From Malacoraja senta (lineage: Eukaryota): DNA of 64,000 bases. Every line of letters begins with the position of its first letter. Within the stretch, counting starts at the first letter, position 1. Below, piece by piece: positions 1 to 64,000 of the stretch. A program made the position numbers and the translations under genes. The stretch is taken from assembly GCA_038087875.1 (NCBI GenBank), contig CM075989.1:5642001-5706000 (forward strand), read 5' to 3'. Below the pieces are notes generated by a model that saw only the letters and a program-made list of their open reading frames with translations, was not told the DNA's origin and did not search any database.

Positions 1-77
1 AGTTGCAGAGAAGGTGAGGGAGGGATGAATACGATAAAAACTGATATTTCTGTTAGAGTGAGGCCAAATATATGTAT

Positions 78-240
78 TTAAGAAGGAACTGCAGATGCTG
101 GAAAATCGAAGGTAGACAAAAGTGCCTGGAGAAACTCAGCGGGTGCAGTCTGAAGAAGAGTATCGGCCCGAAACGTTGCCTATTTCCTTCGCTCCATTGA
201 TGCTGCTGCACCCGCTGAGTTTCTCCAGCACTTTTTACTA
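78..240. mobile_element. Fold-back PLE pLTR-derived mini-element
   Basis: Inverted pLTR arms with a hammerhead-like centre; 14 bp direct repeat CCAAATATATGTAT at 64-77 and 241-254. Confidence 0.75.
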
Positions 241-261
241 CCAAATATATGTATACTGTAG

Positions 262-620
262 AGTAACTCAGCGGGACAGGCAGCATCTCTGGAGAGAAGG
301 AATGGGTGACGTTTCAGGTCAAGACCCTTCTTCAGACTGAAGTCAGGGGAGTGGGTGGTACACAAATAAGGAAGTGTATAGATAATGAAGTGTAAGGTGT
401 GAAAACAGGACAAAGGGAATGGAGATCAATGAACATGTGGAATAGATCATTGTTAGTTGGGGGAAGGTAACAACAAAGCAAACAGAGATAAAATGTAGTC
501 GGAAAACCGGGAAAGGGGAGGGGATGGAGAGAGAGGGAAAGCAATGGCTACTTGAAGTTAGAGAAGTCAATGTTCATACCGCTGGGGTCCAAGCAAAATA
601 TGAAGTGCTGTTGCTCCAAT
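262..620 (-). mobile_element. Penelope-like element 3' fragment
   Basis: Reverse-complement homology to the 4180-4740 element (GIY-YIG end, UTR, hammerhead motif at ~305-340). Confidence 0.7.
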
Positions 621-684
621 ATGTTGGCATGGACATAATGGGCCAAAGGGCCTGTTTCTGTGCAGGACAACTCCATGGTTGTTC

Positions 685-1000
685 CTTTAGACTTTATACT
701 TTAGAGATACAGTGCGGAAATAGGCCCTTCGACCCACCTTGTCCGCATCGACCAGCGATCACCCCGTACACTAGCACAATCCTACACACTCGTGACAATT
801 TACAATTGTACCAAAGACAATTAACCTACAAACCTGCACGTCTTTGGAGTGTGGGAGGAAACCGGAGCACCCGGTGAAAACCCACACAGTCACAGGGAGA
901 ACGTACAAACTCTGTACAGACAGCACCCGTAGTCAGAATCGAACTCGGGTCTATGGCGCTGTGAGGCAGCAACTCTACCGCTGCGCCACCGTGCTGCCCC
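685..1000 (-). mobile_element. V-domain tRNA SINE
   Basis: Reverse complement of the 2944-3245 family. Confidence 0.85.
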
Positions 1001-1114
1001 CTTACTATAAACCTTCTTTTCCTCTTCAACTCCAGCTAGATCTTCCTTTTTCAACTCCTCGTCCCTCAGTCCAACACATTTCAATTGGAGAGAGGAGTCT
1101 GTTTACGTTCGATG

Positions 1115-1232
1115 CTTAAGATATCCCGAAGCACTTCACAATCAATAAAATAGTTTTTTAAATGTTATCACTATTGTATTGCAGGAAAGGCAACAGATAG
1201 ATTCTGCACAGCAAGTTTTTCAGACAATAATG
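1115..1232 (-). mobile_element. Degenerate Deu-domain SINE relic (AmnSINE1/SacSINE1-like)
   Basis: ATCCCGAAGCACTTCACA...TCACTATTGTATTGCAGGAAA...TGCACAGCAAG resembles the reverse complement of the Deu-SINE consensus as recalled; no alignment was computed. Confidence 0.5.
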
Positions 1233-1484
1233 TCTAGATATTTATAGGAACGCAAGTGACTGCAGAGAGTGGTGGAGTCAGCCCAGTCCATAGTCGAGCA
1301 GCGGTAGAGTTGCTGCCTCACAGCGCCAGAGACACGGGTTCGATCCTCACTACGAAACCAAGATGGTGGCATCAATCATCAATGATCCGCACCATTTTGG
1401 CCATGCCCTTTACTCACTGCTGCCATCAGGCAGGAGGTACAGAAGCCTGAAGTCCCACACCACCAGATTCAGGAACAGCTACTC

Positions 1485-1770
1485 CCCCCCCCCCCCACGC
1501 CACGGGTACCATGCAACCCCGTGCTACCTGCTCCATGGTCGGATAGTCGGCGACTAAACCGTCTCCCCCAGCTGGTTTGCCAGGTGAGGAGGGGGCTGTG
1601 GACCCCCAGCAGGACCAAAGACAAGACCCGTCAAAGGGCGGATGAGCTCCTAGCGAGCCAACGGCCGTCCACACTTCAGTAGAAGTTGCGATCACTGTCG
1701 TACACGGCATTGTAAGGCACCACCGTGCCCGTTGATGTTTTCAACAATGATGATGATGATGATGATGATG
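1485..1770 (+). mobile_element. Short non-coding retroposon with (GAT)n tail inserted in a Rex1-like fragment
   Basis: GC-rich ~285 bp body ending in (GAT)8; the host sequence resumes on both sides. Confidence 0.55.
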
Positions 1771-1825
1771 ACACTTTCCTACTACCTACGAGGTTCTTAA
1801 ACTGACCTACACAACCCTAACCCTG

Positions 1826-2013
1826 GATACACAAAAATGCTGGAGAAACTCAGCGGGTGCAGCGGCATCTATGGAGCGAAGGAGATAGGCAACGTTTCGG
1901 GCCGAAACATTGCCTATCTCCTTCGCTCCATAGATGCTGCTGCACCCGCTGAGTTTCTCCAGCATTTTTGTGTACCTTCGATTTTCCAGCATTTGCAGTT
2001 CCTTCTTAAACAG
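1826..2013. mobile_element. Fold-back PLE pLTR-derived mini-element
   Basis: Near-perfect palindrome at 1828-1974; direct repeat CCCTAACCCTG at 1815-1825 and 2014-2024. Confidence 0.8.
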
Positions 2014-2526
2014 CCCTAACCCTGCCCTGACAACACACTGGTCGACCTCTGACACTACCATAGACTTGTCTTTTAGTCTAACTAGATTTTTGCATTCATG
2101 TTTAATTGGTTTGAACAGTCTTACTTATTTTTTGAGAAATGTTGTGTAATTTATGAATGTGAAGGAGGGTTCCGACCAGAAACGTTACCTATTCCTTCTC
2201 TCCGGAGATGCTGCCTGACCCGCTGAGTTACTCCAGCATTTTGTGTCTATCTTTGGTGTAAACCGGCATCTACAGTTCCTTCCTATACATTTGATTTTGT
2301 GTACTTGTCCGAGTCTATGTCCCTTGATACTGCTGCAAGCAAGATTTCTCACTGCGCCTGCACCTCCCCGTAGCTGTGCATATGACAATCAAGTCGACTT
2401 GATGTGACTTGAAATGCCGGTCGAGGGAAAAATATTGAAGAGAACATTCGGGATGAGTGCTCGAAGACAGACACAAAATGCTGGGGTAACTCAGCAGGAC
2501 AGGCAGCATCTCTGGAGAGAAGGAAC

Positions 2527-2562
2527 GGGTGACGTTTCGGGTCGAGACCCTTCTTCAGACTC
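2527..2562 (-). ncRNA. Minimal hammerhead ribozyme motif (PLE pLTR-derived), intact core
   Basis: The reverse complement reads AGAGTCTGAAGAAGGGTCTCGACCCGAAACGTCACCC, identical to the copy at 49261-49297. Confidence 0.7.
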
Positions 2563-2943
2563 TACAGTCACTTCACTGAGGTATGGAAATACTAAAATCT
2601 TAGATCTGATGTATTGTTCAGAAGATGACACCTGCAACACTTTAGCCATATATAGTATTACATGGGACTGCTGCAATACATTATTGTGTGTTCAAGTTAC
2701 TGTAATGGGACATAAACCTACAACTGATTCAGAGCTAGAGCTGATGTTCCAAAATTAATCTCGTTGCACTGTTCATTATTTAATTGTGATTAATCGTCCT
2801 ACGTTTGGCTGAGTAAGTGGCAGATGAAATGCCAAACTGTGACTCTATCCCCCAATTTAATTTAATAGCCCAGAAGCTACCTAATGTCTCTCAGCTGGTG
2901 CAAGAGGCTGGTGCCTGAAAGTGGACAAATATCAGTGATTAGC

Positions 2944-3245
2944 AGGGCGGCACGGTGGCGCAGCGGTAGAGTTGCTGCCTCACAGCGCCAGAGACCCGGG
3001 TTCGATCCTGACTACTAGTGCAGTCCGTACGGAGTTTATACGTTCCCACTGTGACCAGCGTGGGTTTTCTCCGGGTGCCCCGGTTTCCTCGCACACTCCA
3101 AAGCCGTACAGGTTCGTCGGTTGATTGGATTCAGTAAAATTGTAAATTGTCACGAGTGTGTAGGATAGTGCTAGTGTGGACGCTGGTCGGCGTGGACTCG
3201 GTGGGCGAAGGGCCTGTTTCCATGCTGTATCTCTAAAGTCTAAAG
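2944..3245 (+). mobile_element. tRNA-derived V-domain SINE (HE1-like), representative full copy of a family with >15 copies in the window
   Basis: A-box TGGCGCAGCGG, B-box GGTTCGATCC, V-like core GGAGTTT..ACGTTC.CC..GTG...GCGTGGGTTT, CR1-like tail GAAGGGCCTGTTTCC..GCTGTATCTCTAAA. Confidence 0.85.
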
Positions 3246-4179
3246 TGAGGTCTGGGGCAGACCTAAATGCTGAAATGTCCAGCTCTGATGACCTGCGCTA
3301 CAGGTCTTAACCCTTTCTGCTGCCTTCACCAGTATCTTGTAGAAAGGAGAAAGACACGGAATCCATAATCTTCATTTTGTGATTGAAAGATTTTGTTAAA
3401 AGTCAGCCACAATTCCAGGTATAAACTTACCATCCCAATCCACCATTCCCTAGGGAATTTAATATGTGGCAGACCTGTGTCTCTACATTCTATGATTCAT
3501 ATCTAAACCAAATATGAAACGGAGGGAAATCTAACCCTTACTCTCAAGACTGGGGTGTCTATTCTCCCAGAATCTATATCTCCACCAATCCATAGGCTAT
3601 GAAACCCTCTTCTTCCATCACCACTCCTTGATGTATGTTATTCTCTTCACTTTGACAGTTCTGGTAGCACAAGCACTGGCCATTCATCAATATTGAGACG
3701 TTTCAGAGGCAAAATCTAATCAATACAATCCATACTCAAGAGAGTGTTCTCCCAAGCAGAAGCAGTAATTCATCACCCCTGGTCCTTTCACTTTGTAGAG
3801 TTGGATTCCAGTTCAAGTCTAATTTGATACTTGTTGGGGCATCGCGCGCCTTGGAGTTAAATGACTTGCGTTTAACCTAAGCTCTCGCTGCAGTGTAGAA
3901 CTGCTCCCTACAAATGCATGGTAATATTCATATTCCGAGATGCCACAAGATATAGCTGATACCATAGCTGAAAGAAATTAGTCACAATATTACACAGGCT
4001 TAGTTATAAAGACAAAGACTTCAAATGGACTCCTTCTGTCTGAATCTTGTCGAACGTGATTTGGAGTGAAATGAAGGATTGGTTACAGTAGATGAGTGGC
4101 TGATTCTCTGCATGGACTCTGTAGGTCGAAGAACCTGTTTGTGTGCTTTATAACACTTACTCTAACTCTATTTTCGCTT

Positions 4180-4740
4180 GTTTCGCTGAACACCTCCGCT
4201 CAGTCTGCCGAGACTTACCTGATCTCCCGGTTGCTAAATACGTTAACTTCCCGTCGTATTCCCACACTGACCTTTCTGTCCTGGGCCTCCTCCACTGTCA
4301 GAGTGAGGCCCAACACCAATTGGTGGAACAGTACCTAATTTTTCACTTGGGCAGCTTACAACCCAGAGGTAGGAATATTAACTTATCTAACTTTGTAACC
4401 TTTGTATTCCTTCTCCCTCCATCCCTCTCCCATCCTAGTTCTCCGACAGACTGACTGGGCTTCTGATTAAATTTTACATTGTATACCTTGTTGTCAACCC
4501 CCTCACTAATAATGATCTATTCTACATTTTCCTTGATCCTCATCCCCTTTGATCTCTCGTTTTTCACACCCTACCCTTCCATATCTCTTGTTTCCTTCTC
4601 CCCTGACTCAGTCTGAAGAAGTGTCTTGACCGGAAACGTCACCCATTCCTTCTCTCCAGAGATGCTGCCTGTCCCGCTGAGTTACTCCAGCATTTTGTGT
4701 CTATCTTCAGCATAAACCAGCATCTGCAGTTCCTTCATGC
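4180..4740 (+). mobile_element. Penelope-like element 3' fragment: GIY-YIG endonuclease C-terminus plus pseudo-LTR with hammerhead motif
   Basis: Translation FAEHLRSV...LPVAKY..FPSYSHTDLSVLGLLHCQSEAQ..LVEQYLIFHLGSLQPRG.NI resembles the PLE GIY-YIG C-terminus. It is followed by a pyrimidine-rich UTR and CTGAAGAAG...GAAACGTCACC at ~4613-4643. Confidence 0.8.
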
Positions 4741-5517
4741 TCTAACGCCAAGATGTATAACAGCTGATCTCCTCCACTGACAAGTCTTTCAGTTTAGTTT
4801 AGTTAGAGACACACCGCTGAAACAGGCCCTTCAGCCCACCGGGTCCGAGCTCACCAGCGAGCCCCGCACACTAACACTATCCCACGCACACTAGGGACAA
4901 TTTACAATTTTTACCGAAGCCAATTAACCTACAAACCTGGAGTGTGGGAGTGTGTACAGACAGCTCCAGTAGTCAGGATCGAACCTGGGTCTCTGCCTCT
5001 GTAAGGCAGCAACTCTTCCTCTGCGCCACCGTGCTGCCCCACGATCGTGTCATGCCGTCCTGACCATCAAAATATTGCAGAGAATACATGCAGCGACTAA
5101 ATAAATGACCATTGCTTGCTTGAACCATGATATGTCGGTCGAGACACCATAAGATGTTGCTTCACTCAGTAGCGTCACGGGAGTTTCAATGTACTCCTGA
5201 ACAGACGAGCAAGGCTTCAGTTTCATATCTTTTCTGAAAACACCTTTGACAATACATTCCCAATGTGCTTTGCACTGTGTGGGTTTGATATCTTCGAGAG
5301 CCAATGTCCTCTCACAGCATAACTCCATCAACATGTTGGGGCAACGTGTCTGAGCTGACGAGGAGCTAAGAAGGGAAGGGATTGCGAGCATTCGAAAGGA
5401 AACACCAGATCAAAAGGCAAACGGGTGAAGTAGCGGAGTAAACAAAAATAAAGGATAAAACAGAAAGAAGCCTCCAGCTCAATCATTCAATAGTTACTTA
5501 TTGTGACATGTACTTAG

Positions 5518-5947
5518 TAGTAGGCCCCTTCTCGGTCATGACTGACCATGGGAGATGCATGCTGGTCGGATGCAAGCCTGGGCGATGTCATATGGAGGAC
5601 AGGCTGTTGCCCATGCAGCACGTCCCCCCTCTCCACGTCGCGGATCGATCCAAAGGAACAGCAGGGACGTTACAGTTTGGCACCAGCGCCGTCGCAGGAG
5701 CTGCCAGAGCAAGGTTGTAGACAACGACGAACTGCCTTAGGGGCTCAACCCCGGATTTTCTTGAGGTTTACTCCTGGAGCCTTTTCCATGACTGGATATG
5801 GCCACAAGGCAATGGAGGTTTTAAATCAGAGTTTTCCCTCTCCTAGATGGACTGCCTTCCCAGGCTGACGAGCCCCATCTGCTCGAGACTCGTGGGGGCG
5901 GGAGCGTCCACCTTCCCGTGCAGGTCTATAGCACCTGCCCACTGCCC
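5518..5947 (-). mobile_element. Non-autonomous RTE-like retroelement (5'UTR-like plus 3' end), no ORF
   Basis: 12 bp TSD ACATGTACTTAG at 5506-5517 and 5948-5959. The motif CTAGGAGAGGGAAAACTCTGATTTAAAACC resembles RTE 5'UTRs; 3' hairpin GGTCA..TGACC and a short (TAC) tail. Confidence 0.65.
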
Positions 5948-6011
5948 ACATGTACTTAGAAAAACATTGCTTTGCAGGCAATTGAAATCGTACCATACAC
6001 AAACACAATCA

Positions 6012-6855
6012 AGATTCATGATTCAAGGGACATTTATTGTCAATGCACCAATTGGTACAGTGACATTTGTGGTCACCATACAGCCATACGAATAAAAAAA
6101 GAACACAGAACACGATAGTCTTTAACATAAACATCCCCACACAGCGGAATCAAAGTTTCCCACTGTGAAGGAAGGCACCAAAGTTCAGTCATCTTCCCCT
6201 GTTTTTCACCCATGGTCGGGGTCTCCCGAGCCCCCCGCTGTCGCCACTATGGGCGGCCCGATGTTCAGGCCCTCTCGCCGGGATGATGGAACTCCGACGT
6301 CGGAGCGGGAGAACATCCTCAATGGCTTGGACCTCCGAATCGGCCACTTCTTATTGGCTCCCGAAGTCCACAGGCCGAGCTGGGCGGAGATTCACACTGG
6401 CGGCCCTCGGCAAAGGGATCCCAGGACTCCGCGATGTTGGTCAGCGCAGCCCGTGGCTGGGAGCTCCGCGAACCACAGCTCCACCATGTTGAAGCAGCAG
6501 GCCCAACACTCCGGAGCTTCAAATGACGATCCAGGTAAGGCATCGCCCACTCCGCGATGTATCCAGCGCTGCGCCGCCGCTGCTGAAGCTTTGGCCGGTC
6601 TCCAGCAGGAAAGGCCGCGCCAATCCAGTTGGTAGGCCGCGAGGGGGGGGGCGAGGATGTGACTTGGCAAATAGTCGCATCCTTGCTAGGAAGTGACTGG
6701 GAAACGGTTTCCCACTTATCCTACCCCCCTCCCCACATAGAAATACTAAAATAATCCTTCAAAACACACTTCTAAACCAATTAAATATAGAAAAAAAGAT
6801 AGATAAACAGACAGACTGTAGGCTGAGGCTGCCATCATGCAGCGCCCCTAGAGGC
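6012..6855 (-). mobile_element. Non-autonomous retroelement family X, copy 1
   Basis: Shares blocks with 52655-53383 and 60388-61189; short tandem tail; flanking CAATCA repeat. Confidence 0.7.
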
Positions 6856-7189
6856 CAATCATACGTAATTACAATGGCTCAAGGGTACCTAAGTATAGTG
6901 TACCCCACCCCCACATCAGTCTGAAGAAGGGGCTCGACCCGAAATGTCACCTATGCCTTCGCTCCACAGATGCTGCCGCACCCGCTGAGTTTCTCCAGCA
7001 TATTTGTCTACCTTCGATTTTTCCAGCATCTGCAGTTCCTTCTTAAACACTAAGTGTTAATCGTTTTTGGATGCAGTTTAGTGATAATCCTGCTATACAT
7101 TGGGCACAATCATACCAAGTATAAAAGTGTAAGATAGTAGACCGTATTGAGTCAGTAGACATGAGTCTCCATGTTTTTACGATATGATA

Positions 7190-7860
7190 CGTTAGCTAGA
7201 ATTTTATTTATCCCAGGAGGGAATTTGGTTTCCCAGCAGTCATAAAACATATTAAATTAAAGTGATGAGTGGAAAGTCCGGGATTGGGGATGTGCAAAGA
7301 TTGGGGAAGGGCAGTCAGTCTACCCCACGACAGAAGGAGGAGGAGTTTTACAGTTTGATAGCCACAGGGAAAAAGGATCTCCTGTGGCTTTCTGTGCTGC
7401 ATCTTGGTGGAACCAGTCTGTTGCTGAAGGTGCTCCTCAGGTTGACCAGTGTGTCATGGAGGGGGTGAGCTGTATTGTCCAGGATTCTCCGCAGTTTGAG
7501 GAGCATCCTCCCCTTCAAGACCAACCTCCCACGAATCCAACTCCGCCCCCAGGACAGAGCCAGCCTTCCTGATGAGTTTGTTAATCCTATTGGCGTCCGC
7601 AGCCTTCGCCCCGCTGCCCCAGCACACGGCAGCAAAGAAGATGGCACTGGCCACCACCGATTGGTAGAACATGTGCAGCATCTTACTGCAGGCGTTGAAG
7701 GAGCGGAGCCTCCTCACAAAGTACAGACGCCTCTGTCCCTTCTTATACAGGGCCTCAGTGTTCCTGGACCAGTCCAGCTTACTGTCCAGGTAAACTCCAA
7801 GGTACTTGTACTCCTTTGTAAACTACACATCCACATCTGCAAGACTGTACCCTTTAAGTC
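7190..7860 (-). mobile_element. Rex1/Babar-clade LINE 3' fragment
   Basis: RRLRSFN...FYQSVVASAIFFA.VCWG...HPLH...RRSFFPVAI. Confidence 0.85.
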
Positions 7861-8495
7861 CATTTTTTTTTAAATGTTAAGAACTTAACTTGTCCAGAAA
7901 CACCCAAGGCCCTGGTGATGGGATTGGGTCGGAATTGAAGGGATCAACCAGGTCAAGTGATATTCACGTTCATAAGTCATAGGAGCAGATTTAGGTCATT
8001 CGGCCCATCAAGCTATTCAATCATGGCTGATCTATCTTTCCCTCTCAACACCAATCTCCGGCATTCTCCCCAGAACCCCTGACACTCTTACCAATCAAGA
8101 ATCTGTTATTCTCCACCTTAAAAATACCAATTGGTGGCCTCCTCAGCCATGTATGGGAATGAATTCCACAGATTCAACACACTCTGACTAAAGAAATTCC
8201 TCCGCATCTCCTTTCTAAAGGTACGTCCTTCTATTGTAATTCTGCGCCCTCTGGTCCTAGACTCTCCCACTAGTGGAATCATCCTCTTCACAGCCATGTC
8301 CTCGACTGCCACAAAAAGGAATGTGGAAAATAGTTGATTTGTTCTGAGGCCATACACAAAGAGCCTCCATGTTTCCAGTGCCATCTTGGAGAATCTAGCA
8401 TCAAACAAAGCCATGGAAGGAGATGGACTGTGTGGTGACAGACACACCAATGGAAAGAGTAAAACATAGCGGGAATAAAGAATAGAAGGGGAGGA

Positions 8496-9075
8496 ATGGA
8501 ATTGTACAGGGCCCTGGTGAGACTACACCTGGAGTATTGTGTGCAGTTTTGGTCTCCTAATTTGAGGAAGGACATTTTTGCTATTGAGGGAGTGCAGCGT
8601 AGGTTCACCAGGTTAATTCCCGGGATGGCGGGACTGACACAAAAAATGGGTCGACTGGGCTTGTATTCACTGGAATTTAGAAGGATGAGAGGGTTTCTTA
8701 TAGAAACATATAACATTCTTAAGGGAGTGGGCAGGCTTGCGGGAAAAATGTTCCCCATGTTGGGCGAGTTCAGAACCAGGGGTTAAGAATAAGGGGTAGG
8801 CCATTTAGGACTGAGATGAGGAAAAGCTTTTTCACCCAGAGAGTTGAGAATCTGTGGAATTCTCTGCCACAGAAGGCAGTGGAGGCCAATTCACTGGGTG
8901 TTTTCAAGAGAGTTAGATGTAGCTCTGAGGGCTAAAGAAATCAAGGGATATGGGGAGAAAGCAGGAATGGGGTACTGATTTTGGATGATCAGCTTTGATC
9001 ATATTGAATGGCGGTGCTGGTTCGAAGGGCCGAATGGCCTACTCCTGCACCTAATTTCTATGTTTCTGTTTCTAT
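8496..9075 (+). mobile_element. CR1-clade LINE 3' fragment
   Basis: LYRALVRLHLEYCVQFWSP...; 3' tail ending in ttctatg repeats. Confidence 0.9.
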
Positions 9076-9769
9076 GAAATGTTTGCACCATAGAGTGGTA
9101 GGACTGACAACAAATTCTGAGTGGGATTGACTGACAAAATGGCCTTGAAGTGAAACTGAATGAGATCGCAGTAATTAGTTTGGTTATCCAGGCTCAGGGC
9201 AATTTACAGGGAGCCTATTATCCTACAAGCTCGCACGTCTTTGGGATGTGGGTGGAAACCGGAGCACCCGGAGAAAACACACACGGTCAGACTCCACACA
9301 GACAGCACCTGAGGTCAGGATCAAACTGGCGCTGTGAGGCAGCAGCATGAATGGGGAAGGAAATGAGGCTGGCACAGCAATGGGGCTGATTATAGCAGGG
9401 TGTTTGTAGACAACAGGGTGCCTGGGGAGAGGAGAGGGTCTGGACAAAGAGGAGCATCGAGGACACGGAAGAGTGTCTGTGCAAAGCGAGGGGAGAGGAT
9501 GGAGAATGTGTGGGTACATCAATGTGCAATATCATTCAGCAGACATTCTTGCACACTGTGATGGTTTTATTTAGCTCCTTACGTCAATGCCGGCAAAACC
9601 GCTGGCTCTATTGTGCTGCTCTCACATGTCCTCCTTCAGCTGGTTGCTTTCCAAAGTATTAGCAAATTGCTTTTCCAAATATCTTAGCATCTCTCCGTTG
9701 AGAGCCACATGTCATAAAGCAGTCCATCTTGTAAAAAAGGCTAAATAATCTCTTTTTAAAAATGTTTTT

Positions 9770-12700
9770 ATTTCCTTTTCAAAAACTTTATTCGACACAG
9801 TCATATGATATAACACATCAAAACATAATCAGAAATGACACTATAACAAATAATCATTATAGTACAACAGTGCATTAATTGTTTACAATACTCTCAACCC
9901 CACCCGGTGACCAGCGCCCACGGAAGGCCTCCAGAGTCCCCGTGGACACCGCGTGTTCCCTCTCCAGGGACACGCGCGCACGGACGTAGGTCCGGAAGAG
10001 GGGCAGGCAGCCGACTTTGGCAAGACCATCGACCGCCCGCTGCCTGGACCCATGAATGGCCATCTTGGCCAGGCCCAGGAGCAAACCGACAGGGGAGGTC
10101 CCACCCCCCCCGATCGGCACTCCACACTCCCTGCCTTGTGTCCAAACACTAGAATCGTGGGACTAAAATGCAAACCAAAACTTGAGGACCAGCCCCTTCA
10201 GATATTGGTACAGGGGCAGCAACCTCTCACACTCCATATACGGGTGGAACACGGTCTCCTCCTCACCGCAGAAAATACAGGCGGCCGACGAGCCCGTGAA
10301 CCGACTCAAAGGTTTATTACAAGCCACCGCTCTGTGCAGCACTCTCCAAGCCAGGTCCCCGATGTACAGGGGGACAACTCCCTTGTAGAGAGACCCTCAC
10401 TGGGGACCGCCCCCGCCTTCAGGTGGTAACACAGACCGCCACGGTGCGTCAGGACAGAAGACGAAGGCAAGGAGGTGCAGAATGTGCAGGAGCATCCTGT
10501 ACAGTACGCATCTCTTCGCATCACGGAACGGCACGCTGGGCATCTCGGAAAGGCGGCTCAAGTTGCGTGGAGCCGGTGGCCGAGAAATATCCCAGAGCCT
10601 GGGCCCGATGAGCAAATCCGATGGAGCGGGGGTAAGCTCAGTCACAACCACTCTAAGCACACGCCTCTCCTCGACACCCGCCATGACAGGGTGAGGACCG
10701 GCCACTCCCGCAGCCACAACACCCCCCTCCCCCTGAGGGGCAACACGCTGGCTGAAGATGATCAGATTCCTCGCTCTTAACACCTCGCGATAGAAACTAG
10801 GCAGACCCAAAATGGCGGTCGGCTGATGCCCGCCACCGGGAGCCGCGAAACCCCCCGTAGGCAACGACCGCGGCGGAAAAAATACGTGGTTAGAGCGTGC
10901 CATCTGGGGGGGGTTCTCTACATACATGTACCTCCGCAGAGTCCTGAGACGGAGAACTGCCACCTGGGTACGCACGCATACCAAGGACTGGCAGCCCTCC
11001 TCTAACGTGAAACTCAGGACCGCTGTGGAAACACAGTGCTTCCTATCTCCCCAAAATAAATCCACCAGCTTCTTCTGTATTGTGGTTGCAAAGATAGAGG
11101 GCGGGACAAGAGTAGCCAGCCGGTACCACAACATAGATACATAGATACATAGAAATTAGGTGCAGGAGTAGGCCATTCGGCCCTTCGAGCCTGCACCGCC
11201 ATTCAATACGATCATGGCTGATCATCCAACTCAGTATCCCGTACCTGCCTTCTCTCCATACCCCCTGATCCCTTTAGCCACAAGGGCCACATCTAATTCC
11301 CTCTTAAATATAGCCAATGAACTGGCCTCAACTACCCTCTGTGGCAGAGAGTTCCAGAGATTCACCACTCTCTGTGTGAAAAAGTTTTTCCTCATCTCGG
11401 TCTTAAAGGATTTTCCCCTTATCCTTAAGCTGTGACCCCTTGTCCTGGACTTCCCCAACATCGGGAACAATCTTCCTGCATCTAGCCTGTCCAACCCCAT
11501 AAGAATCTTGTACGTTTCTATAAGATCCCCTCTCAATCTCCTAAATTCTAGCGAGTATAAGCCAAGTCTATCCAGTCTTTCTTCATATGAAAGTCCTGAC
11601 ATCCCAGGACATGGAGGCCACCAGCTGGTTTATGACCAGCACCCTCCCCTGAAAGGAAAGAACTCTAAGCAGGCCTGACCAGCGCCCCAGCTGGGCGACG
11701 ACAAGCATCTTCAGTGGGACTCAGGTCAACCCCCAGATAGAGGAGGTGCATGGTGCTCCACGTATACAATGTCATCTCCTCCAGCAGGGAGTCCACCTGC
11801 CACTGACCCACTAAAAGTCCAGAGCACTTACTCCAGTTAATCCTGGCAGAAGATGCAGCTGAGAAAATCTCCTGGCAGTCACGCATCCTCTGCAGGTCAC
11901 CAGGATCAGTGAACATAAGGAGCACATCATCGGCATACGCCGAAAGAACCACCTCCATCCCCGGACCTGGTAGAGCCAGGCCTGTCAACCTCCTCCGATG
12001 AAGACACAGGAACGGCTCCACACAGACCGAGTACAACTGACCCGACATGGGGCACCCCTGACGGACCCCCCTCCCAAAATGAATGGGAGCCAACAACACA
12101 CCATTACCCTTCACGAGACACTGCGCTGCAGCGTACAAAAACCGGACCCGGGCCACAAAATGCAATCCAAATCCGAATGCTTGCAGCGTCCGAAGAGGTT
12201 GTCATGCTCTACCCTATCAAAAGCCTTCTCCTGATCAAGGGACAGAAAAGCAGCTGACTGACCAGTACCCTGAGATAGATGAATCAGATCCCTAACCAGG
12301 TGGATGTTATCCTGAATGGACCGGCCAGGGATTGTATAGGACTGGTCAGGGTGAATCAGTTGAGACATCACAGAGTCCAGGCGATTTGCTATCGCCCGTG
12401 CAAAAATGTTATACTCTGTACAGAGGAGAGAGACCGGGTGCCAGTTCTTCAACATGCGTAGTTTGCCCTTCTTGGGCAGGAAGACAATGACTGCCCTGCG
12501 CCACGAGAGGGGCATCTCCCTGGTCGCCAGGCTCTCCCCCAGAACCAACATGTAATCACCCCCCAGAATATCTCAGAAGGCTCTAACAAACTACCATCAA
12601 CCCATCAACCCCAGGGGACTTGCCCCTCCTGAGCTCGTGCAAGGCACCAGTCAACTCCTCCAGGGGCATCAAGGAGTTCAAACACCTCTCTATCTACAGT

Positions 12701-13067
12701 CGGTAGACCCTCCCACAGGACCCGCTGAGCCTCCCCGCTGAATCCATCTGCGGAGAGCAGGGACCCATCAAAGGACCGGACTAAAGCACTGATCCTCTCT
12801 GGATCTGTGACAGAGGAGCCATCACCCGCGAGCAGCTCGACGAGCTGTTTGCGGGCTCCCCACCCTTCCTCCAGAGAGAAAAAGAAAGGTGAAGCTCGGT
12901 CCAGATTGTGCAGCATCTGGACCCGCGACGTCATGTAAGCACCGTGGGACCGCTCAGGCAGCAGGTCCCTCAATGCTTCCTTCTTCTCCTGATACTCTCC
13001 CCATTCACAGGAGTCCTCACCAATCCGACCCAGGCGAGACTCTGCATCTAATAACTCCCTCACGAGT
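9770..13067 (-). mobile_element. Tx1-clade non-LTR retrotransposon, 5'-truncated with frameshifted ORF2 (RT), interrupted by CR1
   Basis: Consecutive ORFs give WHPVSLLCTEY, GRSIQDNIHLVRDLI, SLDQEKAFDRVEH, GVRQGCPMSG, SAYADD and LWYRL..LVPP. Confidence 0.88.
11135..11608 (-). mobile_element. CR1-clade LINE 3' fragment nested in Tx1
   Basis: GLSYEERLDRLGLYSLEFRRLRGDLIETYKI...FFTQRVVNLWNSLP with an 8-mer tandem tail. It splits the Tx1 ORF at ACAT. Confidence 0.92.
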
Positions 13068-13689
13068 CGAGGCAGCATCTCTGGCGAAAAAGGCTTGGTG
13101 ACGTTTTGGGTCGGGACCCTTCTTCAGACAAGACACTTCTTCATCCATCCTTTTTCTCCAGAGTCGCAGCCTGACCTGCTGAGTTCGTAGAAATCTGCCG
13201 TTCTTTGCATTCTACAAGCATTCCACCAGACTGTGCTTCTGATTGTAAACTGCAAAGTAGGTAAACAGTGGCATCAAATGACTGTAATTTACACAATATG
13301 CCCCTTCGAATCTGAACCCAGGAAATAAATAGCAGCAAGCTTCCATGAATCCTGCTCCTAATGCCAGACCTGAAAAACCTTCTCTGAACTAGAACGCTGC
13401 TTTCAAATAAGCTCCCACTGAACATCCCTTTGAGCTCTGGAGGAACGGCCTGAGAGGTACGAGATTCTACCGCTCTTTGAGGTTCGACCAGCAACCAAAG
13501 GGACTGGAAACAGCTGCATTCTGACAACTTGCATTGATTTTCCAGACACACTTCATTTCCTTGTGCATGAGGAGAGGACCACAATCCCAGTTACCGGACT
13601 ACTCTCAAATTCTGCTCGGAAGTAGCAACTATTAAACAGATTCTGATCAATTGGTGGCATGGTGGCGCAGTGGTAGAGTTGCTGCCTAA

Positions 13690-15237
13690 AGAGCCTGTCC
13701 CACTGTACGAGGTAATTCAAGAGTTCTCCCGAGTTTTCCCCTGATTCGAACTCGGAGAATGTCCGTAGTGGGTCCGTAGGAATTTGTGGATGTCCTGTAG
13801 CGGCTCGTAATGCTAACGGTAGGTACTCGGGAAATCCGGTAAACTCGTGACGTTTTTTCAACTGTGAAAAATGTCCACGAGTAAAAAAATACTCGTGATG
13901 AAAAAAATGGTTACTTTTTACTCGTACGATCTGCTACGAGACATCCACGAACTCCTACGGACCCGCTAAACGTCAGCATTGCTGATAAATCTAACAGTGA
14001 TTAAAGGACCTGTCCCACTGTACATAGAAACATAGAAACATAGAAACATAGAAAATAGGTGCAGGAGTAGGCCATTCGCCCCTTCGAGCCTGCACCGCCA
14101 TTCAATATGATCATGGCTGATCATCCAACTCAGTATCCTGTACCTGCTTTCTCTCCATACCCCCTGATCCCTTTAGCCACAAGGGCCACATCTAACTCCC
14201 TCTTAAATATAGCCAATGAACTGGCCTCAACTACCTTCTGTGGCAGAGAATTCCAGAGATTCACCACTCTCTGTGTGAAAAATGTTTTCCTCATCTCGGT
14301 CCAAAAAGATTTCCCCCTTATCCTTAAACTGTGACCCCTTGTTCTGGACTTCCCCAACATCAGGAACAATCTTCCTGCATCTAGCCTGTCCAACCCCTTA
14401 AGAATTTTGTACGTTTCTATAAGATCCCCCCTCAATCTTCTAAATTCTAGCGAGTACAAACCGAGTCTATCCAGTCTTTCTTCATATGAAAGTCCTGACA
14501 TCCCAGGAATCAGTCTGGTGAACCTTCTCTGTACTCCCTCTATGGCAAGAATGTCTTTCCTCAGATTAGGAGATCAAAACTGTACGCAATACTCCAGGTG
14601 TCGTCTCACCAAGACCCTGTACAACTGCAGTAGAACCTCCCTGCTCCTATACTCAAATCCTTTTGCTATGAATGCTAACATACCATTCGCCTTCTTCACT
14701 GCCTGCTGCACCTGCTTGCCTACTTTTAATGACTGGTGTACCATGACACCCAGGTCTCGTTGCATCTCCCCTTTTCCTAATCGGCCACCATTCAGATAAT
14801 AGTCTACTTTCCTGTTTTTGCCACCAAAGTGGATAACCTCACATTTATCCACATTATACTGCATCAGCCATGCATTTGCCCACTCACCCAGCCTATCCAA
14901 GTCACCTTGCAGCCTCCAAGCATCCTCCTCACAGCTAACACTGCCCCCCAAATAAAGTGCTGTAAAGGGCCTGTCCCACTGTACGAGGTAATTCAAGACC
15001 GTAGCGGATCGTACGAGTAAAAAGTAACAATTTTTTCCCTCACGAGTATTTTTTTACTCGTGGACATTTTTCACAGTGTTGAAAAAACGTCACGAGTTTA
15101 CCGGATTTCCAGAGTCCTACTCGTACGAGCCGCTACGAGACATCCACGAACTCCTACGGACCCGCTACGGACATTCTCCGAGTTCGAATCAGGGGAAAAC
15201 TCGGGAGAACTCTACCTCGTACAGTGGGACAGGCCCT
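13690..15237. mobile_element. Harbinger-type MITE composite (two inverted copies flanking a CR1) inserted in a SINE
   Basis: Termini AGAGCCTGTCCCACTGTAC and GTACAGTGGGACAGGCCCT; flanks TAA and TTA; SINE halves on either side. Confidence 0.8.
14024..14950 (-). mobile_element. CR1-clade LINE 3' fragment nested in a MITE/SINE cluster
   Basis: ORFs 14574..14996 and 14130..14501 (LQGDLDRL.EW, HLEYCVQF); (ATAGAAAC)n tail. Confidence 0.92.
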
Positions 15238-16590
15238 TTACAGCACCAGAGACCTAGGCTCGTTCCCGACCACGGGTGCTGTCTATACGGAGTTTGTACA
15301 TTCTGCCCGTGACCGCGTGGGTTTTCTCTGAGACCTTCAGTTTTCTCCCACACTCCAAAGACGTACAGGTTTGTAGGCTAATTGGCTTGGTATAAATGTA
15401 AATTGTCCCTAGTGTGTGCAGGATAGTGTTAATGTGCGGGGAGCGCTGGTTGGTGGGCCAAAGGGCCTGTTTCCGCTCTGTATCTCTGAACTAAACAATT
15501 GAAATCTTGCACACTCTCTAATTCCTTATCAGCAATCACAATACATTCTTAAAAGGACTAACATTTAATAAAAGCTACATGCTATCCAATCCCCTATTTG
15601 CATTTATTCTTGGTAAAGATAACTCTCAAGGATTTACAAATCTAAGGATCCCAGCAGTTATCGGGCAACTGAACATCCTACCAACAACTAGAGAGCAGTC
15701 CTGAGCTACTATCTACCTCATTGGACACCCTAGGATTATCTTTGATCGGACTTTACTCGACTTTATCTTGCACTAAATGGTATTCCCGTTATTCCCTTTA
15801 TCATGTGTCTGTACACTGTGGATGGCTCAGTTGTAATCATGTATTGTCTTTCCACTGACTGGATAGCACGCAACAAAAGCTTTTCACTGTACCTCGAAAC
15901 ACGTGACAATAAACTAAACTCAACTCAACCTAAGATAGACACAAAATGATGGAGTAACTCAGCGGGACAGGCAGCATCTCTGGAGATAAGGAATAGGTGA
16001 CGTTTCGGGTCAGTCCGAAGTAGGGTCTTGATCTGTTCCTTCTATCCAGGGATGCTGCCTGTCCCGCCAAGTTACTCCAGCATTTTGTGTCTATTTTCGG
16101 TGTAAACCAGCATCTGCAGTTCCTTCCTACACATTTTGTCAACTCAACCTTGTATACGTCAAAGGATGAATCAATCCGTGATACTTCATTCTCACAATGA
16201 TCCTCGTGCTGTGCAGCAATTTTAACCTTTGTCGTTCTGCAGACAAGATGCATCCTCCAAACAGGGGCAAATAGCAGCAACGACAATAAGCCAGGAGTCA
16301 TCCATTTGTCACCAGAATCCAGAGTGGTTTTGGCTGAAGGGACTGTCTCCATAGTAAAAACAAGTGAATGTGCAAAATGGCTCCATTTGAAATGCATTTC
16401 ACAACAGGACGCAATCTGTTGTACTCAGCTGAAGATAAAAGCCACAGACTAAAAGCATAATTCTGAAGACCAGCAAGCCTGAAATGTGAATGCAGGGAAA
16501 ACTTAACAAGTTGGACGCAGCCTTGATCCAGCGTGTGATCCCAGCAAGGGATCACATTTCAGTGAGATATTAAGGCTGTAGCATGTAGAT

Positions 16591-16985
16591 CAGGGTCGGC
16601 AGCCTTGTTCTGCATAGGGGCCAGGACCCATGTCTGTGAGCAGATGGCGGGCCACATCTATCGCCATAGTGTGACACTTGGTGTTGTTTTTCGCATTAGT
16701 TTTCACGTGTTTTTCCATTCGTTTTCTGCGGTTCCCGGGTCCCTCGCGTGCCCCGGGACTGGCTGCAGTTCCCAGGTCGGCTCGCCTGCCCCAGGACTGG
16801 CTGTAACGCCCAGGTTGCCTGCATGCCCCGGGACTGGCTGCAGTTTCCAGGTCGCCTGTGAGCCCTGGGACTGGCTGCAGTTCCCAGGTCGCGAAAACAA
16901 ATTGAAAATAAAATACACCTGCGGGCCGGATGATTTCGGGATAGGGGCCGCATCCGGCCCGTGGGCCGTAGGTTGCCGACCCCTG
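16591..16985. mobile_element. hAT (Charlie-like) MITE
   Basis: TIR CAGGG(G)TCGGCARCCT; 8 bp TSD ATGTAGAT/ATGTAGAC; internal repeats GGGACTGGCTGCAGTTCCCAGGTCG. Confidence 0.85.
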
Positions 16986-19311
16986 ATGTAGACAGAAACG
17001 AGCACAGGTTTCCAGTGCACACTGTCACAAGTCACACCATTCTGGTACTCAGTTCTTAAAGTTACAGTTGCCATTTTATACACTATTATATATGCATCAC
17101 ACAGGAGGAGGCCATTCGACCCATCATGCCGGAAAAGCAAAATATACTGTCCCTCCTGGAGTGGCAGTGCCAGTGACCATTCCTGAGAGTGAATCCACAG
17201 AGAGGCAACAGGTCCGGATGGAGTCCCTGGCCACTTCCGAGGGACCTGTGCGAATCAGAGCTGGCTGTGGTATTCACGGGCATCTTTAACATCTCACTGC
17301 TCCGTTCTGAGGTTCCCACCTGCTTCGAAAAGACCACTATCATCCCGGTGCCAAACAGTAGCGGTGGCACGGAGGCGCAGTGGTAGAGTTGCTGCTATAC
17401 TGCGCCAGAGACCCGGGTTCGATCCTGACCGTGGGTGCTGTCTGTGTGGAGTTTGCACATCTAAGTCAGTACCTAAGCCACCAAAAGCTTCAATGTGGAA
17501 ACAAAGAACTGCAGATGCAGGTTAATACACAAAAAGGACATAAAGTGCTGGAGTAACTCAGCAGGTCAGGAAGCATCACTGGAGTTTTGGGTCAGGACGA
17601 GGAGTCCCGACCCGTAACGTCACCTGTCCATGTTCTCCAGGGATGCTGCCTAACTGCTGAGTTACTCCAACACTTTGTCTCTTTATTTGTGACATTGTGC
17701 TTTGCTCCATAGACAGTGTAACCTGATGGCACTTATCATCACCCCAGGGAAAAGCCATGGGACTCAAAGGTAATCTCACAGCTAAATATTAACTAAACTG
17801 GAGTTTGCATGGGTTCTGAGATCAGTGCACTCCCAGACCAGAACCAATAAGTGCCGGAGGTAGTGGTGGAAGAATATTTTTGCTTGTAATGTTCAAAAGG
17901 TATTTGGATAAATGCTTGAAGAATAATAACATTGAGAGATATGGAGAAAGAATGGGGAAGAGGCATTAATTAGATTACACGATCGGAATCACAGAGTCAT
18001 ACACCATGGTAACAAACCCCTTTGACCCATCCATCCCACTCTGACCAATAACCACCCATTTACACTAATCCTGTACTAATCCCATGTCAACTAGATCAAG
18101 TCCTGGTGGATTCTCCCTCACGCCCACAAACTAGAAGCAATGTACAGTGGCCAAACTGACCAAACAGTCTGAACAATGGTCCTCACCTGAAACATCACCC
18201 ATTCCTTCTCTCCAGAGATGCTGTCTACCACTTACTCTTTCTGTCCTACCCTATGTCACTTTCCAAAATACACTCGTCCAGAGTAGTTCAGCTTAGAGAT
18301 ACATGGAAACAGACCCTTCAGCCCATCAAGGTCACACTGACCATCAATCAAGAGTCAAGTCAAGAGTTTTATTGTCATGTGTCCCAGATAGGACAATGAC
18401 ATTCTTACTTGCTGCAGCACAACAGAATATGTAAACATAATACAAAACAGAAGATAAAAGTTCAGTGTGTCTATAGACAATAGACCATATATACACAATA
18501 AATAAACAGATGAAGTGCAATAATAATAATAGACTTATTGTTCAAAGCTTATTTGATGTCGTGTTTAATAGCCTGATGGCTGTGGGGAAGCAGCTATTCC
18601 TGAACCTGGATGTTACCTGTACCTTCTTCCCGATGGCAACGGAGAGATGAGTGTGTGACCAGGATGGTCTTTGAGGATGTTGGCAGCCTTTTTGAGATAG
18701 CGACTGCGATAGATCCCTTCGATGGTGGGGAGGTCAGAGCCGGTGATGGACTGGGCAGTGGTCACAACTTTCTGCATTCTTTTCCACTCCCGGACGTTCA
18801 AGTTGCCGAACCAGGCCACGATGCAGCCAGTCAGTGGCCAATCGTCTGTTCACACTCGTTCTATGCTATCCCACTTTCTCATCCACTCTTTACACACTCG
18901 GGGCAATTTACAGAAGCCAATTCACCTAAAATCCCACACGTTGTTTGGATGTGGGAGGGAATAGGTGACGTTTCGGGTCGAGACCCTTCGTCAGACCTGA
19001 CGCGACCCGAAACATCACCTATTCCTTTTCTCCAGAGATGCTGTCTGACCCGCTGAGTTACTCCAGCATTTGGTGTCTATTTAAGATTTATTACCGATGT
19101 ACAGTGAAAAGCTTGGTTTTATATGCTATCCAATCTGAGCAGATAAACTCAAGTACAATAGATAGAGCAAAGGGGAAGACACAGAGTGCAGAATATAGTT
19201 GTCAGCACTGTAGCGCAGCAGTTCCACAGACAAAGGCCAATGTCCATAATGAGGTAGAGGTGAATTGGACAGTAGGTTGACTTATGGAAGCACCGTTTAG
19301 AAGCCTGACAA

Positions 19312-19875
19312 CATAGAAAATAGAAACATAGAAAATAGGTGCAGGAGGAGGCCATTCGGCCCTTCGGCCCTTCGAGCCTGCACTGCCATTCATCGTGATC
19401 ATGGCTGATCGTCCCCAATCAATAACCCGTGCCTGCCTTCTCCCCATATCTCTTGATTCCAATAGCCCCTAGAGCTCTATCTAACTCTCTCTTAAATCCA
19501 TCCAGTGATTTGGCCTCCACTGCCCTCTGTGGCATGGAATTCCACAAATTCACAACTCTCTGGGTGAAAAAGTTTTTTCTCACCTCAGTCTTAAATGGCC
19601 TCCCCTTTATTCTAAGATTGTGACCCCCTGGTTCTGGACTCGCCCAACATTGGGAACATTTTTCCTACATCTAGCTTGTCCAGTCCTTTTATAATTTTAT
19701 ATGTTTCTATAAGATTTCCCCTCATCCTTCTAAACTCCAGTGAATACAAGCCTAGTCTATTCAATCTTTCCTCATATGACAGCCCCACCATCCCAGGGAT
19801 CAATCTCATGAACCTACGCTGCACTGCCTCAATCACAAGGATGTCCTTCCTCAAATTAGGAGACCAAAACTGTAC
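19312..19875 (-). mobile_element. CR1-clade LINE 3' fragment
   Basis: ORF 19612..19854 RT C-terminus and a typical tail. Confidence 0.88.
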
Positions 19876-20559
19876 GCTGGAACAGAGGGGAGGAAGCTGT
19901 TTCTGAGTCAGGTGGTGTGTGCTTCCAAGCTTCTGTATCTTCTACCCCAGGGGAGCAGGGAGAAGAGGCAATGATCAGGGTGAGACAAGTCTTTGACTGT
20001 GTGTTGGCTGCTTTCCAGAGGCAGCGTGAGGTGTAGATGGCGGGTGGGGAGCCGGGTCTGTGTGGCGGACTGGGCAACGTCCACAACTCTCACTGCAATG
20101 TCTTGCAGTCTTGTGGTGGAGCCAATCCATGTTTAGTGCCATCCCCGATACAAATCTGCAGGGGACAGACAGTCTGGGACACTAACTGGCCATTTGGAAG
20201 AGCGGTATGTGAATGACATTGGGTGTTCATCCCCGGAACCTTCGGGCAAATAATTGGCCGCAACCCGCAATGGAATTGGATTCTTGACAGTTTCCATGTG
20301 GCTGTGGGTGAGGTGTGTGCAAGGAATGAGGATTCTGCGAGTGTGTGTGCGTTTATAATTAAGTAAAGAGAAGAAAGATACGCTTGGCGATAGTATGAGT
20401 GGTGAGTCTGAAGAAGGGTCTCGACCTGAAACGCCACCCATTCCTTCTCTCCAGAGATGCTGCCTGTCCCGCTGAGTTACTCCAGCTTTTTGTACCTCTC
20501 TTCAATCTGTGTGACTGTCAGGTTGGCTACAATGCGGTGGCCCGGGGGGGTGAAACTGG

Positions 20560-21785
20560 GGTTGTGTGTGTGTGTCTGTGTGTGTGGGGTTGTGTGTGTG
20601 TCTGTGTGGGGGTGGGGTGGGGTGGAGAGAGAGAGAGAGTGGCTGCAGAGACCGCTGTGTCTGCAGTGCTGCTCTGTGTGTGTGTGTGTGTCTGTGTGTG
20701 TGTGTGTGTGTGTGGGTGGGGTTGTGTGTGGGTGTCTGTGTGGGTGGGGGTGTGTGGGGGTGGGGTGGAGAGAGAGAGAGAGTGGCTGCAGAGACCGCTG
20801 TGTCTGCAGTGCTGCTCTGTGTGTGTGTGTGTGTCTGTGTGTGTGTGGGTGGGGTTGTGTGTGGGTGTCTGTGTGGGTGGGGGTGTGTGGGGGTGGGGTG
20901 GAGAGAGAGAGAGAGTGGCTGCAGAGACCGCTGTGTCTGCAGTGCTGCTCTGTGTGTGTGTGTGTGTCTGTGTGTGTGTGTGGGGGGTTGTGTGGGGGTG
21001 TCTGTGTGGGGTGGGGGTGTGTGGGGGGGGGGGTGGAGAGAGAGAGAGAGTGGCTGCAGAGACCGCTGTGTCTGCAGTGCTGCTCTGTGTGTGTGTGTGT
21101 GTGTCTGTCTGTGTGTGTGTGTGTGTGTGTGGGGTTGTGTGTGGGTGTCTGTGTGGGTGGGGGTGTGTGGGGGTGGGGTGGAGAGAGAGAGAGAGTGGCT
21201 GCAGAGACCGCTGTGTCTGCAGTGCTGCTCTGTGTGTGTGTGTGTGTGTGTGTGTGTCTGTGTGTCTGTGTGTGTGGGTGGGGTTGTGTGTGGGTGTCTG
21301 TGTGGGTGGGGGTGTGTGGGGGTGGGGTGGAGAGAGAGAGAGAGTGGCTGCAGAGACCGCTGTGTCTGCAGTGCTGCTCTGTGTGTGTGTGTGTCTGTGT
21401 GTGTGGGTGGGGTTGTGTGGGGGTGTCTGTGTGGGTGAGGGTGTGGGGGTGCGGTGGAGAGAGAGAGAGAGTGGCTGCAGAGACCGCTGTGTCTGCAGTG
21501 CTGCTCTGTGTGTGTGTGTGTGTGTCTGTGTGTGTGGGTGGGGTTGTGTGAGGGTGTCTGTGTGGGTGGGGGTGTGTGGGGGTGGGGTGGAGAGAGAGAG
21601 AGAGTGGCTGCAGAGACCGCTGTGTCTGCAGTGCTGCTCTGTGTGTGTGTGTGTGTGTCTGTGTGTGGGGTGGGGTTGTGTGAGGGTGTCTGTGTGGGTG
21701 GGGGTGGGGTGGAGAGAGAGAGAGAGTGGCTGCAGAGACCGCTGTGTCTGCAGTGCTGCTCTGTGTGTGTGTGTGTGTGTGTGTG
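20560..21785. repeat. Composite minisatellite, 9 units of ~125-150 bp
   Basis: The invariant core (GA)n-GTGGCTGCAGAGACCGCTGTGTCTGCAGTGCTGCTCT occurs 9 times, separated by variable (GT)n and G-run tracts. Confidence 0.95.
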
Positions 21786-21823
21786 GAGCAGACGCATCTT
21801 ACCGCTAGCTCCAGCTGCGCCGT

Positions 21824-21965
21824 TATATAGTTACCGCTTGCTCCTTCCTCACTGCAGTCCGGACAGCGAGAGTCTCAACTCACCCTCCCGGCACAACTGC
21901 CGGTGACCCGGGACCAGCGCCTCTGCACCCACCCCAGTGTCCGCAACACCTCCGCCACGGTAAGT
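21824..21965 (+). promoter_or_regulatory. Candidate gnrhr promoter and non-coding first exon (~21851-21959)
   Basis: TATATA at 21824-21829, Inr-like CA dinucleotides about 27-32 nt downstream, unique CpG-rich sequence without ATG, and a consensus donor ACG|GTAAGT at 21960-21965. Confidence 0.45.
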
Positions 21966-22292
21966 CAACATCAACCAGTGGAAAGGATAGCCATTGGCAG
22001 TGAATTGACAATGTTCAAGTGAAAAGCGCGTTGATCAAATTAAGAACAGCACAGGGCAACGTAAACACACGCCTATATATATAGGTGTGTGTATGTATAT
22101 TTATATATATATATATAAACGTTATAACGTTATTATATATAACCCTACACACACACACACACATACACATATGTAGGAAGGAACTGCAGATGCGGGTTTA
22201 AATCGAAGATAGACACAAAATGCTGGAGTAATCCAGCGGGACAGGCAACATCTCTGGGTAGAAGGAATGGGTGACGTTTCGGGTTGAGACCC

Positions 22293-22817
<525 letters not shown>

Positions 22818-23334
22818 TTCAGTAAATAAGCCTGACGGGAGAGATAATGACCAAGATGTATTTGAGGAGGTTCAATCACAGTTCAGCCATTTCCACATTA
22901 CACTTGTGAAAAGCAGTGGGGTGAATTGTACTTTGACCGGAGGTGAGGTGGTTTGCGGTGAATTCATCACCGTTTGACCTTAACTCCCGCGATTGCCTCC
23001 ATCGAGCTATTTCCCCGTCGATCTTGCTCCAACGCTCAATCTCCTGCCTGTCTGTCCTAACATTTTTGTATTCATGTAGTTCCCGGTGGAAATGTGTCCA
23101 TGAATGCATTTGTGAAGCTTGTTAGGACATATTTAGAAAGCTAAAGATGTCGATGGCATAACACTAGTTGCAACAGAGTGTGTAAGAAGGAACTGCAGAT
23201 GCTGGTTTAAACCGGAGGTAGACACACAAAAAAAAAGCTGGAGTAACTCAGCGGGACAGGCAGCATCTCTGGAGAGAAGGAATGGGTGACGTTTCGGGTC
23301 GAGAGCCTTCTTCATTACACTCTACTGCATTCTA

Positions 23335-23935
23335 CTGCAGTTGTACAGGGTCTTGGTGAGACCACACCTGGAGTATTGCGTACAGTTTTGGTCTCCAAAT
23401 CTGAGGAAGGACATTATAGCCATAGAGGGAGTGCAGAGAAGGTTCACCAGACTGATTCCTGGGATGTCAGGACTTTCATATGAAGAAAGACTGGATAGAC
23501 TTGGCTTATACTCGCTAGAATTTAGGAGATTGAGAGGGGATCTTATAGAAACGTACAAAATTCTTATGGGGTTGGACAGGCTAGATGCAGGAAGATTGTT
23601 CCCGATGTTGGGGAAGTGCAGGACAAGGGGTCACAGCTTAAGGATAAGGGGGAAATCCTTTAAGACCGAGATGAGGAAAAACTTTTTCACACAGAGAGTG
23701 GTGAATCTCTGGAACTCTCTGCCAGAGGGTAGTTGAGGCCAGTTCATTGGCTATATTTAAGAGGGAGTTAGATGTGGCCCTTGTGGCTAAAGGGATCAGG
23801 GGGTATGGAGAGAAGGCAGGTACGGGATACTGAGTTGGATGATCAGCCATGATCATATTGAATGGCGGTGCAGGCTCGAAGGGCCGAATGGCCTACTCTT
23901 GCACCTATTTTCTATGTTTCTATGTTTCTATGTTT
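23335..23935 (+). mobile_element. CR1-clade LINE 3' fragment
   Basis: ORF 23341..23736; (TTTCTATG)n tail. Confidence 0.92.
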
Positions 23936-24315
23936 CAGACTCGTTAGGGATAAGGGAAACGAGAGATATAGACGATGATGTGGAGAGATAAAGAACAATG
24001 AATGAAAGATATGCCAAAAAAGTTCCGATGGTACAGGAAACTGGCCATTTTTAGCTGTTTGTGAGGTGAAAACGAGAAGCTGGTGCAACTTGGGTGGGGG
24101 AGAGATAGACAGAGAGGGAATGCCGGGGTTACATGGAGTTAGAGAAATCAATATTCATACCACTGGGCTATAAGCTGCCCAAGCAAAATATGAGATGCTG
24201 TTCCTCCAATTACCGTTTTGCCTCACTCTGACAATGGAGGGGGACCTAGGACAGAGAGGTCTGTGTGGGAATGGGAAGGAGAATTAAAGTGTTTAGCAAC
24301 CGGGCGATCAGGTAG
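23935..24315 (-). mobile_element. Penelope-like element 3' fragment
   Basis: Translation PDRPVAKHFNSPSHSHTDLSVLG (ORF 24223..24423) plus a PLE-type UTR. Confidence 0.75.
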
Positions 24316-25598
24316 TGTAATGAACTGTAAACGTGTTGAGCATCCACATCTAAATCTTGCCATCCACACGCCAGTCTCCATCACTAATCCCATGTTATCT
24401 CTAGCTCTGTTTTCCCCATCCACTTTCCTACAGTCATCAGCTTCTTAAGTGGACCAGAACGAACTAATCCTACATCAGCAACAGTGATGAGCGTTTGACG
24501 GTGCTGGGCCTGTACTCGCTGGAGTTTAGAGGAATGAAGGGGGGAACCTCATTGAAACGTTCAGAATAGTGAAAGGCTTGGATAGAGCGGATGCAGAGAG
24601 GATGTTTCCACTAGTGGGAGAGTCTAGGACTAGAAGTCATAGCCTCAGAATTAAAGGACGTTTGGTTTAGTTTAGAGATACAGTGCGGAAACAGGCCCTT
24701 TGGCCCATCAAGTCCACACCGACCAGGGATCCCTGCACATCAACACTATCCCACACACGTTAGGGACAATTTACACATACACCAAGCCAATTAACCTACA
24801 ATCCTGTATGTCTTTGGAGTGTGGGAGGAAACTGAAGATCATGGAGAAAACGTTATTTTAGGAAGGAGAGGATTTGAGTGTAGGGCCCTGTACAACTGCA
24901 GAAACCAGCATCTGCTGTTCCATTCTACATACAATGGACCACCTCTTGCACCACCTTGGACTTGTTTTCCAATTGTGTTTTGCACCACTACCCTGTTTGT
25001 TTTTTTTGCACAGTCTTTTTCATTTCAGTGTCTTATAGAAATCATGTGCAATTTGTGCATGGTTTGTGTTTTGTGTGTTGGGTGAGTCTGTGCCTGCCAT
25101 TTTGCTGCATGCAAGCCTTTCACTGCACCCATATCTAACTTTACTGGTGCACGTGAAAATAATATGGCAGATTCTTCCCTGCTGTTATCAAGCAACTGAA
25201 CCATCCTCTCATCAACTAGAAAGTGGACCCGAGCACCCATCTACCTCACTGGAAACCCGTGAACTATCTTTGATCGAACTTTACTGAACTTTATTAGTTA
25301 GTTGAAATTAGATGAATTTATTGTCGTGTGTACCGAGGCACAGTGAAAAGCTTTTGTTGCGTGCTAACCTGCCAGCAGAAAGACAACATATGATTACCAT
25401 CCAACCATTCGACAGTGTACTGAAATTTAAAAGCATGGGGCGATTGTAATATGTGATTAGATTCAAGTTTCAAGATTCAAGAGAGTTTATTGTCATGTGT
25501 CCCAGATTGGACAATGAAATTCTTGCTTTGCTTCAGAGCAACAGAAGGCATAAATAAATACAGAACAGATCAGTGTGTCCATATACCATTGAATATAT

Positions 25599-25798
25599 NN
25601 NNNNNNNNNNNNNNNNNNNNNNNNNNNNNNNNNNNNNNNNNNNNNNNNNNNNNNNNNNNNNNNNNNNNNNNNNNNNNNNNNNNNNNNNNNNNNNNNNNNN
25701 NNNNNNNNNNNNNNNNNNNNNNNNNNNNNNNNNNNNNNNNNNNNNNNNNNNNNNNNNNNNNNNNNNNNNNNNNNNNNNNNNNNNNNNNNNNNNNNNNN
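25599..25798. other. Assembly gap (200 N)
   Basis: Run of N. Confidence 1.
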
Positions 25799-25799
25799 T

Positions 25800-26860
25800 G
25801 TGAGAGAGGGTCTGATTGAGGAGAAATTCTGTTTTGTTACTGTTTAATTTAAGGAAGTTGAGTTGCTGACAGGCAGGAGTTGATATGGGAGAGAGGGGGG
25901 TGGTGGGGGGACTTGGTGCTGAGATAGATCTGGGTGTCATCAGCATAGCAGTGGAAGTCCAGGTTGAAGTGACGGAGGATATGACCAAGGGGGAGGATGT
26001 AGATGATGAAGAGGAGGGGACCGAGAACGGAGCCTTGGGGAACGCCTTGAGTGACAGTGGCTGTGGCAGAGGTGTGGTTATGGAGAGAGATGAAGTGGGA
26101 TCGGTTGGAAAGGTAGGAACGGAGCCAGCTGAGTGCAGAACCTTCAATGCCAAGGTCTTTGAGTCTGGTAAGCAGGATGTTATGGTTCTCGGTATCGAAG
26201 GCTGCACTCAGGTCGAGGAGGATGAGGATGTTGAGGGAACCAGTGAGGAGGTCGTTGAGGACTTTGAGGAGAGCAGTTTCTGTGCTATGGAGGGGGCGAA
26301 AGCCAGATTGGAGGGGTTCGTACAGGTTGTATGCGAGGAGGTGGGAATGAAGTTGTGACGCGACGATACGCTCCAGGGTTTTTGAAAGAAAGGGGAGGTT
26401 TGAGATAGGGCGGTAGTTGATGAGAGAGGAGGGATCAAGACCAGGTTTCTTGAAGATTGGTGTGACAGCAGCAGTTTTGAAAGCAGAGGGGACAATTCCT
26501 TGGGACAATGAGGAGTTGAAGAGATTAGTGAGGTAGGGGCAGAGAGCGGGGAGGCAGGACTTCAGCAGGGGAGTGGGGAGAGGGTCGAGGGAGCAGGTAG
26601 TGGGTTTGGAAGAGCTGATGAGTTTGGAGATTTCAGTAGGGGTGACCGGGTCAAACTGGGAGAGGAAGCAGTGTGGAGGAGGGGTAAGGAGGTCAGTGGA
26701 GATGTTGAAAGGAGGGGCCTTGGTAGGTGGTGGAGTAGATGCTGGGGAGTCGGGTACAGGGGATAAAGATTGATAGATGGTGCTGATTTTGTCAGCGAAA
26801 AAGTGGAGGTATGAGTTGCAGAGATCCGGAGTGGAGGTAGGGAGAGTGTTGGCTCAAGGC
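25800..26860 (-). mobile_element. L2-clade LINE RT fragment
   Basis: [56 protein letters not shown]. Confidence 0.9.
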
Positions 26861-26959
26861 TTGAGGCAGCAACTCTACTGCTTCACTACCGTGCCACCCT
26901 TTATATCATATACATGAGATACATATTCTCTTTCCCACAGTTACCATTGTTTAATCTAT

Positions 26960-28082
26960 CTGGCCTTAAGGAATATTGAGTCTTCAAAATGTAATCTGAA
27001 TAATAACCAATACTTTAAATATTTACAGATATGTGACTATAAAACAATATATACCAAGACTACAGAGCATAATGATAGACCCACTGGAAGAAGCAATGAA
27101 TATTAAGGCGGACTCGCAAAAAATAATATCATATTTATATAATAGTATTCTTAATAGAGAATTGCCATCAACAGAGGCAATTAGAGAAGACTGGGAAAAA
27201 GAATTAATGACAACAATTTCTAAAGAAACATGGGAGAGGTATTTGATATATATACATAAATGTTCGATTAACGCCAGACATAATTTAATTCAATTTAAAA
27301 TATTACATAGATTATATTATTCAAAAGTTAGGTTGAATAAATTTTATCCAAATATTTCTCCCATCTGTGATAAATGTCTTTCTCAAAATGCCAATATCAC
27401 ACATTCTTTCGTTTATTGCACAAAACTTCATGGATTTTGGTGTGATATATTTGATATATTTACTAGTTTATTTAAGGTAAAAATGGAAACTAATATGGAA
27501 ACGATTATCTTCGGAGTAAAGGAGACGGAAACAAATTAAATATATCCCAAATTTCATTTTTTTATTATGGTTTAATAACAGCAAAAAAACTCATACTTAA
27601 ATTTTGGAAAAATGCTACTATACCAACACTCAAAATGTGGATTGGTAATATGTTGGAAACTGCCCACTTGGAAGAAATGAGACTCCTCCTAATAGACAAA
27701 CAAGACCAATTCTTAACCAGTTGGTCTCCATTTATTGACCTTGTGGATTCATGTGGTGCAATAGTATTGTAACATTTAAAAATTCTGGGTTTGGGCGAAA
27801 AATGATTAAGAATATAGAAAAGCATGGACTTGTGGCGAGGGAGAATCTCCTTTCTGCTTCACTTTCTTACTTATTTATTTTCTTTATCTCACACTCACTA
27901 GACTTTTCTTTACTCTTCACTATTTCTTTCTTTCTCATTTCTTTCTAAAAACATTTTTTTTAAAGGAAGTTGTACATAGAATGTTTTAATAATTCTGGGA
28001 ACCTGTAAAAAGGTACCATCAAAATGTAATGTACTCATTTCTAATAAATAAAATATTTTAAAAAAAAGAAGAAAAAAAGAAA
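26960..28082 (+). mobile_element. L1-clade LINE 3' fragment (ORF2 C-terminus with Cys/His knuckle, 3'UTR, poly-A)
   Basis: LIQFKILHRLYY...CDKC..NANITHSFVYC; AATAAA plus an A-rich tail at ~28043-28082. Confidence 0.88.
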
Positions 28083-29129
28083 TATTGAGTCTTTCTCTGG
28101 ATTTGTACCACACCAGCCTGACCTCTGTGATTCTCAGCTTGTCTCCCCTACTATCGTCCTCCACATCTTTGTACACTCCCTGCATTAGAACGTATGGGCG
28201 GCACAGTGCAGTGGTGGAGCTACTGCCTTACAGCGCCAGAGACCTGGGTTCGATTGTGACTACGGGGGCTAGCCTGTACGGAGTTTGTACGTTCTCCCCG
28301 TGACCTGCGTGGGTTTTCCCCGAGATCTTCGGTTGCCTCCCACACTCCAAAGACGTACAGATTGGTAGGTTAATTGGCTTGGTGTGAATGCAAAGTTGTC
28401 CCCAGTATGTGTGGGATGGTGTTAATAGACAATAGACAATAGGTGCAGGAGTAGGCCATTCGGCCCTTCGAGCCAGCACCGCCATTCAATGTGATCATGG
28501 CTGATCATCCACAATCAGTACCCCGTTCCTGCCTTCTCCCCATATCCCCTGACTCCGTTATTTTTAAGAGCCCTATCTAGCTCCCTCTTGAAAGCATCCA
28601 GAGAATCTGCCTCCACCTCCCTCTGAGGCAGAGAATTCCACAGACTCACCACTCTCTGTGAGAAAAAGTGTTTCCTCGTCTCCGTTCTAAATGGCAGGGA
28701 TCGCTGGTCAGTGCGGACTGGTGGGCAGAAGAGTCTGTTTCCATTCTGTATCTCTAAACTAAACCAAAGCTGGGGAAGGAGTTCAACGGGACTATTTAAT
28801 ATGGTGCGTGATATCCCGTCAATTCCTCAACATAACATTAAATTTCTTCTCAGGTTCAGCTCCCAGAATTGCTACTTGAATAATTGATAGTATGATTATT
28901 ACAGTGAGATTCACACAAGCTTTCTTATCTACCTATAACTTTCCCTTCCATTGCTGAAGGCAGTGTAAGACTATTGAAGAAGGAGCTATTTTGTCTTAGA
29001 GTAGCTGTGACTCACCGGGTTACGCTGTTATCTCTGAGAGTTGATTTTCAGTTCAGACTGCCAAGACAAGTTGGAAACACCCAGGCTAATGACAGTCAGA
29101 AGTATAAGGATGTGGATGTAAAGGATAAA

Positions 29130-30625
29130 GAGTCATACTCATAGAGTGATACAGTGTGGAAACAGGCCCTTCGGCCCAACGCGCCCACACTGGCCAACAA
29201 TGTCCCAGCTACACTAATCCCACTTGCCTGCGATTGGCCCATATCACTCCAAACCTGTCCTATCCATGTACCTGTATAACTGTTTCTTAAACAATGGGAT
29301 AGTCTCAGCCTCAACTACCTCCTCTGGCAGCTTGTTCCATACACCCACCACCCTTTGTGTGAAATAGTTATCCCTCTGATTCCTATCTTTTCCCCTTCAC
29401 CTTGAACCGATGTCCTTTGGTCCCCGATTCCCCTACTCTGGCAAAAGACTGTGCGTCTACCCATTTTATTCCTTTCATGATTTTGTACACCTCTATAAGA
29501 CCTCCCCTCATCCTCTTATGCTCCATGGAATAGAGACCCAGCGTACTCAACCTCTCCCTATAGCTCACACCCTCTAGTCCTGGCAACATCCTCGTAAATC
29601 TTTTCTAAACCCTTTCAAGCGTGACAATATCTTTCCTATAACGATGCCCAGAACTGAACACAATATTCTAAATGCGGCCTAACCAATGTCTTATACAACT
29701 GCAACATGACCTCCCAACTTCTATACTCAATACTCTGACTGATGAAGACCAAAGTGCCAAAAGCCTATTTGACCACCTTATCTACCTGCGACTCCACCTT
29801 CAAGGAGCCATGCACCTGTACTCTTAGATCCCTCTGCTCTACAACACTACCCAGAGGCCTACCATTTACTGTGTAGGTCCTGCCCTTGTTCGACGTCCCA
29901 AAATGCAACATTTCATATTTCTCTGTATTAAATTCCATCAATCATTCCTCCGCCCACTTGGCCAATCGATCAAGATCCTGCTGCAATCGTTCACAACCAT
30001 CTTCACTATCTGCAAAACCACTCAATTTAGTATCATCAGCAAACTTGCTAATCTTGCCCTGTATGTCTCATCCAAATCATTGATGTAGATGACAAACAGT
30101 AATGGGCCCAGCACCGAACCCTGAGGCACACCACTAGTCACAGGCCTCCAGTCCGACAAGCAACTTTCCACCATCACCCTCTACTTCCTTCCATGGAGCT
30201 AATTTTCTATCCATTCAGCTATCTCCCCTTGGATCCCATGAGATCTAACCTTCCAGAGCAGCCTACCATGCGGAACCTTGTCGAATGCCTTGCTGAAGTC
30301 CATGTACACAACATCTACAGCTCTGCCCTCATCAACCTTTATGGTCCCGTCTTCAAAAAAATCAATCAGATTTGTGAGACACGACCTCCCACGTACAAAA
30401 CCATGCTGACTATCCCGAATCACCCCTTGCCCATCAGAATGCCTGTATATCCTATCCCTCAGAATACTCTCCAGTAACTTACCAACTACAGATATTAAGC
30501 TCACCGGCCTATAGTTCCCCACATTTTCCCTGCAGCCCATCTTGAAAAGAGGTACAACATTTGCCACCCTCCAGTCTTCCGGCACCTCTCCTGTATTTAA
30601 GGACGACTTCGTAAATTTCAACTAG
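29130..30625 (-). mobile_element. CR1-clade LINE RT fragment
   Basis: VPEDWRVANVVPLFK, NYRPVSL, QHGF..GRSCLTNL, YMDFSKAFDKVPH; its 3' tail resembles the SINE tail. Confidence 0.9.
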
Positions 30626-30634
30626 GAGGAGGAG

Positions 30635-31105
30635 GTGTACGGGAATGATCCTGGGAATGATTGGGTTAACGTATGATGAGCGTTTGACGGCACTGGGCCT
30701 GTACTCAAAGTTTAGAAGGGGAACCTCATTGAAACATACTGAACAGTGAATAGCCTGGATAGAGCGGATGTGGAGAGGATGTTTCCACTAGTGGCAGAGT
30801 CTAGGACCAGAGACCTTAGCCTTAGAATAAAATAACATTCTTTAAGAAAGGAGATGAGAAGGAATTTCTTTAGTCAGAAGGTGGTAATTCTGTGGAATTC
30901 ATTGCCACAGTCGGCCGTGGAGGCCGTTAATTGATATTTTTAAACCATCGATAGATAGATAGATAGATTAGTACGGGTGTCAGGGGTTATGGGGAGAAGG
31001 CAGGAGAATGTGGTTGAGAGGGAAAGATAGATCAGCCATGATTGAATGGCGGAGTAGACCTGATCGGCCGAGTGGTCTAATTCTGCTCCTATAAATTATG
31101 AACTA
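30635..31105 (+). mobile_element. CR1-clade LINE 3' fragment (degenerate)
   Basis: Nucleotide similarity to the other CR1 3' ends in the window. Confidence 0.75.
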
Positions 31106-31641
31106 ATAAGTACCACCATTCAATTTATGTTGTTAAATTTAAGGCACCTTCTATGCTCATGTGTGAAGATCTCATGAACACAAATTGTGAATTTCTCTCT
31201 GGTTCCCTCTCCCATTACTTAGTCAGATTATCTGGTGATTATCACATTGCTATGTGCGTTTGCCTGGAGCGGCACCATGATGCTACGGTGGAGTTGCTGC
31301 CTTACAGCGCCAGAGACCAGGGTTTGAAGCTGACTATGGGTGCTGTCTGTGCGGAGTTTGCACGTTCTCCCCGTGACTGCGTGGGGTTTATCTGGGTGCT
31401 TTGGTCTTCTCCACATTCCAAAGACGTGCTGGTTTGTAGGTGGTTTATACGTGTGTCGTATAAAACAAGTGTATGGGTGATCGATGGTCAGCGTGGACTT
31501 GGTGGGCTGAAGTCAGTTTCCACAATGTACGTATCGTACAATGTATGTCACTATGCTCAGCTAAATTTGACTGTCACACACAGAACATCGAACAGTACAG
31601 CACAGGAACAGGCCGAAAATAGACGCAAAAAGCTGGAGTAA

Positions 31642-31923
31642 AGGGCTTGTCCCACTGTACGAGGTAATTCAAGAGCTCTCCCGAGTTAAAAAAAAAAATC
31701 AAACTCGTGGTAAACACGTAGAATGTACAGAGCGGGTACGTCGGAGCTCGGGACGTCTCTTAGCGGCTCGTAACGCTAACGGCAGGTACTCTGGAAACGC
31801 GGTCGAAAAATGTCCACGAGAGCCCCGAGTACCTACGAGCGGCTATTTCCGTTATTCTCCGAGTTCGAATCAGGGGAAACTCGGGAGAACTCTTGAATTA
31901 GCTCGTACAGTGGGAGAGCCCTA
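31642..31923. mobile_element. Harbinger-type MITE
   Basis: Long TIR beginning AGGGCTTGTCCCACTGTACGAG; TAA flanks at 31639-31641 and 31924-31926; inserted in a pLTR repeat. Confidence 0.85.
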
Positions 31924-32520
31924 TAACTCAGCGGGTCAGACAGCATCTCTGGAGAAAAGGAATAGGTGACGTTTCGGGTCGAGACCAGTCTGAAGAAGGA
32001 TGTCTATCTTTGTTTTAAACAGTTCCTCCCAGATAGGAACAGGCCCTTCAGTCAACAATGTTCGGACCAAAGATGTTGCCATATTAAACCAATGTGCCTG
32101 CACGTGATCCATATCCCTCCTTTCCCTGCACATCCATGTGCCTAACTAAAAACCTCTTAGAATAAATTATTGTATCTGCCTCCACTACCACCCCCTGCAG
32201 CGAATTCCAGGCACCCACCACCTCCGTGTAAACTTGGCTGTCTCGAATATCTCCTTTAAACTTTGGCCCTCTCACTTTAAAACTATGCCCTCTAGTATTT
32301 GACATTTCTACTCTGAGAACAAAAGTTCTGACTGTCTACCCTATCTATGGTCCTCATAATGTTTTATATTTCTGACATTCCTTTGGCATTCCAGAGAAAA
32401 CAATGCATATTTGTACAACCTTACAGCTAATATGCCCTGATCCAGGCAGCGTTCTGGTAAACTCCTCTGCACCCTCTCCAAACCCTCCACATCCTTCCTG
32501 AAATGGGGCAACCAGAAATA

Positions 32521-32840
32521 GGGCAGCATGGTGGTGCAGTGATAGAGCTACTGCCTTACAGCGCCAGAGACCCTGCTTCGATCCTGACTACAGGTGCTTG
32601 TCTGTACGGAGTTTGTACGTTCTCCCCGTGACCTGCGTGGGTTTTCTCAAAGATCTTCGGTTTCCTCCCACACGCCAAAGACATACAGGTTTGCAGGTTA
32701 ATTGACCTGGTATAAATGTAAACATTGTCCTTTGTGTGTGTAGGGCGGTGTGAATGTGTGGGGATCGCTGGTCTGCGCGGCCCCGGTGGGCCGAAGGGCT
32801 TGTTTCTGTACTGTATCTGAATCTCTCAACTAAACTAAAC
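32521..32840 (+). mobile_element. V-domain tRNA SINE
   Basis: Same family, (CTAAA)n tail. Confidence 0.85.
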
Positions 32841-34269
32841 TGCATGTCTTGGTTCCCACATCAGTAACTTCCAAAGTACTTACTTGGTTGTCATGGAGGA
32901 GATACAGGAGAATGCAATTCCTAAAATCTGGAACAAAAAACAAACTGCTGGATGAGCTCAGTGGGTCAAGCAGCATCTATGGAGGCAAAACATCGATTCT
33001 CCCTTTGCCTCCACAGATGCTGCTTGACCCGTTGTGTTCCTCCAGCAGTTCATCTTATGCTCATTGTCATGTGTATCGAGTCATCCTTAAGTCGTGCAGG
33101 GCGTGTCATTATTGTGCTCTCATTGTATTAGGATTCCACTGGTGAAGGCGATAATCTATTGTTCTGATGCCATGGGACAGGCACCATTCATAAGGTATTG
33201 CCGGAAACCATTAGTTTAGTTTAGTTTAGAGACAGAGAGCAGAAGTTGTCTTGTTTCGACCTGAAACGTCATCCATTCCTTCTCTCCAGAGATGCTGCCT
33301 GTCCCGCTGAGTTACTCCAGCATTTTGTGTCTATCTTCAGTTTAAACCAGCACATGCCATTCCTCCCTACACAGTGCTGAAGCAGGCCTCTCGGCCCACC
33401 AAGTCCACGCCGACCAACAATTCCAATACACCATGGACAATTTTGTACAATTTTACCAAGCCATAGTCTACAAACCTGTACGTCTTTGGAGTGTGGGAGG
33501 AAACCGGAGCATCCGGAAAAAACACGCGCAGGTCACGGGGAGAACGTACAAACTCCAGACAGACAGCACCCGTAGTCAGGATCAAGCCCGGGTCTTTGGC
33601 GCTGCAAGGCAGCAACTCTATCACTGCGCCACCCTGCCGCCCTAACATTAACCAAATGTTAAACAATTTCACCTGGATCCCATTCACATGCCCTTTTCCT
33701 GTAGCAGCTGCGAACATCTAGAGGGAAGACACTGACTGCAGATAGGTGTGAATAGTGTATAAAATCGTCAGGGTGAATGTACATGAAAGAACTAGAGGGC
33801 ATAGCTTTACGTTTAGAGGGGAAATAATTAAGGTCAGCTTTTTCACTGAGAATGGTATATATATGGAACGGGCTTCCAAAGGAAATGATTGAGGCAAGTA
33901 TAATAACAACACTTAGAAAACGTTTGGAAAGTTACTTGTACGGGAAAGGTTCAGAGGGAAATGGATCAAATATGGGCAAATGGGACTAGTTTAAATGAGA
34001 ATATTGGTTGGCATGGAGAAGATGGGCCGAAGGGCCTGTTTCCGTACTGTATGACTAAGTGTAGGAAGGAACTGTAGATGCTGGTTTACAATGGAGATAG
34101 ACACAAAATGCTGGAGTAACTCAGCGGGTCAGGCAGCATCTCTGGGGAGAAGGAATAGGTGACATTTCAGGTCAGAACCTTTCTTCAGACTAAATTTTAT
34201 GACTATCTTCTGCATGATTCTAAGTATCTTCTCAGCCAGTGGTATTGATGTCGGATGGAGCAGCAATGT

Positions 34270-34585
34270 TTAGTTTTAGAGATACAGCGCGGAAACAAGC
34301 CCCTCGGCCCCCGAGTCTGCACCGACCAGCGACCCCCACACACTAACACTATCCCACACACACTAGGGACAATTTTACATTTGATATCAAGCCAATTAAC
34401 CTACAAACCTGCACGTCTTTGGAGTGCAGGAGGGAAGCGAAGCTCTCGGAGAAAACCCACGCTGGTCACGGGGAGAACGTACAAACGTTGTTTAGACAAA
34501 CACCCTTAGTCAGGATCGAACCCGTGTCTCTGGCGCTGCAAATGCTGTAAGGCATCAACTCCACCGCTGCGCCACCATGCCACCC
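34270..34585 (-). mobile_element. V-domain tRNA SINE just upstream of the gnrhr acceptor
   Basis: Same family, minus strand. Confidence 0.85.
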
Positions 34586-34662
34586 TGTTGAAGGCTTGTG
34601 TTAGAACAAGGCATCTTCCCAACCTTGCTGAATGTGTAACAAGCTTCTTGTTTCACCTGCAG

Positions 34663-34819
34663 GCTGTGAGAACTGGAATACCCATTGGGGTTAATGTATA
34701 AATAAATGAACCTTGGCAAACTCAAGATCCCGAGGCTGCACTGACACTGACAAGATTCCCTTTGAGTCCGTTGCCATCAAGCAGGTATCCAGCTGACTGT
34801 TCGGAGCCCGGCACCTATA
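34663..34819 (+). other. Probable 5'UTR portion of the first coding exon of gnrhr
   Basis: A pyrimidine-rich acceptor cttcttgtttcacctgcAG ends at 34662, 157 nt upstream of the ATG. Two short uORFs lie inside. Confidence 0.55.
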
Positions 34820-35368
34820 ATGAACGCCAGTCTTGACGCTTTCATCGGCCTCTACCTTCGTCAGACTCGCTGTGACTACAATGGCACGGATGACGCCATG
34901 GACACGGCGTGGAGGTGTAACGGCAGCGGCAGCCCTCACTTTCAGATCCCCGTCTTCTCCGGCGCGGCCAAGGTGAGGGTGGGGATCACCGCCCTGGTCT
35001 TCACCGTCTCCGCCTTCTGCAACCTGGCCGTGCTGTGGACCACCGGCCGCAACCGCAAGAGGAAGTCCCACGTCCGGATCCTGATCGTCAACCTGGTGGT
35101 GGCGGACCTGCTGGTGACCTTCGTGGTCATGCCGCTGGACGCTGCCTGGAACATCACCGTGCAGTGGCAGGGCGGAGACCTGGCCTGCCGGCTCCTCATG
35201 TTCCTCAAGCTGATGGCCATGTACTCCTGCGCCTTCGTCACCGTGGTCATCAGCATCGACCGCCAGTCCGCCATTCTCAACCCGCTGGGCATCAGCGAGG
35301 CCAAAAAGAAGAACAAGATCATGTTGATGGTGGCGTGGCTGCTGAGTGCCATCCTCTCCATCCCGCAG
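34820..35368 (+). CDS. gnrhr: Gonadotropin-releasing hormone receptor (non-mammalian type II class), coding exon 1 of 3 (N-terminus to TM4); full CDS join(34820..35368,44313..44517,47016..47506), 414 aa
   Basis: The ORF contains GnRHR hallmarks FSGAAKVRV, SHVRILIVNLVVADLLVTFVVMPLDAAWNITVQW, CRLLMFLKL and SIDRQSAI. It ends at ...IPQ followed by donor CAG|GTGAGA (phase 0), the canonical GnRHR intron position in TM4. Confidence 0.96.
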
Positions 35369-35419
35369 GTGAGAACTGCCCAGCGCCAACTGGTATTTCT
35401 AAAGTAAATAAATGGCAAC

Positions 35420-36187
35420 AAGTTGGGTACTATCTAAATGGCGTCAAGTTGGGAAAAGGAGGAGTACAACGGGATCTCGGGGTCCTTGTACATCAGTCTA
35501 TGAAAGTAAGCATGCAGGTACAGCAGACAGTGAAGAAAGCGAATGGCATGTTGGACTTTATAACAAGAGGAATCGAATATAGGAGCAAAGAGGTCCTTCT
35601 GCAGTTGTACAGAGCCTTAGTGAGACCACACCTGGAGTATTGTGTGCAGTTTTGGTCCCCTAATTTGAGGAAGGACATTCTTGCTATTGAGGGCGTGCAG
35701 TGTAGGTTTACAAGGTTAATTCCCGGGATGGCGGGACTGTCATATGCTGAGAGAATGGAGCAGCTGGGCTTGTACACTCTGGAGTTTAGAAGGACGAGAG
35801 GGGATCTCATTGAAACATATAAGATTGTTAAGGGCTTGGACACACTAGAGGCAGGAAACATGTTCCCGATGTTGGGGGAGTCTAGAACCAGGGGCCACAG
35901 TTTAAGAATAAAGAGTAAGCCATTTAGAACGGAGACGAGTAAACACTTTTTCTCGTGGAGAGTGGTGAGTGTGGAATTCTCTGCCTCAGAGGGCAGTGGA
36001 GGCAGGTTCTCTGGATGCTTTCAAGAGAGAGCTGGATAGGGCTCTTAAAAATAGCGGAGTCAGGGGATATGGGGAGAAGGCAGGAACGGGGTACTGATTG
36101 GGGATGATCAGCCATGATCACATTGAATGGCGGTGCTGGCTCGAAGGGCCAGATGGCCTGCTCCTGCACCTGTTGTCTATTGTCTAT
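35420..36187 (+). mobile_element. CR1-clade LINE 3' fragment, ~50 bp into the gnrhr intron
   Basis: YYLNG..L..G.VQRDLGVLVH...HLEYCVQFWSP; tail tgtctattgtctatt. Confidence 0.92.
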
Positions 36188-36250
36188 TTCACTCTGGGAA
36201 CTGAATGCTGGCCAAGTGTTTTTCTGGCTGACTGGCTGCAGTCAATTGCT

Positions 36251-36449
36251 GGTAGACAAAAGTGCTGGCGAAACTCAGTGAGTGCGGCAGCATCTATGGA
36301 GCGAAGGAAATAGGCAACGTTTTGGGCCGTTTTGGCCCGAAACATTGCCTATTTCTTTCGCTCCATAGATGCTGCCGCACCCGCTGAGTTTCTCCAGCAC
36401 TTTTGTCTACCTTCGATTTTCCAACATCTGCAGTTCCTTCTTAAACACT
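36251..36449. mobile_element. Fold-back PLE pLTR-derived mini-element (gnrhr intron)
   Basis: Palindrome at ~36251-36412; direct repeat AGTCAATTGCT at 36240-36250 and 36450-36460. Confidence 0.8.
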
Positions 36450-36659
36450 AGTCAATTGCTAGTAGTTTCAAAGGCAGACCGCCATGAAACTCCTAGACTA
36501 ACGACTGAATGCCCAAGATAGACACAAAATGCTGCAACACACGGCCTGGGTAAATATGCTCCTGGATTCAGCTGGTCAAGCACTTCCAGAACTGTGCCCA
36601 TTTCAATGAAATCCCTTCTCATTCTTTTAAGATAGTGAAATCTGTCCCCATTCAAAATG

Positions 36660-37170
36660 TGTAGGAAGGAACTGCAGATGCTGGTTTGCGCCAAATGATA
36701 GGCGCAAAGTGCTGGAGTAACTCAGTGGGTCAGGCAGCATCTCTGGAGAAAAGGAATAGGAGATGTTTCGGTTTGGGACCCTTCTTCAGACTGTACCATA
36801 GAGAAGGCCAGAACACAACAGGGTCGGCAACAGATGACCTCAGGAAGGGTGGAGCCCACAATGATCCATTGTTGGCTGGGGAAGGTGGTCTAACGCGATG
36901 GATCCAAACAATGGAACATAGGATGACTAGGGTGGGGAAGGGGGTGGGGAGGGGGGTGGGGAAGAGGTGGGTGGGGGGGGGAGAAAGAATGCAGTAGTTA
37001 CTTGAAATTAGAGAAATCAACGTTCATACCCCTGGGGTGTAAGCTGCCCAAGCGAAATATGAGGTGCTGTTCCTCCAATTTGCGCTGGGCCTCACTCCGA
37101 CAGTGGTGAGGCCCAGGCCAGAACGGTCAGTGTGGGAATGAGAAGGGGAGTTAACATGTATGGCAAGCAA
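36660..37170 (-). mobile_element. Penelope-like element 3' fragment in the gnrhr intron after coding exon 1
   Basis: Same GIY-YIG end, UTR and pLTR organisation as the 4180-4740 element, on the minus strand. Confidence 0.75.
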
Positions 37171-38269
37171 GAGATCATAAATCAGCATCTGTAGTTCTTT
37201 CCTACAGATTTAATGTTCAGTTTTGTCTGGAAAACTCTAGTCCATTCCTATTGATTAACAGAAGTTTACAACCAAGCAAAATCATCCTGTACCAGTGAAA
37301 ATATTTTATTAAAGCTATTGCACTGACAAGTTTCTGAAAGCACTGTTTTAGTGTTTAGTTTAGAAATACAGCATGGAAACAGGTGCTTCGGCCCACTGAT
37401 TCCATGCCCACCAACAATCACCCATACACACACTAGTTTATGTTATTTCCACTTTCATAAGGTCATATGTGATAGGAATAGAATTAGCCCATTCAGTCCA
37501 TCAAGTCTACTCTGCCATTCAATCACGGCTAATCTATCCCTTCCTCCCAACCCCATTCTCCTGCCTTCTCCCCATAACCTCTGACACCTAAACTAATCAA
37601 GAATCTACCTATCTCTGCCATAAAAATATCCACTGACTTGGTCTCCACAGCCTTCTATGGAAAACATTTCTACAGGTTCACCACCCTCTGACTAAAGAAA
37701 TGTCTCCTCATCTCCTTCCTAAAAGAACATCCTTTAATTCTAAGGCTATGACCTCTAGTCCTAGATTCTCCCACCAATGGAAACATCCTCTCCACATCCA
37801 CTCTATCCGAGCCTTTCACTATTGTGTATGTTTCAATGATGTCCCCCCTCGATCGTGTGTTCACACTCGTTCTATGCCATCCCACTTTCTCATCCACTCC
37901 CTACGCACTCGGGCAATTTACAGGCCAATTAGCCTAAAAACCCGTACGTCTTTAGGATGTGGGAGGAAACTGGAGCACCTGGAGGAAACCCACGTGGTCA
38001 CTGGGAGAAGGTGCAACACAGACAGACAGCACCCGAGGTCAGGATCGAACCCGGGTCTTTGGCGCTGCGAGGCAGCAACTTTTTACCAGCTGTCCCATTC
38101 TGCAGCTGTACGGTGCAGATTGAAGCTGCTGCAATGTTATTACTTAAAGCATTCTCAGGTTCAGTATAACAGAGTATAAATACAAAGTAAAGCTCTATCA
38201 GCACTTAAACGATTCAAACGCCACCCGTGATCTGCAATATCATTTCCCCATTCTAGACATTGTTAGTTA

Positions 38270-39390
38270 AAGTCAAAGTCAAGTCACATTTATTTATATA
38301 GCACATTTAAAAAACAACTCTCGTTGGCCAAAGTGCTTTACATTTGTTATAAGAATAGCACAACAAAACAAACTACATACATATATACATGTAGCCCTCA
38401 CTCAGAGGACGTCAGGAAAGGCTTGGGAGTATAGATAAGTCTTTAGTCTTGACTTAAAAGAGTCGATGGAGGGGGAAGTTCTGATGGGAAGAGGGATGCT
38501 GTTCCACAGTCTAGGGGCTGCAACCGCAAAGGCGCGGTCGCCCCTGAGCTTATGCCTAGACCGTGGGATATTCAGCAACCCCAAGTCGGCCGATCTGAGG
38601 GGCCTGGAGGTGGAGTGGTGGGTGAGAAGACTTTTTATGCAGGTGGGGGCAAGCCCATTGAGGGCTTTGTAGACATGGAGGAGGATCTTGAAGTTTATAC
38701 GGAACCGCAAAGGGAGACAGTGGAGAGAGGCCAGGATCGGGGTGATGTGGTCCCTTTTTCGGGTGCCCGTCAGGAGTCTCGCTGCGGCGTTTTGGACCAG
38801 TTGCAGGCGGGACAGGGAAGATTGGCTGATGCCAGTGTAAAGGGAGTTGCAGTAATCTAGGCGGGAGGAGATGAATGTGTGGATGATCTTTTCCAAGTCA
38901 TCAAACTGGAGGAATTGTTTTATTTTAGCTATCGTCCGAAGCTGAAAGAAGCTAGCTTTTACCACGGCATTGACTTGTTTGTCAAATTTCAGTGCTGAGT
39001 CAAATATCACGCCAAGGTTTTTGATGTGAGGTTTGAGTAGTGGGGTAAAGCTTCCAAGGCTGCCTGCTATCATTTTGATTGAGTCCGAGGGGCCGAGAAG
39101 GATGACCTCAGACTTACTCTCGTTTAGTTGGAGGAAGTTCTGGGCCATCCAACACTTTATATCCTCGAGGCAGTGGGTAAGGTTAAACAGGTTTGATTGG
39201 TTTTGGGGCTTCAGGGGGAGATAGAGTTGTGTATCGTCTGCGTAGCAATGGAAGGAAATGCCGTGCCTTTCAATGACTTGGCCTAAGGGGAGCATATACA
39301 GGGAGAAGAGAATGGGGCCAAGGATGGAACCTTATGGAACCCCACAGCAGAGATTAGCTGGGGAGGAGAATGAGTTGCCTATGTGGCTCC
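38270..39390 (-). mobile_element. L2-clade LINE 3' fragment (RT C-terminus, 297 aa open)
   Basis: HCYADDTQLY, SRLDYCNSL, LQLVQNAAARLL, HITPILASLH, AFAVAAPRLWNS; L2-type 3' end. Confidence 0.92.
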
Positions 39391-40248
39391 TCTCCCGGAG
39401 ATAAAGTCATTTTAAACAGAATAATGTAGAAACAACAAACTGAAAATGCTGGCTTACAAAAATGACACAAAGTGCTGGGGTTTCTCAGCGGGTCAGGCAG
39501 CATCTCTGGAGAACATGGATTGGTGACATTTTGGGTTGGAACACTTCAGAATAACCTCAGTAAATTAGAGAGAGACTGCAGAACAAAGAGGCTCGGCTCG
39601 ATTAAAAGACCATTTATCTGATGACAAATCAGATCTGCGGCCATGCGGACAGAATGTTACTTCAACAGAAAGTTGGCTTTCTGAAATATTATTGTAAGCG
39701 GTCAAACGGCTGGAAAACCCTAATGATAGTTTGATCAGCTGAGTGCAGCTTAAGTTTTCTCCAACTGATTGATAGATTGAAAGATCCAGCATGGAAACAG
39801 GCCTTTATGCCCACCGAGTCCACGACAACCATCGATCACCCGCTGACATTCGTTCTATGCTATCCCACTTTCTCATCCACTCCCTACACACTAGGGGAAA
39901 TTTACAGAGGGCCAATTAACCTACAAACCCGCACGTCTTTGGGATGTGGGAGGAAACGGGAGAGCCCGGAGGAAACCCACATGTTCACAGGGAGAATGTG
40001 CAAACTCCACACAGACAGCACCCGAGGTCAGGATTGATTCCGGGTCACTGGTGCTGTGAGGCAGCAGCTCTACCAACTGTGCCACTGTGGCGCCTTGTTT
40101 AGACTCAGTGGCTACGTTCAATTGCTAGTAGCTTTAAGGCAGACAGCCATGAAACTTAGAGGCCAACGATTTAATGCCCAGTCTCATCAGGTAATAATAT
40201 TGTCCATAACACAAGAATACAACTAAGCAGCAGCATCCTGCACTACTA

Positions 40249-40287
<39 letters not shown>

Positions 40288-40775
40288 GACAGAGACAGAC
40301 AGAGCGAGAGAGAGCTTAAACAGTGACCGAGGCTAATGAAATCAGTGAATGATTTATTTCCATGCACTGACAACTGGAATCAGGTTTTACTGTACCTTAA
40401 AAAACCGTATCGAGCTTGTTCTATGCTGTACATGTCCGTAATTCATGGTGACAAAACAATTGGAGAGAATTTTTTCTATGCAGAATGAAAGCCTTATTTA
40501 TTAGTAATCACAGTGTGTGTACCTGATGGGGAATAATTTTGCTGGCGTGTGGTATTGACAGCCGCGGCTATTCTAGCCAGGCTTGCATGTTGCCATCTGC
40601 ATGTCATAGTTCCTTTACCTCAGTCTGCTGTGTTCACTATCGTTACCAATAATTTACCGGCTTCCTGCTGTGGTTTGATCTGAAGGAGCTCCTCATGAAT
40701 GACGCTTAATGTCTTATTCATTGTTTGGAGTATAACAAACATAACCGTTATAAATCCCACTTTACAACAACCTCA

Positions 40776-41865
40776 TGGGCCTGTCCCACTTGCCGATTTT
40801 TATCGGCAACTGCCGGCGACTGTCATGGTCGTATCAAGTCGCCGAAAAAACGGCGACAACCTACGTCATCCTGGCGACAACCTACAACGGCACCTACGTC
40901 AGGAGAAGTCAAGCTACGCCCATTGGTGTCAAACCCGCTGTCGGCGAACATTTTTCAACATGTTGAAAATTTCGTGGCGACCAGAAGGACGCTACGACTT
41001 TTTGCGTGACTGAGGAGGCTACACCCGGCGATCATCGGCGAACATTTGGCGACAAGCCTGTAGTTGCCAACGTACAAAATTCTTATGGGGTTGGACAGGC
41101 TAGATGCAGGAAGATTGTTCCCGATGTTGGGGAAGTCCAGGACAAGGGGTCACAGCTTAAGGATAAGGGGGAAATCCTTTAAGACCGAGATGAGGAAAAA
41201 CTTTTTCACACAGAGAGTGGTGAATCTGTGGAACTCTCTGCCACAGAAGGTAGTTGAGGCCAGTTCATTGGCTATATATTTTTTATTTTATTTTTTTTAA
41301 TTTTTATTTATTAGAAGTACATTACATTACAACCACATACATTAGTACTCGTCATTTATATCTTCTTACAATTAATGTACTCCATTTATTTTTTACACTA
41401 GAAAAGGAAAAGATTGAAAGAAAGAAGAAAGTGAAGGAAAAAGTGAAAGTGTAGGAAATGTGACAACAAAAAAGGACGAAGACCCTATAAGAGCAAAATT
41501 AAAAACAAAAGAAAAAGAGTTAAGAAATAGACCCTAGGAGAGAAAGAGAAAGAGAAAGAGGAAAAAGAGAGAAACAAATATTTTTATGAGCATTACGTAA
41601 ATGGGACATACCAACTCTTCAACTATCATCCCCCCTTACCTGACTATATTGGCTATATTTAAGAGGGAGTTAGATGTGGCCCTTGTGGCTAAGGGGAACA
41701 GGAGGAATGGAGAGAAGGCAGGTACGGGATACTGAGTTGGATGATCAGCCATGATCATATTGAATGGCGGTGCAGGCTCGAAGGGCCGAATGGCCTACTC
41801 CTGCACCTATTTTCTATGTATCTATGTATCAATGCCTAAAAAATCACCTAAGTGGGACAGGCCCA
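40776..41865. mobile_element. Harbinger-type MITE containing nested CR1 and L1 fragments
   Basis: TGGGCCTGTCCCACTT...AAGTGGGACAGGCCCA; flanks TCA and TAA; CR1 at ~41069-41830. Confidence 0.82.
41278..41647 (-). mobile_element. L1 3'UTR-only insertion nested in CR1
   Basis: Close match to the 3'UTR of the 56857 L1; TSD ATTGGCTATAT at 41267-41277 and 41648-41658. Confidence 0.88.
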
Positions 41866-44312
41866 TAAAGCACCTTCCTGCACAGTCCCTGTTATAAGCT
41901 GGAAAAAGCACAACAGCCTTTTTGTACACAAAATATTCCCATAAGTAGTAGTGAGCTAAATTTTAAGATGACCTTTAAATATACTTTGCATTTATTATGT
42001 GCTAATGAACACTGTTAGCTTTAAATATTGCAGTAAATTCAATCTGCATCAAAAAATGCAATACAGTTGTTGGCAGTAATGCTTTCACTACTTGTCTGTT
42101 GTGGTTAGTTAGTGTTCGGAATGGACTAGAATTTGGTTGTATGGTCAGTGATCTAATGCAACCATTTGATGAAGCTGCTTGCAGCATTATACAAACCAGT
42201 ACTGCCCGCAGACTACTGCAGAAAGAAGCACTCTGAGCTTAAATCTGGTTTATTATTGTCACAAGGACTGAGGTACCGTGGAAACCTTTGCCTTGCGTGA
42301 TATCGGCTATCAAGTCAAACTCAAGGACAATAGAACACAAGAGAATAATGCAGCAATGGGCTCTCACCCATGTTTATGCTGTTTCCCACTGGGCAAAACG
42401 CCACGCATTCAACCGCAGATGCTAAACCAAGACAGACATAAAGTCAGGAAGGTCAAGTGTTCAGGAGAGATCAGGTTAAGAAGCGTCTTTGCTTGGAGGG
42501 GTGCTGTCTTGGCAAAGAGAATGGATTGTTTTAAAAATGAGTTGGGTTAAGGAATAGAGCGATCATGTAAGGCAGCCTATACATGAGACTCAAAGTGCAA
42601 AGGCTGCACGGTGGAAGGATATCGCCGTTATAGATATCATTTTACAGACTTCATTAGAGACCATTACATCAAAGGAATCAAACATCTACCACCTTGGATA
42701 GACATTGGCAATGGCAGGCAGAGTAGCTAATTCAGCACGCCAATGGGCTCTTCGGCCCACGATGCCGTTAAAATGATCCCATCTGCCTGTACATGATCCG
42801 AATCCCTCTATTCCCTGCCCCTCCATGTGCCCGTTTAAGAGCCTCATAAATGCCACTGTCGTGTCGGCCTCCACCACCACCCCTGGCAGCGCGTTCCAGG
42901 CGTCCACCACTCTCTGTGTAAAACAACTTGCCCCGCACGTCTCCAGTGAACTTTTCCCCTCTCAGCTTATGCCCTCTAGTGTTGGACATTTCCACCCTGG
43001 GAAAAAGGTTTTGACTGTCTACCTTATCTATGCCTCTCATCATGTTACATACTTGTATCAGGTCTCCCCTCAACCTCTGGCATTCCAGAGAAAACAAGCC
43101 AAGTCTGTCCAACCTCCCCCTGTAGTTGAAACCCTCTAATCCATAACTGCCATGATGAGCTGAAAAAATGTAAGACTCTATTCAAACTAAAAACACTCTT
43201 CAGAAACAAAAGATTGAATGGTTATGAGCTGGACCAGTGATTTTCTTTTCTGTTTGGTTATTTCTCGTTTGTGGACTGTTCAACAGATTTTGGGTCCATT
43301 TGTTCCCATTATTTTGTTTTTCCATGAAAATGTATAGAAAATAAGAGGGGGTAGGACCAGAAAAGTTTTTGAACTTCTTCTTACCCCTTTTGAACATGAA
43401 CGATATTATTTGTATTATTTGAGTTACTTATTTGTTTGTTTTCCTTTGTGTTTTATTTTATTTTTTATTGCTTATAAGTTTATTTGTGTTTGTATTTTTT
43501 AACATGTTCAGCAAAGAAACAAATTTAAAAAAAAATCCTAAAAAAAATAAATCCTGGCAGCATTCTGATAAACCACCCTCTCCAGAGTCTCCACATTCTT
43601 CCAATAATGGGGTGACCAGAACTACACGCAATAAAATTCAGCCTGACATAGTCCTATAGAGCTGCATCATGACTTCCTGACTAATACTCAATCTCCCTAG
43701 CAATGAAGGCAAGTATAAAATACACCTTCTTTACCACCATATCTACTTGTGCTGCCACCATCAGTGAGCTATGAACTTGGACTTCCAGATCCCTCTGAAG
43801 GTACAGAGGGGTGTATATAGAATGCAGAATATGGAGTCTTAGCTTGGCCATAGAGTCCTGGCTGTGGCACTGGGACGGAGTTACATGGGTTGTCCTGGCC
43901 AAGTGATGTGTCAATGTCATCCACCGCTGTTCCATTTCCAGAGACAAAGTCCAAAGTCCGCAATGGGATACAGGTGAATCAGACAATGCCCTATCTTGTG
44001 GAAGGACCATTCACAAGTCTGATAGCAAAGGGGAAGATAGGCACAAAATGCTGGAGTAACTCAGTGGGACAGGCAGCATCTCTGGAGAGACATCTCCAGA
44101 GGTGCTGCCTGTCCAGCGGTTACTCCAGTATTTTGTGTCTATCTCCGATTTAAACCAGCATCTGCAGTTCGTTCCTACACAGCAAAGGGGAATAAGCTGT
44201 TTCTGAGTCTGGTGGTGCATGCTTTCAAGCTTCTGTATTTAGGTATTAGAATTGAGAAGACAAAGGTTCATGAGCATGTTATGAAACACTGTACCTGCGA
44301 TTTCTCTTGCAG

Positions 44313-44517
44313 ATTCTCCTGTTTCATACGACTAGCATCAATGTGCCCCAAAACTTCACTCAGTGCTCCACTATTGGGAGTTTCAAAGAACACTGGCAAG
44401 AGACCTCCTACAACATGTTTACGTTTGTTTTCCTGTTTCTCATGCCTTTGATGATCATGATATTGTGCTACACACGAATCCTGATGGAGATATCAAAGAG
44501 GATGGCCAAGGGAAACT
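44313..44517 (+). CDS. gnrhr: GnRH receptor coding exon 2 (ECL2, TM5, start of ICL3)
   Basis: Acceptor tttctcttgcAG precedes ILLFHT...FTQCSTIGSF...WQETSYNMFTFVFLFLMPLMIMILCYTRI. The exon is 205 nt and ends at donor T|GTAAGT (phase 1). Confidence 0.95.
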
Positions 44518-44750
44518 GTAAGTTAAAATCTCATTATCATTAGTGCCTTTGTTTTCCCAGCACCATCAGTGATCACATCATGACATTCTCAGACTATGCG
44601 ATCTGTGGAACTGTATCACTTCCTCAGTTTTCCCTTCCTGACGTTTCAATTGTACTTTCAACTTTCCAGATTAATTAATTAACCCACTCCCAATATATGT
44701 GAACCTTAATGGCATTAAGGCCGGCACTGTGGCGCAGAGTTGCTGCCTAA

Positions 44751-45056
44751 AGGGCCTGAGCCACTGTACGAGGTAATTCAAGAGTTCTCCCGAGTTTCCC
44801 CTGATTCGAACGTGGAGAATTACGGCAATAGCCGTTCGTAAGTACTCGGGGCTCTCGTGGACATTTTTCACAGTGCTGAAAAGACTTCACGAGTTACCCC
44901 GTTTCTCGAGTACCTGCCGTTAGCATTACGAGCCGCTACGACACGTCCACGAGCTCTGACGTAGCCGCTACGTACATTCAACATACTTACCACGAGTTTG
45001 ATTTTTTTTAAACTCGGGAGAGCTCTTGAATTACCTCGTACAGTGGGACAGGGCCT
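44751..45056. mobile_element. Harbinger-type MITE in a SINE (gnrhr intron after coding exon 2)
   Basis: Same subfamily as the 31642 copy in opposite orientation; flanks TAA and TTA. Confidence 0.85.
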
Positions 45057-45559
45057 TTACAGCGCCAGAGGCCCGGGTTCGATCCCAACTATGGGTGCTG
45101 TATAACAGAGCTTGTCCATTCTCCCTGTCACCGTGTGGGTTTTCTCCAGATGTACCGGTTTTCTCCCACACTCCAAAGATGTACAGGTTTGTAGGTTAAT
45201 TTGGCTTCTTTAAGTTGCAAATTGTCCCTCGTCCCTTGACCCTAGTAGGACGGCGTTGGTGTACGGTGATCGCTGGTTGGCACGGACTCCGTGGGCCGAA
45301 GGGCCTGCTTCTGCGCTGTATCACTAAACTAAACTAAACTAAACTAAATTAAATTAAATAAACTAAACATACAATAATGAAACACTCCTTGCATGTATTA
45401 TTTTCAAATACTTTGATATCATTGAGTCAAAGTGTCATATAGCACGAAAACAGGCCCTTTGGCCCAACTCATCCATGCTGACCACGATGCCCCATCTAAG
45501 CTGGTCTCATTTACCCGGGTTTGGCCCATATCCCTCTAATCCCTCCTCATCCATGTATC

Positions 45560-45925
45560 TAATAATAATAATAATAATAATAACTTTATTTATAAAGCAC
45601 TTTAAACAACCACAGTTGCCACAAAGTGCTGTACATGAGAAATCATGAACAAAAAGCTATTACAAACAATTAAAAACCATTAAAAACCGTAAAACGAAGG
45701 ACTATAAAAAACACACTAAAAATTAAAAGACATTAAAAGCACTAAAAACAGGGGCAATGCCTCAGCCAGTGTCGAAAGCCAAAAAATAAAAATATGTTTT
45801 TAGGGAGGATTTGAAGATGGACAGTGAGGGGGCCTGTCTGATGTGCAGCGGCAAGGTGTTCCAGAGTGCCGGAGCAGCAACAGAAAAAGCTCTATCCCCT
45901 CTGAGCTTCCGCTTAGACCTTGGTA
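45560..45925 (-). mobile_element. L2-clade LINE extreme 3' end
   Basis: (TAT)n tail and a 3' end similar to the 38270 element. Confidence 0.75.
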
Positions 45926-47015
45926 ACATGTCTTTTAAATGTTGTTACTGAACCTGCCTCAACTACATTCTCTGGCAGCTAGTTCCATAAACCCACCACC
46001 CTCTGAGAAACTGAAGAAGGGTCTCGACCCGAAACATCACCCATTCCTCCTCTCCAGAGACGCTGGAGTTACTCCAGCATTTTGTGTCTACCATTTGAGA
46101 AACTATATACTACACTCTGGTATTGTTCTCTTTCCCACCTTTTATACCTTTAGTACTTGTAATTATATTCATGCAGAGTGATACCTGATTTGCTTGAATA
46201 GCACTCAAGCCAAAGCTTCTTACACATAACAATAATAAACTAGGCCTAAGCCTCAAAGGTTGCCCCTTAGGTTTCATTGAAAACTTTCCCCTCTCACATT
46301 AAACCTAAGCCCTCCAGTTCTTGATTCCTAAAACACTGTACATTCACCCAATCTATTCCCCTCATGATTTTATACACCCTTGGAGTGGTGTGTTAGGACG
46401 TTCACCCTTACTGACCGAGAAGAATTTGGTCGCATTTACCAGACACAAGGAATGTCAGGTGCTGGTTTACAAAAAAAAACACCCAAAGTGCTGGAGTAAC
46501 TCAGCAGGGCCAGGCAGCATCTCTGGAGAACATGGATAGGTCACCTGAAATGTCATCTATCCATGCTACCCAGAGATGTTGCCTGTTCCATTGAGTTATT
46601 CCAGCACTTTGTGTCACTTTTATTGACAGCGCCATTGAGATGGTCAGTTAAATATAATTGACTCGTGTCTCTCTCGAGGCAGAACGGGAACATGAAACAA
46701 ATTGGTATTTAGGCACTAAAGTGTTTGTGGCAGTTGTTTGAGGATAGGACTGACTACACTCAGATTCATTTCAGAATGTCAAGTCATTGTCTTGACTTCT
46801 ATAGTCATCAATATCACGTCAACAACATTCATTGACTAAGCTCACAAACAAGCGTTTACTGATGGAGTGATCTATTGTTTATCGATCTTGCACGACAAAG
46901 AGAAAGCGAGAAAAGATAAATTACAGTAAGAATGTCGTCAGAATGAAAATTATTTTTAAAAATCTATATCCTGATGAAAATGGGAGATTGGTTTGTTTTT
47001 GTGTTTTCATTTCAG

Positions 47016-47506
47016 TATTGTCGAAGGAAGTGCATTTAAGACGATCAAAGAACAACATACCCAAGGCTCGACTGAGGACCCTAAAGATGAGCATTATCAT
47101 TGTGACATCCTTCATTGTTTGCTGGACTCCCTACTACCTCCTGGGACTCTGGTACTGGTTCTCCCCAGAGATGCTGTCTGAGGAAAGGATCTCGCCTGCA
47201 TTAAGTCAGATCCTCTTCATCTTTGGTCTCTTCAACACCGTCTTGGATCCCATCACCTATGGGCTTTTTACCATCCATTTCAGGAAGAGTCTCCAGTGCT
47301 GCTGCCACTCGGACAAGACCGCGTCCAACTTAGATCTCAACACTACGCAGACGGGCTCCTTCAGGTGCTCGGGGTCGTCTTTTCGCCTCAAAAAGTTAAT
47401 TGCGCTTGGTCAAGAGGGTCAAAGGTCAATCGCGGAGAACGAGTCCCACAGCAACAGCAGCTATTGCAAGAACGGTTATCTTGACGCACCAGGAGGTTGC
47501 CAGTGA
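47016..47506 (+). CDS. gnrhr: GnRH receptor coding exon 3 (ICL3, TM6, TM7, cytoplasmic tail, stop)
   Basis: Acceptor ttttcatttcAG, with phase matching exon 2 (T+TA=Leu). Contains LRRSKNNIPKARLRTLKMS, CWTPYYLLGLWYWF and DPITY, then a tail with CCC and Ser/Thr clusters, ending at TGA 47504-47506. Confidence 0.95.
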
Positions 47507-48787
47507 AAGCACTAACACACGGTGCAGAAGCCTGATCCTCCTGTAGTCCTGAAACACAAAGTACAGAAGACTGATGTGTCCTTGCGTAGTCTTGTATTAG
47601 GGAGCAGGCCGGTCTAACTGCAAGTAACAGCTTGGTTGGTGTGTGCATGATTTGATTTTGCCAACTCTACCCATGGTCGAACGTTGCTGTCTTTCCCACT
47701 TTGGTGACTGCCTTTCTTGCCCTTGTGAGTTACAACAAAGGCACCATTCTGCCCGTCCACTCCATCCTATCCCCTGTGTAAGGGCAATCAAGCCTCCCTC
47801 CACGGCCCTGGTGATGCAACCCCTTCTTCGCTCCTCCATCAAAGTAAATTGGTCTGAAAATACTGGTCTTGAACCAAGAGGATCCTTCTCATCAGAAGTG
47901 AAGCCATGTAATGTTCAGACACAAAGGTATTTATAAACTGTGTTCTCATCTCTGTGAGAAGCACCTTTAAATATTTCAACTCTTCAAATAGTTTGGGAAC
48001 GTGAAAGCTTTCAGAAACTCTGATGTCGTGTTACTTATTTTGAAAATCGGAAAAGTGATCATCTCCTCCAATAACCGACTAGCCTGTCAAACTGGCTGGA
48101 GAGACACCACAGGAAGAGTCAAATGCAAGTGGACCTCGCAGTGTCTGGGCCGGCTGCAAGACGTCCTTCCTCCTGCTCCATCAATATCAAAGCTCATTCC
48201 ATCAACTTCATGCAGTTGCATCTCTTTAGAGCACTTTGCGTAAAGTCTGAAGAAGGGTCCCAACCCGGAACGTCACCAGTCTGAAGAAGCGGTCTAACCA
48301 AAATCGTCACCTATCCATGTTCTCCAGGAATGCTGCCTGACCCGCTGTGTCACGCCAGCGCATAGTGTCTCGCTTTATAATGTAAAATCAATGTGGATAA
48401 TCAATGCTTTAAGACAAGGGTCTGAAGAAGGGTCTCGACCCAAAACGCCACCCATTCCTTCTCTCCAGGGATGCTGCCTGGCCCGCTGAGTTACTCCAGC
48501 ATTTTGTGTCAATCAATGCTTTTCAACAATCTGCAACTTGTAAATGTTCATCGTTAATCTGCTTCGGCCCGTCTCCATTTGACATCCAAATCACAGCTGG
48601 AAAATCCTTCCAAGCCCAGACCAACACATTCAGAATACAAAGTGTAGATTTAATATAAATTCTATTTTTTAATGGAGATTACTTTTGTCATGAAACCCTT
48701 TCTCCTTCAGTCAACTGTGATGGGTTTACCACTGCTTTGTGAACGAGTGATGATTATTTTCTCAATACATCGACAGGATTCTTATTT

Positions 48788-48904
48788 AATAAAATGATGC
48801 CTATCGATGTTAATAATTGTGTACATTGTACTTTATCCAGAGTTACCCGGTCCAATCTAAACTGACTTTACCAATTACAGTACTTGTTTGTCTCAACAAA
48901 TAAA
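48788..48904 (+). promoter_or_regulatory. Candidate gnrhr polyadenylation signals
   Basis: AATAAA at 48788-48793 and 48899-48904 in AT-rich unique sequence 1.3-1.4 kb after the stop codon; the second is followed by GT-rich sequence. Confidence 0.45.
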
Positions 48905-49074
48905 TACACTGCCATGTGCGGTTGATACTGCCTGATGTGGTTTATCTTGAGCTCGTAGAAGAGTATATATAGCTTGTAATAATTGATCTCAGGGCATCTG
49001 GATTAGAAAAGGGTAAATTTAACTTAATCTGGTGCTAATCACCAAATGGCAACAAAACAAGTAATTTATCCTTA

Positions 49075-49233
49075 AGGGCCTGTCCCACTTGGCCGTCATT
49101 TGCGCGTCACGCAGTTGGCGCGCCACTGCCTATGTCATCGCGCACCATGCGTTCATCACGTGTGTGTCACGACGCACGCTTAAATGACGTCGCGTAAATT
49201 ACGCGCAAATGACGGCCAAGTGGGACAGGCCCT
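49075..49233. mobile_element. Harbinger-type MITE, 159 bp
   Basis: Perfect 33 bp TIR AGGGCCTGTCCCACTTGGCCGTCATTTGCGCGT; TTA TSD on both sides. Confidence 0.92.
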
Positions 49234-49263
49234 TTACTTTCCCAATTTCATTCAGACCTAAGA

Positions 49264-49297
49264 GTCTGAAGAAGGGTCTCGACCCGAAACGTCACCC
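49264..49297 (+). ncRNA. Minimal type I hammerhead ribozyme motif (PLE pLTR-derived), intact core
   Basis: GU-CUGAAGA-A-GGGU(CUCG)ACCC-GAAAC-GUC^AC: intact catalytic boxes, stem II, a palindromic ACGU stem III, and a GUC triplet ending at 49293. Confidence 0.7.
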
Positions 49298-49635
49298 TTT
49301 CCTTCTCTCCAGAGATGCTGCCTGTCCAGCATTTTGTGCCTGACGTCTCTCAGTCCTTATTAACAGTGCTTCATCCTCAAATCTAACTTTCCCTAACTGA
49401 TCCACACTTTTCATAACTTCATGTTCAGCAGTTATAGGAGCAGAGTTAGGCCGTTCTGCCAACCAAGTCTACCCTGCTATTCAATCACGGGTGATCTATC
49501 TTTCCCTCTCACCCCCATTCTCCTGCCTTCTCCCCAATACTAATTAGGAATCTGTCAAACTACGCCTTAACATCCATTATCTTGGCAATCACAGTCTTCT
49601 GTTGCAAAGAATTCCATGGAATCGCCACCCTATTT

Positions 49636-49935
49636 GGGCAGCACGGTGGCGCAGGGGTAGAGTTGCTGCCTTACAGCGCCAGAGACCCAGCTTAGATCTT
49701 GACCACGGGTGCTGTCTGTACGGAGTGTGTACGTCCTCCCCGTGACCTGTTTGGGTTTTCTCCAGGTGCTCCGGTTTCCTCCCACACTCCAAAGACATAC
49801 ACATTTGTAGGTTAATTGGCTTGGTATAATTATAAATTATTCCTAGTGTGCATAGGATAGTATTAGTGTGCAGGGATCGGAATCGGTGGACCGAAGGGCC
49901 TCTTTCTGCGCTGTATCTCCAAACTAAACCAAACT
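49636..49935 (+). mobile_element. V-domain tRNA SINE
   Basis: Same family. Confidence 0.85.
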
Positions 49936-50279
49936 ATTGGTGTCAACTATTTCCTGCATTATTTCATTCTACATTTTCATATTCTTTGTCAAGAACCTCT
50001 ACTTAAACCCCTGTTAGATTTTTCAGCAATGCTCACGTTTAAGATACTTGTCACGGGGACAGATACAATATCAGCACATATTGAGGAGCTTAGTGAATGT
50101 GCTTTGCCTGGATATTGGTCTAATGGGAATGCTGAAGTTTGCTACATGACCTGTCACTTCACTGAGACTGGCAGCAAATTTGGTCTCTACACAAATATAC
50201 ATGAATGCAGAAATAAATCCCTGGAGTTGCCATCAATCATTCGACGCTCTGCTGCAATGCTGAAGTCTCCATTTGTTTC

Positions 50280-50582
50280 GTTTAGTTTAGTTTAGAGATA
50301 CAGCGTGTAAACAGGCCTTTCGGCCCACCCTCTGCACCGACCAGCGAACCCTGCACATTAACACTAGCCTACGGAGACCAGAGACAATTTACATTTTATA
50401 CCGTACCAACTGACCTACAAACCTGCGCGTCTTTGGAGTGTGGGAGGAAGATCTCGGGGAAAACCCACACAGGTCACGGGGAGAAGGTACAAACTCCGCA
50501 CAGACAAGCACCCGTAGTCGGGATCGAACCCGGGTCTCTGGCGCTGTACGGCAGCCACTCTCCCGCCACGCCACCGTGCCGC
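50280..50582 (-). mobile_element. V-domain tRNA SINE
   Basis: Same family, minus strand. Confidence 0.85.
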
Positions 50583-51026
50583 CAAAAGAGGGCGCCATCT
50601 CTGTGAAATGGATTGCCACAGAAGGGGTGTGGTGGCCAAGACAATGGATGTTTTTAAGGCGTAGATTGACAGATTCTTGATTAGTCGACTGTTGCACCAC
50701 CATGCTGCCCAGTGTGATGTGATGTGAAACGAACAGCGTTCAGTCAGACAAATCTGGAGTTGGGCAAACTTCCCTTTGAAGAGGTTTGAAGAGCCTTAAA
50801 CTGTTGGATCAGGGAAAGATCCTCATGGGAGACCTGGATAGAGTGGATGTGGAAAGGATGTTTCCACTCGTGGGAGAGTCTCGGACCTGAGGGCATAGCC
50901 TCAGAATAAAAGGACGTGCCTTTAAAAAGGAGAAGTGGAGGAATTTCTTTAGTCAAAGGGTAGTGAATCTATGGAATTCATTGCCACAAACGACTGTGGA
51001 GGCCAAGTCAATAGATATTTCTAGGA

Positions 51027-51153
51027 GGTCCACAAAAATGCTGGAGAAACTCAGCGGGTGCAGCAGCATCTAGATGCTGCTGCACCCGCTGAGTTTCTCC
51101 AGCATTTTTGTGTACCTTCGATTTTCCAGCATCTGCAGTTCCTTCTTAAACAC
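51027..51153. mobile_element. Fold-back PLE pLTR-derived mini-element inserted in a CR1 3' fragment
   Basis: Palindrome centred on GCATCTAGATGC; direct repeat AGATATTTCTAGGA at 51013-51026 and 51154-51167. Confidence 0.8.
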
Positions 51154-51292
51154 AGATATTTCTAGGATGCAGGTTGACTGATTCTTGATTAGTCCGGGTG
51201 TCAGGGGTTATGGAGAGAAGGCAGGAGAATGGGGAGTTCATTGCCACAGACGGCTGTCGAGGCCCAGTGAATGGAGGAGATTAACAGATGAA

Positions 51293-51568
51293 AGGGCCTG
51301 TCCCACTTGGCGATTTGGCCGGCGTCATATCAGTGTCGCCAAACGTTTTTGAACATTTCAAAATCCAGCGGCGACAAAAAAAGTGGTTGCGACACTTGAA
51401 AAAACACCGCGCGTCATACGTCATCACGCCGCGTCATACGTCCTCACGCCGCCTCATACGTCGTCACTCCGCATCATACATCGTCACGCCGCGTATTTTT
51501 CGGTGACATGATACAACAGTCAATGATGTTGGCAGTTGCCGAAAAAATTGCCAAGTGGGACAGGCCCT
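51293..51568. mobile_element. Harbinger-type MITE with internal tandem repeats
   Basis: AGGGCCTGTCCCACTTGGC...GCCAAGTGGGACAGGCCCT; internal CGCGTCATACGTCATCACGC-like repeats. Confidence 0.85.
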
Positions 51569-51689
51569 TAACAGATTCTTGATTAGTAAGGGTGTCAGGG
51601 GTTATGGAGAGAATGATAGATCAACTGCTATTGAATGGCGGAGTAGACTTGAAGGGCTTAACTCTGTCACTTTTGCTTCTCGATCCTGA

Positions 51690-52345
51690 ACTGGACTTTG
51701 AACATTGTTGCAACAGTGAAAAAAGCCCAGCAGAGACTGTACTTCATCAGGCTGCTCAGAAAAGCTGGTCTGCACTGTCGACCCTCTCACCCAGGTCTAC
51801 AAAGGACTGATAGAGAGCATCCTCACCACAGGCATCACGGTGTGGTATGGAAACACCACACAGACAGAGAGGAAGGCTCTGCAAAGAGTCATAAAGACTG
51901 CAGAGAGGATTATCAGAATGGAACTTCCCTCCATGGAAACAATCTACACACAGCGCTGTCAAAAAAGAGCAGAGAGAATCATCAGAGACACACTACATCC
52001 AGCTCACTCCCTGCTCAAACACAACAACTGCACATACAACCTCAGGCACAGACGAGCGGACAGCATCGCCACAAACAGAACACGCTTTTTCAAGAGCTTC
52101 TTCCCTGCCACAGTGAGACTCTTGGCCAAAACAAAATGAACTGATGTCCTGATCCACCTCATAACATATAGGGTTTCAGGCACTTTCTTTTTTTATTTCT
52201 AGAGAAGTATATGTTTTTATAGATTATGTGTTTTTCTGTGTGTCTTTTTAACTTGACTTGACTTGACTCTCTGAACAACCGCACAAGAGTTCCTATGTGT
52301 GTAAGCACAAATGGCAAATAAAGTTTTTGATTTTGATTTGATTTG
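51690..52345 (+). mobile_element. Rex1/Babar-clade LINE 3' fragment
   Basis: VKKAQQRLYFIRLLRK, WYGN...LQRVIKTAE.II...HPAH...FFKSFFP; (ATTTG)n tail. Confidence 0.85.
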
Positions 52346-52654
52346 AACCTATGAACATGAAGATAGTCTATTCCAATGTCCTCCAGGCTTTCTGCACTCC
52401 CTGCGAACCAGTGGTCAATTTGAAGCTTTCCCCCCTGGGGCTAAATTCACATCAAGTTCCAATCACCCATCGCCTCTTGTATTTTTACCTATCATAAATT
52501 TCTCATGATGGAGGTGGTGGGTCACAGACAAGGCCAGTGTTTCTCGACCTGAGGAAGGGGGTGGCCGTCTAACTTCTTGACCGACTACAGTACTGCAGTA
52601 CTTCGAGTACAATTGAATGGCTTGCTCATGGACTTCGGAAACCAGATCAGAGTC

Positions 52655-53383
52655 AAGGTTTCAAGGCCAGTTTATTGTCACATGTACCAGTTGAGATACA
52701 GTGAAATTTGAGTTACCATACAGCCAGACTAAGTGAAAAGCAACGAGACACACAACCACGTAGAAGTTAACATAAACATCCACCACAGTGGATTACACAT
52801 TCCTCACTGTGATGGAAGGCAATAAAGTTCAATCTTCTTCCTCTTTGTTCTTCCACGGTCGTGGCAATCAAACCATTCACAGTGGGGGCGATCAAAGCCC
52901 CCACAGTCGACGGTTGAAGCCCCCATCGGGGTGATCGAAACTCCCGTGTCGGGGCAGTTGAAACTCTCTCTGCGGCATAGAGCTCCCGAGTCGGCCTCTT
53001 CTTACCAGAGACCGCGGGCTTCACAAAGTTTAAAGTCCACAGGCCCTGCGGTTGGAGCTTCGATCCCTGGCAAAGGGATCGCAAGCTCCGTGATGTTAAA
53101 GTCCCACAGACTCCCGCGGCTTGGAGCGCCAGGAAAAGCCGCCAACTCCACGATGTTAGGCTGCAGTGGGGACGGAGATATGGTACGGAAAAAAATTGCA
53201 TCTCCGTCGAGGTAAGAGATTGAATAACAGTTTCCCCCAACTGCCCTCCCCCCACCCCCCACATAAAACAAACCAAGAAACACTAAAATACTTTTTAACA
53301 CATATTTAAAATAACAAAAACAGAAGATAGGACAGACAGGCTGTTGGCGAGGCAGCAATTTTTTTTTTTTTTGGCGCCACCAT
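52655..53383 (-). mobile_element. Non-autonomous retroelement family X, copy 2
   Basis: Shared AAACATCCACCACAG...CACTGTGATGGAAGGCAATAAAGTTCA block; flanking GAGTC repeat. Confidence 0.7.
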
Positions 53384-54951
53384 GAGTCGATCACATTTTT
53401 AGAGGTTTGGAGTGGTACACATTGGTGGCAAAGCTACCATCTTGAGTATGTTGGGTGTCAGAGGTTATGGGGAGAAGGCAGGAGAATGGGGTTGGGAGGG
53501 AGAGAAAGACCAGGCATGATTGAATGGCGGAGTAGACTTGATGGGCCGAATGGTCTAATTTTACTCCTCTCACTTATGATCTTATGATCTTGAGTACTTA
53601 GCGAGCCAGAATATTTTTGTTTTAATGATAATTCAGCAGTCCTATAAGCATTGTTACTCCTCTACTCCCACCAAGATTGGAAGAGTTTTGGAATACCAAT
53701 CTTCTATAGGTGTGTTGTTGGGAGCATAATGGCTGGTGGCATTGTGGTTTGGCTTGGTAACTCAGACACCCAAAAACAAAGGAAGGTGCAGAAATCGCTG
53801 GACGTTGCCTTGTCCATCATGGCTATCGTTCTCCTCACCATCCAAGGGATCTGCAGGAAGCGCTTCTCTGGGAGGACAAACAATGTCATCAGAGACCGAC
53901 ACCACACCGGCCATGCTCTCATCTCACTGCTACCATTGGGAAGAAGGTACAGAAGCTCGAAAAGCGTGAGCTCTAGCTTCAAGAACAGCTTCTCCCCATC
54001 GACTATATGGTTCTTGAGTCACTCTGCAGAGGCCCAACCACATCCCCACCCAACTACCATGGACTACATGGATAGGACAGGTTTGGTACATGGATACGAC
54101 AGGTTTGGAGGGATATGGACCAAACGCAGGCAGGTGGGACTAGTGTAGCTGGGACATGTTGGCCGGTGTGGGCATGTAGGGCCGAAGGGCCTGTTTCCAC
54201 ACTGTATCTATGACTATGACTTTGAAACTATGTTGCACTACTTGCTTCCGCTGGCACTATTGTGGTCTAAGCTATAGTTGATAATTGATTGTATTATTGT
54301 TTGTTATATATTTATTTGTTGTGTGGCTGCGTTAATGTGCCTGGGAACACGAGGCAACTAAGTATCACTGTGTTCCCGTACTGGTCCATTTGACAATTAA
54401 ACATTCTTGACACTAGATCATGACTGTGGCCATCTTTTCTTTCATTCTAGATTTTGCCAAGGTGACCTTTAAGGTTGTTAATCCAAGACTCTGGATTACT
54501 TATCTACTAATCTTGTAATCCAACCCACAGCAGCATTTAACCTACATCAGCTCTCAGTTCAGAAACATTTCATCTTAACGTGACAAGTTTTGTGACAATG
54601 TTCCATCATACTGTAACCTTGAAATCACCTCCATTCCTACAATCCCCCTGTTCTCTCGGCTCCTACAATAAGGCCATCTCGACCTTCCTAAAATTAAATA
54701 TCTTCCACTGCTAAAATACTAAAATCTGGAATTTCTTTCTTAAACTGGGATGACAGTGGCGTAGCGGTAGAGTTGCTGCCTCACAGCGCCAGAGACCACC
54801 CTGACTACGGGTGATGGCTGCATGGAGTTTGTATGTTCTCCATGTGATCCCGTGGGTTTTCCCCGGGTGCTCCGGTTTCCTCCCGCACGTACAGGTTTGT
54901 AGGTTCATTGGTTTCGGTAAAGATTGTAAATTGTCCTTAAGTGTGCAGGAT

Positions 54952-55436
54952 ACCGTGCGCAGTGGAGAGCATGCCGACTGGTTGCATCGTGGCTTGGTTC
55001 GGCAACCTGAGGGTCCAGGAGCGGAAAAGGGTGCAGAAAGTTGTAACCACTGCCCAGTCCATCGTCGGCTCTGACCTTCCCACCATCAAGGGGATCTATC
55101 GCATTCGCTGCCTCAAAAAGGCTGCCAACATCATCAAGGACCCACACCATCCTGGCCACACACTCATCTCTCCGCTACCTTCGGGCAGAAGGTACAGGAG
55201 CCTGAAATCTGTAACATCCAGGTTCAGGAACAGCTACTTCCCCACAGACATCAGGCTATTAAACTCGCCAACAAACAGACTCTGAACTGTAACAGCCTAT
55301 TGCACTTTATCTGCTTATTTATGTGTATATTGAACTGAACTGTTCTGTATTTTTGCTTACAATATTCTGTTGTGCTGCAGCAAGCAAGAATTTCATTGTC
55401 CTATCTGGGACACATGACGATAAACTCTTGTCTTGT
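54952..55436 (+). mobile_element. Rex1-like LINE 3' fragment inserted in a SINE (relatives at ~18350-18830 minus and ~53695-54040 plus)
   Basis: AVES..TGCIVAWFGN...IIKDPHHPGHTLISPLPSGRRYRS...FRNSYFP. Confidence 0.8.
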
Positions 55437-55709
55437 CATGGGGATCGCTGATTGGCGAGGACTCGACGGGCCGAAGGGCCTGTTTCCGTGCTGTATCTCT
55501 AAAGTAAACAAAACCTCTTTGCCAGTTTACACTGCATTCTCGTTTGAAGATCTTATTTGGCAGCTATGTTTCTGACCATCTGTTCAACATCGCACATGGC
55601 TCTGTGCCAGGTTTCAGCTCTGCGAAGCAACTTGGTCCAAGCTGTGAAGCTGAAATTGCTATTGAGCTGGGACTCTTGGTTGCAACTGAAGATGCCCACA
55701 AGCGTGAAA

Positions 55710-56045
55710 GGTGGCACAGTGGCGCGGCTGGTAGAACTGTTGCCTCACAGCGCCAGAGACCCGGGTTCAATCCTGATCTCGGGAGCTGTCCGTGTGGAGT
55801 TCGCACGTTTTCCCTGTGACTGCGTAGATTTTCCTCAGGCGTTCCGATCTCCCCCAACATCCCAAAGATGTGTAGGTTTTGTAGGCTAATTAGCCTCTGT
55901 CCAAAAAAAAAATGTTCCCGAATGTGCAGGGTATGGACAAGAAAGTGGGATGACACAGAATTCGTGTGAATGGGTGATCGATGGTCGCATTGACTCAGTG
56001 GGCCGATGATCCTGTTTTCCTGCTGTATCTCTAAACTAAAGCTCA
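55710..56045 (+). mobile_element. V-domain tRNA SINE
   Basis: Same family. Confidence 0.8.
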
Positions 56046-56856
56046 ACTCAAATAAAATGTGACTGTGACCGGAAGCCAACTACCAAATTCAAAATAAACA
56101 CAGAAAGTGTTGATGGAACTCAGCAGGTCAGGCAGCATTGGTGGAAAGAATGGCAGGCAATGTTTTGGGTCTGACGAAGGCTGAAACACCATCTTTCTAT
56201 TCCCTTCACAGCTGCTGCCTGACCCTCCAGCACTTTGCCTTTTGTTCAAGATTCCAGCATCTTCAACTTCTTGTGTCAACAGATTTTAAATGGCTTATCA
56301 GTTTAAAACTAAGCCTTATTAAAAACCTTTTCAAAGGTTTTGTTTAGTTTAGAGATACAGCATGGAAACAGGCCCTTCGGCCCACGGTGTCTACGCTGAA
56401 ACTAGCACTATCCATACATGCTAGAAACTATTTACAATCTTTGTAGGTCAATTACCCGTCAATTACCTGTAGTTCTTTGGAGTTTGGGATGAAACCGGAG
56501 CACCTGGAGAAAACCCACGCAGGACATGAGGAGAACATATAGACAGCAGCCGAGGTCAGGATCGAACCTGGGTCTCTGGCGTTGTTAGGCAACAACTCTA
56601 CCGCTGCACCACCATGCCACCCAATTTACTTTCCCAAGTTCCAGCCAAGAGAATCAGGAGGTGAGGAGTTTTATTTTAAGTCAGAAGCAAATGGCTCTAA
56701 TTCGCATCTGGCTGCTAAGAAAAAGGCTTTGAACTATCTCTTGAATGGATCACCATGGAGCTACAGGATGACTGTGTCTCGGGTGCTGCAAAAGGGAACA
56801 CTTGCACTAGAAAAGAAATCTGGTCAAAAGCTCTGCAGAAATGCAATTTAAAACAT

Positions 56857-58464
56857 TTTTTTTTTTTTTTTAATTTTTATTTATTAGAAGTACATTACAT
56901 TACAACCACATACATTAATACTCGTCATTTATATCTTCTTACAATTAATGTACTCCCTTTATTTATTTTTTTACACTAGAAAAAGAAAAGATTGAAAGAA
57001 AGAAAGTGAAGGAAAAAGTGCAAGTGTAGAAAAGTGTAGAAAATGTAACAACAAAAAAGGACGAAGACCCTATAAGAGCGAAATTAAAAACAAAAAGAAA
57101 AAGAGTTAAGAAATAGGCCCTAAGAAAAGAAAAGAGAAAGAGAAAAAAAGAGAAACAAATGTTTTTTTTTGAGCATCACATAAATAGGACATACCAACTC
57201 TTCAACTATCATCCCCCCTTACCTGACCTCAATTTTTTATTTTTTTAAAGTACTTTTGCACCCTATGTTTGTAATAATTCTATAAATGCAGACCACGTCA
57301 GGTGGAAGTGATCTGGTTTACCTGCTAGGAGGAGTCTTATCTCTTCTAGGTGTAATGTTTCAAACATATTTGAAATCCACATATTTATAGTTGGTATTGG
57401 AGCCTTCTTCCAAAATTTTAGAATTAGCTTTTTTCCAGTTATTAACCCATAGTCCATTAATTTCTTTTGAAACACATTTAGTTCTGGATCATCTTCCGTT
57501 ATTCCAAAGATAATCCATTCTGCTTTGGGTATCAGTCTTGTTTTAAATAACTTTGTAAAGATTTCAAAAATTTCATTCCAAAATTTTTGAATTTTTGTAC
57601 AGAAGACAAATGAGTGCGCTATAGTAGCTTCTTGGGATTGACATTTATCACAAATAGATGATACATTTGGGAAAATTTTATGAATTTTAGTTTTCGAATA
57701 ATATAATCTATGTAAAATTTTAAATTGTATTAAAGTGTGTCTTACATTAATCGAGCATTTATGCACGTTTAATAAGTATTCATTCCAACTTTCCTTTGAA
57801 ATTTTAATAGCTAACTCTTGTTCCCAGTCTCTTCTGATACCCTCCGTAGGTGGTATTTGTACATTTAAAATAATATTATACAAATATGATATTAAGTTTG
57901 CTGATTCCGCTTTTATCTGCATTGCCTCGTCCAATACATCTACTGGATTATTATAATGATCTTTTGTATATTTTTTCAAATAGTCGCATATTTGAAAATA
58001 TTTAAAATATTGATTATTTCCGAGTTTATATTTTATTTGTAATTGTTGAAATGAAAGTAATTTTCCAGTTTCATACAAGTCACCAAGCGTTTTAATTCCT
58101 AGTCTATCCCATTGTGTATAAGCTTTATCTATAATAGAAGGACTAAACGAAGGGTTATTGACTATAGGTAATAAAAGTGATAAGTTTCTTAATTTTAAAT
58201 TTTGTTTTATTTGTTTCCAAATACGGATTGTACTATGAATAATTGGGTTCTTATTATAGTTTATGTTATTCAGTTTCATTGGAGAGAGGAGGATCGCTCC
58301 AATGTTTCTAGAGGAGCAATCCTCTTTCTCCATTACAATCCAGTCTACTTGCTGGGCGGAGTTATCCATCAGTTGAATCATGTTTTTAATATTTACTGAC
58401 CAATAATAATACATAAAATTAGGTAGTGCTAGACCCCCCAATACTTTAGGTTTATTCAGATGGG
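56857..58464 (-). mobile_element. L1-clade LINE, 5'-truncated, with an intact 392 aa ORF2 C-terminus
   Basis: GGLALPNFMYYYW...CDKCQSQEATIAHSFVFC; poly-A tail; 10 bp TSD TTTAAAACAT at 56847-56856 and 58465-58474. Confidence 0.93.
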
Positions 58465-59297
58465 TTTAAAACATATACAGCCATGACAGAAACACATTTC
58501 AACAACTGTAATAATGGACAAAATCCAGAAAAAAAATATACGATAAATATACGAGGGCAGTCACGGTGGCGCCAGAGACCCGGGTTCGATCCCGACTACG
58601 GGTGCTGTCTGTATGGAGTTTGTACGTTCTCCCCGTGATCTGCATGGGTTTTCTCCGAGATCTTCGGTTTCCTCCCACACTCCAAAGACGTCCAGGTTTG
58701 TAGGTTAATTGGCTGGGTATAAATGTAAAATTGTCCAAGTTGGCGATATGCAGAGTACTGCCCTGCCGACTACAACATTCAGAAGGTTCAGATAACTCAA
58801 AGTCAAAGTCTGAACAATAACCTTTTATTCAACAAAGCCTCCATTCATTGAGAGATCATCTAAGAAGCTGAGTGAATACAAGGAACTGCAGACAGACAGC
58901 ATCTCTGGAGAACATGGATAGGTGATGTTTTGGGGCCGGAAGGGTCCTGAAACCAAAACATCCACCTATCTATCTTCTCCAGAGATGCCGCCTGACCCAC
59001 CGAGTTACTCCAGCATTTTGTGACTTTTATTTCTAAGGAGGAGAGTAAAGGATTTAAGGAACAGTACTCAACAATGGTGTTAAAAGATCTGTTGTAAAAT
59101 ATTCAACGTATATTGTACCATCTGAAGTCCTCTCGTGGTCTGATCACATCTTCCTTTCTGAATCATTCAGGAAAGAAGCTGCAAACTGGTGACCAAACAT
59201 TCCCCTTGAATTTCACCTCTTTCCCTCCCTCCCCCACCCTAATCGTCCTGCTAGTTTTACTGTTCATGTCCATGCGTTATCATCTCCTCCACAGCCA

Positions 59298-61760
59298 TCA
59301 TAGAAACATAGAAAATAGGTGCAGGAGTAGGCCATTCGGCCCTTCGAGCCAGCACCACCAATCAATGTGATCATGGCTGATCATCCTAAATCAGTACCCC
59401 CGTTCCTGCTTTCTCCCCATATCCCTTGATTCTGTTAGCCCATAGAGCAGTTTGAAAACACCCAGTGAATCGGCCTCCACTGCCTTCTGTGGCAGAGAAT
59501 TCCACAGATTCAAAACTCTCTGTGAAAAAGTTTTTCCTCATCTCAGTCCTAAATATCCTACCCCTTATTCTTAAACTGTGACCCCTGGTTCTGGACTCTC
59601 CCAACATCGGAAACATTTTTTCCTGCATCTAGCCTGCCCAATCCCTTAAGAATTTTATATGTTTCTATAAGATCACCTCTCATCCTTCTAAATTCCGGTG
59701 AATATAAGGCCAGTCGATCCATTCTTTCATCAAATGTCAGTCCCACTATCCCAGAATTAACCTGGTGAATCTACTCTGCACTCCCTCAATAGCAAGAATG
59801 TCCTTCCTCAAATTAGGAGACCAAAACTGCACACAATATTCCAGGTGTGGTCCCACCAGGGCCCTGTACAACTGCAGTAGGACCTCCTTGCTCCTATACT
59901 CAAATCCTCTCGCTACGAAGGCCAACATGCCATTAACTTTCTTCACTGCCTGCTGGATCTGCATGCTTACTTTCAGTGACTGATGTACAAGCACACCCAC
60001 GTCTCATTGCACCTCCCCTTTTCTTAATCTGACACCATTCAGATAATAATCTGCCTTGTTGTCCTTACCACCAAAATGGATAACTTCACATTCATCCACA
60101 TTATACTGCAACTGCCATGCATCTGCCCACTCACCCAACCTATCCAAGTCACCCTGCAGCCTCATAGCATCCTCCTCGCAGCTCACACTGCCACCCAGCT
60201 TTGTGTCATCTGCAAACTTGGAGATGTTACATTTAATTATTTTGTCTAAATCGTTAATATATATTGTAAATAACTGGGGTCCCAGCACCGAGCCTTGTGG
60301 CACCCCACTAGTCACTACCTGCCATTCAGAAAAGGACCCACAAATTCCTACTCTTTGTTCCCTGTCTGCCGACCAGTTCTCTATCCAAAGTCAAAGTCAA
60401 AGTCAAAGTCAAAGTCAATTTTATTCGTCACATGCACCCGAAGGTGCAGTGAAATGAATTTGCCAGCAGCGACACACTTAAAAAAAAGAACACACAAAAC
60501 ACAATAGAATTTAACACAAAGATCCACCACAGCATTCTTCACTGTAGTGGAAGGCAACAAAGTTCAGTCAGTCCTCCTCCCTTGTTCATCCGTGGTCGGG
60601 GCCATGAACCCTCAATAGTCACCACTACGGACGGCCCGATGTATAGGCCCTCTCATCGGGATGATCAAACCTCCGACGCCGGGACGATCAAACACTCCAA
60701 GGCTTCAGGATATTATAGGCCGCAGGCCGGCGGTCGGAGCTCTTCTACGGCGATCCACGGCAAGGGATCCCAGGCTCCGGATGTTGTCCACTCCCCGCCC
60801 GCGGTTAGAAGCTCCGCAGACCACAGGCGCATGATGCCAAAGTCACCAGCCCAGCGATCGGAGCACTCCTCTCTGGCGACGCCCAGCAAGGGTTCCCCCT
60901 CTCCGTGATGGAAAAGTCCACGCTGCGCCCGCTGCTGAACCACCGGGCCCGACTCTGGGAAAGGGCGCTCCAATCCAAGCTGTGAGGCCGCGAGGGAGGC
61001 GACATGGAAAAAGTCGCCTCTCCATCGAGGAGGCTCCCGAAAGCGGTTTCCCCCTTCCCCCCCCCACCACTCCCCACCCAAGACACACCAAGAGACACCT
61101 AAACTATCATTTAGACACACCAAAAAAAGCAAAAAAAGTCGATTAACGAACACGCTGCTGGCAGTACAGCCGACTCGCAGTGCCTCCAACCATGTTAATA
61201 CCCTACCCCCAATACCATGTGCACTGATTTTGCACACTAATCTCTTGTGTAGGACCATGTCAAAGGTTTGCGAAAGTCCAGATACAGCACATCCACTGGC
61301 TCTCCCTTATTATTTCTACTTGTTACATCCTCAAAAAATGTCAGAAGGTTAGTCAAGCCTGATTTCCCCTTCATAAATCCATGCTGACTTTGACCGATCC
61401 TGTCACTGCTTTCCAAATGCACTGCTATTACATCTTTAATAATCAACTGAAGCATATTCCCCACTTCCGAGTTTGGTCTATAATTCCCTGTTTTCGCTCT
61501 CCCTCCTTTCTTAAAAAGTGGGATTACATGAACTACCCTCCAGTCCACAGGAACTGATCCAGTGTCTATAGAACATTGGAAAATGATCACCAATGCATCC
61601 GCGATTTCTAGGGCCACCTTCTTGAGTACTCTGGGATGCAGACCATCAGGCCCTGGGGATCTATCTGCCTTCAGTCCCAACAGTTTACCTAACACCATTT
61701 CCTGACTAATGTAGATTTCCTTCAGTTCCTCCCTCCCATTAGATCCTCGGTCCCCTAACT
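59298..61760 (-). mobile_element. CR1-clade LINE RT region, frameshifted, interrupted at 60388-61189
   Basis: [43 protein letters not shown]; (ATAGAAAC) tail. Confidence 0.92.
60388..61189 (-). mobile_element. Non-autonomous retroelement family X, copy 3, nested in CR1
   Basis: (AAAGTC)n tail and the shared block; it interrupts the CR1 RT. Confidence 0.75.
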
Positions 61761-62755
61761 ATGGACCATTAGGTGCTCTTTGGTCATCGGTGCTGACTCT
61801 GATCGGTAACGTACCTTTTCATACTTCTAGTTTCCCTCTCCCCTAACTCTCAGTCTGAAGAAGGATCTCGACCTGCACGTCACCTATTCTTTTTCTCCAG
61901 AGTTGCTGTCTGACCCACAGAGTTACTCCAATTATTTGTGTCTCTCTTCCGCTGAGTTACACCAGCATTTTGTGTCTATCATCAGAGAGACCGATATTGA
62001 GAGAGAGCCTAAGAATACACAGAGGCAATTTGGACTTAAATATTCATGAGTCAGCAGTGAACAAGCAATTGACTTCAATAAAATTGCAGGCATCCGCTGC
62101 CTTCTGGTAATACTAAGCTCGCATTTTGCTCAGTGAAGGTCAGCTGGAAGTGAAGCAGAATCTGCCACATCATGAAAGTGTGACCAGCTGACCTAACACC
62201 AGGTGTAGAGTTCACAGTGTAGCAATCCAATCGGCTTTCTCTTGAGTTTAATTAAAACTTGGAAAAAAGGAACGCTGTCTGCATTCATCACGTTAGGTCC
62301 GAAGGGATTTAACGGCGGAATATTAAATGCAGCCACAACAAAACAGCTGACTTAATGCATTGCATTTAAAGGAGGTAGGCACTTTGAAATAAAGAAGCAG
62401 TGAGAAAGAAAACAGCAGCTTGTGAGTTCACACAAATGGTTTTCAAACAGTTTCGGAATGTACTGATTTAAGAATAAACTCAACTCAACGAATTTAAAGA
62501 ATTAAGTATAAAGGTTGAGGATGAGTCTTTAATTTACAAAATTGAATTTTATTCAGCATCAAAAACATATTGAAAACGGCACGGTGGCGCAGCGGTATAG
62601 TTGCTGCCTCACAGCGCCAGAGACCCGGGTTTGATTCCGACTACGGGAGCTGTCTGTACTGAGTTTGTACGTTCTCCCCGTGATTTGCGTGGGTTTTTCC
62701 CGAGATCTTCGGTTTCCTCCCATACTCCAAAGCCCTACAGGTTTGTAGGTTAATT

Positions 62756-63799
62756 TAGGTATGTTACAATACTTACCTTCAGCGGCGCTGCAGTTCTGCC
62801 ACTGGTCGTGTGCGTGACTTTGGCGCCTTTGAGGGGGGGGGGCCAGGATTAAAATTTCGTTTTCTCCTGCCTGTCCGAGATATATTTTCTCGGGCTGCTA
62901 GCTGATGCGGAAAATTCGTTCCGACTTCGGTTCTTGGAAGTTTTTTTTTTAAATTGCGGGACAATTTAATCGCCGGAGTAAAATAAAAAAGCGACTTTTA
63001 ACGCCGTCAACGCCGACAACGGGACGGATCTCACGACAAAACAAAATGTAAGTCGTGTATTTTACATATAAACTTCCTTCTTAGGATGACTTTAATCAAA
63101 ATTTCCTTGGCGAAAATGTGATTTTGGCCCCATACGAACCAGCAGTGTTTTTCTTGCCGTTATGGGGTTCAAATTCACCGCAAATGCAACGTTCCAAACA
63201 ATCGCATTCCACAAAAACCCACTCGCAAGACGATTTAAATGGCCATTAATTTACGGGAATTAAACATTAAATTCCTTCCAATTGGCCTATAAATTCATGA
63301 CAATGAGATTTAAAAATCATGTTATATTGTGAATTCTTGTGTGAATGTTATTTGGACACTTAGGCTATTTAAAAATGTTAATCCTTTCTCAAGAAATGGA
63401 TAGATGTTTAGATCTAGTAATTGAATTTTGTAATTAGCTACAATTAGGTAACTAACTAATTATATGCTTTAATTTCAGGTCTTTCAAGTAAGATTGTTTC
63501 ATATTTGTTTCAGAATGCTTCAATCTATAATAACTGAAAATTTCTTTCAGTTCTCTTAATTTTTAAGAAAGTTATGGGCTTTTGACTGTCCTCGATCACA
63601 GCTTTTGTGTAAAGTCAATGGAAAAGCAATAGGGAACAAGATGCTAATTTCCGAGTATGAAAATGGCCATAACGTTTTTAATACTGAAGATATGAAAGTG
63701 AAATAGGTGTCAAATTAAACTTCTTTTTATGCTTTATCTGATGGGATAAATTGCAGACTTACTTGAATTTTAAAATCTCAAAATGTTGTAACATTGCTA
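62756..63799. mobile_element. Non-autonomous TIR DNA transposon (1044 bp) inserted in a SINE
   Basis: TIR TAGGTATGTTACAA / TTGTAACATTGCTA (12/14 match); GTTAATT duplicated at 62749-62755 and 63800-63806. Confidence 0.82.
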
Positions 63800-64000
63800 G
63801 TTAATTGGCTTGGTATGAATGTAAAAATTGTCGCTAGTGAGTGTAGGATAGTGTTAGTGTGCAGGGATTGCTGGTCGGCGCAGATTCGGTGGGACGATGG
63901 GCCTGTTTCAATAGACAATAGACAATAGACAATAGGTGCAGGAGTAGGCCATTCGGCCCTTCGAGCCAGCACCGCAATTCAATGTGATCATGGCCAATCA

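What the first reader, a model, noticed from the sequence alone, without database searches (positions are those of the whole stretch)
49264..49297. Dense population of minimal hammerhead ribozyme motifs from Penelope-like pseudo-LTRs
Seen: the motif GTCTGAAGAAGGGTCTCGACCCGAAACGTCACC, or decayed versions, recurs roughly two dozen times on both strands (+ ~148, 4611, 6918, 20406, 46011, 48245, 48419, 49264, 61853; - ~305, 2527, 13097, 18963, 34157, 36762). It folds as CUGANGA + extra A / stem II GGGU-CUCG-ACCC / GAAAC-GUC with a palindromic ACGU stem III. At 4180-4740 it sits just downstream of a GIY-YIG C-terminus. Established: Penelope-like elements carry minimal type I hammerheads in their pLTRs that are thought to cleave as dimers. 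Inference: one of the commonest repeats here is a ribozyme-bearing pLTR rather than a conventional SINE.
Basis: partly seen in the sequence, partly recalled or inferred. Interest (0 to 1): 0.72.

Follow-up and report, generated by a model that had tools for sequence, protein, structure and literature searches.

The report
Penelope-element terminal repeats with minimal hammerheads
A roughly 130-base repeat covering about 7% of this window (likely from a skate or ray) is the end-piece of a Penelope-like jumping gene and starts with a predicted minimal self-cutting RNA of an already described type; most copies are decayed, so it is a known kind of element at high density.

Summary
Observation confirmed. 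A profile finds 49 fragments (6.8% of the window, 0 in the reversed control). Twenty span the motif and only 6 still fit a minimal-hammerhead descriptor (0 in 30 shuffles). All 4 GIY-YIG endonuclease remnants in the window are followed 191-213 nt later by the motif. Their closest homologues are RT+GIY-YIG Penelope-like proteins, and the named close ones come from skates and rays. The motif fits the published PLE min-HHR consensus, with a helix I of only 2 bp. Cleavage is untested; covariation is not above shuffles and core conservation is only suggestive (p 0.08-0.10). New details: 26 of 49 fragments form 13 head-to-head palindromes, 6 of them with 9-14 nt target-site duplications; 15 of 44 free 5' ends sit at the ribozyme's first two bases and 1 of 44 at the cleavage site. 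Most copies are therefore likely dead cDNA fossils of the uncleaved 5' end of the PLE transcript, not a working ribozyme population. All these features have precedents in other PLEs. Verdict: new member of a known kind, modest interest.

The parts
49264..49295 (+). Focal minimal type I hammerhead motif: helix I 5' strand 49264-65, CUGAAGA 49266-72, extra A 49273, stem II 49274-77/49282-85 with 4-nt loop, GAAA 49286-89, palindromic ACGU 49289-92, predicted cut after C49293, helix I 3' strand 49294-95
   Evidence: consensus in PMC4209133 Fig. S3
49263..49346 (+). Focal solo pLTR fragment (profile positions 1-98, 14-nt internal deletion, no tail, no TSD found); 49252-49258 is a short inverted copy of its first bases that would pair with the core in read-through RNA
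2529..2560 (-). Intact hammerhead motif in solo pLTR 2447-2561
18965..18996 (-). Intact hammerhead motif (N7 = C) in the left arm of palindrome 18955-19095
306..337 (-). Hammerhead motif with G10.1-U11.1 wobble, downstream of an endonuclease remnant
34159..34190 (-). Hammerhead motif with A-U at 10.1-11.1 (the only two-sided pair change seen) in solo pLTR with tail 34062-34191
6919..6950 (+). Hammerhead motif with 3-bp stem II; copy 6918-7045 keeps about 20-40 nt of upstream 3' UTR
4182..4397 (+). GIY-YIG endonuclease C-terminal remnant of a 5'-truncated PLE (to the stop codon)
4398..4609 (+). Pyrimidine-rich 3' UTR, 213 nt from stop to first base of the repeat
4610..4738 (+). pLTR core with decayed hammerhead (stem II broken) and tail (about 4708-4740)
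259..637 (-). 5'-truncated PLE: endonuclease end (551-637), 3' UTR, pLTR start
36662..37200 (-). 5'-truncated PLE of another subfamily: endonuclease end (37001-37200), different 3' UTR, pLTR with tail; hammerhead decayed
23183..24321 (-). 5'-truncated PLE (endonuclease end 24138-24321) apparently split inside the ribozyme core by a LINE 3' end at about 23330-23936
61790..61990 (+). Copy with upstream 3' UTR, decayed hammerhead and a short tandem repeat of the downstream part
79..234 (.). Head-to-head pLTR palindrome, 14-nt TSD, tail on one arm
1825..2008 (.). Head-to-head palindrome centred on stem II, 11-nt TSD, tail on one arm
15926..16129 (.). Head-to-head palindrome, 12-nt TSD, tail on one arm
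36239..36443 (.). Head-to-head palindrome, TSD of at least 9 nt, tail on one arm (its MIR8670 Rfam score is below gathering and reflects the hairpin)
44033..44177 (.). Head-to-head palindrome without ribozyme, 12-nt TSD, tail on one arm
51025..51148 (.). Head-to-head palindrome without ribozyme, 14-nt TSD, tail on one arm
13068..13220 (.). Older head-to-head pair, no TSD found (likewise 17503-17690, 18955-19095, 32938-33050, 46447-46620, 56090-56270, 58891-59029; a 14th pair at about 31924-32020 has a short arm below the profile threshold)
48244..48378 (+). Tandem duplication of the 34-nt ribozyme unit; both cores broken
48420..48535 (+). Solo pLTR, core broken (G12A, U16.1C); other solos at 2158-2285+, 18166-18227+, 20405-20508+, 22174-22297-, 33237-33369+, 39437-39549-, 46011-46097+

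Best explanation
The repeat is the ~130-nt pseudo-LTR core of an endonuclease-bearing, likely Neptune-type Penelope-like retrotransposon; it begins with a predicted minimal type I hammerhead that would cut after C17 only as a dimer or with the element's protein, and most copies are likely dead reverse-transcripts of the uncleaved 5' end of the element's RNA. Shown: the motif, its position about 200 nt after the endonuclease stop, the palindromes with TSDs, two preferred 3' ends about 30 nt apart, and a pile-up of 5' ends at the motif's first two bases. Inferred: (1) in a partial-tandem master the upstream pLTR is the promoter and transcription likely starts at base 1, in an Initiator-like TCAGT context (Inr consensus recalled, not tested); (2) the PLE protein nicks both target strands 9-14 nt apart and starts reverse transcription inside the RNA at one of two sites (profile positions about 100 and about 133), as shown in vitro for the anole Poseidon element (PMC11167929); (3) cDNA runs about 100-130 nt to the RNA's 5' end and gives a solo copy with a whole ribozyme, or two cDNAs primed from opposite strands join head to head and give a palindrome with the tail on one arm; (4) longer copies come from priming at the downstream pLTR and truncate in the endonuclease; (5) inserted copies decay neutrally, mostly at CpGs, which hits G12 and the ACGU palindrome; (6) selection for cleavage acts only on master elements. 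Odds: identity as PLE pLTR with a min-HHR motif about 0.93; masters cleave with dimer or protein help about 0.65; uncleaved 5'-end template about 0.6.
For: 4 of 4 endonuclease remnants are followed on the same strand by the motif after 213, 213, 191 and 206 nt. The 72-aa peptide has 162 homologues at E <= 0.001; of 18 scanned, 10 list GIY-YIG and 4 of these also RVT_1, mostly below Pfam's cut-off. P0115 (816 aa) has DKG, YIDD, a linker C-x4-C-x2-C motif and YIGET, the linker finger marking Neptune/Nematis (PMC8557442 introduction). The motif matches the published consensus, including the extra base before G10.1, G10.1-C11.1 and the palindromic 15.2-16.2 (PMC4209133). Descriptor hits 6 against 0 in 30 shuffles. 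Five long copies are 45-65% alike over 80 nt upstream of base 1 (10 pairs) but 82-97% alike over 78 nt downstream (6 pairs). 7 of 8 recurrent non-CpG changes in the motif are tolerated (N7, loop, N17, wobbles), about 0.001 by a post hoc count. Neighbouring fragments: 13 head-to-head, 1 tail-to-tail, 2 tandem (p = 0.002). TSD of 9 nt or more in 6 of 13 palindromes, 1 of 21 other units, 19 of 1122 mismatched flank pairs. 5' ends: 15 of 44 at positions 1-2, 1 of 44 at 31-33 (hand-called). In public contigs the listed loose-end consensus breaks off just before base 1 in 3 of 4 runs, and behind two places (about 4698-4708 and 4736+) in all 4. In the anole element unprocessed RNA is the main template, both strands are nicked and extended, and the ribozyme needs the protein (PMC11167929).
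Against: No cleavage data. Covariation is not above shuffles: 1 pair with a two-sided change, 314 of 500 shuffles as high (16 of the 20 spanning copies). Core versus flank mismatch 7/191 versus 59/839, p = 0.10; positions with recurrent variants 1 of 11 versus 22 of 55, p = 0.08, and U16.1C, which should be damaging, recurs in 3 of 29 insertions. Helix I is 2 bp; the hammerhead fold scores -3.9 against an MFE of -5.9 kcal/mol, and a one-core dimer -9.4 against -21.1. No PLE RT or full-length element lies in the window, so RT linkage and clade rest on homologues, with no tree. The one-arm tail pattern (9-10 of 13, none with two) is not significant alone (p = 0.12 and 0.055). Most solos have no TSD. 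A solo could continue into the 3' UTR of an unsampled subfamily: the real long copy 36792 did not score against the others, although solo flanks are less pyrimidine-rich (0.28-0.60 versus 0.68-0.85). The start-site reading has no RNA evidence.
Confidence: 0.76

Rival explanations
1. The repeat is PLE-derived, but the solos and palindromes are a self-propagating non-autonomous family (SINE-like or retrozyme-like) copied from a few short masters that happen to begin at base 1, and are mobilised in trans by the PLE protein.
For: Sharp common 5' end; a large excess of pLTR over endonuclease sequence in the window (49 fragments versus 4 remnants) and in laid contigs; non-autonomous pLTR derivatives are described (bioRxiv 10.64898/2026.07.22.740005; PMC8557442).
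Against: A solo starting at base 1 lacks the upstream promoter part of the pLTR; palindrome centres differ from copy to copy, as expected for junctions made anew at each insertion; several sequence subfamilies share the same start; there are no tandem arrays beyond one broken 34-nt duplication.
Confidence: 0.2
2. The motif is a vestigial hammerhead that no longer cleaves in this lineage and is conserved for another role, such as promoter, PLE-protein binding site or translation start.
For: 2-bp helix I, unfavourable fold, no covariation, almost no ends at the cleavage site; conservation continues about 100 nt past the motif; HHR mutants did not impair insertion in vitro for the anole element (PMC11167929).
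Against: All 11 core bases are canonical in the majority sequence, and recurrent changes fall at tolerated positions; 2-bp helix I occurs in published PLE hammerheads (Drosophila virilis, Culex, Oikopleura rows of PMC4209133 Fig. S3).
Confidence: 0.3
3. The 5' pile-up marks a reverse-transcriptase stop, template switch or splice acceptor (pyrimidine tract plus CAG just before the core) rather than a transcription start.
For: The long copies have a pyrimidine-rich tract ending in AG at bases 1-2; in D. virilis Penelope an intron ends at helix I (PMC4209133); several palindrome junctions show 2-3 nt of microhomology at this point.
Against: Solos share no upstream exon-like sequence; copies keep the AG, which splicing would remove.
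Confidence: 0.25
4. It is a conventional tRNA-derived SINE or a MITE, and the hammerhead likeness is chance.
For: Short, very abundant, partly palindromic.
Against: 4 of 4 links to an endonuclease ORF end; variable TSD length and palindrome centre; no simple-repeat tail; 0 descriptor hits in shuffles.
Confidence: 0.03

Closest known systems
Minimal hammerheads (min-HHR) in pLTRs of metazoan Penelope-like elements (Cervera and De la Pena 2014, PMC4209133)
   Same: CUGANGAH core, extra base before G10.1, G10.1-C11.1, no helix III, palindromic C-G at 15.2/16.2, position in the pLTR downstream of the endonuclease, mostly single dispersed motifs, some pairs on opposite strands.
   Different: No cartilaginous fish in Table S1 or the Fig. 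S3 alignment as read; helix I is 2 bp (short end of their range); stem II is 4 bp; density here is 6 descriptor-intact motifs in 64 kb, against about 4,000 and 9,000 per genome reported for coelacanth and Xenopus.
Poseidon element of Anolis carolinensis (PAc; Frangieh et al. 2024, PMC11167929)
   Same: pLTR hammerhead near the RNA's 5' end; two RT start sites bounding a 30-40 nt tail; no ends at the cleavage site; both strands extended.
   Different: PAc is Penelope/Poseidon clade and was tested in vitro; this family looks Neptune-like by homologues only and is untested. Whether its ORF starts inside the ribozyme is unknown.
Inverted-pLTR Penelope insertions (Adineta vaga, PMC3846280; overview in PMC8557442)
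   Same: Head-to-head inverted pLTRs, palindromic junctions, 8-10 bp TSDs, tail on one arm, Inr-like motif in the pLTR, solo pLTRs.
   Different: Here the whole insertion is just two 50-130 nt arms without ORF, and such units hold 26 of 49 fragments. PMC3846280 explains its palindromes by self-priming on an antisense template; two-strand priming is my inference.
Non-LTR retrozymes of animals (bioRxiv 10.64898/2026.07.22.740005; PMC7229834 seen as listing only)
   Same: PLE-pLTR-derived, type I hammerhead, non-coding; reported from one chondrichthyan genome.
   Different: Retrozymes are tandem arrays (363 bp mean consensus in that chondrichthyan); this repeat is dispersed and inverted, not arrayed.

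Membership tests
PLE minimal type I hammerhead | Core C3 U4 G5 A6 N7 G8 A9, G12 A13 A14 A15.1, U16.1, H17 | tested here: met
   Focal copy and majority sequence; 6 of 20 spanning copies pass the descriptor
PLE minimal type I hammerhead | Extra nucleotide between A9 and 10.1; G10.1-C11.1 pair; helix II | tested here: met
   Extra A invariant in 20 of 20; helix II 89% paired over 16 copies
PLE minimal type I hammerhead | No helix III; palindromic 15.1-16.1 allowing a dimer | tested here: met
   ACGU at 49289-49292; self-duplex only -1.7 kcal/mol
PLE minimal type I hammerhead | Helix I closing the motif | tested here: met
   2 bp only; 2-bp examples exist in PMC4209133 Fig. S3
PLE minimal type I hammerhead | Compensatory covariation in stems | tested here: inconclusive
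   Not above shuffles; copies too alike and neutrally decayed; 7 of 8 recurrent changes tolerated
PLE minimal type I hammerhead | Self-cleavage after position 17 as dimer or with protein | not testable with these tools
   Needs an in vitro assay
EN+ Penelope-like element | C-terminal GIY-YIG endonuclease directly upstream of the 3' pLTR | tested here: met
   4 of 4 remnants, 191-213 nt before the repeat; the window peptide itself has no Pfam hit, its homologues do
EN+ Penelope-like element | RT and endonuclease in one ORF | tested here: inconclusive
   No PLE RT in the window; present in homologues P0115, P0076, P0142 at about 40% identity
EN+ Penelope-like element | Direct or inverted pLTRs, optional 30-40 nt tail, variable TSD, 5' truncation | tested here: met
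   13 inverted pairs, two 3' end clusters about 30 nt apart, TSD 9-14 nt
EN+ Penelope-like element | Full-length copy in partial tandem with an upstream pLTR | not testable with these tools
   No genome held; none in the window
Neptune clade of PLEs | Extra Zn-finger-like motif between RT and endonuclease; RT phylogeny | tested here: inconclusive
   Motif present in all 6 homologues checked, including P0003 and P0017 at 59% and 51% identity; the window remnants are truncated before it; no tree; Nematis shares the motif
Canonical type I hammerhead (Rfam families) | Covariance-model match; 6-bp helix I with loop-loop contact | tested here: not met
   No hammerhead family at E <= 1; helix I 2 bp
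Non-LTR retrozyme | Tandem arrays of monomers, each with an intact hammerhead | tested here: not met
   One 34-nt duplication at 48244-48311 with both cores broken
tRNA-derived SINE | Simple-repeat or poly(A) 3' tail and independence from a coding element | tested here: not met
   Ends at two fixed sites without a repeat tail; contiguous with an endonuclease ORF end
tRNA-derived SINE | Pol III A and B boxes in a tRNA-like head | not tested
   No tRNA scan was run
MITE / DNA transposon | Fixed terminal inverted repeats and fixed-length TSD | tested here: not met
   Arms unequal, centres variable, TSD 9-14 nt

The most novel reading that the evidence does not exclude
Skate and ray genomes carry hundreds of thousands of copies of one hammerhead-bearing pLTR, among the most abundant ribozyme motifs in any vertebrate, and these copies are a natural footprint of the PLE reaction: they start at the transcription start, end at two RT initiation sites, skip the cleavage site, and often arise by priming from both target strands into TSD-flanked palindromes. 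That would show in vivo that PLEs mostly copy uncleaved RNA, that cleavage acts as a brake or a rare processing step, and that such genomes are seeded with ready-made hairpin (small-RNA) templates.
Probability: 0.4. Interest if true: 0.58.

Novelty: new member of a known kind. Interest (0 to 1): 0.34.

Why it matters
PLE hammerheads are known, so the motif itself is not a discovery. The value is quantitative and mechanistic. The role of PLE ribozymes and the origin of inverted pLTRs are open questions (PMC8557442 discussion; PMC11167929). A family this abundant offers very many insertion junctions to test whether templates are cleaved and how palindromes form. It also matters for annotation: about 7% of this window is this repeat, its hairpins mimic microRNA precursors, and homologous endonuclease ends are fused into host gene models in batoid annotations (P0003, P0005).

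Tried and rejected
Rfam scan: no hammerhead hit; only below-gathering miRNA-like scores on the palindromes. Whole genome: none held, so no full-length element or genome-wide count. Pfam on the window peptide: nothing. Word-indexed search for longer proteins: 1 hit among 27 candidates. Pattern scan for unbiased extra copies: 2 matches in metagenome contigs, both GC-rich loci matching only 24-28 profile positions, treated as chance and dropped; 0 in viral contigs. Sequencing runs: no RNA holder listed; the two runs guessed as RNA cannot show expression, and X1 may be the window's own source. Summed contig depth was not used as a copy number. Covariation test negative. Longer helix I: none seen in folds; both flanks are pyrimidine-rich. 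Tail asymmetry not significant alone. Earlier scan findings: nothing returned. Literature searches for a chondrichthyan report: searches returned 0 papers; some searches returned listings with no paper whose title or abstract describes this family; only PMC6155905 and the 2026 preprint were opened from them. Lunse et al. (PMC5785218) is not held; Repbase and Dfam cannot be searched here, so prior annotation as a PLE is likely and not excluded. The preprint's supplements (its chondrichthyan species and retrozyme sequences) are closed and may bear on novelty. MITE, SINE and retrozyme readings were rejected for the reasons in the membership table.

Full report
Observation. The focal 34-mer is at 49264-49297 (+) as written. 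A 28-nt core matches 12 places at up to 3 mismatches, with 0 in 100 shuffles. A profile built from 12 copies finds 49 fragments covering 4327 nt, 6.8% of the window, and none in the reversed window. Twenty fragments span the ribozyme. A descriptor for a minimal type I hammerhead finds 6 motifs, all family members, and none in 30 shuffles. So the density is real, but 14 of 20 spanning copies are broken.

Anatomy of the motif. It reads G2.2 U2.1, CUGAAGA, an extra A, a 4-bp stem II with a 4-nt loop, GAAA, C, G, U, C17, then A1.1 C1.2. This fits the consensus in Cervera and De la Pena 2014 (PMC4209133; I read parts 1-2 of 4 of the text and parts 1-2 of 3 of the supplement). Helix I is 2 bp, the short end of their range. 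Rfam has no hammerhead match at E <= 1. The hammerhead fold is not favoured: z = 0.56 for the 34-mer, -3.9 against -5.9 kcal/mol as monomer and -9.4 against -21.1 for a one-core dimer. That agrees with the low activity reported for such motifs, but it is no evidence of activity.

Link to a Penelope-like element. The peptide at 4176-4391 has 162 homologues at E <= 0.001. Of 18 scanned, 10 list GIY-YIG and 4 of these also RVT_1, mostly below the curated cut-off; in P0002 the RT part resembles the window's LINE remnants and may be a chimeric model. P0115 is a full 816-aa RT-GIY-YIG protein. All 6 homologues checked carry a linker cysteine motif, which marks Neptune and Nematis PLEs (PMC8557442, introduction and passages). 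The window holds 4 endonuclease remnants and no PLE RT. Each remnant is followed on the same strand by base 1 of the repeat after 213, 213, 191 and 206 nt. Four of six homologues looked up carry names, from Leucoraja erinacea, Hypanus sabinus (two) and Rhinoraja longicauda, so the host is likely a batoid; this is inference.

Selection on the ribozyme. Results are mixed. Covariation over 16 of the 20 spanning copies is not above shuffles. Non-CpG core bases mismatch in 7 of 191 cells and downstream bases in 59 of 839 (p = 0.10). Variants recurring in 3 or more insertions touch 1 of 11 core positions and 22 of 55 downstream positions (p = 0.08). Of 8 recurrent non-CpG changes in the motif, 7 are tolerated (N7, two loop bases, N17, three wobbles) and one, U16.1C, is not; a post hoc count puts this near 0.001. 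CpG decay is symmetric: C11.1U in 8, G12A in 7 and G16.2A in 8 of 29 insertions, as expected for neutral decay after insertion. Five long copies are 45-65% alike upstream of base 1 and 82-97% alike downstream, so the conserved block starts at the ribozyme but runs well beyond it. I read this as selection on masters and decay of copies.

Palindromes and tail. Among neighbouring fragments 13 pairs are head to head, 1 tail to tail and 2 tandem (p = 0.002); a 14th pair at about 31924-32020 has a short arm below threshold. Six of 13 palindromes have a TSD of 9-14 nt, against 1 of 21 other units and 19 of 1122 mismatched flank pairs, so each is one insertion event. 3' ends cluster near profile positions 97-104 and at the profile's end, 126-130. 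Nine or ten of the 13 palindromes have the tail on one arm and none on both, which alone is not significant. Inverted pLTRs, palindromic junctions, a one-sided 30-40 nt tail and solo pLTRs are all described (PMC8557442; PMC3846280, passages).

5' ends. Six fragments continue into a 3' UTR and were set aside. Of the 44 others (43 profile hits plus the short arm; boundaries called by hand), 15 begin at bases 1-2 and 1 at the cleavage site, 31-33. The solos share no upstream sequence. A caveat: one true long copy also failed the upstream test, so an unsampled 3' UTR type could be mistaken for flank. In public contigs laid on 4071-4790, 197,617 (X1), 403,389 (X3, 86% read), 25,762 (X18) and 33,745 (X19) records aligned at 80% or more, with depth highest on the pLTR. 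These are not copy numbers, and X1 may be the window's source, but they show a very large family in at least four coded organisms. The listed loose-end consensus breaks off just before base 1 in X1, X3 and X19 but not clearly in X18, and behind about 4698-4708 and 4736 in all four; 2341 loose ends were not shown.

Mechanism. For the anole Poseidon element, purified protein nicks and extends both strands, starts reverse transcription at two internal sites that bound the tail, uses mainly unprocessed RNA, and is needed for ribozyme cleavage (PMC11167929, parts 1-2 of 4; its supplementary figure file gave no text). PLE transcripts start in the upstream pLTR (PMC2377424 and PMC6765202, passages). 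Applied here by inference: transcription starts at base 1, priming about 100 or 133 nt downstream copies back to the RNA end and gives a solo with a whole ribozyme, and priming from both strands gives the palindromes. A template cut at C17 would give copies starting at base 32, which are nearly absent. Rivals are a self-propagating short family, a vestigial non-cleaving motif, and a polymerase stop or splice boundary at base 1.

Context. The focal copy lies about 1.76 kb past the stop codon of a GnRH-receptor gene on the same strand (last exon in 46871-47506; first exon near 34.9-35.4 kb). AATAAA signals lie at 48788, 48899 and 50212. The three sense copies before the first signal all have broken cores; the intact copy lies after the second. 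This is too little to show selection or regulation.

Comparison and novelty. It works like, and by sequence is, a PLE minimal hammerhead; cleavage is the one defining feature untested. It is not a canonical Rfam hammerhead, a retrozyme array, a MITE or a tRNA SINE. No chondrichthyan appears in the parts of PMC4209133 that I read. A 2026 preprint (10.64898/2026.07.22.740005, parts 1-3 of 5) reports hammerhead-bearing retrozymes in one chondrichthyan genome; its supplements are closed and may include this family. Searches showed no paper on it by title or abstract. Lunse et al. on dimer cleavage was seen only as a reference. Repbase and Dfam were not searchable. The Initiator consensus and the SINE and LINE family labels are recalled, not from a call.

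Verdict. It is a new member of a known kind, at high density, with useful insertion footprints. Interest 0.34.

Noticed in passing
window 34921-35400 and 46871-47506 (+): Exons of a GnRH-receptor gene (PDB match E = 1e-51; first exon by tblastn). Copies 48245, 48279 and 48420 lie sense between its stop codon and the first AATAAA, all with broken cores; 48245 keeps an intact ACGU and cut site, so it could in principle be a substrate for the intact 49263 core in read-through RNA.
   Followed up: partly
window 49075-49237: A 160-nt element with about 25-nt terminal inverted repeats and a CG-rich interior just upstream of the focal copy; similar ends appear near 31590-31660, 31890-31925 and 45030; looks like a MITE family.
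   Followed up: no
window 2945-3150, 49636-49840, 58529-58735, 62574-62780 and others: A second very common repeat with a tRNA-like head (families D9, D11-D13, D15-D17, D19); likely the true SINE of this genome (label recalled).
   Followed up: no
window 23330-23936, 11130-11690, 14022-14810, 19358-19880, 35420-36190: LINE 3' ends with an 8-nt repeat tail; one sits inside a ribozyme core, and 11130-11609, 14027-14635, 23330-23936 and 41069-41834 are 94-99% alike, so recently active.
   Followed up: partly
window 11668-12201, 25852-26853, 38405-39331, 27000-27536, 57266-58465, 60040-60387: RT or zf-RVT remnants of other non-LTR retrotransposons.
   Followed up: no
window 20685-21785: 133-nt minisatellite, 8.2 copies, TG-rich, giving long spurious ORFs in all frames.
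   Followed up: no
window 22364-22817: A 227-nt-arm perfect-centre palindrome rich in TA repeats next to pLTR copy 22174-22297; possible assembly artefact or TA-target insertion.
   Followed up: no
window 25599-25798: A 200-base assembly gap of N.
   Followed up: no
P0003, P0005, P0006, P0017: Public batoid gene models that have the PLE endonuclease end fused to host or unrelated sequence, for example a neuromedin-U receptor model: likely annotation artefacts or exonisation.
   Followed up: partly
runs X1 and X3, laid on window 4690-4702 and 4735-4736: Opposite-strand joints linking the two preferred 3' ends (up to 55 contigs each), which suggest tail-to-tail junctions also exist in the genome.
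   Followed up: no
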